From IMG/VR virus record IMGVR_UViG_3300027784_001663: DNA of 64,000 nt; one strand, given 5' to 3'. Both the position numbers and the translations under genes were made by a program. This DNA is from a virus. Positions 1-64,000 of this stretch are shown piece after piece (positions within the stretch are counted from its first letter, which is position 1; each line of letters starts with the position of its first letter). A model generated the notes under the pieces. It saw only the letters and a list, made by a program, of their open reading frames with translations. It was not told the DNA's origin and made no database searches.

Positions 1-503
1 TTTTTTGTTACTGGCTTCCCGTCTACAGTTTCTACCAAATTACATTGGTCCATAATAACTATATCTGAATTATCTTTATATATTTGCTTCATTCTTTTTA
101 ATCTAAGATCAAATTCATCTTCTGGAGTAATACCATAGAAAAAACAATTAATAGGACGAAATTTATGAATATCACACAAATTTGTTTTTTCATTATGAAA
201 AATACATCCTTTCGTAGTCTCTCCTTTTATAGCACCTTTCATGCTCTTTTCAATTAAATCACAAAGAGTATCATTATCTACTTTTACAAGAAACTTACTC
301 CATAAATATAAAAATTCAACATAAAAAAGTTGTGGAACTTGCAATTTACAACACCAAGCCCCACAACCGTCTTCCTTTTTTATATTTTCCATGCAACCTT
401 TTGTTTTCGGCAATCTAGCATATAAGCTATCTAGCTTAGAAAATGCTTTTTCTACTTTTGCATTACTTCTATCTATCTTTCTATAAAATTCAAAAGATTC
501 CAT
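1..503 (-). CDS. YkgJ/UPF0153-type cysteine-cluster (Fe-S/Zn) protein, 3'-truncated by window edge
   Basis: Not in ORF track. Translated by hand from ATG at 503 (AAGGA RBS upstream): MESFEFYRKID...GCMENIKKEDGCGAWCC...GCIFHNEKTNLCDIHKFRPINCFFYG; open to position 1. The CxxxCC...C-x-F...C-x-IH-x-x-RP-x-x-C pattern fits YkgJ. Confidence 0.75.
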   Translation of the reverse strand, partial: MESFEFYRKIDRSNAKVEKAFSKLDSLYARLPKTKGCMENIKKEDGCGAWCCKLQVPQLFYVEFLYLWSKFLVKVDNDTLCDLIEKSMKGAIKGETTKGCIFHNEKTNLCDIHKFRPINCFFYGITPEDEFDLRLKRMKQIYKDNSDIVIMDQCNLVETVDGKPVTK

Positions 504-524
504 AATATCCTTTATATCATTAAA

Positions 525-1142
525 TTACAAACTATCATAATCTTCATCTTTTGAAATGAATTCTATATCATCTTCTTTTTTATCTTCTTTTTCATTCACT
601 TTTTCTTCATATCTAATAGCAACACCAGGAGCTCCTGGATCTTTATATACAACTCCATCTTCTATTTCTTTTATTTTACCATTCTGTTCCCAGATGTCTA
701 AAAGAGTATTTACTTTAGATTTATCTAAAGTTTCATTTATTTGTACCTTTCCCACATTTTTAAATTCATCTTCTTCTTTAAGCTTTTCTATTAATTTACT
801 TTCATTAGTAATAACCCAATTTGGTTTTGGTTTTACTTGACTTACAGAACAAGATCCTGGAAATGATAATTTGGATTCATCATTAACTTCTAAAGTTTTA
901 GCAATAACATCTCTAAAAAAGTTAACTCTATGTTCTAATCCATTTATACTATCTCTTATATCCTTATTTTTTTTCCTTTTATAATCCTTATAAAAATTTA
1001 TTTGTTCTTTTATTTCTTGAAGCTGCATTGCAATATCTTCAATAATATATAGATCACTTAATGGACGAACATTCCCTGAGCTTTCTAACTCATATAATTC
1101 CTTTTTATTAAAAATTAATAATTCATTTTTTTCATTTTCCAC
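525..1142 (-). CDS. Gam/siphovirus Gp157-like coiled-coil protein (host-nuclease-inhibitor-like)
   Basis: Long N-terminal coiled coil followed by beta-rich KLSFPGSCSVSQVKPKPNWVITNESKL segment; GTG start with GGAGG RBS; sits in a recombination module. Confidence 0.55.
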   Translation of the reverse strand: MENEKNELLIFNKKELYELESSGNVRPLSDLYIIEDIAMQLQEIKEQINFYKDYKRKKNKDIRDSINGLEHRVNFFRDVIAKTLEVNDESKLSFPGSCSVSQVKPKPNWVITNESKLIEKLKEEDEFKNVGKVQINETLDKSKVNTLLDIWEQNGKIKEIEDGVVYKDPGAPGVAIRYEEKVNEKEDKKEDDIEFISKDEDYDSL

Positions 1143-1147
1143 AATAA

Positions 1148-1462
1148 TTAATCCTCCATTCTCCTAACGACAAGAAGTAAAGCAGTTTTCTTCTCTTGTT
1201 TAAATTCTATTTCTACCCATTCACTTTGCAAATATAATTCTTCTCCAAATTTTTCTGCTGCCAAAGATGCTATCGTAAAAGCCTTTATAGCATTATTTAC
1301 AGCAGGAGCTCCACATGTTCTCATCCTAGCAACATCATGTTTATACAAAACTGATTTAATTGCATCTGCTAATTTTTTAGCATATCCCTTTTCTGCATTA
1401 CCACCTTTTACTAAAAGCAAAGCCTCATCTTCATGTTTTTGAATATTACCGTTCTTTTCCAT
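1148..1462 (-). CDS. spoVS: SpoVS-family (Alba-like fold) protein
   Basis: KLADAI...CGAPAVNNAIKAFTIAS...EIEFKQEKKTALLLVV parallels SpoVS VAGALA...IGAGALNQAVKAVAIAR...DIQIDGEERTAIKLIV. Confidence 0.8.
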   Translation of the reverse strand: MEKNGNIQKHEDEALLLVKGGNAEKGYAKKLADAIKSVLYKHDVARMRTCGAPAVNNAIKAFTIASLAAEKFGEELYLQSEWVEIEFKQEKKTALLLVVRRMED

Positions 1463-1553
1463 ATAACTTTCTCCTTTAATCTAAATTTAACAACTTTACT
1501 ATATCTTAAATCTTGAACTATATTATTATCGAAATCTTATTTAAATTTCTGAA

Positions 1554-2573
1554 CTAAAGTAAAATTTTGTAAAAATCTTTTCTCTTTTTATCAAGTTTGG
1601 GATCATCCCATATTTTAGAGCTATGACATAAATTTTTAAAATCACAACCTTTACACTCATAACATGATTTATCTTTTGGTTTGGGTGGAGGTAATTTTTT
1701 ACTAGTTGCCATATCCTGCATAGTTAATGATTGCCATTTTATAACATCCCACCATTCATCATTACGTTCTATTTTATACCATTTCATCTCAGAATTATCT
1801 TTATTTTCATACATCAATACACCATATTCACAATCTAGAATATAGGCATAAATTGTAAGCTGTATTTCATAATATTTATGTGCCCCAAATCTTTCTAATT
1901 GAAATCTCCAAGAACTACTTCCTATTGTTTTCATATCTCCGACAATAGGCTTGCCATTTACAGGTAAAAATCTTTTATCAAAACTGATTCTTACATTCTT
2001 AAAAATATCTACATCAAAGTTACTAAAATCCAATATCAAGTCTGCATGTCCTTTAATATTTAATTCTTCATCGTAGACTAGAGTTTCAAAATAATCAAAG
2101 TCTTTACAACCACAGGCACATTTTTCTGGCTTTAAAACACCATTTACAGATTTATCTCCATATATCCGTCTTTTATCCTTAAACAAAACTTTAAGTATTT
2201 TTTCTTTATTTAAATTACTAATCAATTCCCCATCATCGTTAAAAATATAGCAACAAGAATTTTTACATCTCCATCTTCCCCTTAAAATTCGTCCCATATC
2301 TTCAAAATAATGTGACCAGCGTTCATGCATATTATGTCCCTTATCAAAAAGTCTAAGAACTCTACTATCTAGTTCTTTAAAAGGGACACTTATTAAACCC
2401 TTCTGAGCATAATGTTTATATTGTTGAGCTCTTAAACATTTTCCCCATTCACTAGGGTGATAATAATGATATTCTCTATCTTGAGATTGTTCATAATTTT
2501 TCCATCTTTTATATGTATCAACAACCCCCATTAAAGCAACAATTTCTTTTGGTACATACGATTGAGTAACCAT
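1554..2573 (-). CDS. Cas4-like PD-(D/E)XK exonuclease with Fe-S cysteines
   Basis: HPSEWGKC (first Cys), GHADL, GDMKT, QLTIY and C-terminal CKGCDFKNLC; additional Cys-rich insert WRCKNSCC...KCACGC. Confidence 0.8.
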   Translation of the reverse strand: MVTQSYVPKEIVALMGVVDTYKRWKNYEQSQDREYHYYHPSEWGKCLRAQQYKHYAQKGLISVPFKELDSRVLRLFDKGHNMHERWSHYFEDMGRILRGRWRCKNSCCYIFNDDGELISNLNKEKILKVLFKDKRRIYGDKSVNGVLKPEKCACGCKDFDYFETLVYDEELNIKGHADLILDFSNFDVDIFKNVRISFDKRFLPVNGKPIVGDMKTIGSSSWRFQLERFGAHKYYEIQLTIYAYILDCEYGVLMYENKDNSEMKWYKIERNDEWWDVIKWQSLTMQDMATSKKLPPPKPKDKSCYECKGCDFKNLCHSSKIWDDPKLDKKRKDFYKILL

Positions 2574-2585
2574 AATTCCTTTCTC

Positions 2586-3290
2586 TTATCCAAAAACTTT
2601 ATATTCTTCTTTTGCGTCCATAAAACATTTTTTTAATGACTTTTTCCCAAACTCATTTACATATTTATCAGGATCATAACCACTTGGAAGTTTAACAGGG
2701 ATATAATCTATACCCATATTCTTTAATCCATATTCTTCATATATTTTTAAAACTTTTTTTAATGCTAATTCTCCAGCTTTATCTGAATCAAACAAAAAAT
2801 AAACTTCAGGACAATACCGAGCTATCTTAGAGGCTTGAAATAGCGAAAAAGCACTTCCACATATTCCAACTGTCATAACAAAACCATTAGTATGCAAGGA
2901 TGCTACATCCATTTCGCCTTCAACTACAATAATTTTTTTATTTTTTAAAATACTATTTTTAGCATAATATAACCCATATAAATAATAACTTTTTTCAAAT
3001 CTTTCATGCCAAAATTTTGTTTTTTTATTATCATTCATCAATAGTCTAGTAGAAATAGCGATATAATTTCCATAAACATCTCTAATAGGAGTTATTAATC
3101 TTCCTTTTAATTGATGTTTCGCATATCTAGGACAATATCCCATTTCAAATTTTTTAATAGTTTTATCATTTATTTTTCGTTGATATCTCAAGTAATCCAA
3201 AGCTTCTTTTCCTGCTTTGGACCATAATACTTCTTGCCCTGCTTCAACTATTCTTTCTCTTTCTGAGTCTTTGAATCTGTCTTTCCACAC
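2586..3290 (-). CDS. dnaG: DNA primase catalytic core (TOPRIM) without zinc-binding domain
   Basis: EALDYL..RKI....IKKFEMGY, GRLITPIRD, YLYGL, VVEGEMD, FLFDSDKAG, GYDPD; no CHC2 finger. GTG start overlaps recA 3' end by 43 bp. Confidence 0.85.
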   Translation of the reverse strand: MWKDRFKDSERERIVEAGQEVLWSKAGKEALDYLRYQRKINDKTIKKFEMGYCPRYAKHQLKGRLITPIRDVYGNYIAISTRLLMNDNKKTKFWHERFEKSYYLYGLYYAKNSILKNKKIIVVEGEMDVASLHTNGFVMTVGICGSAFSLFQASKIARYCPEVYFLFDSDKAGELALKKVLKIYEEYGLKNMGIDYIPVKLPSGYDPDKYVNEFGKKSLKKCFMDAKEEYKVFG

Positions 3291-4441
3291 TTTTTATAAA
3301 CCTTTTTTTCTTCATACATTAAAAGTTCTGGCGGGAGAATCATTTTATTTTCTAAAGCTGATTCTTTTATTTCTTTAATCAAATCATCAACTAAATTATT
3401 TTTTATTAAATGATCAATAAAAGATCTTCTACCTTCAACCTTATTATCATTCCATGAGAAAACACCTTTTCTAACTGAAATAAGTTTTATTTGCCTCCCG
3501 ACATCAAAAGCAATTTCTTCGATTTCTGGGAAATAAGGTTCATAATAAATCGGGATCTCTATATTCCCAAGATAAGGTTTAGAAAGCCTATTTTTAACAA
3601 TATACACATAAGAATGCCGACCAATTAATCTATCCTCACCAGTCTCTTCATCTTCAACGTAAATATTAGCATCTTTACCACCTTTCTTTTTAACGCAAAT
3701 TCTAACGCTGGCATTATGCTTTAAAGCTTTACCTCCTGGACTAGTTTCAGGATTACCAAACATCACACCTACTTTTTCTCTCATTTGATTTATAAAAATA
3801 AGTAAAACACCATATTTCTCAGCATATCCTACAACTTTTCCAAGGGTTTGACTAAGTAGTCTAGGAATAATAGCATAAAAGTTTTTCTCACTTTTAGCAT
3901 CCCAAACATCTTTACATACTAAATTTGCTACAGTATCTAATATAATAACTTTAACATTTTCTTTTTCTGATGCACAAGTAGTACATATTCTATCTATAAC
4001 ATCTTCTGCATAAAATGTATTATCAGGATTGTCTGCATCAATCAAATTAGAATAATATAAGTCATTTACATTACAGCCATTTATAATAGCAAGGTCTTCT
4101 GAAAAAGAATGTTCACTATCTATCCATGCTACCCCATAACCCATTTTTTGAGCATAACCAGCGACACGATAAGCTAATGAAGATTTTCCCGATCCTTCAT
4201 CTCCATATATCTCAACTAGCTTTCCCAATGGTAATCCAAGAGTAGCTTTAGGATCATAATCTTTTACTTGAGACAAATCTACTTTTTGAGGATTTTCTCC
4301 TTTATTAATAATAAAATCTAAAACAAAATGACCTGTGGGAATATTCCCAGCACTTTGAAATTGAGCTCCTTTCCTAAAAAAGCCTTTTAAATTATTACTA
4401 ATAGAATCATCAGATTTTGTTTTTTTTCTTGTTTTTGCCAT
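3248..4441 (-). CDS. recA: RecA/UvsX recombinase
   Basis: Walker A GDEGSGKS, Walker B IILDTVA, NQMREKVGVMFGNPETSPGGKALKHNASVR. Confidence 0.95.
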   Translation of the reverse strand: MAKTRKKTKSDDSISNNLKGFFRKGAQFQSAGNIPTGHFVLDFIINKGENPQKVDLSQVKDYDPKATLGLPLGKLVEIYGDEGSGKSSLAYRVAGYAQKMGYGVAWIDSEHSFSEDLAIINGCNVNDLYYSNLIDADNPDNTFYAEDVIDRICTTCASEKENVKVIILDTVANLVCKDVWDAKSEKNFYAIIPRLLSQTLGKVVGYAEKYGVLLIFINQMREKVGVMFGNPETSPGGKALKHNASVRICVKKKGGKDANIYVEDEETGEDRLIGRHSYVYIVKNRLSKPYLGNIEIPIYYEPYFPEIEEIAFDVGRQIKLISVRKGVFSWNDNKVEGRRSFIDHLIKNNLVDDLIKEIKESALENKMILPPELLMYEEKKVYKKCGKTDSKTQKEKE

Positions 4442-4499
4442 AAAAAAAATACCTTAATAATTTTAAAAGAAATATAAAAAATTAAAAACTAATTTATCA

Positions 4500-5195
4500 T
4501 TATAACCAATTCATATCATCTTCACTATCTTCAGAACCACTTTCATCTATAGATTCATCTACAGATTCGCTCTGAGAACTTGATACTGTCTCATTGCTAT
4601 CATCATTATCATCAATATCTCCAAATAATCTTTTTTCAATTTCTTCTGGAGTATTAGTCTTATAAATATTTGCAAGTTTTTCTTTTGCATTATGTTCATT
4701 ATAAAATTCTTTTAAAATTTCTATTTCCTCTTTAGTTAAAGGAGTATCTTCAATAAATTGAGTCTTATATTTAGTCATTTTATTTTCTGTAACAACATCA
4801 ATAACCCAATCCCCTCCTGTTTTAACACCAGTAGGATCTTTTTCTGTTAAATTAGCTCTTTCACAAAGAGGGATATAAAAAGCAGTTTTAGGTCCCTCAA
4901 CAATTTTGATTTTTCCATCGCTTCTGTCTATACAATACATTGCATATCGTAAACTTGCTTTATTAAGTTCTTGTTCATGAGCAGCATAAACTGGGCAATT
5001 ATCTGGATCTGCGGTTATAGCTGTTCTAGCTTTATTATCAGCATCCTTTCGGAAATATTTAAAAAACTCAACAGGCTTACCTATAGGTCTAATCCTATAT
5101 TTATTATTTCTTTTTAACCACAGAAAATCTACATTTCCACTATTACTTTTTCTCAAAGCCTTACTATTACCACTGAAATCTACAAAATTACTCAT
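4500..5195 (-). CDS. T4 gp32-like single-stranded DNA-binding protein
   Basis: YRIRPIG, CPV, YAMYCIDRSDGKIKIVEG, DPTGVKTGGDWVI, TKY, and a long acidic tail ending DDMNWL; adjacent to recA. Confidence 0.7.
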   Translation of the reverse strand: MSNFVDFSGNSKALRKSNSGNVDFLWLKRNNKYRIRPIGKPVEFFKYFRKDADNKARTAITADPDNCPVYAAHEQELNKASLRYAMYCIDRSDGKIKIVEGPKTAFYIPLCERANLTEKDPTGVKTGGDWVIDVVTENKMTKYKTQFIEDTPLTKEEIEILKEFYNEHNAKEKLANIYKTNTPEEIEKRLFGDIDDNDDSNETVSSSQSESVDESIDESGSEDSEDDMNWL

Positions 5196-5239
5196 AATAA
5201 ATTCTCCTTTAAATAAAAATTGACATTAATTTATATTAA

Positions 5240-5267
5240 AATATACTCTTTTTTTATCACTTTTCAA
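5240..5267 (-). promoter_or_regulatory. Putative promoter TTGAAA-AGTGATAA..(16 nt spacer)-TATATT upstream of the SSB/recA cluster
   Basis: Plus-strand TTATCACTTTTCAA at 5254-5267, identical to 10857-10870; intergenic; sigma70-like spacing. Confidence 0.6.
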
Positions 5268-5279
5268 AAATTTTCTACT

Positions 5280-6392
5280 TTACCAACCTACAAATTTAGC
5301 TTTACCAGAATCTTTTTTTACAGATGCATTATCTGGCAAATCATCATACTCATCAAAATCCTTATTCACTCTTGAAGATTCCTGTCTAGATAAATAAGAT
5401 TTATCATATGTATCAGGACTTTTTAAAGGGATACAAATATGCATTTTTATTTCCAAAACCTTATAAGCAGCACTCAAATTTTTAGAAATCTTATCTGCTG
5501 AATCATTTAAATCTTCTAATTGAGCATAGTAATATTCTAAATCTCTCATATGATCATAATATAGTCCCTCTTGTTTTATAACAGGTTTTAAATATTGAAT
5601 TCGACTAAGGACACCTTTCAATAATTCTATCCATCTTTTAACTATATAATATTGACTATTACATTTAACTTGTATAGTTTTAACCCTATCTCTTAATACT
5701 TGAATTTTTTCCATTTTTTTATAGTTTTCTCTGCCGTCAAAAACTTCACTACTTACATCTACTGATGACTCTTCTAATTCTTTTCTATATTTATCAAATG
5801 GAATTTGACAATTCCCTAAAATATTAAAAACTAATTCTCTTTTAGTCTCATAAAACCTATTATATATTTTAGAAGGACTTTCTAATAACCATTGCACTTG
5901 TCCATTTATAATTTTAATACCTGTTTCTGCCTCAATATATTCTTCCTCATTATCTTCTTCTGTTTTCTCTACTTCTTCTTTATTATTATCCTCTACTTCT
6001 TCTTGTTTATTATTATCTTCCATTTCTTCTTCACCTGGTAACGGTCCAATTTCAACAGGTTCATTATCTTGTTCTATTTTTTCTTCTTTTTCTGATAAAT
6101 GATCAATACTATCATAATCATCCATATCTGTTTTATCCATTTTTTGTTTTTCCCCTGATATTTTAGTTAAAGACTCGTCTTTGTTCTGTTCCTGTTCTTT
6201 TATTTTTTTTGATTCAATAGATTTTCCCTTATGTTCTAAGTTTTCTATTTCTTCTGAAACTTCTGATGCAAGAGTCCCAAAATCTTCATTTTTAGGGGAA
6301 TTATTATCTATATCTACTTCTTCCTCTACTCGACTATCTGTTCTTAAAATAAACAGATCTTTAAATTTATCTAAATTTTCTCCTGTAGACAT
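5280..6392 (-). CDS. Hypothetical protein, acidic low-complexity N-half and helical/coiled-coil C-half (possibly UvsY-like mediator)
   Basis: 370-aa ORF; helical heptads in C-half; position next to SSB and recA. Function is inference only. Confidence 0.4.
   Translation of the reverse strand: MSTGENLDKFKDLFILRTDSRVEEEVDIDNNSPKNEDFGTLASEVSEEIENLEHKGKSIESKKIKEQEQNKDESLTKISGEKQKMDKTDMDDYDSIDHLSEKEEKIEQDNEPVEIGPLPGEEEMEDNNKQEEVEDNNKEEVEKTEEDNEEEYIEAETGIKIINGQVQWLLESPSKIYNRFYETKRELVFNILGNCQIPFDKYRKELEESSVDVSSEVFDGRENYKKMEKIQVLRDRVKTIQVKCNSQYYIVKRWIELLKGVLSRIQYLKPVIKQEGLYYDHMRDLEYYYAQLEDLNDSADKISKNLSAAYKVLEIKMHICIPLKSPDTYDKSYLSRQESSRVNKDFDEYDDLPDNASVKKDSGKAKFVGW
5967..6017. repeat. Imperfect tandem duplication (24 nt + 27 nt) inside the 370-aa gene
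   Basis: ctctacttcttctttattattatc followed by ctctacttcttcttgtttattattatc, encoding DNNKQEEVE-DNNKEEVE. Confidence 0.8.
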
Positions 6393-6412
6393 TCGAACCT
6401 ATTCTCCTAAAA

Positions 6413-6781
6413 TTAAAAATCGATTTCATCAAAATCTTCATTAAGACTATCTAGTGGATTGCTATTTTCCTGATTACCTTTATCTGATTTTTTATTATCT
6501 TTATTATTTATTTTTTTATCAGATTGTTTTTCACTATTCAAAGTATCCCCCCCAGATACTGTAGCTATTTTTTGTTGTAAATTCATCTCATCAAAAGCTT
6601 TTTGTGCTGAATTTATAAAATCAAGAATTAACCTTTTAGTTAAATCATTTGCTTTTTCAACATATTGACTAGAATTTTTATATTCTATCTCTTCCTCTAC
6701 TTCGACAAAAATATCTAAATTTTGAAAATTACCAAGATTAAATTTTCTATTAATTGACTTACGAATTTTTGATTTCGACAT
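6413..6781 (-). CDS. Small phage protein with RKFNLGNFQNLDI motif and acidic tail
   Basis: 122-aa ORF; the N-terminal (T/F)NLGN(F/Y) motif resembles small phage replication-region proteins; ends EDFDEIDF. Confidence 0.5.
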   Translation of the reverse strand: MSKSKIRKSINRKFNLGNFQNLDIFVEVEEEIEYKNSSQYVEKANDLTKRLILDFINSAQKAFDEMNLQQKIATVSGGDTLNSEKQSDKKINNKDNKKSDKGNQENSNPLDSLNEDFDEIDF

Positions 6782-6804
6782 AATAACACCCCTATTCTAT
6801 TTAA

Positions 6805-8736
6805 TTATTTAAACATGTCTACTGAATCTATCCCTTTTTTTATTGCTTTCTTTATATCTACTCTTATTTTAGCAAACTTTTTTGCAACCTGCTCTTTATC
6901 CTTCATAGCTTTCTTCCCTAAATATCCCCACTCAGCTAGAGATTCTATAGCCCTAGTGTCTACGACAGAATCAGTTTTTCTAGCTAAATCTTCTAAACCA
7001 CTATAAGGTTGATTATCTTCTATATTTTGAGCAGAAGCAGATCCCAAACCCTTACACAAAAGAGAAGGACGAATATAAATCTTTTTTCCACTCTTTTTTT
7101 CAACTTTATAAGAAACCTTACAATGATTTATATCTCTAGGTAAAAATTCTATATTTAATTTATTTGTAAACTCTTTTTCATAACTGTTTATTTTATCTTG
7201 GTTACCTCTTCCAGACTCTACATCTAATAAAGAACAAATAAATTCAGCTGTATAATTAGCTTTTAAATAACAAGTTAAATATGAATTAAATGCATAACAA
7301 CACGCATGACTTTTATTAAATCCATAAGAAGCGAAAGGAACTATAAATTCTTTCCAATATTGTTCAGCAACATCTTTAGGAACTTCATTTTTTACACAAC
7401 CTTCAATAAATTGCTTTTCAAATTTCTCCATCAAATGCTTCTTTTTCTTTCCAATAGCTTTTATCATTATATAACCATCAGTAATAGAAAACCCAGCTAA
7501 AGTATTACATATTTGCATAAGTTGTTCTTGATAAATAATTAAGCCATAAGTATTCTCTAAAAAAGGTTTCACATGCTTTTCAATAGAAGGATGGAAATAA
7601 TCTATTCTAGATTCTCCTTTTTTTCTTGAACAATATAATGGAATATTAGCCATAGGCCCTGGCCTATATAAAGAAATTGCTGCCATTATATCATCAAAAC
7701 TATCTACCCCAATATCTTTCATTGTATTCTGCATTCCATACTGCTCACACTGGAACACTCCCCCTAAATTACCTTCTCTATATAATTTAAAAGTTTTTTT
7801 ATTATCTAAAGAAATATTTTTTATATCTATATCTATATCATAATTTTCTTTTATTAATTTTATAGTTCTCTTTATCACTGTTAAAGTAGATATAGCTAAA
7901 ATGTCAAATTTAATCAAACCCAACGATTCTAACTGTTCTCCAGTAAATTGAGTAGCCAGTAAATCCCCTCTAGCCTTCCTTAAAGGAGCAATTTGCTTAA
8001 TGGGGATATCTGATACAACGATTCCAGCAGCGTGTGCAGAAAAATTTGCGATTATCCCTTCAATATCTCTGAGATAATCCATAATGCCGTCATATTTATC
8101 CATTTCTCTAGCAAAATCTGGACAATACTGGTAAGCATCATCAACAGATTTAATTACCTGCATATCTTGATTTTGATCTTTAATTTTGATAATACCCTTT
8201 TTAGGAAAAGGCTCTAATATTTCATCAACCCTAGCTTTATTTTCGCTTCTGTAGGCATCAGCTCCTTTGTGAAAGGCATTAGCAACATCTAAAGCCTTTG
8301 ATACCCTAGTTACACAGGATTTGAATTTAAGCAAACCATGTGTCCCGATATTACCAACATTTTCTCTTCCATATTTATCTATAATATAGTCATATACACT
8401 ATCTCTCATATCATCATCAAAATCTGTATCTATATCAGGAAAACCTGCTCTAGCAAAAGCTCTACGTTTAGGTAAAAAATCTCCATTAGGTTTACAATCT
8501 GTTAAATTTAAAGCATAAGCTGTCCAGCTATTTATAACATTCTTATTTCCTTTTTTACCCTTGTATTTTTTCCATATATTATAAAATGACTCTAGATTAT
8601 TAACCCCATTAATCCCCTCAGTCATAGATAATACTTTTAATTCTTTTTTTACATCATTTATTATCTTTTCATTCTTACCAGGATTTAATCTATCAACCTC
8701 TTCTAATATTTCTTTTACTATTTGTTTATTATCCAT
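6805..8736 (-). CDS. dnaE: DNA polymerase III alpha, C-terminal piece (catalytic palm, fingers, HhH)
   Basis: FPDIDTDF, HAAGIVVS, GLIKFDILA, GVFQCE, LYRPGPM, IYQEQLM, YGFNKSHA; ends after the HhH region in SVDMFK. Confidence 0.92.
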   Translation of the reverse strand: MDNKQIVKEILEEVDRLNPGKNEKIINDVKKELKVLSMTEGINGVNNLESFYNIWKKYKGKKGNKNVINSWTAYALNLTDCKPNGDFLPKRRAFARAGFPDIDTDFDDDMRDSVYDYIIDKYGRENVGNIGTHGLLKFKSCVTRVSKALDVANAFHKGADAYRSENKARVDEILEPFPKKGIIKIKDQNQDMQVIKSVDDAYQYCPDFAREMDKYDGIMDYLRDIEGIIANFSAHAAGIVVSDIPIKQIAPLRKARGDLLATQFTGEQLESLGLIKFDILAISTLTVIKRTIKLIKENYDIDIDIKNISLDNKKTFKLYREGNLGGVFQCEQYGMQNTMKDIGVDSFDDIMAAISLYRPGPMANIPLYCSRKKGESRIDYFHPSIEKHVKPFLENTYGLIIYQEQLMQICNTLAGFSITDGYIMIKAIGKKKKHLMEKFEKQFIEGCVKNEVPKDVAEQYWKEFIVPFASYGFNKSHACCYAFNSYLTCYLKANYTAEFICSLLDVESGRGNQDKINSYEKEFTNKLNIEFLPRDINHCKVSYKVEKKSGKKIYIRPSLLCKGLGSASAQNIEDNQPYSGLEDLARKTDSVVDTRAIESLAEWGYLGKKAMKDKEQVAKKFAKIRVDIKKAIKKGIDSVDMFK

Positions 8737-8741
8737 AATAT

Positions 8742-16777: not shown

Positions 16778-17611
16778 TCAATAATTCAAATTTGTTAAAG
16801 GAATATCAAAAGTTCTTTTACTTTTAATAATAGAATAGATACCATCTCCTAATTCTTTCGATAAATTTGCAGTTTGTTTTCTTATATCAAATTTAAAAAC
16901 CAATATAACAGGTAATCTATCACTAAATCTTTCTATAAAAAATGGATTTATTAGATCTGCTATATACGAATTCTGTCTAGCAGTATTTCCCATATACTTA
17001 TTTATATTATCTACTACAAGCCAATCACAAGTTAAATATTCAGATACTTCATTACTATCTTTTTTAATCAAATTTTTTAAAACAGAAAAATCAACCCAAT
17101 TATAAGTATGTCCCCTAAATTTATTGGAAAATCTTAATCCTATAATTTCTTTCATTAAAATAGAAGCACAAAGTGTTCTCCCTTTAGGCTCATCCGATTC
17201 ACCATATATAACAACATTTGAACCTTGATCTAGACGCTTATCAAGGACACAATGTTCACTATATTTTTTATGAAATGCATAATAATCTTTATCATTTCTA
17301 GAATCGATATCAATATCTTTCCATTGTTTATTCCAACAATATTTACAAATACTATTTCTAGCATTTATGACTGTCTTACTATCTAATAATTGTTCAGATT
17401 CATTTACATTTTTTGACGCAAATCCGTCTAAATCAAAAATTGACATTTTTTCAAAACCACTAGGAATAACAACATCAATATAGGCAAGATATTCTGCAAT
17501 AATAATGATATTATGTTTTTTATTTTCATCTAGATCTTTAAAAGATTTCTTATAATATATCTTAGATATCATTTCCTTTTTTTTAGATTTTATATTTTCA
17601 ATATTTCTCAT
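16778..17611 (-). CDS. DnaC/IstB-like helicase loader with degenerate P-loop
   Basis: NVVIYGESDEPKGRT (altered Walker A), WLVVDNI (Walker B), FFIERF..RLPVI; directly upstream of dnaB. Confidence 0.6.
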   Translation of the reverse strand: MRNIENIKSKKKEMISKIYYKKSFKDLDENKKHNIIIIAEYLAYIDVVIPSGFEKMSIFDLDGFASKNVNESEQLLDSKTVINARNSICKYCWNKQWKDIDIDSRNDKDYYAFHKKYSEHCVLDKRLDQGSNVVIYGESDEPKGRTLCASILMKEIIGLRFSNKFRGHTYNWVDFSVLKNLIKKDSNEVSEYLTCDWLVVDNINKYMGNTARQNSYIADLINPFFIERFSDRLPVILVFKFDIRKQTANLSKELGDGIYSIIKSKRTFDIPLTNLNY

Positions 17612-17617
17612 ATTTAA

Positions 17618-19435
17618 TTAAAATTCTATATCTAAATCTTTGTTCCCTTCAAAAGACGGAATCTTATCTGCTCTAAGTTTCGAATTTGCTCTTATAATAG
17701 CAGAATTTTCAGCCCACTCTCTTAAATCTATAAAAGTATCTTCACTGACTTTATACAGTGGAGTAGAATCATTTAAAGCCTGAATAATATCATCTTCAGT
17801 AATATCTCTTTTATTATCATGAAATGCTGTTAGCATTGCTGTCTCAATAGCTTTTTCGATTTCGGCACCACTACATTTATCACTATTAGAATCTGACGCT
17901 AACATTGAGATATTAAATTTATCGGGATTTCTACCCTTGCGCTTTAGTAATACCTTAAAAATTTCTTCTTTCTCTGTTACATTAGGAATATCAACAAAAA
18001 ATATTTCATCAAATCTTCCAGCCCTTAAAAATTCGGGAGGAATTGACTCATGATTATTTGCTGTAGCTACTACAAATACTGGATATTTTTTCTCTTGCAT
18101 CCATGTTAAAAATGTACTAAGTACTCTACTTGTAGTTCCACCATCTGTACTTCCACTAGATTTACCACCTGATAAACTTTTTTCTATTTCATCTATCCAA
18201 AGACAACAAGGAGAAATAGACTCTGCTAATTTAAGAGCTGATCTTGCTCTAGCTTCTGATTGACCAACTAAAGAATCAAATAACCTTCCAAAATCTAACC
18301 TTAATAAAGGAAGCTCCCAAGTCCCTGCTATAGCTTTGCAAACTAAGCTTTTACCAGTTCCAGGCAACCCAACAGATAATAATCCTTTAGGTTGTGGAAG
18401 ACCATAATCTCTTGCTTCCTGTGAAAAACAATCCCTTCTCTTTTTTATCCAATTAATTAGATTACCTAAACCCCCTACATCTTTTATAGTTAAACTAGTA
18501 TCAAAAAATTCAAGAATTCCTGTTTTATTAATAATTTGTCTTTTTTCACTTAATATCGTAGGAATATCCCAACGCTTTTTTTGAACGATAGATTTTGTTA
18601 AAGCGAGCTCTGCTTCTGGTAAAGATAAACCTGTTACAGAGTTTATTAAATCTTCTTCATACGTTTCTGTAATTTTTCTTAAATTTAATAAATCTGAATT
18701 TACAAAATTATTTTTATTATCTTTTTTACTCTTTTCATCTTTTTTCTTATTTTTATTATTATCATCTAATTCATCAATTTGCTCACTAACTTCACGCATT
18801 TGTTCTGCTCTTTCTTGTTCACCTACCTTACCTTCAACACCTTCAACTATTTTATACAAAACATCTTTAATTTCTTCTTTACTACATTTAGGAAAATTTA
18901 ACATTGGCATAGATGATTCGATAACTGGTGTGGATGTATATTGGGGGCCAGTGACAATTGTCGTAACTATCCCCTCATGGAAACTTATTTCTTTAAGTTG
19001 CCTTTCAATATCAGGATTTTCCCCGATATACCTGAAAAAATCAAGTAATACATATATTTCCCCATTAATACCTTCAGATTTTTTAGACTTTACAGCCTCA
19101 TAATTTCCATTAAAACTACGACCTCTACCTATTATATAAGTTAATGCTTCCATAGGATCTTTACAATCGTCACTAGCAGATACTGCTTTTTCCCTAGAAA
19201 CCAAATCATACATCCCATTGTAATTATCCCACATAAAAATTTTATATCCTTTTACTTTAGCAAGAGCATCCAGATACATCTTAAATCTTTTTTCTTCATC
19301 TGTTTCCACATAAAACAAAGGACATCTAGTTCTCAACAAGGTAATCATTTCTTGACGGAATTCTTCATTTCCCATTATTTCCATCGTTCTTACATTTTCA
19401 TCTACTGTTACATCTTTTTTTTCTTCTTTACTCAT
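17618..19435 (-). CDS. Ycf46-like double-domain AAA+ ATPase
   Basis: Degenerate N-terminal ATPase-like domain; DVGGLGNL, GLPGTGKS, LDFGRLF, IDEIEK, ATANN, FLRAGRFDEIFFVD. Confidence 0.85.
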   Translation of the reverse strand: MSKEEKKDVTVDENVRTMEIMGNEEFRQEMITLLRTRCPLFYVETDEEKRFKMYLDALAKVKGYKIFMWDNYNGMYDLVSREKAVSASDDCKDPMEALTYIIGRGRSFNGNYEAVKSKKSEGINGEIYVLLDFFRYIGENPDIERQLKEISFHEGIVTTIVTGPQYTSTPVIESSMPMLNFPKCSKEEIKDVLYKIVEGVEGKVGEQERAEQMREVSEQIDELDDNNKNKKKDEKSKKDNKNNFVNSDLLNLRKITETYEEDLINSVTGLSLPEAELALTKSIVQKKRWDIPTILSEKRQIINKTGILEFFDTSLTIKDVGGLGNLINWIKKRRDCFSQEARDYGLPQPKGLLSVGLPGTGKSLVCKAIAGTWELPLLRLDFGRLFDSLVGQSEARARSALKLAESISPCCLWIDEIEKSLSGGKSSGSTDGGTTSRVLSTFLTWMQEKKYPVFVVATANNHESIPPEFLRAGRFDEIFFVDIPNVTEKEEIFKVLLKRKGRNPDKFNISMLASDSNSDKCSGAEIEKAIETAMLTAFHDNKRDITEDDIIQALNDSTPLYKVSEDTFIDLREWAENSAIIRANSKLRADKIPSFEGNKDLDIEF

Positions 19436-19495
19436 AATAAATACTCCAACTAAATTAAATTTTCTTGTTAATTTACAATATCAAATTTTATTTCA

Positions 19496-20011
19496 CTAAA
19501 CAAATGGTTTTAATACACATGAAATACGACAAACAGATTTGCTTTTTGAAACTTCAATATCTCCTACTTTTGCTATATTTTCAAACTCTATGATATTATT
19601 TTTTACCTTTTCTTTAGCTAAATCTAAATAAGAAATCTCTCTTCCTCTTAATTCTAAAACATATCTTACTATATTATTTTTATTTAATAATTTAATCACT
19701 TTGTTATTTTTCACTTTTATATCATGATCAGCAATATTAATACCAAATCGGATTTCTTTTACTTTTTGCTTTTTTTGTGATTTTTGTTTTTTTTGCCTAT
19801 TATATTTAACTTTGCCATAATCCATTAATTTACATATAGGTATATTATTAGACACTTCTATGCCTACCTGCACTAAGTCCATTCCTGATTCATTCGCCAT
19901 TTCTAAAGCTTTATCTGTTGAAGTTTCGCCATACTTATCGCCATCACTTAAAATAAGCATTATCACGGGAGCATCAATCTGCTCATTAACACAATTATCA
20001 TACTTTGACAT
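19496..20011 (-). CDS. infC: Translation initiation factor IF-3
   Basis: VNEQI, ALEMA..SGMDLVQV, PICKLMDYGK.KY, VKEIRF...IADHD, LRGRE. Confidence 0.9.
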   Translation of the reverse strand: MSKYDNCVNEQIDAPVIMLILSDGDKYGETSTDKALEMANESGMDLVQVGIEVSNNIPICKLMDYGKVKYNRQKKQKSQKKQKVKEIRFGINIADHDIKVKNNKVIKLLNKNNIVRYVLELRGREISYLDLAKEKVKNNIIEFENIAKVGDIEVSKSKSVCRISCVLKPFV

Positions 20012-20014
20012 TAA

Positions 20015-20971
20015 TTAAATCCTTAAAAAATTATATTTCTTGTTATCTTTCACATATTCAATATTCACTTTTTTTATGTTTCTACTAATTTTATCATAAA
20101 TATTATTCACTTCATAATCTTTTATTTTGATCCATAATGGATAAGGTTGATTTTTTTGAGTTTCCTCAATTATTTTATCTACCCAATCTTGACTAGAAAT
20201 ATTGATACATGATTTTGTAATCATTTGCAAGACTTTTAAATGAGAAAAATTTTGCATTCTTAAATACTGATAAGACAAAACTATACCATAATCATATAAA
20301 AGTTTTTCAATACTTATTAAATTTGATATATCCATTTGTTCAAGACAAAATTTATTTTTTTCTTTTTCTATTTTTTCATATTGTTCTGCATATTTATTAT
20401 TTGCTGCCTCTAAATCATAAAAATTATAAAATGATTCTATATAAAAACGATTTCTCATATTAGAGAAATAAAAATCACCATTTTTCTTAACAACTTCTAA
20501 CAAAAAATTGTCAAAGAAAAAATCAATATAATCTTTTATAATAGAAGACCTAGCATCACCAAATAAAGGTGATATTTCGTCTCTGATTTTATTTATCTCC
20601 AAAGCAGCCGCTGGTTCCCTTAATATCCAATCTTTTTTTAATCTCTTTACATATAAAGAATGAGCATAACCTACTAAATCCCTATTATTCCATTCATCAA
20701 CAGGTTTATTCTTATCATAGGTAAGACATCTTCGTTTAGGGATTTTTTTTGTTGAAAAATCTATTTCTTTTGCTTTTTTATCATACAAAATTTTTAACCC
20801 TTCGGCATTACCTATCTCAATATTATCATCCTTATTTTTATTTTTTTTACTTCTATTTTTTACTTTTTTTTTCTTTTTTTTATTAACATCCCACATCTCT
20901 ACATCTTTTATATTTTTTCCTTGCGATTCCGCAAATATACGAACAATCGGGTCATCATTATCGATAGACAT
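20015..20971 (-). CDS. Hypothetical protein (basic N-terminus, helical core)
   Basis: 318-aa ORF in the replication operon; ends KKYNFLRI*. Confidence 0.55.
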   Translation of the reverse strand: MSIDNDDPIVRIFAESQGKNIKDVEMWDVNKKKKKKVKNRSKKNKNKDDNIEIGNAEGLKILYDKKAKEIDFSTKKIPKRRCLTYDKNKPVDEWNNRDLVGYAHSLYVKRLKKDWILREPAAALEINKIRDEISPLFGDARSSIIKDYIDFFFDNFLLEVVKKNGDFYFSNMRNRFYIESFYNFYDLEAANNKYAEQYEKIEKEKNKFCLEQMDISNLISIEKLLYDYGIVLSYQYLRMQNFSHLKVLQMITKSCINISSQDWVDKIIEETQKNQPYPLWIKIKDYEVNNIYDKISRNIKKVNIEYVKDNKKYNFLRI

Positions 20972-20974
20972 ACT

Positions 20975-22087
20975 TTACTCCACTATTATTAAAAATTCCT
21001 TACCTCTATTTTTCTTAGTCCTATCAGACCTATGACGATAAAAATATTCAAAATCATAAACTTTTATATTCTTTCTATAATCTTTTATAATGTCACATAT
21101 CTTATCTATACTCTTCCAACTAGAATCATTATAACTTATTGCCCATATAGGAACCCATTGAGAAGAATCTAAAAGATCTCTGAAGTTTTTCTCATAAGTG
21201 TTTTTATTAATAAATCTATTATTTTCTTCTTCACTTCTAAAAGGAACATCTGTCTCATCTTCTACATATCTTTCAAAAAAATTATACATTGTACTGTAAT
21301 CACTTTGTTCTCCTCCATAAGGAGGATCAATATAAAAAAGATCAATATTTTTGTCTATTTCTTTCAAATAATCTAATAAACTTATTACATCCATTTGATA
21401 TGCTTCATGTTCGTTTTTATCTTCTGGATATATTGGTTTTATCCATCTGATATCTGATAAGTTTAACTCTCTCCCTCGATTTACCTGATGATTTATCCTA
21501 AGATCATAATCAGCTAAAACTTCCCCATTGTTTAATCTTCCACCAACAAAACACTTTTCCATTATATAATTATTGATATATGCAAAAGATAAAGATTTTT
21601 TTATACACATTTCATTAAATAGGATATTAATATTTTTACGATAATTACTTAATAATTCTATTTCCCTATGAGAAAATTTATTTTTATATTCTAAAAATAA
21701 TGGAAGAGGTTCAGAATGAGAATTATTGTTTATTAAAAATTCTTTTTCTCGTTTTGACAATTCTATATTAGTATTACAAACAAAAGCTAAAGCATTTAAC
21801 CATGATGATTTTAAAATATCATTACAAATAACTTTTTTATTTAGCAATTTCATCGTCATGGAAATAAAACCGCCACCACAAAAAGCGTCTAGAACAGATT
21901 CATACTTTATTTTACTTTTTTCTAGAGAATTGATTATCTGATATATCATTCTTCGCTTATGACCAATATAACGATTTCTGAAAACCCTTAAACGATATTC
22001 TATTTGTTCAGATTGACTAGACATCGTTAAAACATCTTGTCCGTTTTCAAAGTCTATTTCTCTGTCATTATATATTCGTTTAAACAT
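20975..22087 (-). CDS. D12-class N6-adenine DNA methyltransferase (orphan)
   Basis: RYIGHK, motif I LDAFCGGG, motif IV YIDPPY, ISYN; no restriction nuclease nearby. Confidence 0.85.
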   Translation of the reverse strand: MFKRIYNDREIDFENGQDVLTMSSQSEQIEYRLRVFRNRYIGHKRRMIYQIINSLEKSKIKYESVLDAFCGGGFISMTMKLLNKKVICNDILKSSWLNALAFVCNTNIELSKREKEFLINNNSHSEPLPLFLEYKNKFSHREIELLSNYRKNINILFNEMCIKKSLSFAYINNYIMEKCFVGGRLNNGEVLADYDLRINHQVNRGRELNLSDIRWIKPIYPEDKNEHEAYQMDVISLLDYLKEIDKNIDLFYIDPPYGGEQSDYSTMYNFFERYVEDETDVPFRSEEENNRFINKNTYEKNFRDLLDSSQWVPIWAISYNDSSWKSIDKICDIIKDYRKNIKVYDFEYFYRHRSDRTKKNRGKEFLIIVE

Positions 22088-23647
22088 TTATATCTGCAAC
22101 TCTTTAATTTTAAATAATTTTTCAGTCTTATAAATTTTTAGTCTTTGTCTATAATGCTCAATTAAATATTTAGATTGATCTTTAAAATCAATCACATAAG
22201 CATCTTTTTTACCCTCATAAGGTCTTAATATCCTACCAATTCTTTGCAATGCTCTAGTACTAGACTTTCCAGATCCAGCTAAAATAAGAGTATCTAGAGG
22301 ACGACAATCTATTCCTTCATCAAAAATAACAGAACTAATAGTTATCCTCGCTTCTCCTGTTCTCATTTTATCCAAATGTTCATCTCTTTTTTTCTTAGAA
22401 GAACTCCCATGTATAAAAGTACTACCATCTATCATCTTTTCTAATAGATTTCCATGATTTATTTGCTTACATAAAATCAAAATATTTCTTCCTTCTTCAT
22501 ATAGCTTTTTAGCCATAAAAGCTATAGTCTCATTACGTTTTTTATGTTCAACTATAGATTCCTTATATATCTTAGCATAAGAATATCTAGTCATACCTGA
22601 TGGTTTTGGCATAGGAATACAATATATAGTTGGTTGAACTAGATAATTTTTTTCTATTAATTTAGAAGCATTAATATCAACAATAGTTTTCCCAAAACAA
22701 GCATCTATTAAAATATCATCGCCTAGGTCCCTGTAAGGAGTGGCCGATAAACCATATCTATACTGAGCAGCGAAAGAATTATCTGCTATTATTTGACAAG
22801 TTTCTGCTGCCCAATGTTGCACTTCATCTCCTAATATCAATCTAGAATTTTGAATCAGATTTTTTATTTGTTCCCTTGAATCTTCTATATCTGTATCATC
22901 CTTAGTAGCGTCTTCTTCATCATATTTAACCCAAACCCCACCAAGGGATTTAACAGCAGTTTGTATAGTCATTACAGTAATATCTCGAATATCTTTTTCC
23001 CCACCACCAACTTGTCCAACTTTAACTTTATTCCCCATCTTTCTAATTGTTTTTTCAAATTCATCTTTAGATTGTTTTAAGAGATCTACCGAAGGGACAT
23101 AAAAAATCGTAGGAAAAACACTTTTATCGATAATTATACCTGAAGATATTAAAGTCTTTCCTCCGCCAGTAGCTACTTTTATTAATCCTCTATCACAATT
23201 AGAAGTTTTATTTATAACATCTTCTTGATAATCTCTAAACTTAAAATCAGGATTTATATTAAGGATATTAGAAGTGCCTGTTTTTACCCTATTATCTATA
23301 ACTTTATATTCTATATTATATTTCTTAAAGACTTTTAATGCTGAAGATAATATACCAGTTGGAAAATGCATTCCTGATTTTTTTACATTACATTTACATT
23401 TTGATTTATTGTAACATATAGTTGTTATACTTCCATCCCATTCATCTCTCCATTCTTGACCTGGTAAATAATTCCCATTTTTATCCTTGCCTTTTTCACG
23501 ATGTTTTTCAACTGCCCAAATAGCATTTTCAGGCATATATCCTAATTCTCTTTTTAGTTCTTTATAAATATCTTTTTCTATCCGTCCATCTATGAATGTA
23601 GAACTATTATGAACGTTTAAAACTACTGAACTATTGAACATTCCCAC
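22088..23647 (-). CDS. Superfamily 2 DExH helicase (UvsW/XPB-like)
   Basis: FRDYQ, ATGGGKT, DEVQH, SATP, DEGID, QRIGRILR. Confidence 0.9.
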   Translation of the reverse strand: MGMFNSSVVLNVHNSSTFIDGRIEKDIYKELKRELGYMPENAIWAVEKHREKGKDKNGNYLPGQEWRDEWDGSITTICYNKSKCKCNVKKSGMHFPTGILSSALKVFKKYNIEYKVIDNRVKTGTSNILNINPDFKFRDYQEDVINKTSNCDRGLIKVATGGGKTLISSGIIIDKSVFPTIFYVPSVDLLKQSKDEFEKTIRKMGNKVKVGQVGGGEKDIRDITVMTIQTAVKSLGGVWVKYDEEDATKDDTDIEDSREQIKNLIQNSRLILGDEVQHWAAETCQIIADNSFAAQYRYGLSATPYRDLGDDILIDACFGKTIVDINASKLIEKNYLVQPTIYCIPMPKPSGMTRYSYAKIYKESIVEHKKRNETIAFMAKKLYEEGRNILILCKQINHGNLLEKMIDGSTFIHGSSSKKKRDEHLDKMRTGEARITISSVIFDEGIDCRPLDTLILAGSGKSSTRALQRIGRILRPYEGKKDAYVIDFKDQSKYLIEHYRQRLKIYKTEKLFKIKELQI

Positions 23648-23652
23648 CCTTT

Positions 23653-23901
23653 TTAATCTTCTTTTTCCTCTGTAGCAGGGACATCTATACCTAGTTGATA
23701 GATATTTTTAGATTTATCTTTTTTCTTTTTTCTCCAATTTTTCTTTTTTTGCTCATCTGTGTCTTTGTCTTTTTCAAATAGAATTTTAGAAGGAGATTTT
23801 GGAGTTTCTTTAGTAGGTTTAAAACCAGGTTGAGTATTAAGATTAGAAGTCCCTGGCTCTCCTGCTATTTTTTTATATGAACTCGTTTTTAAAATTTTCA
23901 T
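23653..23901 (-). CDS. Small basic hypothetical protein
   Basis: 82 aa, begins MKILKTSSYKKIAG; GTAGGG RBS-like site. Confidence 0.5.
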   Translation of the reverse strand: MKILKTSSYKKIAGEPGTSNLNTQPGFKPTKETPKSPSKILFEKDKDTDEQKKKNWRKKKKDKSKNIYQLGIDVPATEEKED

Positions 23902-23931
23902 GAAACCCTACTTTTTAAATATATTATTAAT

Positions 23932-24114
23932 TTAATTAGCTGGATCTTCTTTATCATTATTTGCAATTTTCTTACGCATATCCATTAATTTAGCTTTTAA
24001 CCCAACTAAATGATTATTTGCAATTATATATTTTGCATCTTTTAACATGTTTTGAATAGTTTCAACACTACATAAAGCTTCAACAATCTTTTTATCTAAT
24101 TCATTATTACCCAT
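23932..24114 (-). CDS. Small helical hypothetical protein
   Basis: 60 aa with AAGGGGA RBS and upstream promoter-like motif. Confidence 0.55.
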   Translation of the reverse strand: MGNNELDKKIVEALCSVETIQNMLKDAKYIIANNHLVGLKAKLMDMRKKIANNDKEDPAN

Positions 24115-24155
24115 AATTAATCCCCTTTCGATCTAATACGTTATTAATACATATA

Positions 24156-24183
24156 ATTCTAAAAAAAATAAATCACTTTTAAA
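24156..24183 (-). promoter_or_regulatory. Putative promoter variant TTTAAA-AGTGAT..(16 nt spacer)-TAGAAT
   Basis: Intergenic AATCACTTTTAAA at 24171-24183 shares the AAAAGTGAT core with the other three sites. Confidence 0.45.
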
Positions 24184-24189
24184 TACTTA

Positions 24190-25269
24190 TTACCAAGTTC
24201 TATTTTTTGATAATAAACTTTGTAAAACCCTACAAGATTCTTCTTCATTTGTACCATCATAATTTCTTTTCATTTTTAATAAATAATTAAAAGGAATATC
24301 TCCATATTTATCTTTTATCTTCTTAACTTTACCCCAAAAATCATCCCTATATTGTTCAAGAACATTATATGTCGTAAGATCTGTTCCTCTATTCCTTTCC
24401 ATCATCCTTTCAAGTACCCCTAAAAACCACCATTGCATAGTGCCATCAGGAGAAATTTGAGCAATTTTTATTGCATCTTTTAAAATATCATCAGATTTAG
24501 TTCTAATATCAAAATAATTAAATAAATCAATACCTAATAACATAATTAAATTAGTAACAAAATCATTTGCAAGTTTTTCAGATCCTAAAGATATTTTTAA
24601 TAAACCAAAAAACTTTTCATACAAAGGACTTTCAAAAATATCTTTTACAACTTCAATTGGACATAAATCATAAGATCTTAAAGTTTCTATAAATAGAAAA
24701 ACATTTTGAACCACATTATTAGAAATATTATTAACAAAAACAAAAGGATAATTGTGATCATTGTCTTTTTTTATTTCTCCTTTATCATAAAATCTAGAAA
24801 TATCAATATAAGAATTACAACCAGACACAACTTTAATATTTTGTAAAGGCTTCTCATAAATAGGACAAATAATATCCTTCATCATAATCCATACTAGAGG
24901 TCTTTGATATAAACGTTCTAATATTAAATTATCTTTCAATATTGTTTCTTCTTTTTGAGATAAAACATCATTATCAATAATTGTCCTCAACCATAACGAA
25001 ATATATAATTTTATTTTATCATAATTATTCTTATCAACTATATCTTTATGAAAAATTCTTCTAGCATTATCTATATAAGCTTCAATTATTAAATAAATAG
25101 TTTCAATAACATTTTCAGATTTTTGAATATGTATACCTAAAATATTATCATCTCTTTCTTCTCCATCATCTACGATAACACAAGCATCTACAAATTCTAA
25201 ACCTTTTTCTGCACAAAGTAGTCTAAGAAAAGATTCAGCTATCTTAAAATCACTTACTGTTAAATACAT
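24190..25269 (-). CDS. Hypothetical protein
   Basis: 359-aa ORF; no firm family motif. Confidence 0.55.
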   Translation of the reverse strand: MYLTVSDFKIAESFLRLLCAEKGLEFVDACVIVDDGEERDDNILGIHIQKSENVIETIYLIIEAYIDNARRIFHKDIVDKNNYDKIKLYISLWLRTIIDNDVLSQKEETILKDNLILERLYQRPLVWIMMKDIICPIYEKPLQNIKVVSGCNSYIDISRFYDKGEIKKDNDHNYPFVFVNNISNNVVQNVFLFIETLRSYDLCPIEVVKDIFESPLYEKFFGLLKISLGSEKLANDFVTNLIMLLGIDLFNYFDIRTKSDDILKDAIKIAQISPDGTMQWWFLGVLERMMERNRGTDLTTYNVLEQYRDDFWGKVKKIKDKYGDIPFNYLLKMKRNYDGTNEEESCRVLQSLLSKNRTW

Positions 25270-25271
25270 TT

Positions 25272-25859
25272 TTATTCCTTTTTTTTATAATCATAATCCC
25301 TTATCTCTTCAGGTGTCATTCCTAACTGAATTAAAAAATCTTCATGAGTCGGACATTTAGAAGAATTTAAAAAATTAGAAGCTTGTTTAATATCTTTTAT
25401 AGTTATTTTACTTTTACTATTTTTTTTATCATTTGCTTTATTTGCATTTTTATCAAATTTTTTATATTTGCGTTTATGGGGCTTATATTTCCCTTTTTTA
25501 TTTCTTTGTATTTCTTTATAAATATCCTCCTCCATTTGATTTATTTCATCATCTGCCAGATAATTCTCATCAGGCTGACCTGCCTCCTCTTTTTCTTGTC
25601 TTTCTTCTTTTGTAGCCCTATCATCAATAATCATAAAAGCAAATGACAACATATCCATAGGTTGCAATTCATACAAAGCAACTTGCCCACAAGAAATACA
25701 TGAAAATTCTATAAATAAATATTCATTATTAGGCTTATGTAGACTATCTTTTACACCTATAGCCGATACCTGCTCTTTGCCGATACTTGTTTGGCATTTT
25801 ATACATTTTAAATTCTCTTGTTTAACTGCTTTTTCCACCCATTCAGGTATTTCTTTCAT
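25272..25859 (-). CDS. Zinc-finger protein (CxxC...CxxC) with charged C-half
   Basis: CIKC...CISC; GGAGG RBS. Confidence 0.6.
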   Translation of the reverse strand: MKEIPEWVEKAVKQENLKCIKCQTSIGKEQVSAIGVKDSLHKPNNEYLFIEFSCISCGQVALYELQPMDMLSFAFMIIDDRATKEERQEKEEAGQPDENYLADDEINQMEEDIYKEIQRNKKGKYKPHKRKYKKFDKNANKANDKKNSKSKITIKDIKQASNFLNSSKCPTHEDFLIQLGMTPEEIRDYDYKKKE

Positions 25860-25940
25860 AATAAACCTCCTAAAGGATAATACCTTATTTCCATTTTATA
25901 TATTCAAATTAGGATTAAAAAATCCTTGATTATTATTAAT

Positions 25941-25967
25941 AATATAAAATTCTTTATCACTTTTCAT
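25941..25967 (-). promoter_or_regulatory. Putative promoter ATGAAA-AGTGATAA..(15 nt spacer)-TATATT
   Basis: Third copy TTATCACTTTTCA at 25954-25966, at the boundary of the structural and replication modules. Confidence 0.5.
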
Positions 25968-25974
25968 TATTACT

Positions 25975-28900
25975 CTAAACACTCCTAATATTTACTATAT
26001 TACTTTCGGATGGTTCTCCGTCATCTATAGAATCATTTGGAACAACAATAGCCTTCCATTGTTCTCCAACTCTAGTAGCATCATGATCTAAAACAGAAAA
26101 ACTATTATGATTATCTCTAACATTATTAATATCTATCATATTTTCATACCCTTGTACAACATAAATATCTCCTAAATCATCCGCATTATCATATATTTTC
26201 TCCCATTCTTCTCCAGCTAATCTCCTCCACCATTGCACACTAGTTCTATTAGATTGAATACTATTTTCGCTATCATGTAATGCCATTATTTCAAAATCAA
26301 AGAAATCCCAAGATAAAATTAAATTTTGATTAGTATTTGGTTCTTCAGGACGTAATTCTATATTCCCAACTACTGGATAACTATTTTGGACTACATAAGA
26401 AGGAGTTGATATGCTTTCTCCTGAAATATTTTCTGATCTAGGAATAATAACAGCATATATTTCATTACCAATTTGCAAACCTAAATCAGAAGTAGTTCCC
26501 ACTCCATATTCACCAGGTGCTATTCTTTGATATAAAACCCCCTCTGAATTCTCTTGTCCATATCTTCCTCTTTTAAACATAAAATCATTTACATACCATA
26601 TAATTTCAGAATTATTAACATCAGTATCTGAATAAAAATTAAATCTAACTTCTGCAGTAACATCACTAGCTATCCTGTTTGTAACTTTTCCATCACTTTT
26701 TATACCCACTATGCGAGGCTGATACACTCTTGGTTTTGACTCCCTAACAACAAGTGTATTTGACATTCCTTCTTCACTATGTAATTCACCATCACTAACT
26801 CTTATAATAGCATGTATCCTGTCATTTAAATTTAAAATAGATTCTCCAGATAATCTAGCTTTGTCAATAACCGATTCATCGCTCCCTAAATCATCTTTTG
26901 AAAAAGTAAATACCCTTTTCCACAGAGGATCATTTTCATCATCTATATCATTCCATATCCGCAAATTATCAAGATAAGGAACATGAGTATTATTTATGAA
27001 CCATCTAATTATAGTTTTGCTTTTATCTTCTTCTATAAAATTAATATCAAAATAATCATATGATATAGATATTTTATCATAAACAGTTACATAACTAGGC
27101 TCTATTATAACATTACTAACCTCTGGAGGAACTCTTTCAATTGGAGGTAAAAGTTCTCTTCCAGTAGTATACATATATGATAAACCTTCAATTTCTAAAT
27201 CTTTTTTATCAGATTTGTTTAATAATTCTAATCCTATTTTATATGAATTTTCACTTAAAATACTTATTTTATAATCACCATCTATATAATCTTTAGACAA
27301 TCTATAATTAAAAACCACCAACCCCTCTCTTGAATAAATTCTATATAAATCACTAGGTATTACATTGTGATTTTTATCATAAACCATAACGCTAGAATCA
27401 GGAAACCACTTTCCGTAAGGAGCTCTTAATGTATAATCATCTATCTTCTCTAAAGGCTGATGTTCATATTTACCAGTATCATAAGCATAACGAATAGGAA
27501 CAAAGATTTTACCATTTTCTTCAATCCCAGGATAAGCTGGAGATGTATAATCAATCCAATTTACAGGATCCCCTGCTGACAATCCTATATTTATATCTCC
27601 AATATTTTCATCAATTTTATTATTTGAATTAACTGCTAGAACCATTTGAGAAGGCAATAAATCAACATCTTTATTATTTAAATATAAATATGCTTTATTA
27701 TTTTTATTATAATTAATCTCAAAGTATCTTAAATATGGACTATTATCAATAAACTCTCCATTATCATACATAGAATCAAATCCAGTTATAAACGTAATAA
27801 AAAATTTGATATACCTAACAAATAGACCATTATAAGAAGGAGAGGTATCATATGAATACTGCTCTAATAAATTAATATAATTGTATCCATCTTCACTTAC
27901 TGCTATTGCCCAATAAGCATTTCCTGTCTCAGGTATGTAGAACTCAGGTTTTATACTATTTAATCTAACAGATTCTCCCAAATCCACAATAAATTGATAT
28001 GTTCCATATCCTAAAACTCCAGTTGCTTCTGTATAAAAAATTTCAGACATTCTATCTGTATGCTTTGCATCAACTATAGTATAACTTTGCCCTCCTGTTA
28101 AATAAGAAATTTTATTCAATGTCCTTGTATCTGTTCGATTCGCAAGCACTGAAAGAGTTATAGGTTCAACCACAGACATATTACCTATTAAAACAGGGAC
28201 CTTTCTAAAACCATCAATATTGTTAATTTGCTCTATAGACTCATTTAAAGTTACCACAGAAGCATTTGAAGCATTATCTGTAAATAAATAAATAAGTTTT
28301 TTAATATCATCTATATCATTATCTGACATTGTTTCTGCTGATAAAGATAATGCATCTAGCATAGGCGATGCTCCAAAAGGAATCCTATTTTTTAAATTAT
28401 TAGCTACAGATAAAACATCATTATAAGTTCCATCATTTTTTTCTATAAGATTATCTACTACAGGCACCCAATCTTCATCATTATAAAATTCTACTATAAA
28501 ATTACTAGTTTGTCTAAAATGATCCCTTGAAATCAAATCAAAAATTCTATCATTTGCTTTGCTATCATTAATAATGCCTCTATCTACAGTTTGCCCAAAT
28601 AAATTATCATCTATAACAGTAACTTGAATAGAAACACTATAAGGTTGTCGCTCTTTCCCAGTTTCTATTTTAATAAAAACGTTATCCTCTTCTTCCCTTT
28701 CTGATATGATTTCATCTTCTCTGATTTCTCCTAAGCTAATAATATCTTCATCACTTAAATCTTTATATCTTTGGATCCTAACATGCACATCTTCTGTTTT
28801 TTCTAATAAATCTTCTGAACGTGGCAAAAGTGTAATAACCCCTATCCCATTTTTCAATGTGATTCTATCAGACGAAAATAATATAGGATAAGATGTTGGC

Positions 28901-29112
28901 CTATCTATGAATCTTGATGCTAACTCTTGTTGAAACTCCACACCTTCAAACCTATTTACATCTTCTTGAAGTTCAGAAAATTTTATAAAACCTCTTATCA
29001 TAATATCTATATCTCTTTTAATATAACGTCCATTATATTTCAATTTGACAGGAATAGATATAGACTGTCTTCCATTTAACTTACAACGAATTTTTTTATA
29101 TTTACTAGACAT
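25975..29112 (-). CDS. Large modular putative virion protein: Ig-like N-domain, C-half of a vWA domain, jelly-roll module, three A9/Ig-like repeats
   Basis: GASPMLDAL...KKLIYLFTDN...LNKISYLTGGQSY; repeats PPEVSNVIIEP..WFIN, PRVYQPRI..WYVN, PVVGNIELRP..QWW. Confidence 0.65.
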   Translation of the reverse strand: MSSKYKKIRCKLNGRQSISIPVKLKYNGRYIKRDIDIMIRGFIKFSELQEDVNRFEGVEFQQELASRFIDRPTSYPILFSSDRITLKNGIGVITLLPRSEDLLEKTEDVHVRIQRYKDLSDEDIISLGEIREDEIISEREEEDNVFIKIETGKERQPYSVSIQVTVIDDNLFGQTVDRGIINDSKANDRIFDLISRDHFRQTSNFIVEFYNDEDWVPVVDNLIEKNDGTYNDVLSVANNLKNRIPFGASPMLDALSLSAETMSDNDIDDIKKLIYLFTDNASNASVVTLNESIEQINNIDGFRKVPVLIGNMSVVEPITLSVLANRTDTRTLNKISYLTGGQSYTIVDAKHTDRMSEIFYTEATGVLGYGTYQFIVDLGESVRLNSIKPEFYIPETGNAYWAIAVSEDGYNYINLLEQYSYDTSPSYNGLFVRYIKFFITFITGFDSMYDNGEFIDNSPYLRYFEINYNKNNKAYLYLNNKDVDLLPSQMVLAVNSNNKIDENIGDINIGLSAGDPVNWIDYTSPAYPGIEENGKIFVPIRYAYDTGKYEHQPLEKIDDYTLRAPYGKWFPDSSVMVYDKNHNVIPSDLYRIYSREGLVVFNYRLSKDYIDGDYKISILSENSYKIGLELLNKSDKKDLEIEGLSYMYTTGRELLPPIERVPPEVSNVIIEPSYVTVYDKISISYDYFDINFIEEDKSKTIIRWFINNTHVPYLDNLRIWNDIDDENDPLWKRVFTFSKDDLGSDESVIDKARLSGESILNLNDRIHAIIRVSDGELHSEEGMSNTLVVRESKPRVYQPRIVGIKSDGKVTNRIASDVTAEVRFNFYSDTDVNNSEIIWYVNDFMFKRGRYGQENSEGVLYQRIAPGEYGVGTTSDLGLQIGNEIYAVIIPRSENISGESISTPSYVVQNSYPVVGNIELRPEEPNTNQNLILSWDFFDFEIMALHDSENSIQSNRTSVQWWRRLAGEEWEKIYDNADDLGDIYVVQGYENMIDINNVRDNHNSFSVLDHDATRVGEQWKAIVVPNDSIDDGEPSESNIVNIRSV

Positions 29113-29126
29113 TTAAATAACACCTA

Positions 29127-32100
29127 TTAATCAAATTCTATTAAAACTGTTCCTGGCAAAGATCCATCTGTATAACCACCTGCCACATATAAATAAGGAC
29201 GAGATTTTACGATACCCCAAGCATAATTAGAATACACTATCTCTCCATTTGCTCCTCTTACAATATCTCTAATAAATTGTGCCGAATTAAAATTAGAACC
29301 CCATATTAAATTCTCTTCATTCCCAGAATATAAAATAATGTTACCATCATTAAACCTATCTTCAACCTCGATATCTGATAATACTCTATTGTAAATCCCA
29401 AATTGATAATAATAACCTTTTAAACCACCTATAGACCATACATCATTATCTTCACCTTCAAAACCATGTAATAACATTTCTGATAACATATCTTCTTGAA
29501 TATTTAAACTAAAAACCTCTTTATCATTATTTATATATAAAGTAGATATTAAATCATTTTCTTCAATATCAAATGATAAAACGATATGATTTAAAATATC
29601 AGGTGTTATAGTTATTTCATCAAATGTATGTAAAATATCATAACTTTCCCCTTCTGCTATTTTTATTTCATATATAATTTTACCATCTTCTAATTCTATC
29701 TTTATATATTTTTCTTCATTTCCTTTATCTAAAATAATTCCCTCTTCTCCATCTTCTACTTGTATCCACATTTCAAATGTGCAAAATGGCTCTCTTAATC
29801 TATTAAAAGAAGTAGAAGAAATATTAATATAATTATTTTCTTCTAGTTCTAATCTTAATTCACTTGAACCTATGCCCGAAGATCCAATATGTCCATACCT
29901 AGCAATAGGTAAAGATACAAGTGAAGAATATTCATCCCAACTATTATCATAATTATATTTATCATATTCACTTAGATATAAAGACTCATTAATATCTACA
30001 CCTGTTATAACATTCGTTTTTTCTTTAATAGCCCCGCCAATAATATAATACTTATCAAAAATAGAGGGATTTTCTATACAAGGCTCTATCATCGCTGAAA
30101 ATAACTTAGGTTGAGGTAAATTATCAAACAAATCAAAAGAATAATCTAATGTTGTATAAGATGACATCTCAGACTCTAATTCAAATGAAATAACTTCAAA
30201 ATTTGGATGACGATTACTCGTTATAACATCTGACCAAGATCCATTAAATATAATAATTTTATTATTGTAGAGCAAAGATAACGGTGATAATCTTTGATAT
30301 AAAATTAGGTTATTATCATTAATTACGACTTCACTTTCATCCCATATATCATCTTCAACACAATATCGCATTATAAACTTATTATATTCATCTGGCTCAA
30401 CTATATCAGTCATTTTCCTTATTGATGTAATTCCAGACATTACGTAAATATATGTCTTATCATTGATGGCAACAATCTGGGATGTTCCATAAGCAACACC
30501 ATATGGCATTGAAGACAATTCTTCCCATTCGTTCAGACCTGAATCATACACTTCTATTTTATCAGATACATAAAAATCATCGTCTATATTAATTCCTATC
30601 CCACCAATAGTATAAATTTTATCATCTATAGTTGCAGACATTCCTCCGTAACGAGGTGTTAAAATCTCTTTTCTTTCTGACCATTTATTTAAAGAAATAT
30701 CAAACTCTTCGTTCTTATCACTAATAGATCTATTGTTTTTTAAATTATTTCTTAACCCACCTACCATATACATCTTTTGTTCACAAAAACCATAAAAAGC
30801 ATCTCCTCTAGCATACATTGAATCTACCATTCTATCCCACTTGTTTTCTTCTATATCATATCTATACAATAATTTAGAATATATATCAGGGACAAATTCA
30901 ACTTCAGGAGGAATAATTTCATCCTCATAAGGATCTACTATCTCTTCCTCTTCTATAGGTTTCGTTTCTATTTGATGACTAACAGTTCTTCTTCTTTCTG
31001 TATTTTCAGTCTCGTCATAAGTTGTAACAATTTCAACTTCTTCTATTATATGATTTTCATATATTCTATTCCCAAATAATATAGCTTTAGCAAAACTTTT
31101 ATTATTCTCATTATATGTATAAATAATATTAGATGTAGATTGGAATAAAGGAGACTCACTTAAATCCCCACCTGTAATTCTTTGGATATTAACATTTAAA
31201 GGTGTATTCTCAGGAACAGGTTTTCCTCTAAATAATACTTCTACTTTAATTTCAATATTAGATCTAAATGTTAAATCTTTTAGTTCTTCTACCTCAATAC
31301 CATCCACCATTATATATATAGTTCTAATAGATAAGGGCTCTCGAAGACACAAAGGACAAGGAGGAACACCATTTTCCATATCTCCTCCTCCAACTAAATT
31401 TATTGGTTCTCCATCTACAAATAACGTAGTGATCCCTGATAAAAAATAATTTCCCCCAGGTAAATCACAATCAGTAAGATCTAATGCGCTTAAATTAATA
31501 TCTTCTCTTTCACAATAATCATCAGACACACAAGACTTAGGCCCATCATCTCCCCATGTCTTATTAGCCCTAATATAAATAGTCGTAGTATCAGATATAT
31601 TTGCTGGATTCAATGTTACAAAAGCAGTCCCATATTCAATTTTAGAATCATCTTGCAAAATAAGCTCTGTCCTATTTGTCGATTCATTATATTGTTCTAT
31701 TATATTACCATGTGCAATTTCTATATCATTATCCCCTGCATCTATCTGTACTATTTGTCCAAATTCACTTAACATTAATAAATCAGAATTTTCTTCCTGT
31801 GCAGCATCTCTAAATCGTTTTGCTGATAAAAAATACCCTCCCTCATCAGGAGTCTTAGCAACAGCAGGATTTCTTGATATAAAAACTCTTGTATAATCTA
31901 TGCCGTCAGCCCATAATCTATTACTTTCTTTTTCTGGTCTATAATCATACGCATCAGAAGGTAAAGGTTCAAAACCACCATATGAACCATGTCTATAAAA
32001 ATATTCCATCTCCATAAGAAACCTAGCACCAAATTGATCATAGTCTCTACTATAAAATCTGAACTTTAAAGACTGTTTTGCTGTAGCAGTTAAACCGTCA

Positions 32101-35100
32101 TAAACAATTGTAGATGATAATACATGATATTCTGTTATTCTATCATCATCTCTACTTATAGGCCCTAAAAATACATTTCTTGCTGTTCCATTTATAGTAT
32201 ATGAAAAAACACCATTAGAGATAGGGACATCATCAAGAGAAAATAAATCTCTTCTTCTTACATCTAATTCTGTTGATGTTAATGGCCCAGTTCGTCTAAT
32301 TCTCCATATGGGTTCTATCTTCCATTGAACAATAGAATTATCTTCAGGATAAGTTCTTTTAGACTTATCATTTGGAAAGTCAGGATCTATAATATATGAT
32401 GTAGATTGCTGCTCAGCAACATCCCCCCCATCAGGAATAGGCGCATTAGCATTTATATCCATCTTTAAAATATTCTGGAAAACAATATATAAATTTCTAA
32501 ATGAAGACAACCCTGCATGAGAAGCAGTTACATATAATTGAATAGCATGAAATTTATTAGGAGCAAAAATAGGAATATCTACATATGATATTGGCTTTTG
32601 TATTTCTTCACCATTTTCTACAATAGTTTCAAAACCATCTAAAATATCCATTCTATCAGAAGGCAATGAAACCATTTCACTTTCTTGTATCCTTCTTCCT
32701 TCATAATAACATTCCCCTTCAACACCAGCACAAGTACATAATTCTTTTTCTGCATCCCATATCGCAGCTCTAATAGTTCCTGAAGGTACAGTTCCTCCCT
32801 TATAAAAAACTTTCACTCTTGCCATGAAAGGATTAGAGGCATTCATATATATACCATTAAAACTATGACTACTAGTTCTTAAATAATCCAATCCTGTTAC
32901 TTCATCTGCATCATAATAATAACATTTTTCATCAACCTTTAAACCGTCTCTATTTTCTAGTTGTATTTCCCACGGATTTTTAAAATTAACTACAATAGGT
33001 TTAGACAGATATTCAAAAACATTATCCCTACTTTCTTGTTGTTCTTCCACTCCTTCTATATCATCTATCAACTCATCTATAATTTCTATATATCTATCAA
33101 GAGGATTTGTCCCTACTGATTGTTCTGTTTCTTTCTGTTCAAATCTACTTTCTGAAGAAGGAATAAATGATTTGATTTGAACTTTAAAAGTTGCAGACTT
33201 TATTCTAGAAATAATAGAAGCATCCGAACTCATTCTAAGTGTGCATTTAATTAAACCACTACTTAAATGAGAAATTGAAAATGAATAAGCATTTGAATCT
33301 TCAAAATCATCTATATCATATCCAAAAACTTCTTCTGCATAATCATTATCTTCTCTTGAAATATCAGGTATAAGATGTATCTTAATTAAAGAATCACTAG
33401 GTAACGGTTGCCCATATTCATCAGTAATTGTCCCATAAAAAACAACAGTCTCATCAAAATATGCTTCGATATTATTTGGATGCGTTTTAGGTAAATCCCA
33501 ACCTATAGATACAGAATTTTCATCAAATATTTCATAATGTACATTTTGAACGTCTTGCAATGGAAAAAGACTTTCATCAGCATCAAGAACTGGAGTACAT
33601 TTCCCCATAATAGGGTCAGAAGGTCTTCCATATTTATCAATATTAACTATAGTATAAAATACCTCTATATCATTTTGAAGATTTTTATGTATAAAAAAAT
33701 TATCTTTACCAGAATAAATAATTTCTCCAGTAAAACCCCCATCATCTAGATAGACAGGATAATCGTTATTGCTATATAAAATCTGAACTTTCTCTACTCT
33801 ATCATCATTATCAAAAGTATTATTCCAACTTAAATAACTTCTTTGATTCCCAGGTATTGCTACTTCTTTATTTTGTATTAATTCAGGAGACTCTAATGGA
33901 TAATCCAATGATGGCCAATAATCATTTCCTCCACTAGGTATTTTAACCGAAATGACTGGTGAATCTGAATTATCACTATAATTTCCTTCCGAATTTATAG
34001 AATAAATCTTATAATAATAAGTATCATCATGAACAAAATTTACAACATCAGTTAAAAAATACTCTCCATAAGTAACTATATCTTTTTTATATATTTCTTC
34101 TCCATCTCCTTCCCATGACGGAGGAGAATTATCCTTTCTTATAACACATACGCTTCCATCTTCAAAATTATAATCTTGCGGGACAATATATCTCAAGGCT
34201 ATAATTCTATCCCCATTATCACCTTTTAATCCCCATATATGTTCTTCTTCTATTACCTCTTCCGTTTCAATATCTATTTTTTCCTTTGTTTGATAAACTA
34301 ATTGAGATTGTATATATTCTTCTGATCGACAAATGTTATGAACACTAACTTCTGTAATCCTTCCAATAAAATCTTCATCAGATAAATTAAATGTCATATC
34401 ATTAAATTCAGACAAGTTAATATCTGGGTTAGGAACACTCTCATTATATAAAACTTCTCCATTAACATAATATTTTAAATTCTCAGAAATAGTATCATAT
34501 GTTATAGCAATATGATACCAAGAAGAATTTGATAACATAGGAATAGAACTATCACTTATGAAAGCCGACTCATCACCAAAAGAAAAATTCAAATTATATC
34601 CATCTATAGACAACTTATAGTTATAATTTTCTTCATCATCCTTTAATGATATTAAATCATAGGAAGATTCTGAAGTTAATGAAGAAGGAGATAACCATAA
34701 TAAAATCGATAAACCTTTAGGATAATTTCCTAATTCATCTTTTCCAAAAGATAACTTCTTATCATTATCTTTAGTAAAAATAGTTTTTTTGTTAAGAATT
34801 ATTCCTGAATCTCCAGAAGGCACAAACTCTTCTGGTAACCACATCATTTCTTCACCTTCTTCGCTTTTAAAATTTAATTTAGATTTACTAAAATCATAAA
34901 GATTATTTCCAATGCCTTCATCCATATGCCATAAAGCCACAGTGTTTTTATCTCTTAATGCACCTGTCCCAATTAAAGGTTTTCCTTCATACATTTCTCC
35001 AGGAACTCTTCCTATACTTCTAAATGCAGAAACACCTCTAGGAATAATTCTTTCTCTAGGTGTAACTTTAATTTTTACACCATCACTAAAATTATAATCT

Positions 35101-35786
35101 TTATCATAAGTATATAATTTATAATAATAAGTTATATCGCTTTCTAAATCCTCATCAAAAATTTTAGAAACATATCCATCTATAATTACATCACCATCAA
35201 TAGGAGACGCAGGATATCTTTCTTGATTTCTTACACATCTAATCCCAGCATAATTAGCATCTCTATCTTTAAATAAAAGGGATCCTAAAGACATAGCATC
35301 ATCTATGTGGATATCAAGATCTTCTTCTATAGTCCCAAAGAATAAAACGTTGACAAATCTACTTCCATATTCAAAAAGATTATAATGGACATTCCCAGGA
35401 TAATGATTTTTAATATTTTCTACAATTTTTTCTATTACATTAAATCTAAGCCCTTGATTATCGTTCCAAGTCATACTCCCAGATTGGTCAACTATAATGC
35501 TAACAACTCTGTCATCCATCTCCATCTTAACAGCTTCTGAATCTGTATCATAATCTACCACCTTTACATTATCTAACACCTGTCCTATTTTATCAGAAAA
35601 AGTATTTATAATTAATTCTTCTGTTTTAGTAGGAGGTAAAATAGCTTTATTATTTGATACAAAATCATGATCACTATATATTTTCATCGCATAATTACTA
35701 TCATAATTTATATACCATTCATCTTTATCTAGATCGACATCTCCTATTAAAGCTTTATAATATATTAAATTTTTATCTTCTATCAT
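29127..35786 (-). CDS. 2219-aa modular putative virion/adhesion protein: vWA N-half, FN3-like repeats, two LamG domains, Ig-like modules, Kelch propeller
   Basis: IIVDQSGSM; TYYYKLYTY/TYYYKIYS FN3 motifs; VALWHMDEG...WYHIAITYD; Kelch MYMVGG/IYTIGG/IEVYD..NEWE; second LamG TFEMWI...NHIVLSFD. Confidence 0.7.
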   Translation of the reverse strand: MIEDKNLIYYKALIGDVDLDKDEWYINYDSNYAMKIYSDHDFVSNNKAILPPTKTEELIINTFSDKIGQVLDNVKVVDYDTDSEAVKMEMDDRVVSIIVDQSGSMTWNDNQGLRFNVIEKIVENIKNHYPGNVHYNLFEYGSRFVNVLFFGTIEEDLDIHIDDAMSLGSLLFKDRDANYAGIRCVRNQERYPASPIDGDVIIDGYVSKIFDEDLESDITYYYKLYTYDKDYNFSDGVKIKVTPRERIIPRGVSAFRSIGRVPGEMYEGKPLIGTGALRDKNTVALWHMDEGIGNNLYDFSKSKLNFKSEEGEEMMWLPEEFVPSGDSGIILNKKTIFTKDNDKKLSFGKDELGNYPKGLSILLWLSPSSLTSESSYDLISLKDDEENYNYKLSIDGYNLNFSFGDESAFISDSSIPMLSNSSWYHIAITYDTISENLKYYVNGEVLYNESVPNPDINLSEFNDMTFNLSDEDFIGRITEVSVHNICRSEEYIQSQLVYQTKEKIDIETEEVIEEEHIWGLKGDNGDRIIALRYIVPQDYNFEDGSVCVIRKDNSPPSWEGDGEEIYKKDIVTYGEYFLTDVVNFVHDDTYYYKIYSINSEGNYSDNSDSPVISVKIPSGGNDYWPSLDYPLESPELIQNKEVAIPGNQRSYLSWNNTFDNDDRVEKVQILYSNNDYPVYLDDGGFTGEIIYSGKDNFFIHKNLQNDIEVFYTIVNIDKYGRPSDPIMGKCTPVLDADESLFPLQDVQNVHYEIFDENSVSIGWDLPKTHPNNIEAYFDETVVFYGTITDEYGQPLPSDSLIKIHLIPDISREDNDYAEEVFGYDIDDFEDSNAYSFSISHLSSGLIKCTLRMSSDASIISRIKSATFKVQIKSFIPSSESRFEQKETEQSVGTNPLDRYIEIIDELIDDIEGVEEQQESRDNVFEYLSKPIVVNFKNPWEIQLENRDGLKVDEKCYYYDADEVTGLDYLRTSSHSFNGIYMNASNPFMARVKVFYKGGTVPSGTIRAAIWDAEKELCTCAGVEGECYYEGRRIQESEMVSLPSDRMDILDGFETIVENGEEIQKPISYVDIPIFAPNKFHAIQLYVTASHAGLSSFRNLYIVFQNILKMDINANAPIPDGGDVAEQQSTSYIIDPDFPNDKSKRTYPEDNSIVQWKIEPIWRIRRTGPLTSTELDVRRRDLFSLDDVPISNGVFSYTINGTARNVFLGPISRDDDRITEYHVLSSTIVYDGLTATAKQSLKFRFYSRDYDQFGARFLMEMEYFYRHGSYGGFEPLPSDAYDYRPEKESNRLWADGIDYTRVFISRNPAVAKTPDEGGYFLSAKRFRDAAQEENSDLLMLSEFGQIVQIDAGDNDIEIAHGNIIEQYNESTNRTELILQDDSKIEYGTAFVTLNPANISDTTTIYIRANKTWGDDGPKSCVSDDYCEREDINLSALDLTDCDLPGGNYFLSGITTLFVDGEPINLVGGGDMENGVPPCPLCLREPLSIRTIYIMVDGIEVEELKDLTFRSNIEIKVEVLFRGKPVPENTPLNVNIQRITGGDLSESPLFQSTSNIIYTYNENNKSFAKAILFGNRIYENHIIEEVEIVTTYDETENTERRRTVSHQIETKPIEEEEIVDPYEDEIIPPEVEFVPDIYSKLLYRYDIEENKWDRMVDSMYARGDAFYGFCEQKMYMVGGLRNNLKNNRSISDKNEEFDISLNKWSERKEILTPRYGGMSATIDDKIYTIGGIGINIDDDFYVSDKIEVYDSGLNEWEELSSMPYGVAYGTSQIVAINDKTYIYVMSGITSIRKMTDIVEPDEYNKFIMRYCVEDDIWDESEVVINDNNLILYQRLSPLSLLYNNKIIIFNGSWSDVITSNRHPNFEVISFELESEMSSYTTLDYSFDLFDNLPQPKLFSAMIEPCIENPSIFDKYYIIGGAIKEKTNVITGVDINESLYLSEYDKYNYDNSWDEYSSLVSLPIARYGHIGSSGIGSSELRLELEENNYINISSTSFNRLREPFCTFEMWIQVEDGEEGIILDKGNEEKYIKIELEDGKIIYEIKIAEGESYDILHTFDEITITPDILNHIVLSFDIEENDLISTLYINNDKEVFSLNIQEDMLSEMLLHGFEGEDNDVWSIGGLKGYYYQFGIYNRVLSDIEVEDRFNDGNIILYSGNEENLIWGSNFNSAQFIRDIVRGANGEIVYSNYAWGIVKSRPYLYVAGGYTDGSLPGTVLIEFD

Positions 35787-35799
35787 TTAAAAACCTTTG

Positions 35800-37797
35800 T
35801 TATACTTTCAATGCGGAAATTAAATTCCCATCTTTTGGAAATGATTCCCATAATAAAAAATTATTCCTATTTGATCCTGTAGATGACAAAACTATAAAAT
35901 AGCTATCAGAAGAAAAATATGTAATAGAAGGATTAAAATTTTCATTATCCTCTAATATAGAAATATCAAAATTGTACCAATCATCTATTTTTATATTTTC
36001 TAAAGTAGTTTTCCAATCATAAATTGGTAATAAACTATGTGGTTTATGAAAACCACCACTATCTATAGAATCATATATTCTTAAGTGTGTTGTCAGATAT
36101 GGAGATATAGAATATATTGGACCTTCACATCTTGGATTAGATATATTTTTATCTAAATAAAATTTATCTATAGCTACATTCTTATTTTTAATCTTAAATC
36201 CAATTATATGAGGTCTTTTATCAGGAATTATTATATTAGTAGATATCCATTTCCACACATCAATATCTATTGATTGATTTATACTTCTTACAACATGTCC
36301 ATCAATAAGAACATCAATATCAATATCAGATTCTTCTTTAGATAAAACTCTTAACCACAAATAATAATTACCATCACTAATAGCTCTAATAGGATACTCC
36401 AAAACACTATGATTTAAATCAGTACTATCATCAAATATAGAATCTTCAAAAGGAGAAGTTATCATATATCCATTTCCAGTATAAAATTCTAAATCATTAT
36501 TAATAATAATAGAATTATAAGATTTATCTATATTTGAAAAATTAGTTGAATCTATTACAGTTTTATTTATGGAATCAAGCACCCAGTAGTTATCTATATT
36601 CTCTCCTACTCTTTTTAAATATAATGAAACTTTTGAAGGGACAAACTCTCCATCTACTTTAAACTCTTGACCTTGTTTTATAGAAGGATATACATATTCA
36701 TAAACATTTACATAATATATATCATCTTCTTGATCTTTAGAACTTACAATAGATACACTACTGTCTATAGAAACATTTTCCCCTAATCTATCATTTGCAC
36801 CTCCACTATGATAACCTATTAAGGACCAATTATTATATTGATAATAAAAACTAATAATCCCTTTTTCTGAAGATGCAAAAGGAGCAGAAGCTACCATATA
36901 ATTACCATATATACTAACTGATGAACCAAACTTATCATTACTATAATCACTAACATCATATGATGGTCTTATCTTTTTAACCTCTATCCATTTATCATCT
37001 AGAGAAGAATATTTATATACATATACTGCTCCAACATTTTTTTTATCTTCAGAAATATCTGAATCTGGAGCCCCTATAAATAAATACTCATCATATATAC
37101 TAACAGATGCTCCAAAATGATCGCCATCATTTAAATCAGAAGGAGATATTCTTTGTTTTTCATTCCAATTATTTTCTTTTGTAAAAATATAAACAGCCCC
37201 TTTCCCATCAGTCTCTCCTCTTGCCCCTATTACGACAATATCTTTATAACAATCACTTGAACTTCCAAATAAATCACCATTTTCTTGTTGATGAGAAGAA
37301 GGAGATAAAGTATATCTTAAATCCTCATTATCCCAATTATCTATGTCTATATCTTTCTCAAAAACAAATGCAACCCCCCTATCACTATTATTATTAGGAG
37401 CAGTAGAAACAGCTAGTTCATAATTAAAAGATAAAGAAGATCCAAATGAAGATCCTTCTCCAAGCCCAACATCATTCTTACTTATTTCATTAATATAGGA
37501 ACCGCTCTCATTATCAGTCATATCTACTATTCTAATTTTTTCATTATTACTATCTCCTAATAAACAATACTTTTCACTTAAACTTATAAAATTAGGAGAA
37601 AAAATATTATTATCAAATGGACCCTTTGAACTATCTAAAAGCCAAGTCCCATATTCTGGATTTTTACAATACAAATATACATATTGTGTGTATTCTAAAT
37701 TGTCATCAGAAAATAATGAAGCAAGACAATAACCTTCGACATCTGAACTTCTATATACAGACCTTCCTATTTCTTTTTCTCTATCTTTAAATATCAT
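35800..37797 (-). CDS. FG-GAP beta-propeller protein with C-terminal jelly-roll/CBM-like domains
   Basis: Repeats FGSSLS, FGSSSD..VVIGA..GAVYIF, FGASVS..FIGAP..GAVYVY, FGSSVS..VASAP; then GNYYLWLRV...WKWI...AIDKFYL. Confidence 0.75.
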   Translation of the reverse strand: MIFKDREKEIGRSVYRSSDVEGYCLASLFSDDNLEYTQYVYLYCKNPEYGTWLLDSSKGPFDNNIFSPNFISLSEKYCLLGDSNNEKIRIVDMTDNESGSYINEISKNDVGLGEGSSFGSSLSFNYELAVSTAPNNNSDRGVAFVFEKDIDIDNWDNEDLRYTLSPSSHQQENGDLFGSSSDCYKDIVVIGARGETDGKGAVYIFTKENNWNEKQRISPSDLNDGDHFGASVSIYDEYLFIGAPDSDISEDKKNVGAVYVYKYSSLDDKWIEVKKIRPSYDVSDYSNDKFGSSVSIYGNYMVASAPFASSEKGIISFYYQYNNWSLIGYHSGGANDRLGENVSIDSSVSIVSSKDQEDDIYYVNVYEYVYPSIKQGQEFKVDGEFVPSKVSLYLKRVGENIDNYWVLDSINKTVIDSTNFSNIDKSYNSIIINNDLEFYTGNGYMITSPFEDSIFDDSTDLNHSVLEYPIRAISDGNYYLWLRVLSKEESDIDIDVLIDGHVVRSINQSIDIDVWKWISTNIIIPDKRPHIIGFKIKNKNVAIDKFYLDKNISNPRCEGPIYSISPYLTTHLRIYDSIDSGGFHKPHSLLPIYDWKTTLENIKIDDWYNFDISILEDNENFNPSITYFSSDSYFIVLSSTGSNRNNFLLWESFPKDGNLISALKV

Positions 37798-37807
37798 AAA
37801 AAATCCT

Positions 37808-40800
37808 TTATAATGGGAACCCAGTACTTAACTTGATAGGATATTGAAATCCATCTATTTGTAAAAAATCATGTCCAAATAACCAACCATTATTATCAAC
37901 AACTAAACAATTATGCACAGTCTGTAATCCTGAATATTCTCTATAAACAAATTTTCCATTCTCCATTATATAATAAGTCCCATCATCTAAACCTACAATC
38001 ATTTTATTATTAAAAGAATTAATATCATTAACAGATATAATATCAGAACTATTATTAGATATATCTACTAAATATACTCTCGGATTCTCACTATAAAATG
38101 ATTTAGAATCCGTATATAATCCTTGTGCAGTAGCTATATAAAAAACATTACCCATTCTAATAATATTATTTATATGTGGTAAATTGCTAACATCCAATCT
38201 ATTAAAAGTATACCCATTACCAGTCATCAATATTTCTGAATCTACTACAATAAATAATAAATTCGGATTTAACATTATCATAACTGGATATTTAGAATCT
38301 AATACTTTTTCCCAATTTGCTAATTCAGACGATTGATAATACACCCCATCTTCTGCACCACAAACCAGACTTCCATAAATAGAAGATAAATTATAAATCA
38401 CATTAGGCAAACCAGTTCTATCATATATTTTCCAATTTTTATCATTCCATATATTAATATTATTAATATTATCTTTAAAATAAATATTATTTTTTTCTAC
38501 AATATATAATCTATTTTGATGTCTATAAAAATTCTTAATATCAAGTGAACTTGATAAATTACTTAATAAAACCTTATTTATATTCCAAGTATCAATATCA
38601 ATAGAGAAAACTCCTCCCCTACCCCCTATTAACACTTTATTTATTTCATCTAAAAAAATACTTGATGTAACATATGGCAAAGTCATAGTAATATTATCAA
38701 GTGATAAATGTTTTTTGTAATTTATACTAGAATTTAAAGAATCAAACCAATTACTATAATCAGGGATAATAGTATCAGACTGATAACAGGAAGATATTAT
38801 ATTTTTTTGATTTGGATATTGTTTTTCTGTCCATATATTTAAGTTATTTATGTTTACTTGTTGAATTTGCGAAAGTGATGAAGGAAGCCCACTATTAACA
38901 TACTCCATCTTATCTTCTACTTCTCTATGAGTATATTCACCTGTATTTTTAATAATAACATCATAAATATTAATTTTCAACTTATCATATTTATCAAAAT
39001 TTTTATCAAAATATATTATTCCAGAAGCAATATTAACATTAGCGGGTAAATCCTCTTCTCTAAATCCTACTGGATCATTAGGATCAGGAATTCTTTTAAC
39101 TATAGAAGTTTCGATTCTAGGTAATTTAAAATCAATCTCGGTTCCATCTATTTGAATAATTCTATGTTCAGGATAAATATAAGAAAGCATTTTCTCAATA
39201 TCATAATATATCTCTGCTATAAATTTAATAAAATCATCACCAGTTGGAGCATCTTCCGCTATCAAAGTATCTATTTTATTTCTTACTTCTGTATAATAAT
39301 AAAAAGCATCATTATAATGAGATGTCAAATCATTAAATTCAGGGAACTCTAAATTTAAAAATTCTTCAATATCAACCTCTATTTCTAAAGGGGAATAACC
39401 ATATATATTATCATTTAACATAACTGCAAATTTAGTATCATATTTTACATCTGCCCATCCTCCATATCTTACTTGGAAAATATTATATTTATTTACAACA
39501 TCAACACTCTCATCTTCTATCACTACTTCATCAAATACAATATTTTGAGGAGAACTATCATTGTTATTATAATAAAATCCTGTTTTTTGAATTGAACCTG
39601 ATTTAAAAATAGTAGGGATTATAGTATCACCTTGATCAAATTGTAACCATATATCATCAGCGTCTATCCTAAAAATTTTAGATTCAGTTCCTGCAAATAA
39701 AAAATTATCTATAAGATTTAAAGATCTTATAATTAGTTTTTGCTCTTTTATATTAATAGATGACCATGTATCAACAAAATCTATATCTGAACTTTCATAA
39801 ATATTTCCTAATGATTTTTTTACACCTTGATCAGTAGATAAATAAATTACATCACTAAAAATAGACATATCTTCTATTCTACCAAACGAAAAATTTGCTA
39901 TCTTATGAAAAGATAATCCCACTTCACTCTGTCTAAACAAACTATTATCCGTCACTGCAAAAGTATATGAATTTTTTGAATAAAATTTTCTTATTTTAAC
40001 TGGTTCATCAATAAGATATGAAGCATATTCCCAACTTTTTCCCCTATTATAAGAAATTAATAATTCAGAATCAGTAGAAACTATAATACAACCATTTAAA
40101 ATAGATGGATTATCCGCAATACTAGGATTGATTTCTTCTTGAAATAAAATACCATAGGATTGACTACTTCTCAATCCAAATAAAGATAATTGTTCCCATG
40201 TATTCTCAAGATATGGTTTAGATTCGTTAAAACGAAAAACGCCTAAATCTGTAGTTATATATAAATTATTTTCACTATCTTCTATTATGTCTCTAATTAT
40301 ATTTACATATTCAAGCCCATTCATACTTCTCCATTGAGAATAATTCACATCTTCACTTAAATATATAGCCCTATTGGTAATAGCAAAAATTCTATCTTTT
40401 GAATCTTTAAATAATTTATAAACTGGAAATTCAAAACTTTGTTTATGTTCCCATGTGGTTCCATAATTTTTACTAAAAAGAATTCCATCGCTACTGGCAG
40501 CCAATAGCCATTCTGTTCTATGTAAATTAAGAATATCATAAAATGTAATACAATTACCAATTCTATTTCGGTCTTCATCATTATAAGAATTTGCAAGATA
40601 AAAAACATACCCATCATTAGTCCACATCTTTGCTCTAATAGGTTCGAGATCTTCATTAATACGACCATCATGGTTTATTTCAGGCAATTGAGAATAATCT
40701 ATCTTTCCTGAATTAATTTGAGTAGCACTTAATGATTCTATCTTATCTTCTAATAAATCCCCCTTAGTTTCTGACATCCCTATCATCTCTAATATTATAA

Positions 40801-43570
40801 CAGGTTCACTGTCATAAGGAACAGAAGGACAAATGGGTTCAGTATCAATATCTTGCGTAGGAGGTTCTACACAAGTAGTATATAATGGTTCTACAAAAAC
40901 TATTTGATTATTATTTTTATCAATTTCATACCGAATAGGAGAAAATCCCGATTGAGCCATATGTAAAGAGTTAATATCTACAGTCCCATCTTCATCTTCA
41001 AAATATCCAGCTCTTATATCCCCAGATATCCTTAAAACATATTGAGCAGCTCCAGAAATATCCATATCAGTTCTATAGGTTTGATAATCAACAGTCTCCC
41101 AGTTTTCAACTCGTAAATCACCTCTTAACTCTATTCGCCTATCTATATTGTCTCTAAAATGATGAGTATGATCAGCAATATATTTTTGTGTTCTAATACG
41201 CAATGGATCTTCAAAATTATATAAATCAATTACATCTGAATCATCTATTTTAACTATATCATTTTCTAATGAAACTTTACCTACAAAAATACTGTCCATT
41301 GGTACAATTGATGACTCTGTAACAAAAAGTTCTGCTTCGTTTTTATATTTCCTAACCATATAATAATAATTTATATTATCTTCTAACAAAATAGATTCAT
41401 CTACATAACTATTATAATGAGCAGAAAGACTTCCTATCAACTTAAAATTATATTTATTACCTACTGATCTATATATTTCATATCCATCAAAATTACCACC
41501 AGAAATATCCCATTCTATTAAGGCATCATATTTCGCACTTTGTTCATCCTTAACACTAACTTGTAAATTATAAGGAGCGTCTATAAGAGATGATTGTCTA
41601 GGTCTAGCTATAACATAACCTTCCCCAAAAAACTTGTCCTCAACACCAATATCATAAGACTTATTCCCATATATGTTTTCTGCAATTATAAAGTAAGAAT
41701 ATGTTTTCCCATTTTGAGCTGAATAATCTATAAACATATCATTCGTAGCAGATATCTCTGTTATTAAATCAAAATCTGAATCTCTTAAAAACATTTTATC
41801 TTCTGCTCTATAGATATGATAAGACACAATATCATCAGATAAATCCCTATCCCATGTTAAGACGACCTCACTATCTTTAGCAATAACGGATAAATTTGCA
41901 GGAGAATTTGGATATGGATCTTCATCTCCTTTTATAAAATTCTTATTTAAAACATTTTGATCTCCATCGTCACCAAAAACATCAACTGGAACGACAGTTA
42001 CTGTATATCTATAACCTATCTGAAAATAAGAAGAAGGAACAGTGATATTATCAGATTTACCAATATTTTCTTCATTCATATAAAAGGTAACTTCATCTGT
42101 TGATAAATTAGTAATTTTACAAGTAAATTTTAAATGATCAAGATACGGTAAAGATGGGTTATCCCATTCTATTAAAACCTTATTTCCAGATAATCTTTCA
42201 ATAGATAGATCAGTAACTCTAGGTAACACATCATATGTGGGAGTTCTATTAACTCTAATAAAAATACCATTACTTTTATTACCTAAATTATCTACAGTTT
42301 GAATTATCACTAAATATGGAGTATATTCTTTAATAGATTCATATCTCAAATTCCCTTCATCATCTTTAAACGGTAAATATTTTAAAATATGCTGATAATC
42401 ATATAACAATTTATGTTTTCTTCTTATAACTTCCGAAAATCTATTACCATTTTCTATAAAAGTTATATGAAATTCTTCAGGATCTTCATATTTTGTTCCA
42501 CTATCATATGACCATTTTATATTAGTTTCAAACTTAACACCCTGTATATCACTTCTTTCAAAATCTATACTAGCATTAAAAACCTCTCCTGTAGACGCAA
42601 TAGACCTAGGTCTAACTCTTTTAGTAATAGAACTAGATTCTACCCCTGCCATATTAACAGATTGAATATCGACAATATAATCAACAGAATTCTGAAGTCC
42701 ATCAATAAGAGCAGTTGTAGAAGAAAAAGGGTCATCATCATTATTTTGATCTATATAATGAACAACAACTTCTTCACCTGTATCTAAATACCTTACAGTA
42801 ATTTTATATTTATCAACATTTGATGACGGCGAATGATCCCATATAGATTGGAAGCTATTATCTTGAGAAAAAACTTGAAAAAATAAAGGAGGAAGAGGTG
42901 TTCTATAATCAATAGAAGTGGTAATAGATATAGTTGAAGGATCACTTATATTACCAGAAAAATTTACAGATAATACTTGAAAAAAAAATGTTACATTTTC
43001 ACTTAAATTAGTTGCTGTATAGCTATTCTCAATAATTTCTTCTTCTTTATCTATAAACTCTACCTCACCATTATGATCTAAAATAACCTGTCTAACAATA
43101 TAATGACTAAAATCTGGTTCATCGCTCATATCCCATGAAAAAGTAGTTTGATTATAAGAAGTTAATGAAGAAATTTCTGTTAATCCAGAAGGGCTATCAG
43201 GTTTAATGTCATATTCGACACTAATTGTATCCATATTAGAAAAACCACTAATACCACCAGATACTCCAGGCAATTCCTTAAGATAAACATATTTAACTTT
43301 ATTTTCTTCCGCAAAAAAAGATTCTGAACCAAATGTGTGAACTATATTTCTTCCTATTATTCCCATACCAGGAGATAATGAAACAATCTTATCTGCTCCT
43401 TCTGAAATATCTTCCATTTTCCAACCTAATATCCGACCATCCCCTATCATATCAGATAAATAAGCTAGTTGATTATCAATGATAGTAAACCTTCTTCTAT
43501 CACCACTAGCTGAATATATCTCATTTAATCCAAAAACATCTAGTTTATAATGTGGGGTCCTTTGTCTCAT
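37808..43570 (-). CDS. 1920-aa modular putative virion protein: tail-fibre-like head module, FN3 repeats, BNR/Asp-box propellers
   Basis: FN3 motifs (SWD..D..YIV...FFQVLSVN; LTWD...YHIYR...YSYFIIAEN), Asp-boxes SKNYGTTW and SYNRGKSW, HTH-type His motif DHTHH. Confidence 0.65.
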   Translation of the reverse strand: MRQRTPHYKLDVFGLNEIYSASGDRRRFTIIDNQLAYLSDMIGDGRILGWKMEDISEGADKIVSLSPGMGIIGRNIVHTFGSESFFAEENKVKYVYLKELPGVSGGISGFSNMDTISVEYDIKPDSPSGLTEISSLTSYNQTTFSWDMSDEPDFSHYIVRQVILDHNGEVEFIDKEEEIIENSYTATNLSENVTFFFQVLSVNFSGNISDPSTISITTSIDYRTPLPPLFFQVFSQDNSFQSIWDHSPSSNVDKYKITVRYLDTGEEVVVHYIDQNNDDDPFSSTTALIDGLQNSVDYIVDIQSVNMAGVESSSITKRVRPRSIASTGEVFNASIDFERSDIQGVKFETNIKWSYDSGTKYEDPEEFHITFIENGNRFSEVIRRKHKLLYDYQHILKYLPFKDDEGNLRYESIKEYTPYLVIIQTVDNLGNKSNGIFIRVNRTPTYDVLPRVTDLSIERLSGNKVLIEWDNPSLPYLDHLKFTCKITNLSTDEVTFYMNEENIGKSDNITVPSSYFQIGYRYTVTVVPVDVFGDDGDQNVLNKNFIKGDEDPYPNSPANLSVIAKDSEVVLTWDRDLSDDIVSYHIYRAEDKMFLRDSDFDLITEISATNDMFIDYSAQNGKTYSYFIIAENIYGNKSYDIGVEDKFFGEGYVIARPRQSSLIDAPYNLQVSVKDEQSAKYDALIEWDISGGNFDGYEIYRSVGNKYNFKLIGSLSAHYNSYVDESILLEDNINYYYMVRKYKNEAELFVTESSIVPMDSIFVGKVSLENDIVKIDDSDVIDLYNFEDPLRIRTQKYIADHTHHFRDNIDRRIELRGDLRVENWETVDYQTYRTDMDISGAAQYVLRISGDIRAGYFEDEDGTVDINSLHMAQSGFSPIRYEIDKNNNQIVFVEPLYTTCVEPPTQDIDTEPICPSVPYDSEPVIILEMIGMSETKGDLLEDKIESLSATQINSGKIDYSQLPEINHDGRINEDLEPIRAKMWTNDGYVFYLANSYNDEDRNRIGNCITFYDILNLHRTEWLLAASSDGILFSKNYGTTWEHKQSFEFPVYKLFKDSKDRIFAITNRAIYLSEDVNYSQWRSMNGLEYVNIIRDIIEDSENNLYITTDLGVFRFNESKPYLENTWEQLSLFGLRSSQSYGILFQEEINPSIADNPSILNGCIIVSTDSELLISYNRGKSWEYASYLIDEPVKIRKFYSKNSYTFAVTDNSLFRQSEVGLSFHKIANFSFGRIEDMSIFSDVIYLSTDQGVKKSLGNIYESSDIDFVDTWSSINIKEQKLIIRSLNLIDNFLFAGTESKIFRIDADDIWLQFDQGDTIIPTIFKSGSIQKTGFYYNNNDSSPQNIVFDEVVIEDESVDVVNKYNIFQVRYGGWADVKYDTKFAVMLNDNIYGYSPLEIEVDIEEFLNLEFPEFNDLTSHYNDAFYYYTEVRNKIDTLIAEDAPTGDDFIKFIAEIYYDIEKMLSYIYPEHRIIQIDGTEIDFKLPRIETSIVKRIPDPNDPVGFREEDLPANVNIASGIIYFDKNFDKYDKLKINIYDVIIKNTGEYTHREVEDKMEYVNSGLPSSLSQIQQVNINNLNIWTEKQYPNQKNIISSCYQSDTIIPDYSNWFDSLNSSINYKKHLSLDNITMTLPYVTSSIFLDEINKVLIGGRGGVFSIDIDTWNINKVLLSNLSSSLDIKNFYRHQNRLYIVEKNNIYFKDNINNINIWNDKNWKIYDRTGLPNVIYNLSSIYGSLVCGAEDGVYYQSSELANWEKVLDSKYPVMIMLNPNLLFIVVDSEILMTGNGYTFNRLDVSNLPHINNIIRMGNVFYIATAQGLYTDSKSFYSENPRVYLVDISNNSSDIISVNDINSFNNKMIVGLDDGTYYIMENGKFVYREYSGLQTVHNCLVVDNNGWLFGHDFLQIDGFQYPIKLSTGFPL

Positions 43571-43571
43571 A

Positions 43572-46500
43572 TTAATCCAAATTCAATTTTATAAATTGAT
43601 TATTTTCAAGTTCAAACATAATTCCAAAATTCTTTACTATAGGAACATTTGAATAATCACCACAATAAAAGGCATCAGTATCTTCGATTGCTCTTAAATC
43701 ATAACTTTTAGAAATAATTTCTTCTTCTGATTCACTTTCAATAACAGCTATGATAATTAAATAGTAAACCTTTCCATACTCAAAATTAACAATACTATCC
43801 CAGTTAGGATTGCATTCTATATCTACTGTCTCAAGAGCATCTATATCTGTTCCTTCTGCAGGGAAAGCATCCCCATCAACAGTCCATTGCTCTGGATTAT
43901 TCCCACTATATATAGTAGACAATTCATCAGTTCTTTCTGGATTTTTATATATAACAATTTTAAAATTATAATTTTGTGTAATATGATTCTCATTAGTAAA
44001 ATTAAAATTAATCTTATTTAAAAATAAAGTAGAACATCCTAATATAAACAATTCCCCTTCTTCTATCACTTCTATTATTTTTTCTTCCTCTTGATAATAA
44101 TATGATTCTATCTTTACCCAATAACTAGTATCACAAGATATACCAGAAAGCCCAGCAGGAGTAAATAAAACCCTATTAATTTCTCCTTCTTCTATTTCTA
44201 CCCCATTTTCAGATAATAATTGATTATCAATACTAAAACCATCTATACTATTCTCTGAAGATATCGAATGTATTTCATTCTCCATCTCTTCATCTGCATA
44301 AAAAATTATATTAAAAAAGTATTTTTGCGTATCATAAGTATTATTTTCAACATTAAAAGGAATAGTATTAAAATATAAATCTTCACCATATTGACTATAT
44401 TCATACCCCTCCCCAGTTAATTGAGATGTAGGAGTTATAAATTTTATCCCGACCCTAATATTTTCCCCTGTTTGAGTAATATTAAAAACTCTATTCTCAT
44501 CTATTATCTGATAATCAGACCAATCAATAGAATTAGTAGTATTAATTCCAAACACAATTTCAGCAGAAACAGGAATCACTTTTTCACTAGTTAGTATACC
44601 TTTTTTGATATTGCTAGGTAATATAAAATTAGTAGTAAAGAAATGAACTGCCTCGCTAGTAACTGCTTTTATACTTGCTCTATGAAATTCTGGAGTAATA
44701 CCTTTTTTATTACTTATCAATTCAACTTTTAATTGAACATATTGTCCCATAAGAAAAGATATATCAATATTATGAGATTTTTCATTATCAAATGGGCCTA
44801 TCCATTCTTTTCTTACGATATCTTCTTTTGAAGAAGAAGCCCTCATATATACATTTATAGATGTATCGGCATATCTAATTGCTTGCCACGATAATGATTC
44901 CCATTTAATTAAACTATTACCTCCATCAAATACCTCACTTATATAAACTCCTTTTTCTTCTTCAATTTTCTCTGCCGAATAAAAACTATTATTTCCCCCA
45001 AAAGTAAATAATACATTTCCATAACTATCTATTTCTAGAAGTCTATTCTCATTCACATAATCTTTTATTTTTGATATAGATATAGAATCAATAAATGGAT
45101 TATCATCAACAGTTTTTTCAGAATCAATAAATGTTTGATTTCCTGCCCTATCTATTAATGATAAATAAATATTTCTTTCCTGTTCAAGACTAGTAACTTC
45201 TGTTATCCTATTATCTGATATTATAAATATACTATTACTAGTTTTATCAAAAGAAATATCATTAATATCTTCTATATGAGTATATCTCCATATCCACATA
45301 TTATTTTTAGATAGATAATATAAAACTGGACCAACACAGGAATATAAAACAACTTCTCCTTCAGAATCAATAAAAGTTTTAATAGCACTAACTTTACCTG
45401 GCATAGTTTGAAAAGATATATTAAATGCATTTATATCTATAGGAGACCTTTTTATAATTCCCTTATTCATACCACCTATAAATAAAGAAGTTGATTCATT
45501 AACATAAGCCATTTTAGCAGATACTAAAGGTTCTTGCTCACTATGTATAATAAACGCAGCAGGAGCATCAACATCTATTTCATATACGAATCCTGATTGC
45601 CCATCTCCTCCTGTATCTTGCCCTACTACAGCAAATAAATTTTTTGTAATTGAAGAATCATCGTCTGGAATTTCTATATCTGGCATAGATGTCAATTCAT
45701 AAATATCATATCCTAATTCTCCTATAACAGAAGTAAAAGTTTCACCATCATATCTATAAATCTTACCTGATGTCCCATTTCCCTCTAAATTGTTTGTTCC
45801 AGAACCAATATATAATATATTATTTAATATACTAAAACAATGTGCTCTAGACTCCCCAATCTTTTGAGAATCATGATATTTAATTTCAAAATCCTCAGAT
45901 TCATCATATACATACTTATAAATATATATATCTGCTAAATTATTATCATACCCTACTGAAACAATCAAATTGTTATTATATTGAGCTATAAAATCTATAT
46001 AAGCATTTTCCGAATATTTAAATTTTTCTTCCCATATGTCTCCATTCTTTTTATATAAAATAGCTGGTTTACTAGAAGCAGCAAAAAATTCTTCAGTTGA
46101 ACTAAAATATACAATATTTGAACCATATCCTTCTTCTATATTCAATCTTCTAATATTCTCATCTAAAGATAAACCCATATCATGTATATATGAAGTTTTA
46201 TAAGGAACTGGATCTTTCGGATTTTCTCCATCAACAGTAAAATTAGGATAATTAGAAACTATCATACTTTCTATCCCAGATCCTTTATATCCATCAGTCG
46301 CATCATTAATATTCACCTTAACCTTTCCTCTATCTATTTGTTCTATGATATTAATACCTCTTGGTCTATCTTCTCTTTCTTCATAACCTTCATCTAATTC
46401 TGAATTTTTAAATCGAGGAGGAGTTGTATCTAAATGAACTTTATCGAATGGTAAATTTGTATTGACATCATTAACTTTGACTCTATTATAAGTACCTTCT

Positions 46501-49388
46501 GATGATATATAAATATTATTATCTGTTACAGCAATATCTTTAATTCTAATTAACCTTTCTCCCACAGAAGATATCTCTTTATTTGTTTGAATAAAATCAG
46601 CTTTTAAACTTAAATCTTTTCGAACAACAACCTCAACTATATCATTAAATTTTAAAGGACAATCAAATTTAATAACTTTTTTTCCTATTCTTTTATCATA
46701 CCCTTCTTTATAACCAAATAAAACTAAATTGCCATTAATATAAACATCAAGAATATCATCTTCGCTAATATCATATTCTTCATCATCTATATAATAAACT
46801 TGTAAATCTCTATTTTCAACAAGATCAAATACTTCACTTTCCTTTACAGGATCATATATAATAGTATCATATTGAGAATTAATATCATCAACTATAATTT
46901 GATTAATTTTTGATTGTGTCCCTGCCCATAATACATTAGGATTTTCCCATAATACACATTTTACAGTATTACTCCATAGATTATCTTGTCCTGATGTTAT
47001 TATATCATCAAAATTAGAACCAACCATTTTAGCAATTCCTGCTGATGTCGCTATATATCTTATTGCAGAATTTCGTACAGTAATATCATAAATTGTATTT
47101 GAAGGCAATCCATCCTTAGCTGTATATCTTAAAATATTGTCATTATACAATCTGTATAAACCATTACTAGTTCCTATCCATATAACATTATTCTTATCTA
47201 TTTCAATAGAAGAAACATTAAAAATAGGAAGAGAATCTATAATAATCTCATCTTCTTCAGATATATTAACTATATCTTGAGTATAAGATAATAAATAAAT
47301 TTTTAAACCATTAGGCGTACCTATATAAATTCTATCATTATTAAAAGCTATACTTGTAACTTCTTCTTCATATATTTTATAATAATTTTTTAAATGATTT
47401 GAACTACAATATATTCCATTTTTACCACCTAAATATATATAATTCCTTGTATCAAAAGCAATAGTAGAAAAATCTTTAATACTAGTATCTATACCTATAT
47501 CTTCTAAATTTTCATCCTTTTCTACAGAATAAACTCCATTATATTTATTTATATAACAAAAAATACCATCTTTTCCTACTATCCATACATCTCCATAATT
47601 ATTTACAGCTATATCTTTTCCACTGAAATTATCAAAAGGTGTGTTCTTAGAATTAACGTTCTTAATAACAAAAGGTTCTACAGCATTATCTATATAATAC
47701 CTAAAATATGTAAATATCAAATGCCCATTTATTGTTGAAGAAAAATCTCCAAATCTTATTTCTTTTCTATCTTCAACATTACTAATAAAATAATCATTTT
47801 CATCTTCAATTGCAATATCATTTAAAGAGGTATCGCCATCATATGTAAAATATTTAATATTAGAAAACAATTTATCAGATTTTAGAAATTTTTCATTATA
47901 ATCCCCTATTTCCCTAGATTCATATACAATAAACATTTCATCATAATTCATCTCATAATTATTATTAAAAATCGGAGATATACTAAAATTATTAATACTT
48001 TTTTCTTTTTCAAAATTAAACTTAATATTAGAATAATAACTATTACTAGATTCAAATAAATTATCTAAATGATTATAAACAGAAGCATATATATGTCCTT
48101 CATCCCTAAATACAATATACATATCATGTGTATCAATATTTTCTGCCACCATAGGAAATTTAAAATCATTATTATTTTCTTCAGAACTATCTGTCAGCAT
48201 GCTTGGAGTAATTAGATAATCCAAATTAGATGTTAAAATTGAAGCATATATTTCATATTTTCCTGTTACGTTGTCATGCCAAGAAACACAAATCTTGCCA
48301 CTAACATTAACACCAATATGGGAGTTATCAGCAAAACCACCATTATTAACAACAGTTCTTTCAGCAACTTTGCTTAAATCAGCAAGATTATATTTTTCTA
48401 TTTTAATTTGGGATTTACCATCTAATAATTTTTCTGTATAAGATATAAAAATATCATTAGTATGAGATATCACAGAAGAATTAACAGAACCATTTATAGA
48501 AGATGTTATCTTTATCTCTTCTGACCACTCTAATGTAGAAACATCAAATTTTTTCATGAATATCTGAAATAAATGACTTCTATCATCATCCCACACGCAA
48601 GCGATATCTCCGTCAGCAAGTAATGTTAAAGATGGATTCAATGAATATCCATCACTGTTCCCTATAAGATAAGGATTGCTCCATCCTAATTTATTATTAT
48701 AAACAATCTCAATGGAACTATTAGGAGTTCCATAAGATGTAGTGTAAGCAATAAAAATATACCCATCTTGATTCACTACTATATCAGAATCAGAATAAGT
48801 TCCAACCTGAGTAGCTATTACTTCAATATTAGACCATCCATTATTATCTTTTTTAGAATATAATATAGATCCTTCATATAAAGAATCATCAAACCACACA
48901 ACAAAAACATTCCCCTCCTCATCTTGGAATACAGAAGGATTTAAAGCATTTTGTCCTATTCTAGATGACTCTTTTAAATGTCCATCTATTAATAAAGAAT
49001 AATTTTCTTCTTCAGAATCCTTAGCATAAAGTTTTATCGAATCTTTATGCCCTATTACTCTATAGTCATTAAAACCTGTAGTATCATATACAACACTTCT
49101 ATCATCATTTTTAAATAATATTTCTTGTTCAAAAAAATTAATTACTTCTTTTTTCTTCCCATCATTTACATAGATCCCTATGCCATCATTTTGATTTTCA
49201 CTTAAAACAACTTCGCTATCATTAATATTTCTAACTTTTAATCCAAAATCAATTGTCCATCCTTTATTATTATCTACCTTATCAACCCATTGTGTACCAG
49301 GCTTGTTTTGCGTATAATAACACATACCTCCTTCAATAAGATTTTCATATGGTGTTAAATCCGTAGTATTTATATTATCTATTGTCAT
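43572..49388 (-). CDS. 1938-aa modular putative virion protein: LamG-like domain, several beta-propellers, repeated C-terminal module
   Basis: W(D/H)D-R..IY propeller blades, two-component-propeller repeats IWIGTSNGLYR...DGLPSNTIYDI, DTTPP Ig motif, twin C-terminal modules. Confidence 0.65.
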   Translation of the reverse strand: MTIDNINTTDLTPYENLIEGGMCYYTQNKPGTQWVDKVDNNKGWTIDFGLKVRNINDSEVVLSENQNDGIGIYVNDGKKKEVINFFEQEILFKNDDRSVVYDTTGFNDYRVIGHKDSIKLYAKDSEEENYSLLIDGHLKESSRIGQNALNPSVFQDEEGNVFVVWFDDSLYEGSILYSKKDNNGWSNIEVIATQVGTYSDSDIVVNQDGYIFIAYTTSYGTPNSSIEIVYNNKLGWSNPYLIGNSDGYSLNPSLTLLADGDIACVWDDDRSHLFQIFMKKFDVSTLEWSEEIKITSSINGSVNSSVISHTNDIFISYTEKLLDGKSQIKIEKYNLADLSKVAERTVVNNGGFADNSHIGVNVSGKICVSWHDNVTGKYEIYASILTSNLDYLITPSMLTDSSEENNNDFKFPMVAENIDTHDMYIVFRDEGHIYASVYNHLDNLFESSNSYYSNIKFNFEKEKSINNFSISPIFNNNYEMNYDEMFIVYESREIGDYNEKFLKSDKLFSNIKYFTYDGDTSLNDIAIEDENDYFISNVEDRKEIRFGDFSSTINGHLIFTYFRYYIDNAVEPFVIKNVNSKNTPFDNFSGKDIAVNNYGDVWIVGKDGIFCYINKYNGVYSVEKDENLEDIGIDTSIKDFSTIAFDTRNYIYLGGKNGIYCSSNHLKNYYKIYEEEVTSIAFNNDRIYIGTPNGLKIYLLSYTQDIVNISEEDEIIIDSLPIFNVSSIEIDKNNVIWIGTSNGLYRLYNDNILRYTAKDGLPSNTIYDITVRNSAIRYIATSAGIAKMVGSNFDDIITSGQDNLWSNTVKCVLWENPNVLWAGTQSKINQIIVDDINSQYDTIIYDPVKESEVFDLVENRDLQVYYIDDEEYDISEDDILDVYINGNLVLFGYKEGYDKRIGKKVIKFDCPLKFNDIVEVVVRKDLSLKADFIQTNKEISSVGERLIRIKDIAVTDNNIYISSEGTYNRVKVNDVNTNLPFDKVHLDTTPPRFKNSELDEGYEEREDRPRGINIIEQIDRGKVKVNINDATDGYKGSGIESMIVSNYPNFTVDGENPKDPVPYKTSYIHDMGLSLDENIRRLNIEEGYGSNIVYFSSTEEFFAASSKPAILYKKNGDIWEEKFKYSENAYIDFIAQYNNNLIVSVGYDNNLADIYIYKYVYDESEDFEIKYHDSQKIGESRAHCFSILNNILYIGSGTNNLEGNGTSGKIYRYDGETFTSVIGELGYDIYELTSMPDIEIPDDDSSITKNLFAVVGQDTGGDGQSGFVYEIDVDAPAAFIIHSEQEPLVSAKMAYVNESTSLFIGGMNKGIIKRSPIDINAFNISFQTMPGKVSAIKTFIDSEGEVVLYSCVGPVLYYLSKNNMWIWRYTHIEDINDISFDKTSNSIFIISDNRITEVTSLEQERNIYLSLIDRAGNQTFIDSEKTVDDNPFIDSISISKIKDYVNENRLLEIDSYGNVLFTFGGNNSFYSAEKIEEEKGVYISEVFDGGNSLIKWESLSWQAIRYADTSINVYMRASSSKEDIVRKEWIGPFDNEKSHNIDISFLMGQYVQLKVELISNKKGITPEFHRASIKAVTSEAVHFFTTNFILPSNIKKGILTSEKVIPVSAEIVFGINTTNSIDWSDYQIIDENRVFNITQTGENIRVGIKFITPTSQLTGEGYEYSQYGEDLYFNTIPFNVENNTYDTQKYFFNIIFYADEEMENEIHSISSENSIDGFSIDNQLLSENGVEIEEGEINRVLFTPAGLSGISCDTSYWVKIESYYYQEEEKIIEVIEEGELFILGCSTLFLNKINFNFTNENHITQNYNFKIVIYKNPERTDELSTIYSGNNPEQWTVDGDAFPAEGTDIDALETVDIECNPNWDSIVNFEYGKVYYLIIIAVIESESEEEIISKSYDLRAIEDTDAFYCGDYSNVPIVKNFGIMFELENNQFIKLNLD

Positions 49389-49409
49389 TTTATACTATAC
49401 TTTCTTTAA

Positions 49410-51545
49410 TTAACTATTTAAAAATGTATTTATATTTAACCCATTGTTATCTACATACGACACATCTTCATTATTAATATTTTGAATTCGTTGCCATTTT
49501 TTTATAACTTCATTATCTTGTTCATCAAAAATTGCTTCAAAATCAAACGAGGAAATATGATGTCCCTCTATTATAGAAATACCATCACCATGAGAAAAAA
49601 CTTTTATTTTTGAATTAGAAGAGATTCTAGCCTGAGTAATAATATGATATATATTTCCTTCTATAGGATTAAATATCGCATTATCTGTCCCCACTCTATA
49701 TGGATTTAATGGTACAATACTATATATCTTACTTCCTTGTTTTTTATCATGAGGATTTACTGCAAATACTTTCTGATCTTGAGCATAAGAATCATAATGT
49801 TTTAATAAGCCTTTTAAAGAAATAATATCACTATTCCCAAAATATATATATTTATAAAATTGATAATCGCTAAATTCATCAGCAGTATTAGGATGGAACG
49901 ATCCTGATGTGGTATAATGAAAATACTTATAATCTATTTCAAAAAATTCTCCAGTATTATTTCCTATTTCAAGTCTCTTTAAACTACTTCCTTGAGTGAA
50001 CAACCCAGTCGCATCAATCAACAACTCTCTATTAAAATATATTTTGATATTATTATTTTTTCCAGTAACTGTTAAACTATTATATTTATTAAAATTTAAA
50101 ATTTCAGAATTAATTACTTTATTAGAAAAAAAAGATAAATGATCATAATAAATCCTAATTTCAGCATATCTTGAACCATCTTGTATTTTTAATATCTGAT
50201 AATTATTATTATTTTCTTGGATAGGAATATAAAATAAAGTTTCAATAGTCCATCCATTATTATTATTTACATTATTACTCCATCGAGATCCATCTAATCG
50301 AAAATGTTCATATGTATAATTAGAAAAATTATTATCATCACTAGCTGCTATCGAAATATAATAATCATTCCCTTTCTCTAAAATAGAAGGAGGAATTTGC
50401 CAATTATTTCTATTGTATTCTATAACATTAGAATAAATATTATCAGCATTATAAAAAGTACCTATCTTTATATGAATAAATTTTATGTCTTTACCTTTTG
50501 GAGAATATGCATTCCATCTTAGAACAGGAGTAGTAGTTTGAACATCTAAAGGATTTTTTCTACCATCTATCAAAACATTATTAATAACAAAAGGACTTTC
50601 TTGAATAATTACTTCTTCAGATTCATAGTAAAATGATCCATTTATAGGTTTAACTTCATATCTAACCCTATCTCCTATATCAACAACAGGACGTATATGT
50701 TTTTTATCATTAAAATATGGAATCAAGGAATCATTTATAAACCATTTTATTTTAACGTTATCATATACTAAACCACTGTCACTTCTAAAATCTGCTTTTA
50801 AAATATCATTTTCATTAGGATTTGACGGAAGAACTCTAATGCTTTCAAGTAAGATCGTTTCTTTTTCCACCTTTATAGAGTTAGATGTATATCTAATTCC
50901 ATACTCATATCCATCTTTAGGTAGGACATCAGATACCCATACATCACCAACATCCGTTTCTTCTGACGGAATAAAGATTTTATTATCAAATAAAGGTTGA
51001 TAAATACCATTCTTAAACCATCTAATAAAAGTTCCCTGTTCTAAATCACCATCAGGATCATAAAACGAATAATCAAGATTTAAATCATCAGTAGTCTTTG
51101 GATCTATAGGAAGAAGCGATACATATTCTACCTCTGGAATACTATTATATTTAAAAGAAAAAATATAATAAGAAGTTTCATTATCATATTCATCTTCTAC
51201 TTTTATTTGCCCGTAATATATTTCCCCTCTTTCTATCTTACTAATATCTAATATCCAATATTGTTCCTCTGATTCTACATTTTCATTTACAATATTCCCT
51301 GTAAAGTTATGAGTTCCTAAGTTACTAATGTCATCCGATATAATTAATTCAAAGCTTTTTTGAATAGATAAATCAGTCTGGGATATTGTTCCATCACTTT
51401 CATTAATATCAGATATCGGAATTCCGTAAAAATCCCAAGAAATAATAACTTCATTAGTTATTCTTATAGGATCATCAACAATACTATCCGAATTGATAGG
51501 TATATTATTTATTGTAACATTTAATGTAAGATAATCTGTTGTCAT
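49410..51545 (-). CDS. Modular putative virion protein with A9/Ig-like repeats and LamG-like module
   Basis: PEVEYVSLLP..YSFYDPDGDLE..IRWFKNG; second repeat KIKWFIND; GWTIE module. Confidence 0.6.
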   Translation of the reverse strand: MTTDYLTLNVTINNIPINSDSIVDDPIRITNEVIISWDFYGIPISDINESDGTISQTDLSIQKSFELIISDDISNLGTHNFTGNIVNENVESEEQYWILDISKIERGEIYYGQIKVEDEYDNETSYYIFSFKYNSIPEVEYVSLLPIDPKTTDDLNLDYSFYDPDGDLEQGTFIRWFKNGIYQPLFDNKIFIPSEETDVGDVWVSDVLPKDGYEYGIRYTSNSIKVEKETILLESIRVLPSNPNENDILKADFRSDSGLVYDNVKIKWFINDSLIPYFNDKKHIRPVVDIGDRVRYEVKPINGSFYYESEEVIIQESPFVINNVLIDGRKNPLDVQTTTPVLRWNAYSPKGKDIKFIHIKIGTFYNADNIYSNVIEYNRNNWQIPPSILEKGNDYYISIAASDDNNFSNYTYEHFRLDGSRWSNNVNNNNGWTIETLFYIPIQENNNNYQILKIQDGSRYAEIRIYYDHLSFFSNKVINSEILNFNKYNSLTVTGKNNNIKIYFNRELLIDATGLFTQGSSLKRLEIGNNTGEFFEIDYKYFHYTTSGSFHPNTADEFSDYQFYKYIYFGNSDIISLKGLLKHYDSYAQDQKVFAVNPHDKKQGSKIYSIVPLNPYRVGTDNAIFNPIEGNIYHIITQARISSNSKIKVFSHGDGISIIEGHHISSFDFEAIFDEQDNEVIKKWQRIQNINNEDVSYVDNNGLNINTFLNS

Positions 51546-51550
51546 AATTT

Positions 51551-52519
51551 TTAAATTCTAATAGTTGAATTAGTTATTTTTAAAAAGCCATTTTGTGCCT
51601 CTGCCACATCCTCTTCATGATGTACATATTCATCTAAATAATCTTGTTCTTCCAAATTTGTAAAATCTTTACGAGACTCCCATAATAATAATGATCCTTT
51701 ATATATAGAACCATTATTAGAAGATAAATACAAATAAGACATATCATCAATCACTGAATTAATTTTTATAGTATGAGGATCATGAAAAACTATTGAATAG
51801 GTTTCTATATCATCTATAAAATGATGATAATTAAAAAATTCTTTCGCAGAGTAATTAATAATAGATTGCATATCTTTTTTACTACCTACCTGATTAGAAA
51901 TAAATATATCTTTAATATGCCCATAATTATATATTGTATTGCTATCAAAACTATTAATCCAATTAATATAAAAATCAAAATTAATAATATCTATAGATGA
52001 AATAAAAACCCCCTCATCAATATCATTTTTTTCTTCTCCATCAATATAAATATCAACTTTATCTCCGTCATATATAATAAAAAAATAATGTTCTTTCTCT
52101 GTATCATAAGTTTCAGAAAAAATCATATATTCATTAATATCATCTTTCAAATAAACTGTTAAATAGTTATAACCTAAATTGTCTTTATTAGTATTCTCAA
52201 AAATCGATATTCTTTTATCTCCTCCATCATATAAATCTAAAATAGGCATTTTTATACTATTCAGATCCCCTTCATGTTCTTCATAAACAAAACCAGGGTC
52301 TACTGGACTTAACCAAAATCCAATAGTAAAACTAGATGTTATTCCAAATGATAAATTTTTATTAGTTTTAAGATATTGATTCGACTTCATTACATATGCG
52401 TTATCTTCTGATATATTTACACCTTCTTCACCAAGCATATCCATATAAATTTCTTCATCAACTAAATCGGCTATGCCTTCTTTAAAATCTAAAAAAAATT
52501 GAAAAAAAGGGTTATTCAT
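51551..52519 (-). CDS. LamG/concanavalin-A-like domain protein
   Basis: SFTIGFWL...HYFFIIYDGDKVDIYIDG...GHIKDIFI. Confidence 0.7.
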   Translation of the reverse strand: MNNPFFQFFLDFKEGIADLVDEEIYMDMLGEEGVNISEDNAYVMKSNQYLKTNKNLSFGITSSFTIGFWLSPVDPGFVYEEHEGDLNSIKMPILDLYDGGDKRISIFENTNKDNLGYNYLTVYLKDDINEYMIFSETYDTEKEHYFFIIYDGDKVDIYIDGEEKNDIDEGVFISSIDIINFDFYINWINSFDSNTIYNYGHIKDIFISNQVGSKKDMQSIINYSAKEFFNYHHFIDDIETYSIVFHDPHTIKINSVIDDMSYLYLSSNNGSIYKGSLLLWESRKDFTNLEEQDYLDEYVHHEEDVAEAQNGFLKITNSTIRI

Positions 52520-52522
52520 AAT

Positions 52523-53509
52523 TTAAGTTCCTTTAGAATAAGTTACACTCAAACTGATATTATTCATATTATAAGAATCCTGCCCAATAGAAACTTCTCT
52601 TTTTAACCATACATAAAAAACATCTTGATAATTCATAGATATAGAATCAAGAATCCCATTTGAATTTACATCTAATTTTATATCTTTAAATTCTGTTATT
52701 TTATCTTTTTTTGTATCAGGAGAAATTGTCCCAGATAGAACCCTTTGACTAGGAGCAGGATATATTTCATATTCTATATTATTATCATGGGCCTCAGAAT
52801 TATCCTCTGTTAATGCATTATAAAAAATTATTTTCCCTGTTGCTAAATCATAGCTATTAATAATCCTTTGCTGCCCTTGATTAGGTCCATCTAATATTTT
52901 TAAATATGAATCTTTACAAATATTATCCTTATCTAATCCACTATCTATTAAACTTGCATCAGTAATAGACATGCTATCCCAATCATCTGAAGTAGATTTT
53001 ACATATTGATGAGAAGGTGTCTCAATAGCAACTTTAATATTAGTATAAGGATTCTGGCTATTATGATTTACATATAAAAAAACATTATATAAAGTCTCTT
53101 CTTTATCATTTCGAAAAGCAACACATCTGTATTGTTCATTTTTATCATTAAAAACATCATTAAATAAATTAGAATGTAATAAAGTAACAATATCACCTGA
53201 TAAATGTATCGATTTTTTATTATTTATATATCTCTCACAAATAGCACTTCTTATATATGGATTATAAACATCTGTAAAGCCTTTTGATTTTATAATCTCA
53301 TTTCCAATACTTATAAGATCTTCAGATTCCCATTCACTCCAAGAAGAATCGGGTAAATATAATCTAATTTTATCTGAATAGATTCCGATATCCTCATCTA
53401 AAATGCCCCAAGGATATAACAATGAAGAACTAATGTATCCACCTATCGATCTAGTATAATTCGATTGAAGTGTATTTATTTCATCATATGTGGTTAAATA
53501 GAAATGCAC
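52523..53509 (-). CDS. Phage tail-associated protein with two inserted beta modules
   Basis: SIGGYIS...LFNDV...YRCVAFRN...YVWLKREV core; inserts IGNEII...CER...H..GDIV and LKILDGPNQGQQRIINSY..TGKI resemble tail-protein modules. Confidence 0.55.
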   Translation of the reverse strand: MHFYLTTYDEINTLQSNYTRSIGGYISSSLLYPWGILDEDIGIYSDKIRLYLPDSSWSEWESEDLISIGNEIIKSKGFTDVYNPYIRSAICERYINNKKSIHLSGDIVTLLHSNLFNDVFNDKNEQYRCVAFRNDKEETLYNVFLYVNHNSQNPYTNIKVAIETPSHQYVKSTSDDWDSMSITDASLIDSGLDKDNICKDSYLKILDGPNQGQQRIINSYDLATGKIIFYNALTEDNSEAHDNNIEYEIYPAPSQRVLSGTISPDTKKDKITEFKDIKLDVNSNGILDSISMNYQDVFYVWLKREVSIGQDSYNMNNISLSVTYSKGT

Positions 53510-53511
53510 TA

Positions 53512-55002
53512 TTACAAACCTCCTATATTCATATCAATAATTTTTAATTCATAATCCCCGTCTTTACCACTAAAAATATAAACATTAGTATCATTATTAA
53601 AAAATACAAATAATAAATTTTTAAATGATTTTATATAAGCTACACTTTTTGACCATAACATATTATTATATTCTATATTATAAGACCCATCAAAACTTAC
53701 GATATTTCCATTTTGTAATCCCATAAAAATTTTATTATCAAAAACTGTCATACTATTAATCTGTGAATCTTTTTCATCAATCTCCAAAACATCATTTAAT
53801 CCATCCTCATTATACCTTTTTAAAACTCCCTTTTTTTTATTATGTTTTAAAGATAAATAAAGATCATCACCATATAAAATCTCCATGGATATAACATTAT
53901 TAGGCAAATCAACCTTATAACTAAGATTTTTATATAAACTAGGATTTTTTCCACCAAATGCTATCCACAAGTTTTCATAATCTTCTGCTCCTTCAATAGG
54001 TAAAATAAAATCTATTGGTCTATTATTTAATTCTTTATATTTCCTAAAATTTTCTTTTTCAGGATCAGGAATAACTACATTACCAGCATAATCTCTATAC
54101 CTAGCTTGGATCAATTTTTCCCCATCATCACCTTTTACTTCATAAGATATTAAATCTGTCATATCATAATATGGACTTTTAGATATAGCAAAATCATCAT
54201 TTATATCCATTTGTTCAATTCGAACAGATTCCACACCAGTTGTTTCATCATAAGCCACTAAAGAAGTAATTATATTACGATAATTAATAAATTCTTCATT
54301 ATTTATTATATCTAAAAAACCAATAGGAGGTAATGTATCTGTCAAAAAATAATTCAAACTATTAATTTTTATCTTATCTATCACAACAGGAGTAGAAACC
54401 ACATCTCCGTCTACTAGCTCAACTTTTATCATATAATCATCGGCAGAAGTTATATCTCTTACATCCCAATAAACAGGTGGTGTTGTTATAGGAACATGTT
54501 TTTTAATAAATTTCCAATCAATATCCAAGCTATCACATTTATAATATATATTATAATATGCTCTTTCTGAACATTGTTCAATAATAGCACTTATATCAAG
54601 TACTATAGGGACATAAATAAAATAACTACTTTGAGGTATCGGTTTAAATACAGACGGTACAGATAATTGTCTTTCTCTAATTCTAAATGAAGAAGACACG
54701 GACATTTTACTTCTTTCCCCACTATGATTACATAATCTTATACCTAAATAACAATCATCACTTTTTATATTAAAGGGGATATGCCAAGTAAAATTCGTAT
54801 TTCCAGTGGAAATTTTAGATATTTGTTTCCATTTATTATCTTTGAATTTTTCATAGGAATCAGTAAAAAAAATTTCATACCATAAAACATCTAAAGATTC
54901 TTTGATTATCCGAGGTTCATACCATTCAATATCTATCTTTCTTTGATAGATAGTTTCTCCCCCATTAGGATATTTTATACTAGGTCCATTTTCTAATAAC
55001 AT
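53512..55002 (-). CDS. Ig/FN3-like repeat plus propeller protein
   Basis: YPNGGE Ig motif, FTWHIP, DTLPPIG...AYDETTGVESV, propeller-like C-terminus. Confidence 0.6.
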   Translation of the reverse strand: MLLENGPSIKYPNGGETIYQRKIDIEWYEPRIIKESLDVLWYEIFFTDSYEKFKDNKWKQISKISTGNTNFTWHIPFNIKSDDCYLGIRLCNHSGERSKMSVSSSFRIRERQLSVPSVFKPIPQSSYFIYVPIVLDISAIIEQCSERAYYNIYYKCDSLDIDWKFIKKHVPITTPPVYWDVRDITSADDYMIKVELVDGDVVSTPVVIDKIKINSLNYFLTDTLPPIGFLDIINNEEFINYRNIITSLVAYDETTGVESVRIEQMDINDDFAISKSPYYDMTDLISYEVKGDDGEKLIQARYRDYAGNVVIPDPEKENFRKYKELNNRPIDFILPIEGAEDYENLWIAFGGKNPSLYKNLSYKVDLPNNVISMEILYGDDLYLSLKHNKKKGVLKRYNEDGLNDVLEIDEKDSQINSMTVFDNKIFMGLQNGNIVSFDGSYNIEYNNMLWSKSVAYIKSFKNLLFVFFNNDTNVYIFSGKDGDYELKIIDMNIGGL

Positions 55003-55010
55003 TCTAACAC

Positions 55011-58000
55011 CTAAAATCTATAATACTCAGGATTACCAAATCTATATTTCAAATCATCATTATTATAATATTGTTGAAATGAATTAATATCTAATACCTT
55101 ATATACTTTTCCTGAAAGATATTCTTCAAAAACATTTTCTGCTTCAAGGTTCTTATCGACAATAGATAAATAAGGATCAGTTTTTTTAGGATCATACCCA
55201 TCAGGAAAAATAACATTAATAAAACCAAATCCATCTATGTCAAATATTCCATCATGTTTATATACTTTAAACTCTCCTTTAAAAACTCCTGGAGATATAT
55301 AAGATAAAGATAATCCATATTGATCATGTAATCCAGTTTGTATAGCATTAAATTTTAAATTATCCTGAGAATAAGAACCACTTACCAAAACTTTTATATA
55401 TATAGTAGTTTCATCACTTTTAGGAATACCATTTTCATCCAATTCCTCTGAAACAATTGGATAACCCTTATGCATATTTACTTGTTCTTCTAAATTTTCA
55501 TCCCAATAATATTCTACACTATAAGTTATTATATCCATATTAGATAAAAAATCAACACAACAAACTTTACTTTTACCATAATATGTTAAAACTTGCAAAC
55601 AAACTCTACGAGCTCCATTTCTCTTAGATAAACGCCAAGGAACTATAAACCTATTATCTTCTATAAAATAAGCATGCCATATTTTAGATATTGTATCTGA
55701 TTCATTTTCAAAATATAATTCTGAATCTATATTTATCCATTCACTCCAATTAGAACTCTCAGCATTCCTTAATCTCACTGCATAAGCACCCTCTATCCCA
55801 GATACTTCAATTTTAATATCTTCTTTTTCTATCACAGGAATAACTTTATTCTTACTGACTACTAATGAATTAGAAACATATTCTTTACTGATCCTGGCTT
55901 GTAAATTAGAAATAGACTTATCTAACATTTTCCCATATCCAGGATAACAAAAATCATCTATAATTTCTATTGTAGGATCAATATCATCTTCGATAATCGA
56001 TATAGGCATATTACATTTGTAAGAATAAATTTGATTATATACATAACTAGAAATATAAAAATTTTGCGCCCAATCAGTTATAATTTTTGGTCTATATCCT
56101 TTTGATAAATATTTTTTATCATATAAACCCTGCCCGCTAGAATATATCTTATCACTATCTGCATCCCATATAGAACCACTAATAATTTGTCCATCTAAAT
56201 TTCTTTCTTGCCATACAATCTTAAAATTATCAAACCTATTAGAAGCAATATCAGGAAATAAACAATCTGCAGATTTCTTACTTACTCTTAAATCAGCTTT
56301 TCCTTGCCCACTACAAAGCCAATTCTTAGAATCAAGACTATTTCCCCACTCTAAAGAAGAAACAGCCCCACAAGGGAACACAACAACCTCAGAAGTTAAA
56401 TTATTAGTGGTATCACCATCATAATATTGAATTTTAGTATAATATTTTACACCACATAATAATGACCATTCTTTAATATCACTATCATTTATTATATGTT
56501 CCCTCTGAAATTTTATTTTAGAAGATGGTAAAACTTCAGGAAAATAAACAACTTCTATCGATTCATCAGGTTGCATCTCTATTTCACCACTGCTAAATGG
56601 CGATAACCCATCATCATCTCTAATGTACCATCTTTTATAATCATCATTAGAATAAGCTGCATATTTATAATTATAATAATATTTATCTGTATAAAAAATA
56701 ATTCTAAAACTAAAAATATTAGTTGTCCCAGTTTCATTTGTATAAATAAATGAAATCTCATTTTTTGTTAAATCTTTAAATTTATAATACCCTTCTTCTT
56801 TTTCAAAATCTGTTTCTACAGGATATAATAAATTACTCATATTTTCACAAGTAGAAGTAGGTAATAATGGATTAGATAAAGATCTAGCAGAATATATATC
56901 AAATTTACCATCTCTATCATCATGCCATACTATCATCCTTCTGCCTATTAGATCACTTGCGACACTAGGAGATAAACTATTACTTATAGTATCTGTTATT
57001 CTGGTATCATATCTAAATGGTGATAATTTATTTACAGAATCAGAATAATAAATATCCCAATATCTATTTCTATTAGATTGCCATGTAATATATATTTCAT
57101 TATCATTACCCAAATATAAATCAGAAGACTTGTTAATTCCATCTATCGTGACAGGAACTTGCATTATTTCGTCTACAATATCATAAACATATGTATCATC
57201 TTCACTTCGATATTTATATGTATCAAGTTTATATGACCACCCTCCACCACCACAAAATCTATTAATAACTATCAATATCTTCTTTACATTTTCTATTTCT
57301 TCTACCAGTTCAACCGAAAACCATTCATCTTCTGTTAAAACATAACAATCTTCATTTTCTTCATTCCATGATTGCCATAAAAGATTTGTAGGATTCTCAG
57401 CATCATAAATACTAAAACAATCAGGATTATCCCATGTTTTATATTTAAATATAATTTTATCTATATTTTCAATATTATATTCTGTTTCATAATCTTTTAT
57501 TTCAATCTCTTTTTCAGAAGAGAATATTGCTGTGTGTGAAGCACCTTCCAACCCCAATGTCAATAATTTCTTTAATGGATAATAATTTTCATAATTAAAA
57601 ACATTTTGTTCGTCATCGCTATACGCAGAATTAGGAACAATCATATCTTTTCTATTTGAAATAGGAAATGGAATATCTATCAAATCAGAATTTGGTATAT
57701 ATTTAGGATTAGATATTTCAATATTATTAAATGTATAATCCACTATAGAATTTTCAAACACTAAAGAATTGTATAAATAATGATCATTAGTTATAAAACA
57801 AGTATTAGATGTTAATCCAAAACCAATATTAAACTTTTCATTCTCTTCCAACCATTTAGTTAAATCTACTAAAAAAGATTTAGAAAAAATAGGTTTTTTA
57901 TTCTGTAAAATAGTTAAACTACAAATATACCGATTAATATCAACAGAAATATCTTCATCAATATTTAAAAGATTTGCTACATCCTCATTATATAATTTAG

Positions 58001-60581
58001 AATAATTAACAAGTACTTCAAATGAAAAACTTTTATTAAAATTAAATGAGCCAGGTAAATTTCTAATTATTAAATTATCTTTATCAATATGCCCATAACC
58101 GTCTTCACTATTTAAAATAACACAGAATTTACCTCTTCCAGTATAAATGTCTTGTATATTTTCTTTTAAATAATCCTCGGTTCCTCCAGTCCTTATTTCA
58201 TATTCAGATTCTGTCTCTATATTTGATGCCTTGAATCTTACTTTTTCTGGAATTATACCTATAGAAAAATGCTTAAGATTATTTTCTTCCCCAGAAATAG
58301 ACACTTGGAATTCTGTAGCACCGTCAGGAATATCATAAGAACCCACCATAGGTATAAATCTATCATAGACTTTATCTTCTCTACCTATGACAAATCTATT
58401 ATTATCACTATCGCTATAAACAGGATATCCTTCAAAAAATTCATCTGTTTCAAGATTAAAATCTGATTTCCATTTATCATATTCAATAGAGATATCATGA
58501 TCTTTTAAAACTCCGTCAATATTAATATCTGTTTTATTTTGTTCTAAATCTATTTTTTCCACATCAAAAGATATTTGATAATTTATTTGAGACGCACCAT
58601 CTTCAGAAAATGGATAAAAATATACATCTGTATAAACCAAGTCTGTATCTTCTAAAGTATTTGACCCAGATATTTCTATATTATTTCCAGATATTTGAGA
58701 ATTGTTCCCTATAGAATCAAAATCAATATCAAGATATTCTATATCATCTTCTCTATCTATTAAAAGAGGAGTTTCAAGATGATAAAAAATATCATTTTTA
58801 CCACCAATTTGTTTCTCAATAGCAGATCCTAAAGAAGAATTGAAGTATGAAATAGATGATGGGCCTATGACAGAATAAAAAACTTGTTCAGGTCCACTAC
58901 GATCACTCTCCCATAATAAATGTAAATTATTTGTCTTATCTATAGTAATATTAGGTTTTCTATTATTACCTTTTTTAGTTAACTGCAACCATCCAAAAGA
59001 TTCAGCTACAAATATATTATCTGGGTCAGAGGGATTAAAATCTAAATCATCTCCTGCAATAAAAGAATAAAAGAAGAGTTGACTTTTATTATCTTTTAAA
59101 GCTTCAGCTATTATATAAATAAATGATTCTCCATATTCTCCTATCCTATCTCTATTACAAGCAATACTAACATTACTTATTGGTAAATAATTTCCATATA
59201 CATCTTCAATAAATGGTAATTTTCTAAAATCATTTAAATTCAGATCTTCTGAAGGAGGTAAATGACTATCATCAGTTACATCTGTATCTTCATAAAAAAT
59301 AACATATTTACACGTTGACCACTCTTCTACCTGGATAGGAGGAATTTTTTGTGCCACACGAACTCTATATCCACTATCATAAACACTAGGAGAATATAAT
59401 CCTGTTATTTTATAATCATTATAATTGAATTTTTCATCCAGAATACAAACATATAAAAAACGATATTTCATTGTCATAGAAATTCTATTAAAAACATCTT
59501 CTGTAATATATATTTCAAAATCTTCATCATAACTAGCAGGAGATATTGCAACATCTCTCCCAACTATGACATTAGATTGAATAGAAGTTTCATCTTCTGA
59601 CAAAAATATACGAGGAATATTATATCCCTTTTCATTTCTATCTTGTATACTTGAATCAACACTAACAAAAGCATTTAAAGCCATACTATTAGAAAGAGAA
59701 GTACTGTCATGAGAAACTATTTTACAAATATCATATTCAGATAGAACCTCATGGTCTTTGCACTCTTTATCTTTTGTAGGAATCCCTAAAGGAGGATTCG
59801 TTGGTTCTAATGGCTTAGGATCTGGATATCCAGGTATATCAAAGCACCATTCAGGAGGAACCCAATCGGCCAAATTAAAATCTCCTTCACAACGAGGGTC
59901 TAATCCTTCTGGTAACCAAACCTCTGGATCAGTTTTTCCTTCAATAATAGCCGTTGCCTTTATACTTTCAGGAGCTATATTTAAATAAAATCCAGTTATT
60001 TTTCTTTCATTATTAGAATAATGATATAATGGAAATCTTTGAATAACTGATCCAGAATTATTATCTATAACATCTGAACCTTTAAAATTTATTGTCCCTA
60101 TTCCATCCTTATTTGTTAAAATCTTAAAAGTTTTTTTATTAATACTAAATAAATATTTTTCTTTAGGATCAGCAAATATCCTTATTTTACAATCCTCTTC
60201 TGGAGTAATAAATTGCGGATATATAAAAACCTTACCATCAAAAGATATTTTTTCAGGAACATCCTCTATGAAATAAGCAGCAGGACAAACTTCTTTAAGT
60301 TGAAATTTATTATTATCCCCTATAGTATAAATATTTGCAAATATTGTATAAATATAATGCTCTGAATTGCTGGGAATATTTAAATCAATAGATCCAGTAA
60401 TTACTAACCCATCAGGAGATTTTTCAACCTTTTTATTTTTATATTCAATTATAGTTGAATTAGTAGCATTTTCAAATTTAATACAAAAATCTTGCCCATC
60501 TTCTATATCACTAATAGAAAATTTTATATTTTTTGATTTTTCTATATCACCAAACTGAGGATATATTTGTAATTTAGACAT
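55011..60581 (-). CDS. 1856-aa modular putative virion protein with dispersed propeller blades
   Basis: Blades LLWESDRSG..QVFY, ITWQSNRNRYWDIYY, VWHDDRDGKFDIY, VWQER; one copy of the ca. 90-aa module of the 1938-aa protein; Pro/Cys-rich linker. Confidence 0.6.
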   Translation of the reverse strand: MSKLQIYPQFGDIEKSKNIKFSISDIEDGQDFCIKFENATNSTIIEYKNKKVEKSPDGLVITGSIDLNIPSNSEHYIYTIFANIYTIGDNNKFQLKEVCPAAYFIEDVPEKISFDGKVFIYPQFITPEEDCKIRIFADPKEKYLFSINKKTFKILTNKDGIGTINFKGSDVIDNNSGSVIQRFPLYHYSNNERKITGFYLNIAPESIKATAIIEGKTDPEVWLPEGLDPRCEGDFNLADWVPPEWCFDIPGYPDPKPLEPTNPPLGIPTKDKECKDHEVLSEYDICKIVSHDSTSLSNSMALNAFVSVDSSIQDRNEKGYNIPRIFLSEDETSIQSNVIVGRDVAISPASYDEDFEIYITEDVFNRISMTMKYRFLYVCILDEKFNYNDYKITGLYSPSVYDSGYRVRVAQKIPPIQVEEWSTCKYVIFYEDTDVTDDSHLPPSEDLNLNDFRKLPFIEDVYGNYLPISNVSIACNRDRIGEYGESFIYIIAEALKDNKSQLFFYSFIAGDDLDFNPSDPDNIFVAESFGWLQLTKKGNNRKPNITIDKTNNLHLLWESDRSGPEQVFYSVIGPSSISYFNSSLGSAIEKQIGGKNDIFYHLETPLLIDREDDIEYLDIDFDSIGNNSQISGNNIEISGSNTLEDTDLVYTDVYFYPFSEDGASQINYQISFDVEKIDLEQNKTDINIDGVLKDHDISIEYDKWKSDFNLETDEFFEGYPVYSDSDNNRFVIGREDKVYDRFIPMVGSYDIPDGATEFQVSISGEENNLKHFSIGIIPEKVRFKASNIETESEYEIRTGGTEDYLKENIQDIYTGRGKFCVILNSEDGYGHIDKDNLIIRNLPGSFNFNKSFSFEVLVNYSKLYNEDVANLLNIDEDISVDINRYICSLTILQNKKPIFSKSFLVDLTKWLEENEKFNIGFGLTSNTCFITNDHYLYNSLVFENSIVDYTFNNIEISNPKYIPNSDLIDIPFPISNRKDMIVPNSAYSDDEQNVFNYENYYPLKKLLTLGLEGASHTAIFSSEKEIEIKDYETEYNIENIDKIIFKYKTWDNPDCFSIYDAENPTNLLWQSWNEENEDCYVLTEDEWFSVELVEEIENVKKILIVINRFCGGGGWSYKLDTYKYRSEDDTYVYDIVDEIMQVPVTIDGINKSSDLYLGNDNEIYITWQSNRNRYWDIYYSDSVNKLSPFRYDTRITDTISNSLSPSVASDLIGRRMIVWHDDRDGKFDIYSARSLSNPLLPTSTCENMSNLLYPVETDFEKEEGYYKFKDLTKNEISFIYTNETGTTNIFSFRIIFYTDKYYYNYKYAAYSNDDYKRWYIRDDDGLSPFSSGEIEMQPDESIEVVYFPEVLPSSKIKFQREHIINDSDIKEWSLLCGVKYYTKIQYYDGDTTNNLTSEVVVFPCGAVSSLEWGNSLDSKNWLCSGQGKADLRVSKKSADCLFPDIASNRFDNFKIVWQERNLDGQIISGSIWDADSDKIYSSGQGLYDKKYLSKGYRPKIITDWAQNFYISSYVYNQIYSYKCNMPISIIEDDIDPTIEIIDDFCYPGYGKMLDKSISNLQARISKEYVSNSLVVSKNKVIPVIEKEDIKIEVSGIEGAYAVRLRNAESSNWSEWINIDSELYFENESDTISKIWHAYFIEDNRFIVPWRLSKRNGARRVCLQVLTYYGKSKVCCVDFLSNMDIITYSVEYYWDENLEEQVNMHKGYPIVSEELDENGIPKSDETTIYIKVLVSGSYSQDNLKFNAIQTGLHDQYGLSLSYISPGVFKGEFKVYKHDGIFDIDGFGFINVIFPDGYDPKKTDPYLSIVDKNLEAENVFEEYLSGKVYKVLDINSFQQYYNNDDLKYRFGNPEYYRF

Positions 60582-60693
60582 ATATTTAATTACCTTAACA
60601 CCAATTAAAAATTACTTTAACAAAGAAAGGAACTTATCATTACTTATTCAATAAAAATCCTAAAAAACCCTTTGATATTATTAAATATAATTT

Positions 60694-63600
60694 TTACAAA
60701 CTAACCAATAATGAATCTTCTAAATTTTTAACACTATTAATTCTATTAAAAGACCCATATCCATAACTCCATATAATATTACCAAAACTATCTAGCTGCA
60801 ACAATCTTCCATTAGCTTCAGCAAAACACGACTCAGCTAATAATATATTATCATATTCTGCAAAGTCAATATCAGAAGGGTACAATAGATGAGATGATAC
60901 ATAAAAGTTTCTATAACTATCAGTATTTTTATCGATTATTTTAACAACTCCTCTATACCCTTCTAAAGAATCAACTGCTGATGCTCTTATTCTAGTTCCC
61001 CTATTTATCACCTCTGCTGCCTCTAATATATCTTCCCCAGTTATATCATAAGAAACATCACTAGTATATTCTTCTATACCTGCTACTAAAAAACGATTAG
61101 TATCATATTCTATTAATCCTCCTAATGTAAAATCAGAAAATTTTATAACATCAGAATTATATTTTACTGATCCATCAGAAGGATCTATTTCTATGATATC
61201 AGGAACAGTCCCTTCTTCAACAGTATAAGTTCCTCCTTCTTTATCCAATTTAGATTCATAAAATAAATCATTATTTGAAACATTCCCAAATATCCAATTT
61301 TCATTATTTAAAATCTTAACAAAAATAGGATGTTTTATAAAATCGACATAAGTAAAATCACCTATAAAACATTCCATTCCATAAAGCCCAAATAACCCCT
61401 GAACATTATCTCCTATTTTTATAGTTTCTACAAAAACCCCATCTTCAAAATTAATCGATAAATTATCTTCCACATTTATTAATTTTGTCCAAGTATCTTC
61501 ATGTAATTTTATTTCTAATATTTTACCATTTGCTTTACTGATATTAAAAATTTCATCTTTTGAACTATCAAGAGGATTTTTTTCACTACCTATATATAAA
61601 ACAATTTTTGAAATATCATCAATTTCTACTGGTTTAGTTAGCACGATAGACAAAATATGATTAATAGGATTATATATAGCTGAAATAGGATATAAATCAT
61701 TATCTGATATAAACGAAGAACCATACCCTTTTATAAGATCACCTTTTGAAGAAACTTCTAGTAATCTATTATTTCTTGTATCAGCTATGATGAAATTTTT
61801 ATTATTTTTCCTAATAAAAGATGTTAGATATTCAAATCTTTTCATAGGTTTTTTATCCCATAAAACAGCTTGATTAGGGGATATTGGCATATTCCCACCA
61901 TTAAATCCTAGTATAGCTATACTATCTTTATCTTCTGTAGCAATTCCATCATCGATCTCACTAATTCCATCATTATAAGCAAATGCATAACCACCGACAT
62001 TTATTGGATCCGAAATTACTAAATTAGAAGAATCTTTCGATATGTTGTTAAAATCTCCATCATCCCAATCTTCAGTTTCTGATAACTCATAACCTGTAAA
62101 ATCTGCATCAACCATCATTCTAAGTTCAACTGAATCTAAAACAGGAGTTTTTGTCAAACTACTATCACTTTTCATTATAATTTCTATTTCCGCATCAGTC
62201 CCATTTAAAGCAAAAACTTGTCCAGAAGACAGTGGTAATGTGTAACTAGATCTATTTAATAAACTAGGAGAATTAGCAACTTTTACTCTCGCCCTTAAAT
62301 TTGTTCCTTCTGGTATCACAGCGTCATAAAATAAGGAATAATAAACAATATCAGATTGACTTGAATGTCTTAATCTTATAACTCCACTTGAAGAAAACAT
62401 ATCTGTTCTTCTAACATGGATATTATCAAGTAAAAAACTAAAATCTTCACTAACCTCAGAAGTATATATTACTAATTTAGTAATATTATCCATATTTTTA
62501 TTTTCTTCTATCTTTAATTGTTTCAAATTTATAACAATTTCTTCAAAATTATGCATAGATTCATCTGAATTAAATGTTGCTTGATTCTCTTCTAAAAGAA
62601 TAAAAGGTCCTAATTTGTTTTCTTCTAAAAAACCTTCTTCTCCAGGCATTGTATCACCATTAATTAAATAAAAGAAAACTGGATCATGTTGAGAACTAGT
62701 AGTTTTTACATATAAAACTAATTCATCATAATCTTCCGACCAATCTCTTCCTACCGTATCGCCAGTTTCTGCATCTGTTCTATATAAATGTTTAGTATAA
62801 GTAACAATCAGATCTGTATTAGCACTAAATTTTCCACTATATTTTCCATAAATTCTATTAGTATCTCCCCCTTTAGATATCGATATAATTTCTTTATTAT
62901 CGAAAGAAATATCTTTATCAAAAGTTACATCTAAACCTTTTGATCCTACTTCAAAATCTTCTACTGTTTCAATATTTTCTCCTGATCTCTTTAATGAAAC
63001 TTGTCCATCTGAAACAACAATATTCTTTTTAAAATGAGCATTATAAAAAGCATGCTGATCTTTCCAAAAAACAGAACTAAATAACCCTTTTTTAATAGGC
63101 TTACCACTAATACAATTGTCTTCTAAATTAATGTTAGCTGTAGAAGCCTCAAAATCTATATAGTTATCAGAAGAAATTCCAGGTAATAGTAATATTTCAT
63201 TTACAAATTGCTCATCTATATCAGGATAATTAGTTTTCAGAAATATTAAAGTTTTTAATAAATTAATACTAGCTACCTCTCCAAGTAATTCTCTATTTGC
63301 TTCAGATAAAGTTTTCACAAAAGTATCTAAAGCGGGATGAGTTAATAACCCATTATTATTTAAATCATTATGATCTAATTGAGGAATTCGATCTATATCA
63401 AATCTTCCACTATGAATCTTAGAAGCATCTAACCCATCAATACGAGCCCCAGGTAATTGATTTTTTGTTTCATTAGCTAAATCAATTTTGGATGGAGATC
63501 CCCTATGTTTATGCATATTTATTTCATCTTTAATTATCTGTTCAAACCCAACATGGTCTTTGACCGTATTATCAATATATTCTATTGTATTAAATCCAGT

Positions 63601-64000
63601 TTTCACCTGGGCTATTCTTATCGCAAAATCATGTTCTGAACCTGCCGAACTGTCAAAAAAACTTATTCTTCTTGTTCTAGGTGTAGAACCCTCAAATGTA
63701 GCAAATATATCTAACAGAGAATTAGAAGAAAGCCCATGTAATCTAGTTACATCAGATGTTTCAGCAGCCATATATTTTATTATCCCATTACCTGGAGATA
63801 TATTAATTGATATTCCCATATCACTTGTATAACCTCCATCCGTCACATCCCAACCATTTAATACACCATTCCCAAAAACATTATATAATCCATAAATTTG
63901 CTTATCTATCATTACAAAACGTTCTATTTCTTTGCGAACATTTAGTGTAGAATCTAACTCATCACCAAAATCAAAAAAAGCTAAATTATAATACCTTGTT
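60694..64000 (-). CDS. Large putative virion protein, paralogous N-terminus to 37808-43570; 5'-truncated by window edge
   Basis: The frame of the 1072-aa track ORF stays open to 64000 (TRYYNLAFFDFGDELDSTLNVRKEIERFVMIDKQ), so the true start lies outside the window. HKH motif, KIHSGRFD, NHL-like C-terminal propeller (FIIADTRNNRLLEV). Confidence 0.65.
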   Translation of the reverse strand, partial: TRYYNLAFFDFGDELDSTLNVRKEIERFVMIDKQIYGLYNVFGNGVLNGWDVTDGGYTSDMGISINISPGNGIIKYMAAETSDVTRLHGLSSNSLLDIFATFEGSTPRTRRISFFDSSAGSEHDFAIRIAQVKTGFNTIEYIDNTVKDHVGFEQIIKDEINMHKHRGSPSKIDLANETKNQLPGARIDGLDASKIHSGRFDIDRIPQLDHNDLNNNGLLTHPALDTFVKTLSEANRELLGEVASINLLKTLIFLKTNYPDIDEQFVNEILLLPGISSDNYIDFEASTANINLEDNCISGKPIKKGLFSSVFWKDQHAFYNAHFKKNIVVSDGQVSLKRSGENIETVEDFEVGSKGLDVTFDKDISFDNKEIISISKGGDTNRIYGKYSGKFSANTDLIVTYTKHLYRTDAETGDTVGRDWSEDYDELVLYVKTTSSQHDPVFFYLINGDTMPGEEGFLEENKLGPFILLEENQATFNSDESMHNFEEIVINLKQLKIEENKNMDNITKLVIYTSEVSEDFSFLLDNIHVRRTDMFSSSGVIRLRHSSQSDIVYYSLFYDAVIPEGTNLRARVKVANSPSLLNRSSYTLPLSSGQVFALNGTDAEIEIIMKSDSSLTKTPVLDSVELRMMVDADFTGYELSETEDWDDGDFNNISKDSSNLVISDPINVGGYAFAYNDGISEIDDGIATEDKDSIAILGFNGGNMPISPNQAVLWDKKPMKRFEYLTSFIRKNNKNFIIADTRNNRLLEVSSKGDLIKGYGSSFISDNDLYPISAIYNPINHILSIVLTKPVEIDDISKIVLYIGSEKNPLDSSKDEIFNISKANGKILEIKLHEDTWTKLINVEDNLSINFEDGVFVETIKIGDNVQGLFGLYGMECFIGDFTYVDFIKHPIFVKILNNENWIFGNVSNNDLFYESKLDKEGGTYTVEEGTVPDIIEIDPSDGSVKYNSDVIKFSDFTLGGLIEYDTNRFLVAGIEEYTSDVSYDITGEDILEAAEVINRGTRIRASAVDSLEGYRGVVKIIDKNTDSYRNFYVSSHLLYPSDIDFAEYDNILLAESCFAEANGRLLQLDSFGNIIWSYGYGSFNRINSVKNLEDSLLVSL

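What the first reader, a model, noticed from the sequence alone, without database searches (positions are those of the whole stretch)
28075..35515. vWA/MIDAS domain apparently split between two adjacent giant proteins
The 2219-aa protein has only the first strand/helix/strand with DQSGS (35475-35489) and then diverges into FN3/LamG. The next gene has no DxSxS but carries the rest: GASPMLDAL (28363), LIYLFTD (28276) and L..ISYLTGG (28090). The genes are out of frame, 14 nt apart, with an AGGTG RBS. A metal-dependent adhesion site may form only when the two proteins assemble, acting as a fold-complementation clasp.
Basis: partly seen in the sequence, partly recalled or inferred. Interest (0 to 1): 0.75.

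Follow-up and report, generated by a model that had tools for sequence, protein, structure and literature searches.

The report
vWA adhesion domain split across genes
Two neighbouring giant genes of a huge marine phage each encode part of one metal-binding vWA adhesion domain; related phages keep both parts in one protein, 1,400-2,900 residues apart, so here the domain most likely forms only when the two proteins join.

Summary

- **The two parts.** The 2219-aa protein carries only beta1-alpha1-beta2 of a vWA domain, with DQSGS (Pfam VWA_2 profile positions 3-53). The 1045-aa protein carries the rest. Its model matches solved vWA domains (Z up to 12.1) from about their residue 55 onward, with FGAS and TDN at the other two metal-site positions.
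- **Conservation.** All five metal-site positions are almost invariant: 138-139 of 140 first parts and 162-164 of 164 second parts.
- **Predicted assembly.** The complex scored ipSAE 0.80 against 0.00 for the best of 3 controls. It lays beta1 of one protein against beta4 of the other. This may partly reflect likeness to solved vWA folds.
- **Neither protein alone.** Neither model gives a complete vWA fold on its own.
- **New here.** 80 relatives hold both parts in one chain, always 1,442-2,853 residues apart and never adjacent. The domain is therefore a vWA with a giant nested insert, and this phage clade cut the gene inside the insert. Another lineage cut it at a different site.
- **Seen before in this scan.** The single-chain form was noted on other DNA (e1-5340051).
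- **Not shown.** Metal binding, the ligand, and presence in the virion are untested.

The parts
29127..35786 (-). Gene for the 2219-aa protein (P0001): N-terminal vWA first part, FN3-like sandwich, LamG, Kelch propeller, second LamG
   Evidence: ORF. Pfam: VWA_2 97-149 (below threshold), Laminin_G_3 345-493, Kelch 1636-1847. 75 relatives found with its first 500 residues.
35364..35516 (-). vWA first part: beta1 (93-100), alpha1 (113-128), beta2 (133-140) of P0001, residues about 91-141
   Evidence: AF2 secondary structure. VWA_2 profile 3-54 and VWA 3-54. This stretch holds most of the confident interface residues of the predicted complex (91-126, 128-129, 131, 133-145).
35475..35489 (-). DQSGS, the DxSxS metal-site (MIDAS) motif, residues 100-104
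   Evidence: Read from the sequence. D100 is kept in 139 of 140 first parts, S102 in 138, S104 in 138.
29113..29126 (-). 14-nt gap between the genes: second in-frame stop TAG, then AGGTG (29121-29125) 8 nt before the ATG of the next gene
   Evidence: Sequence. The split lies at a domain boundary, between the last Kelch blade and the 'LDGKQS' domain that fused relatives read straight through.
25975..29112 (-). Gene for the 1045-aa protein (P0002): N-terminal beta domain, vWA second part, then about 680 residues of beta-rich domains
   Evidence: ORF. No Pfam or PHROG hit. 33 full-length relatives. It aligns end to end with residues 2020-3045 of the fused P0040.
28018..28515 (-). vWA second part, residues about 200-365: beta3, alpha2, alpha3, beta4 (274-278), alpha4, beta5 (307-311), alpha5, beta6 (342-345), alpha6
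   Evidence: AF2 model. VIA-align Z 8.6-12.1 to 50 vWA structures, with model residues 97/98-246 aligned from target residue about 54-58. Foldseek's best matches are also mostly vWA domains.
28366..28377 (-). FGAS (246-249); S249 sits at the position of the MIDAS threonine
   Evidence: The profile alignment puts fGaS on FGAT of the GBS104 vWA domain. G247 is kept in 164 of 164 second parts; position 249 is S in 162 and T in 2.
28273..28281 (-). TDN (278-280) at the end of beta4; D279 sits at the position of the MIDAS aspartate
   Evidence: Aligned to TDG of GBS104. D279 is kept in 164 of 164; 35 members have the canonical TDG. Beta4 residues 272-277 are the closest contacts of P0001 beta1 in the predicted complex.

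Best explanation
P0001 and P0002 are the two halves of what is a single giant protein of about 2,200-5,000 residues in other huge phages. [quoted passage not shown] Beta1-alpha1-beta2, with DxSGS, lies near the N-terminus. The remainder (beta3 to alpha6, with the Ser and Asp metal ligands) follows only after a nested multi-domain insert of 1,442-2,853 residues: FN3-like, LamG, Kelch propeller, LamG and an Ig-like domain.

In the clade of this window the gene was cut inside the insert, at the boundary between the Kelch/LamG region and the next domain. The two products are translated separately, each with its own stop; the second has its own ribosome-binding site and ATG. The vWA fold must then be rebuilt in trans. 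The buried central strand beta1 of P0001 slots between its own beta2 and beta4 of P0002. The five MIDAS ligands come three from P0001 (D100, S102, S104) and two from P0002 (S249, D279).

The rebuilt domain would therefore do two things. It would hold the two giant chains together, and it would offer a metal site for an acidic ligand.

Shown by computation: the two complementary parts, their co-occurrence and conservation, the fused relatives, and a predicted interface with vWA topology. Inferred: actual assembly, metal binding, an adhesion or receptor-binding role, and a place in the virion.
For: 1. **Complementary coordinates.** Pfam VWA_2 and VWA match only profile positions 3-54 in P0001 and in 31 of 32 relatives. 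The P0002:120-400 model aligns to solved vWA domains only from their residue about 54-58 onward. Examples: 3ibs_A 54-209, Rpn10 58-192, LapA 58-193; Z 8.6-12.1; all 50 rows are vWA folds.

2. **Fused relatives.** P0040 (3047 aa, seen on 17 contigs) aligns with all of P0002 at 46% identity after a P0001-like part. 80 proteins hold both parts in one chain, 1,442-2,853 residues apart (median 1,904). None has them adjacent, and no protein under 2,000 aa holds both parts.

3. **Metal-site positions are nearly invariant on both parts.**
   - D100: 139 of 140.
   - S102: 138 of 140.
   - S104: 138 of 140.
   - S249: 162 of 164, plus 2 with T.
   - D279: 164 of 164.
   - The profile alignment puts fGaS and TDn on FGAT and TDG of GBS104.

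4. **Complex prediction with Mg riding along.**
   - ipSAE was 0.85, 0.80 and 0.75 (median 0.80); the best of 3 controls scored 0.00.
   - This mark was reached by 58 of 80 solved complexes and 2 of 110 mismatched pairs.
   - The runs share at least 70% of their contacts, and the partner's pLDDT is at least 54.
   - The tightest pairs are P0002 272-277 (beta4) with P0001 94-100 (beta1), which is the vWA strand order.
   - Partner pLDDT drops to 34, and chain 1 pLDDT to 45-49, when the true mate is replaced.

5. **Alone, neither folds completely.** P0001:1-260 models as beta1-alpha1-beta2, then a low-confidence stretch (141-163), then an FN3-like sandwich.

6. **The split is real and conserved.**
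   - 15 further split pairs share a contig length in the search tables. For one of them, L004, adjacency with a 1-nt overlap was read directly.
   - Synteny is kept: fn3 giant, FG-GAP protein, then the vWA giant.
   - A different fission site occurs in another lineage. In L005 the first part lies in a 1259-aa protein, and Kelch plus the second part lie in a 1486-aa protein, with an ATGA overlap.
Against: - Nothing here is experimental. No coordinates of the complex could be inspected, so the metal-site geometry is unverified.
- The complex tool warns that halves of a split fold can pass by likeness to solved structures. It also warns that its calibration did not cover user alignments or a riding ligand.
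- Model confidence is moderate: mean pLDDT 64 for P0002:120-400, and 55-64 for the partner in the complex.
- Sequence profiles of each part against the Protein Data Bank gave only sub-significant vWA matches (E 0.16-0.3). The best hit for the first part was an unrelated dUTPase (E 0.028).
- Mutual information between the parts over 89 pairs showed no enrichment at the predicted interface.
- Two strand-like segments are not confidently placed: P0001 147-153 (FVNVLFF) and P0002 205-209 (FIVEF).
- Position 249 is Ser where canonical MIDAS sites have Thr.
- No virion, tail or receptor evidence exists for these proteins.
Confidence: 0.7

Rival explanations
1. The two parts do rebuild a vWA fold, but between different copies (a domain swap). 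The first part of one P0001, or of one fused chain, plugs into the second part of a neighbouring chain. The split domain would then drive oligomers, rings or head-to-tail chains rather than a simple 1:1 pair or a closed loop.
For: The parts are 1,442-2,853 residues apart in single chains, so pairing within and between molecules is equally possible topologically. The fold tolerates being cut at two or more sites, which shows that a covalent link is not needed. Phage fibres and baseplate proteins are commonly oligomeric (general knowledge).
Against: No data on stoichiometry. The complex job tested one copy of each part only. Nothing in the sequences, such as trimerisation motifs, was found to favour swapping.
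Confidence: 0.15
2. The two vWA-like stretches are independent. The first part is a vestige that packs against other parts of P0001. The second part is a self-sufficient flavodoxin-like alpha/beta domain that uses its own upstream strand (FIVEF, 205-209) in place of beta1. The proteins need not touch through them.
For: The model of P0002 alone predicts a strand at 205-209 before the vWA-like part. Sequence-profile matches of each part to solved vWA chains are not significant. Covariation gave no support for contact.
Against: - All five metal-site positions stay nearly invariant on both parts over a family that has diverged to about 30% identity. That is hard to explain for a vestige.
- The parts always co-occur in one chain or in the same locus.
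- The predicted interface has vWA strand order and passes its controls by 0.80.
- Each part loses model confidence without the other.
- In P0093 and P0101 about 90 extra residues lie just before the second part, so nothing upstream is fixed in place to supply beta1 and alpha1.
Confidence: 0.12
3. The split is an artefact or a decaying gene: a sequencing or assembly frameshift, or a pseudogene of a single long gene.
For: One relative (L006) does show its N-side gene broken over several frames, so errors or decay occur in this family.
Against: - The same boundary, with stop, restart Met and conserved flanks, recurs in the 9 split pairs aligned across the junction. In all, 16 split pairs from separate contigs were collected.
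- The window has two in-frame stops (TAA TAG), an AGGTG and an ATG.
- Both products stay under selection at 40-50% identity over their full length.
- Split forms make one clade in the tree.
Confidence: 0.02

Closest known systems
Canonical vWA / integrin I domains with a MIDAS site (Pfam PF00092, PF13519; e.g. integrin alpha I domains, TFIIH p44, Rpn10, BatB 3ibs)
   Same: Same fold by structure search (Z up to 12.1). Same DxSxS motif, and the same positions for the Thr/Ser and Asp metal ligands. The predicted complex places beta1 next to beta4, as in these domains.
   Different: Those domains are contiguous stretches of about 180-200 residues. Here the first 50 or so residues and the remaining 150 or so lie in two polypeptides, or 1,442-2,853 residues apart in one chain. 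The metal-site threonine is a serine.
Pseudomonas aeruginosa PilY1 vWA domain with its 'insert domain' (Guo et al. 2024, PMC11525922)
   Same: It is a vWA/MIDAS domain of an adhesin with another domain looped out of the Rossmann fold. [quoted passage not shown]
   Different: The PilY1 insert is small, lies directly after beta1, and stays in one chain. Here the insert comes after beta2, is a chain of several domains 1,442-2,853 residues long, and in this phage the gene is cut inside it.
The fused form of this same phage protein family, noted earlier in this scan (e1-5340051: 2,394-aa protein of a 255-kb phage, halves about 1,450 residues apart)
   Same: Same architecture. The family recovered here also contains fused proteins of about 2,390 aa with gaps of 1,600-1,800 residues (P0184, P0221). 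That note already said that some relatives carry the halves in two genes.
   Different: This window is a two-gene case. It is tested here with a complex prediction, a tree of fused against split forms, and a second fission site.
Gram-positive pilus-tip adhesins with vWA domains carrying inserted arms (GBS104 3tvy, SpaC 6m48, RrgA)
   Same: These are adhesins whose vWA/MIDAS domain tolerates inserts. GBS104 gave the best sequence-profile match to the second part, over the FGAT...TDG stretch. SpaC is among the structural matches.
   Different: From my own knowledge, not tested here: their inserts are short arms of tens of residues within one chain. No two-chain form is known to me.

Membership tests
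vWA domain (Pfam clan vWA-like; PF00092 / PF13519) | Alpha/beta Rossmann-like fold with the central sheet in order beta3-beta2-beta1-beta4-beta5-beta6 | tested here: met
   By prediction only. The second part matches 50 of 50 solved vWA structures from target residue about 55 onward (Z 8.6-12.1, rmsd 2.5-4.4 A, 88-143 aligned). The first part matches Pfam VWA_2 and VWA positions 3-54. The complex model lays beta1 (P0001 94-100) on beta4 (P0002 272-277).
vWA domain (Pfam clan vWA-like; PF00092 / PF13519) | Pfam score above the gathering threshold | tested here: not met
   P0001 scores 18.4 bits as a whole protein and 25.6 bits as a fragment, against a cut-off of 27. P0002 has no hit. This is expected if each chain holds only part of the domain. 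Some relatives of the first part do better (best E 7.2e-08).
MIDAS-type vWA (integrin I-domain-like) | Five metal ligands: DxSxS after beta1, Thr in the alpha2-alpha3 loop, Asp after beta4 | tested here: met
   D100, S102 and S104 in P0001; S249 (Ser in place of Thr) and D279 in P0002. They are kept in 138-139 of 140 and 162-164 of 164 family members. Placement on GBS104 FGAT and TDG comes from the profile alignment.
MIDAS-type vWA (integrin I-domain-like) | Binds a divalent cation and an acidic ligand residue | not testable with these tools
   Mg was included in the complex job, but small molecules are not scored and no coordinates are returned.
vWA domain as normally defined | One contiguous stretch of one polypeptide | tested here: not met
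   The parts lie in two genes here. In 80 single-chain relatives they are 1,442-2,853 residues apart. No contiguous member was found among the 187 proteins with the second part collected here, out of 220 clusters matched in 1.84 billion representatives.
Phage tail fibre / receptor-binding protein | Homology to known tail or fibre proteins, or a place in a tail gene module | tested here: inconclusive
   PHROGs gave only unknown-function families on the Kelch part of P0001 and nothing for P0002. One neighbour has a weak 'major tail protein' hit on an fn3-like stretch (E 0.00026). No match in 50,697 GenBank phage records. The domain make-up (FN3, LamG, Kelch, FG-GAP neighbour) suits an adhesin but proves nothing.

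The most novel reading that the evidence does not exclude
The vWA/MIDAS domain of this phage family is an obligate two-segment fold that works as a non-covalent clasp. In single-chain members it closes a loop of about 2,000 residues. After gene fission it is the only link between two giant proteins. Its metal site exists only once the partners have met, so adhesion, or a metal-dependent assembly step, is gated by assembly. This would be by far the largest nested insertion known in a small domain, and the first natural two-chain MIDAS site. The fold has survived cutting at two or more different places.
Probability: 0.4. Interest if true: 0.8.

Novelty: new variant of a known kind. Interest (0 to 1): 0.66.

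Why it matters
vWA/MIDAS domains are among the best-studied adhesion modules (integrins, complement, pilus tips). As far as I know and could find, they are described as contiguous domains, with small inserts at most.

This family bears on three points:
- **How much a fold tolerates.** A fold of about 190 residues can apparently carry a multi-domain insert of 1,442-2,853 residues after its second strand.
- **Fission and trans-complementation.** The gene can then be cut inside the insert at different places, leaving a buried central strand and three of five metal ligands on another polypeptide. That makes it a natural case for studying folding by fragment complementation, how giant phage proteins evolve by fission and fusion, and whether a metal site can act as an assembly checkpoint.
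- **Annotation.** Neither gene reaches a Pfam threshold alone, so both are filed as 'hypothetical'.

A natural, self-assembling two-part vWA could also serve as a protein-ligation tag, if the assembly is confirmed.

Tried and rejected
- **Covariation between the parts.** Mutual information with APC correction over 89 paired sequences put 4 of the top 25 pairs inside the predicted interface, against about 4.6 expected by chance. The test has no power at this depth and is not used.
- **Sequence profiles of each part against the Protein Data Bank.** Only weak hits came back. The best hit for the first part was an unrelated dUTPase (E 0.028). The vWA hits were at E 0.16-1.1. I used them only for residue correspondence.
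- **Foldseek against the Protein Data Bank.** No match at E <= 0.001. The best rows are mostly vWA folds at E 0.002-0.02. VIA-align was clearer.
- **tblastn of P0002 against 50,697 GenBank phage records.** No match, so no cultured or named relative.
- **PHROGs for P0002 and six neighbours.** Nothing informative.
- **Three literature searches** for a split, discontinuous or nested vWA, or a vWA in phage fibres. No precedent for a two-chain or kilo-residue-interrupted vWA. The PilY1 small insert came from an earlier scan note and was checked in the paper.
- **Whole genome.** None is held for this window, so capsid, tail or host could not be sought.
- **Readthrough or frameshift joining the two genes.** Rejected. 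Two in-frame stops (TAA TAG) end P0001, and the T_TTA_AAT stretch lies after them.
- **P0002's own strand 158-170 (YSVSIQVTVIDD) as a degenerate beta1.** Rejected. Relatives P0093 and P0101 have about 90 extra residues between that strand and the vWA part, and the structural matches start only at residue 216.
- **Model coordinates.** They are not available to scripts, so sheet order and metal geometry could not be measured directly.


Full report
**Setting.** The window has 28% G+C and nearly all of its ORFs of 120 aa or more lie on the minus strand. Bases 1-24,000 hold phage-type replication genes: DnaB-like helicase, a DnaE-type polymerase in two genes, a UvsX-like recombinase and a methyltransferase. 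From 24,000 to 64,000 runs a row of very large genes of 665-2219 aa with fn3, FG-GAP, LamG and Kelch signatures. Relatives sit on metagenomic contigs of up to 549 kb, so this is a huge phage known only from metagenomes, several of them marine by source labels. No match exists in 50,697 GenBank phage records, and no whole genome is held for the window.

**The observation.** P0001 (29127-35786, minus strand, 2219 aa) carries VVSIIVDQSGSMTWND at residues 94-109. P0002 (25975-29112, minus strand, 1045 aa) carries FGASPMLDAL (246-255), KLIYLFTDN (272-280) and YLTGGQ (337-342) at the stated places. The junction reads TAA TAG GTG TTA TTT AA ATG. That is two in-frame stops, AGGTG 8 nt before the ATG, a 14-nt gap, and different frames.

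**Each protein holds one part of a vWA fold, and the parts are complementary.**
- Pfam VWA_2 matches P0001 97-149 to profile positions 3-53 of 107.
- On the isolated first part, VWA_2 (3-54) matches 31 of 32 family members (best E 7.2e-08), and VWA PF00092 (3-54 of 174) matches 16.
- P0002 has no Pfam or PHROG hit at all.
- An AlphaFold2 model of P0002:120-400, built on 33 sequences, has mean pLDDT 64, with 70-89 in most of the alpha/beta part.
- From residue about 216 to 365 that model shows helix-helix-strand-helix-strand-helix-strand-helix. In an exhaustive structural comparison, all 50 best rows are vWA domains (Z 8.6-12.1).
- In compact vWA entries the aligned range starts at about residue 54-58 of the target: BatB 3ibs_A 54-209, Rpn10 58-192, LapA 58-193, Mg-chelatase BchD 54-190.
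- So P0002 has the fold minus its first 55 or so residues, which is exactly the stretch that P0001 has.
- A model of P0001:1-260 (42 sequences, mean pLDDT 72) shows beta1 93-100, alpha1 113-128 and beta2 133-140. A low-confidence stretch (141-163) follows, then a confident beta-sandwich (181-245).

**The metal site is divided three to two and is conserved on both sides.** The profile alignment puts fGaS and TDn of the second part on FGAT and TDG of the GBS104 vWA domain, its MIDAS Thr and Asp (the residue roles are from general knowledge of vWA domains). Conservation across everything collected:
- D100: 139 of 140.
- S102: 138 of 140.
- G103: 139 of 140.
- S104: 138 of 140.
- G247: 164 of 164.
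- S249: 162 of 164, plus 2 with Thr.
- D279: 164 of 164.
- Position 280: Asn in 108 and the canonical Gly in 35.

A vestigial half-domain would not be expected to keep every metal ligand over a family that has diverged to about 30% identity.

**Fused relatives change the picture.**
- A search with the first 500 residues of P0001 found about 2,000-aa proteins like it, and also proteins of 2,784-3,665 aa.
- P0040 (3047 aa) aligns with the whole of P0002 at residues 2020-3045 (46% identity) after a P0001-like part. It occurs on 17 contigs from several samples, so the fusion is not an assembly error.
- A profile of the second part, run against 1.84 billion representatives, matched 220 clusters at E <= 0.001.
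- Among all proteins gathered, 187 carry the second part and 80 of these carry the first part in the same chain.
- The distance between the parts is always 1,442-2,853 residues (median 1,904). No member has the parts adjacent.
- No protein under 2,000 aa holds both parts; those with the second part lack the first.
- The basic design of the family is therefore a vWA domain interrupted after beta2 by a giant multi-domain insert.
- The same design was noted earlier in this scan in another genome (e1-5340051).

**Where and how often the gene was cut.**
- Aligned junctions show that fused proteins read straight from the last Kelch-type blade (..YVxGGYxSG..) into xRLDGKQS. Split forms end just after the blade and restart with Met a few residues before LDGKQS. 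The cut lies at a domain boundary inside the insert.
- A quick maximum-likelihood tree was built on the two vWA parts joined (32 pairs, 321 columns, midpoint root). Fused forms make up the deep, diverse grade.
- All 16 split forms fall in one group (SH-aLRT 87). The fused P0040 is nested within a starred subclade (99). At least two changes are needed, most simply one fission and one re-fusion. The root is not established, so this order is an inference.
- A second, different fission site exists. In L005 the first part lies in a 1259-aa protein, and the next gene (1486 aa, ATGA overlap) starts before the Kelch propeller and carries the second part at 711-898.
- L007 has a 1926-aa plus 1095-aa pair.
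- In L006 the first part lies upstream but is spread over two reading frames.
- In every locus examined, the first part is encoded upstream of the second on the same strand.

**Do the parts fit together?** One complex job was run with P0002:185-375 (32-row alignment), P0001:55-185 (32 rows, same genome order) and Mg.
- ipSAE was 0.85, 0.80 and 0.75 (median 0.80), against 0.00 for the best of 3 controls.
- This mark was reached by 58 of 80 solved complexes and 2 of 110 mismatched pairs in the tool's calibration. That calibration holds only roughly here, because my own alignments and a riding ligand were used.
- The runs share at least 70% of their contacts, and the partner's pLDDT is at least 54.
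- The lowest-error pairs are P0002 272-277 (KLIYLF, beta4) with P0001 94-100 (VVSIIVD, beta1).
- P0001 135-140 (beta2) lies against P0002 228-237 and 254-258 (helices). That is the vWA strand order, with beta1 in the middle.
- With the true mate replaced, the partner's pLDDT falls to 34 and chain 1's to 45-49. With the true mate they are 55-64 and 66-73.
- As the tool states, halves of a known fold may pass from likeness to solved vWA structures. The result shows that the parts are compatible with one vWA fold, not that they bind.

**Mechanism proposed.** The two proteins are made separately, and the tight spacing suggests coupled translation. They join by fragment complementation: the beta-alpha-beta unit of P0001 supplies the buried central strand, the first helix and three metal ligands to the five-sixths fold in P0002. 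The result ties the N-terminus of P0001 to the middle of P0002. It recreates the closed loop of the single-chain ancestors and forms a MIDAS site that could bind an acidic residue of a ligand. The surrounding domains (FN3-like, LamG, Kelch, Ig-like repeats) and the FG-GAP and fn3 neighbours, in conserved synteny, fit a surface or fibre adhesin. No homology to known tail proteins was found, so this role is inference. A domain-swapped, oligomer-forming version cannot be told apart with the present data.

**Comparison with what is known.**
- Pilus-tip adhesins carry short inserted arms (my own knowledge).
- The present family differs in the insertion site (after beta2), in scale (1,442-2,853 residues, several domains) and, in this window, in being cut into two genes with the metal ligands divided.
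- Three literature searches found no description of a two-chain or kilo-residue-interrupted vWA.
- I therefore class it as a new variant of a known kind.

**Limits.**
- All evidence is computational, and model confidence is moderate.
- No coordinates could be inspected.
- Covariation had no power.
- Two strand-like segments at the edges of the insert are unplaced: P0001 147-153 and P0002 205-209. They might pair as the stalk of the insert, which is speculation.
- Host, virion location and ligand are unknown.

Noticed in passing
L001:10001-19144 (P0040): A fused 3047-aa form sits inside the otherwise split clade (starred branch, 99) and occurs on 17 contigs. It looks like a re-fusion of the two genes after the fission.
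   Followed up: partly
L006:4745-10011: In this relative the N-side gene is broken into three overlapping calls (4745-6079, 6027-6380, 6328-10011). The first vWA part itself is spread over two frames, with profile positions 4-78 in one and 77-130 in the other. This is either assembly error or decay.
   Followed up: partly
P0155, P0159, P0173, P0181 (4,625-5,031 aa): In these very long relatives the first vWA part starts only at residue 2,028-2,165, so about 2,000 extra residues are fused in front. This may be a fusion with the upstream giant fn3 gene.
   Followed up: no
P0126 (2552 aa): This is the only protein over 2,000 aa that carries the second vWA part (1737-1923) without a detectable first part. 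It may be a truncated gene call or yet another fission site.
   Followed up: no
window 35800-49388; L001 and L004 upstream genes: The gene order is conserved between this window and relatives: giant fn3 protein (about 1,900 aa), then an FG-GAP protein (665-687 aa), then the vWA giant. The genes downstream differ (glycosyltransferases in L004, L006 and L007; restriction-modification-like genes in L001).
   Followed up: partly
L004:21461-21964; L006:20514-21014: Relatives encode a translation initiation factor IF3 homologue (IF3_N and IF3_C) a few kb downstream of the vWA genes.
   Followed up: no
window 29124-29129: P0001 ends with two in-frame stops, TAA TAG. The second overlaps the AGGTG ribosome-binding site of P0002.
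   Followed up: yes
window 25975-27900 (P0002 residues about 400-1045): The C-terminal 600 or so residues hold several repeats with a W-[FY]-[IV]-N ... W ... P-x-D signature (for example IRWFINN, IIWYVND, VQWWRRL, GEQWKAIVVPNDSIDDG). No Pfam model recognises them.
   Followed up: no
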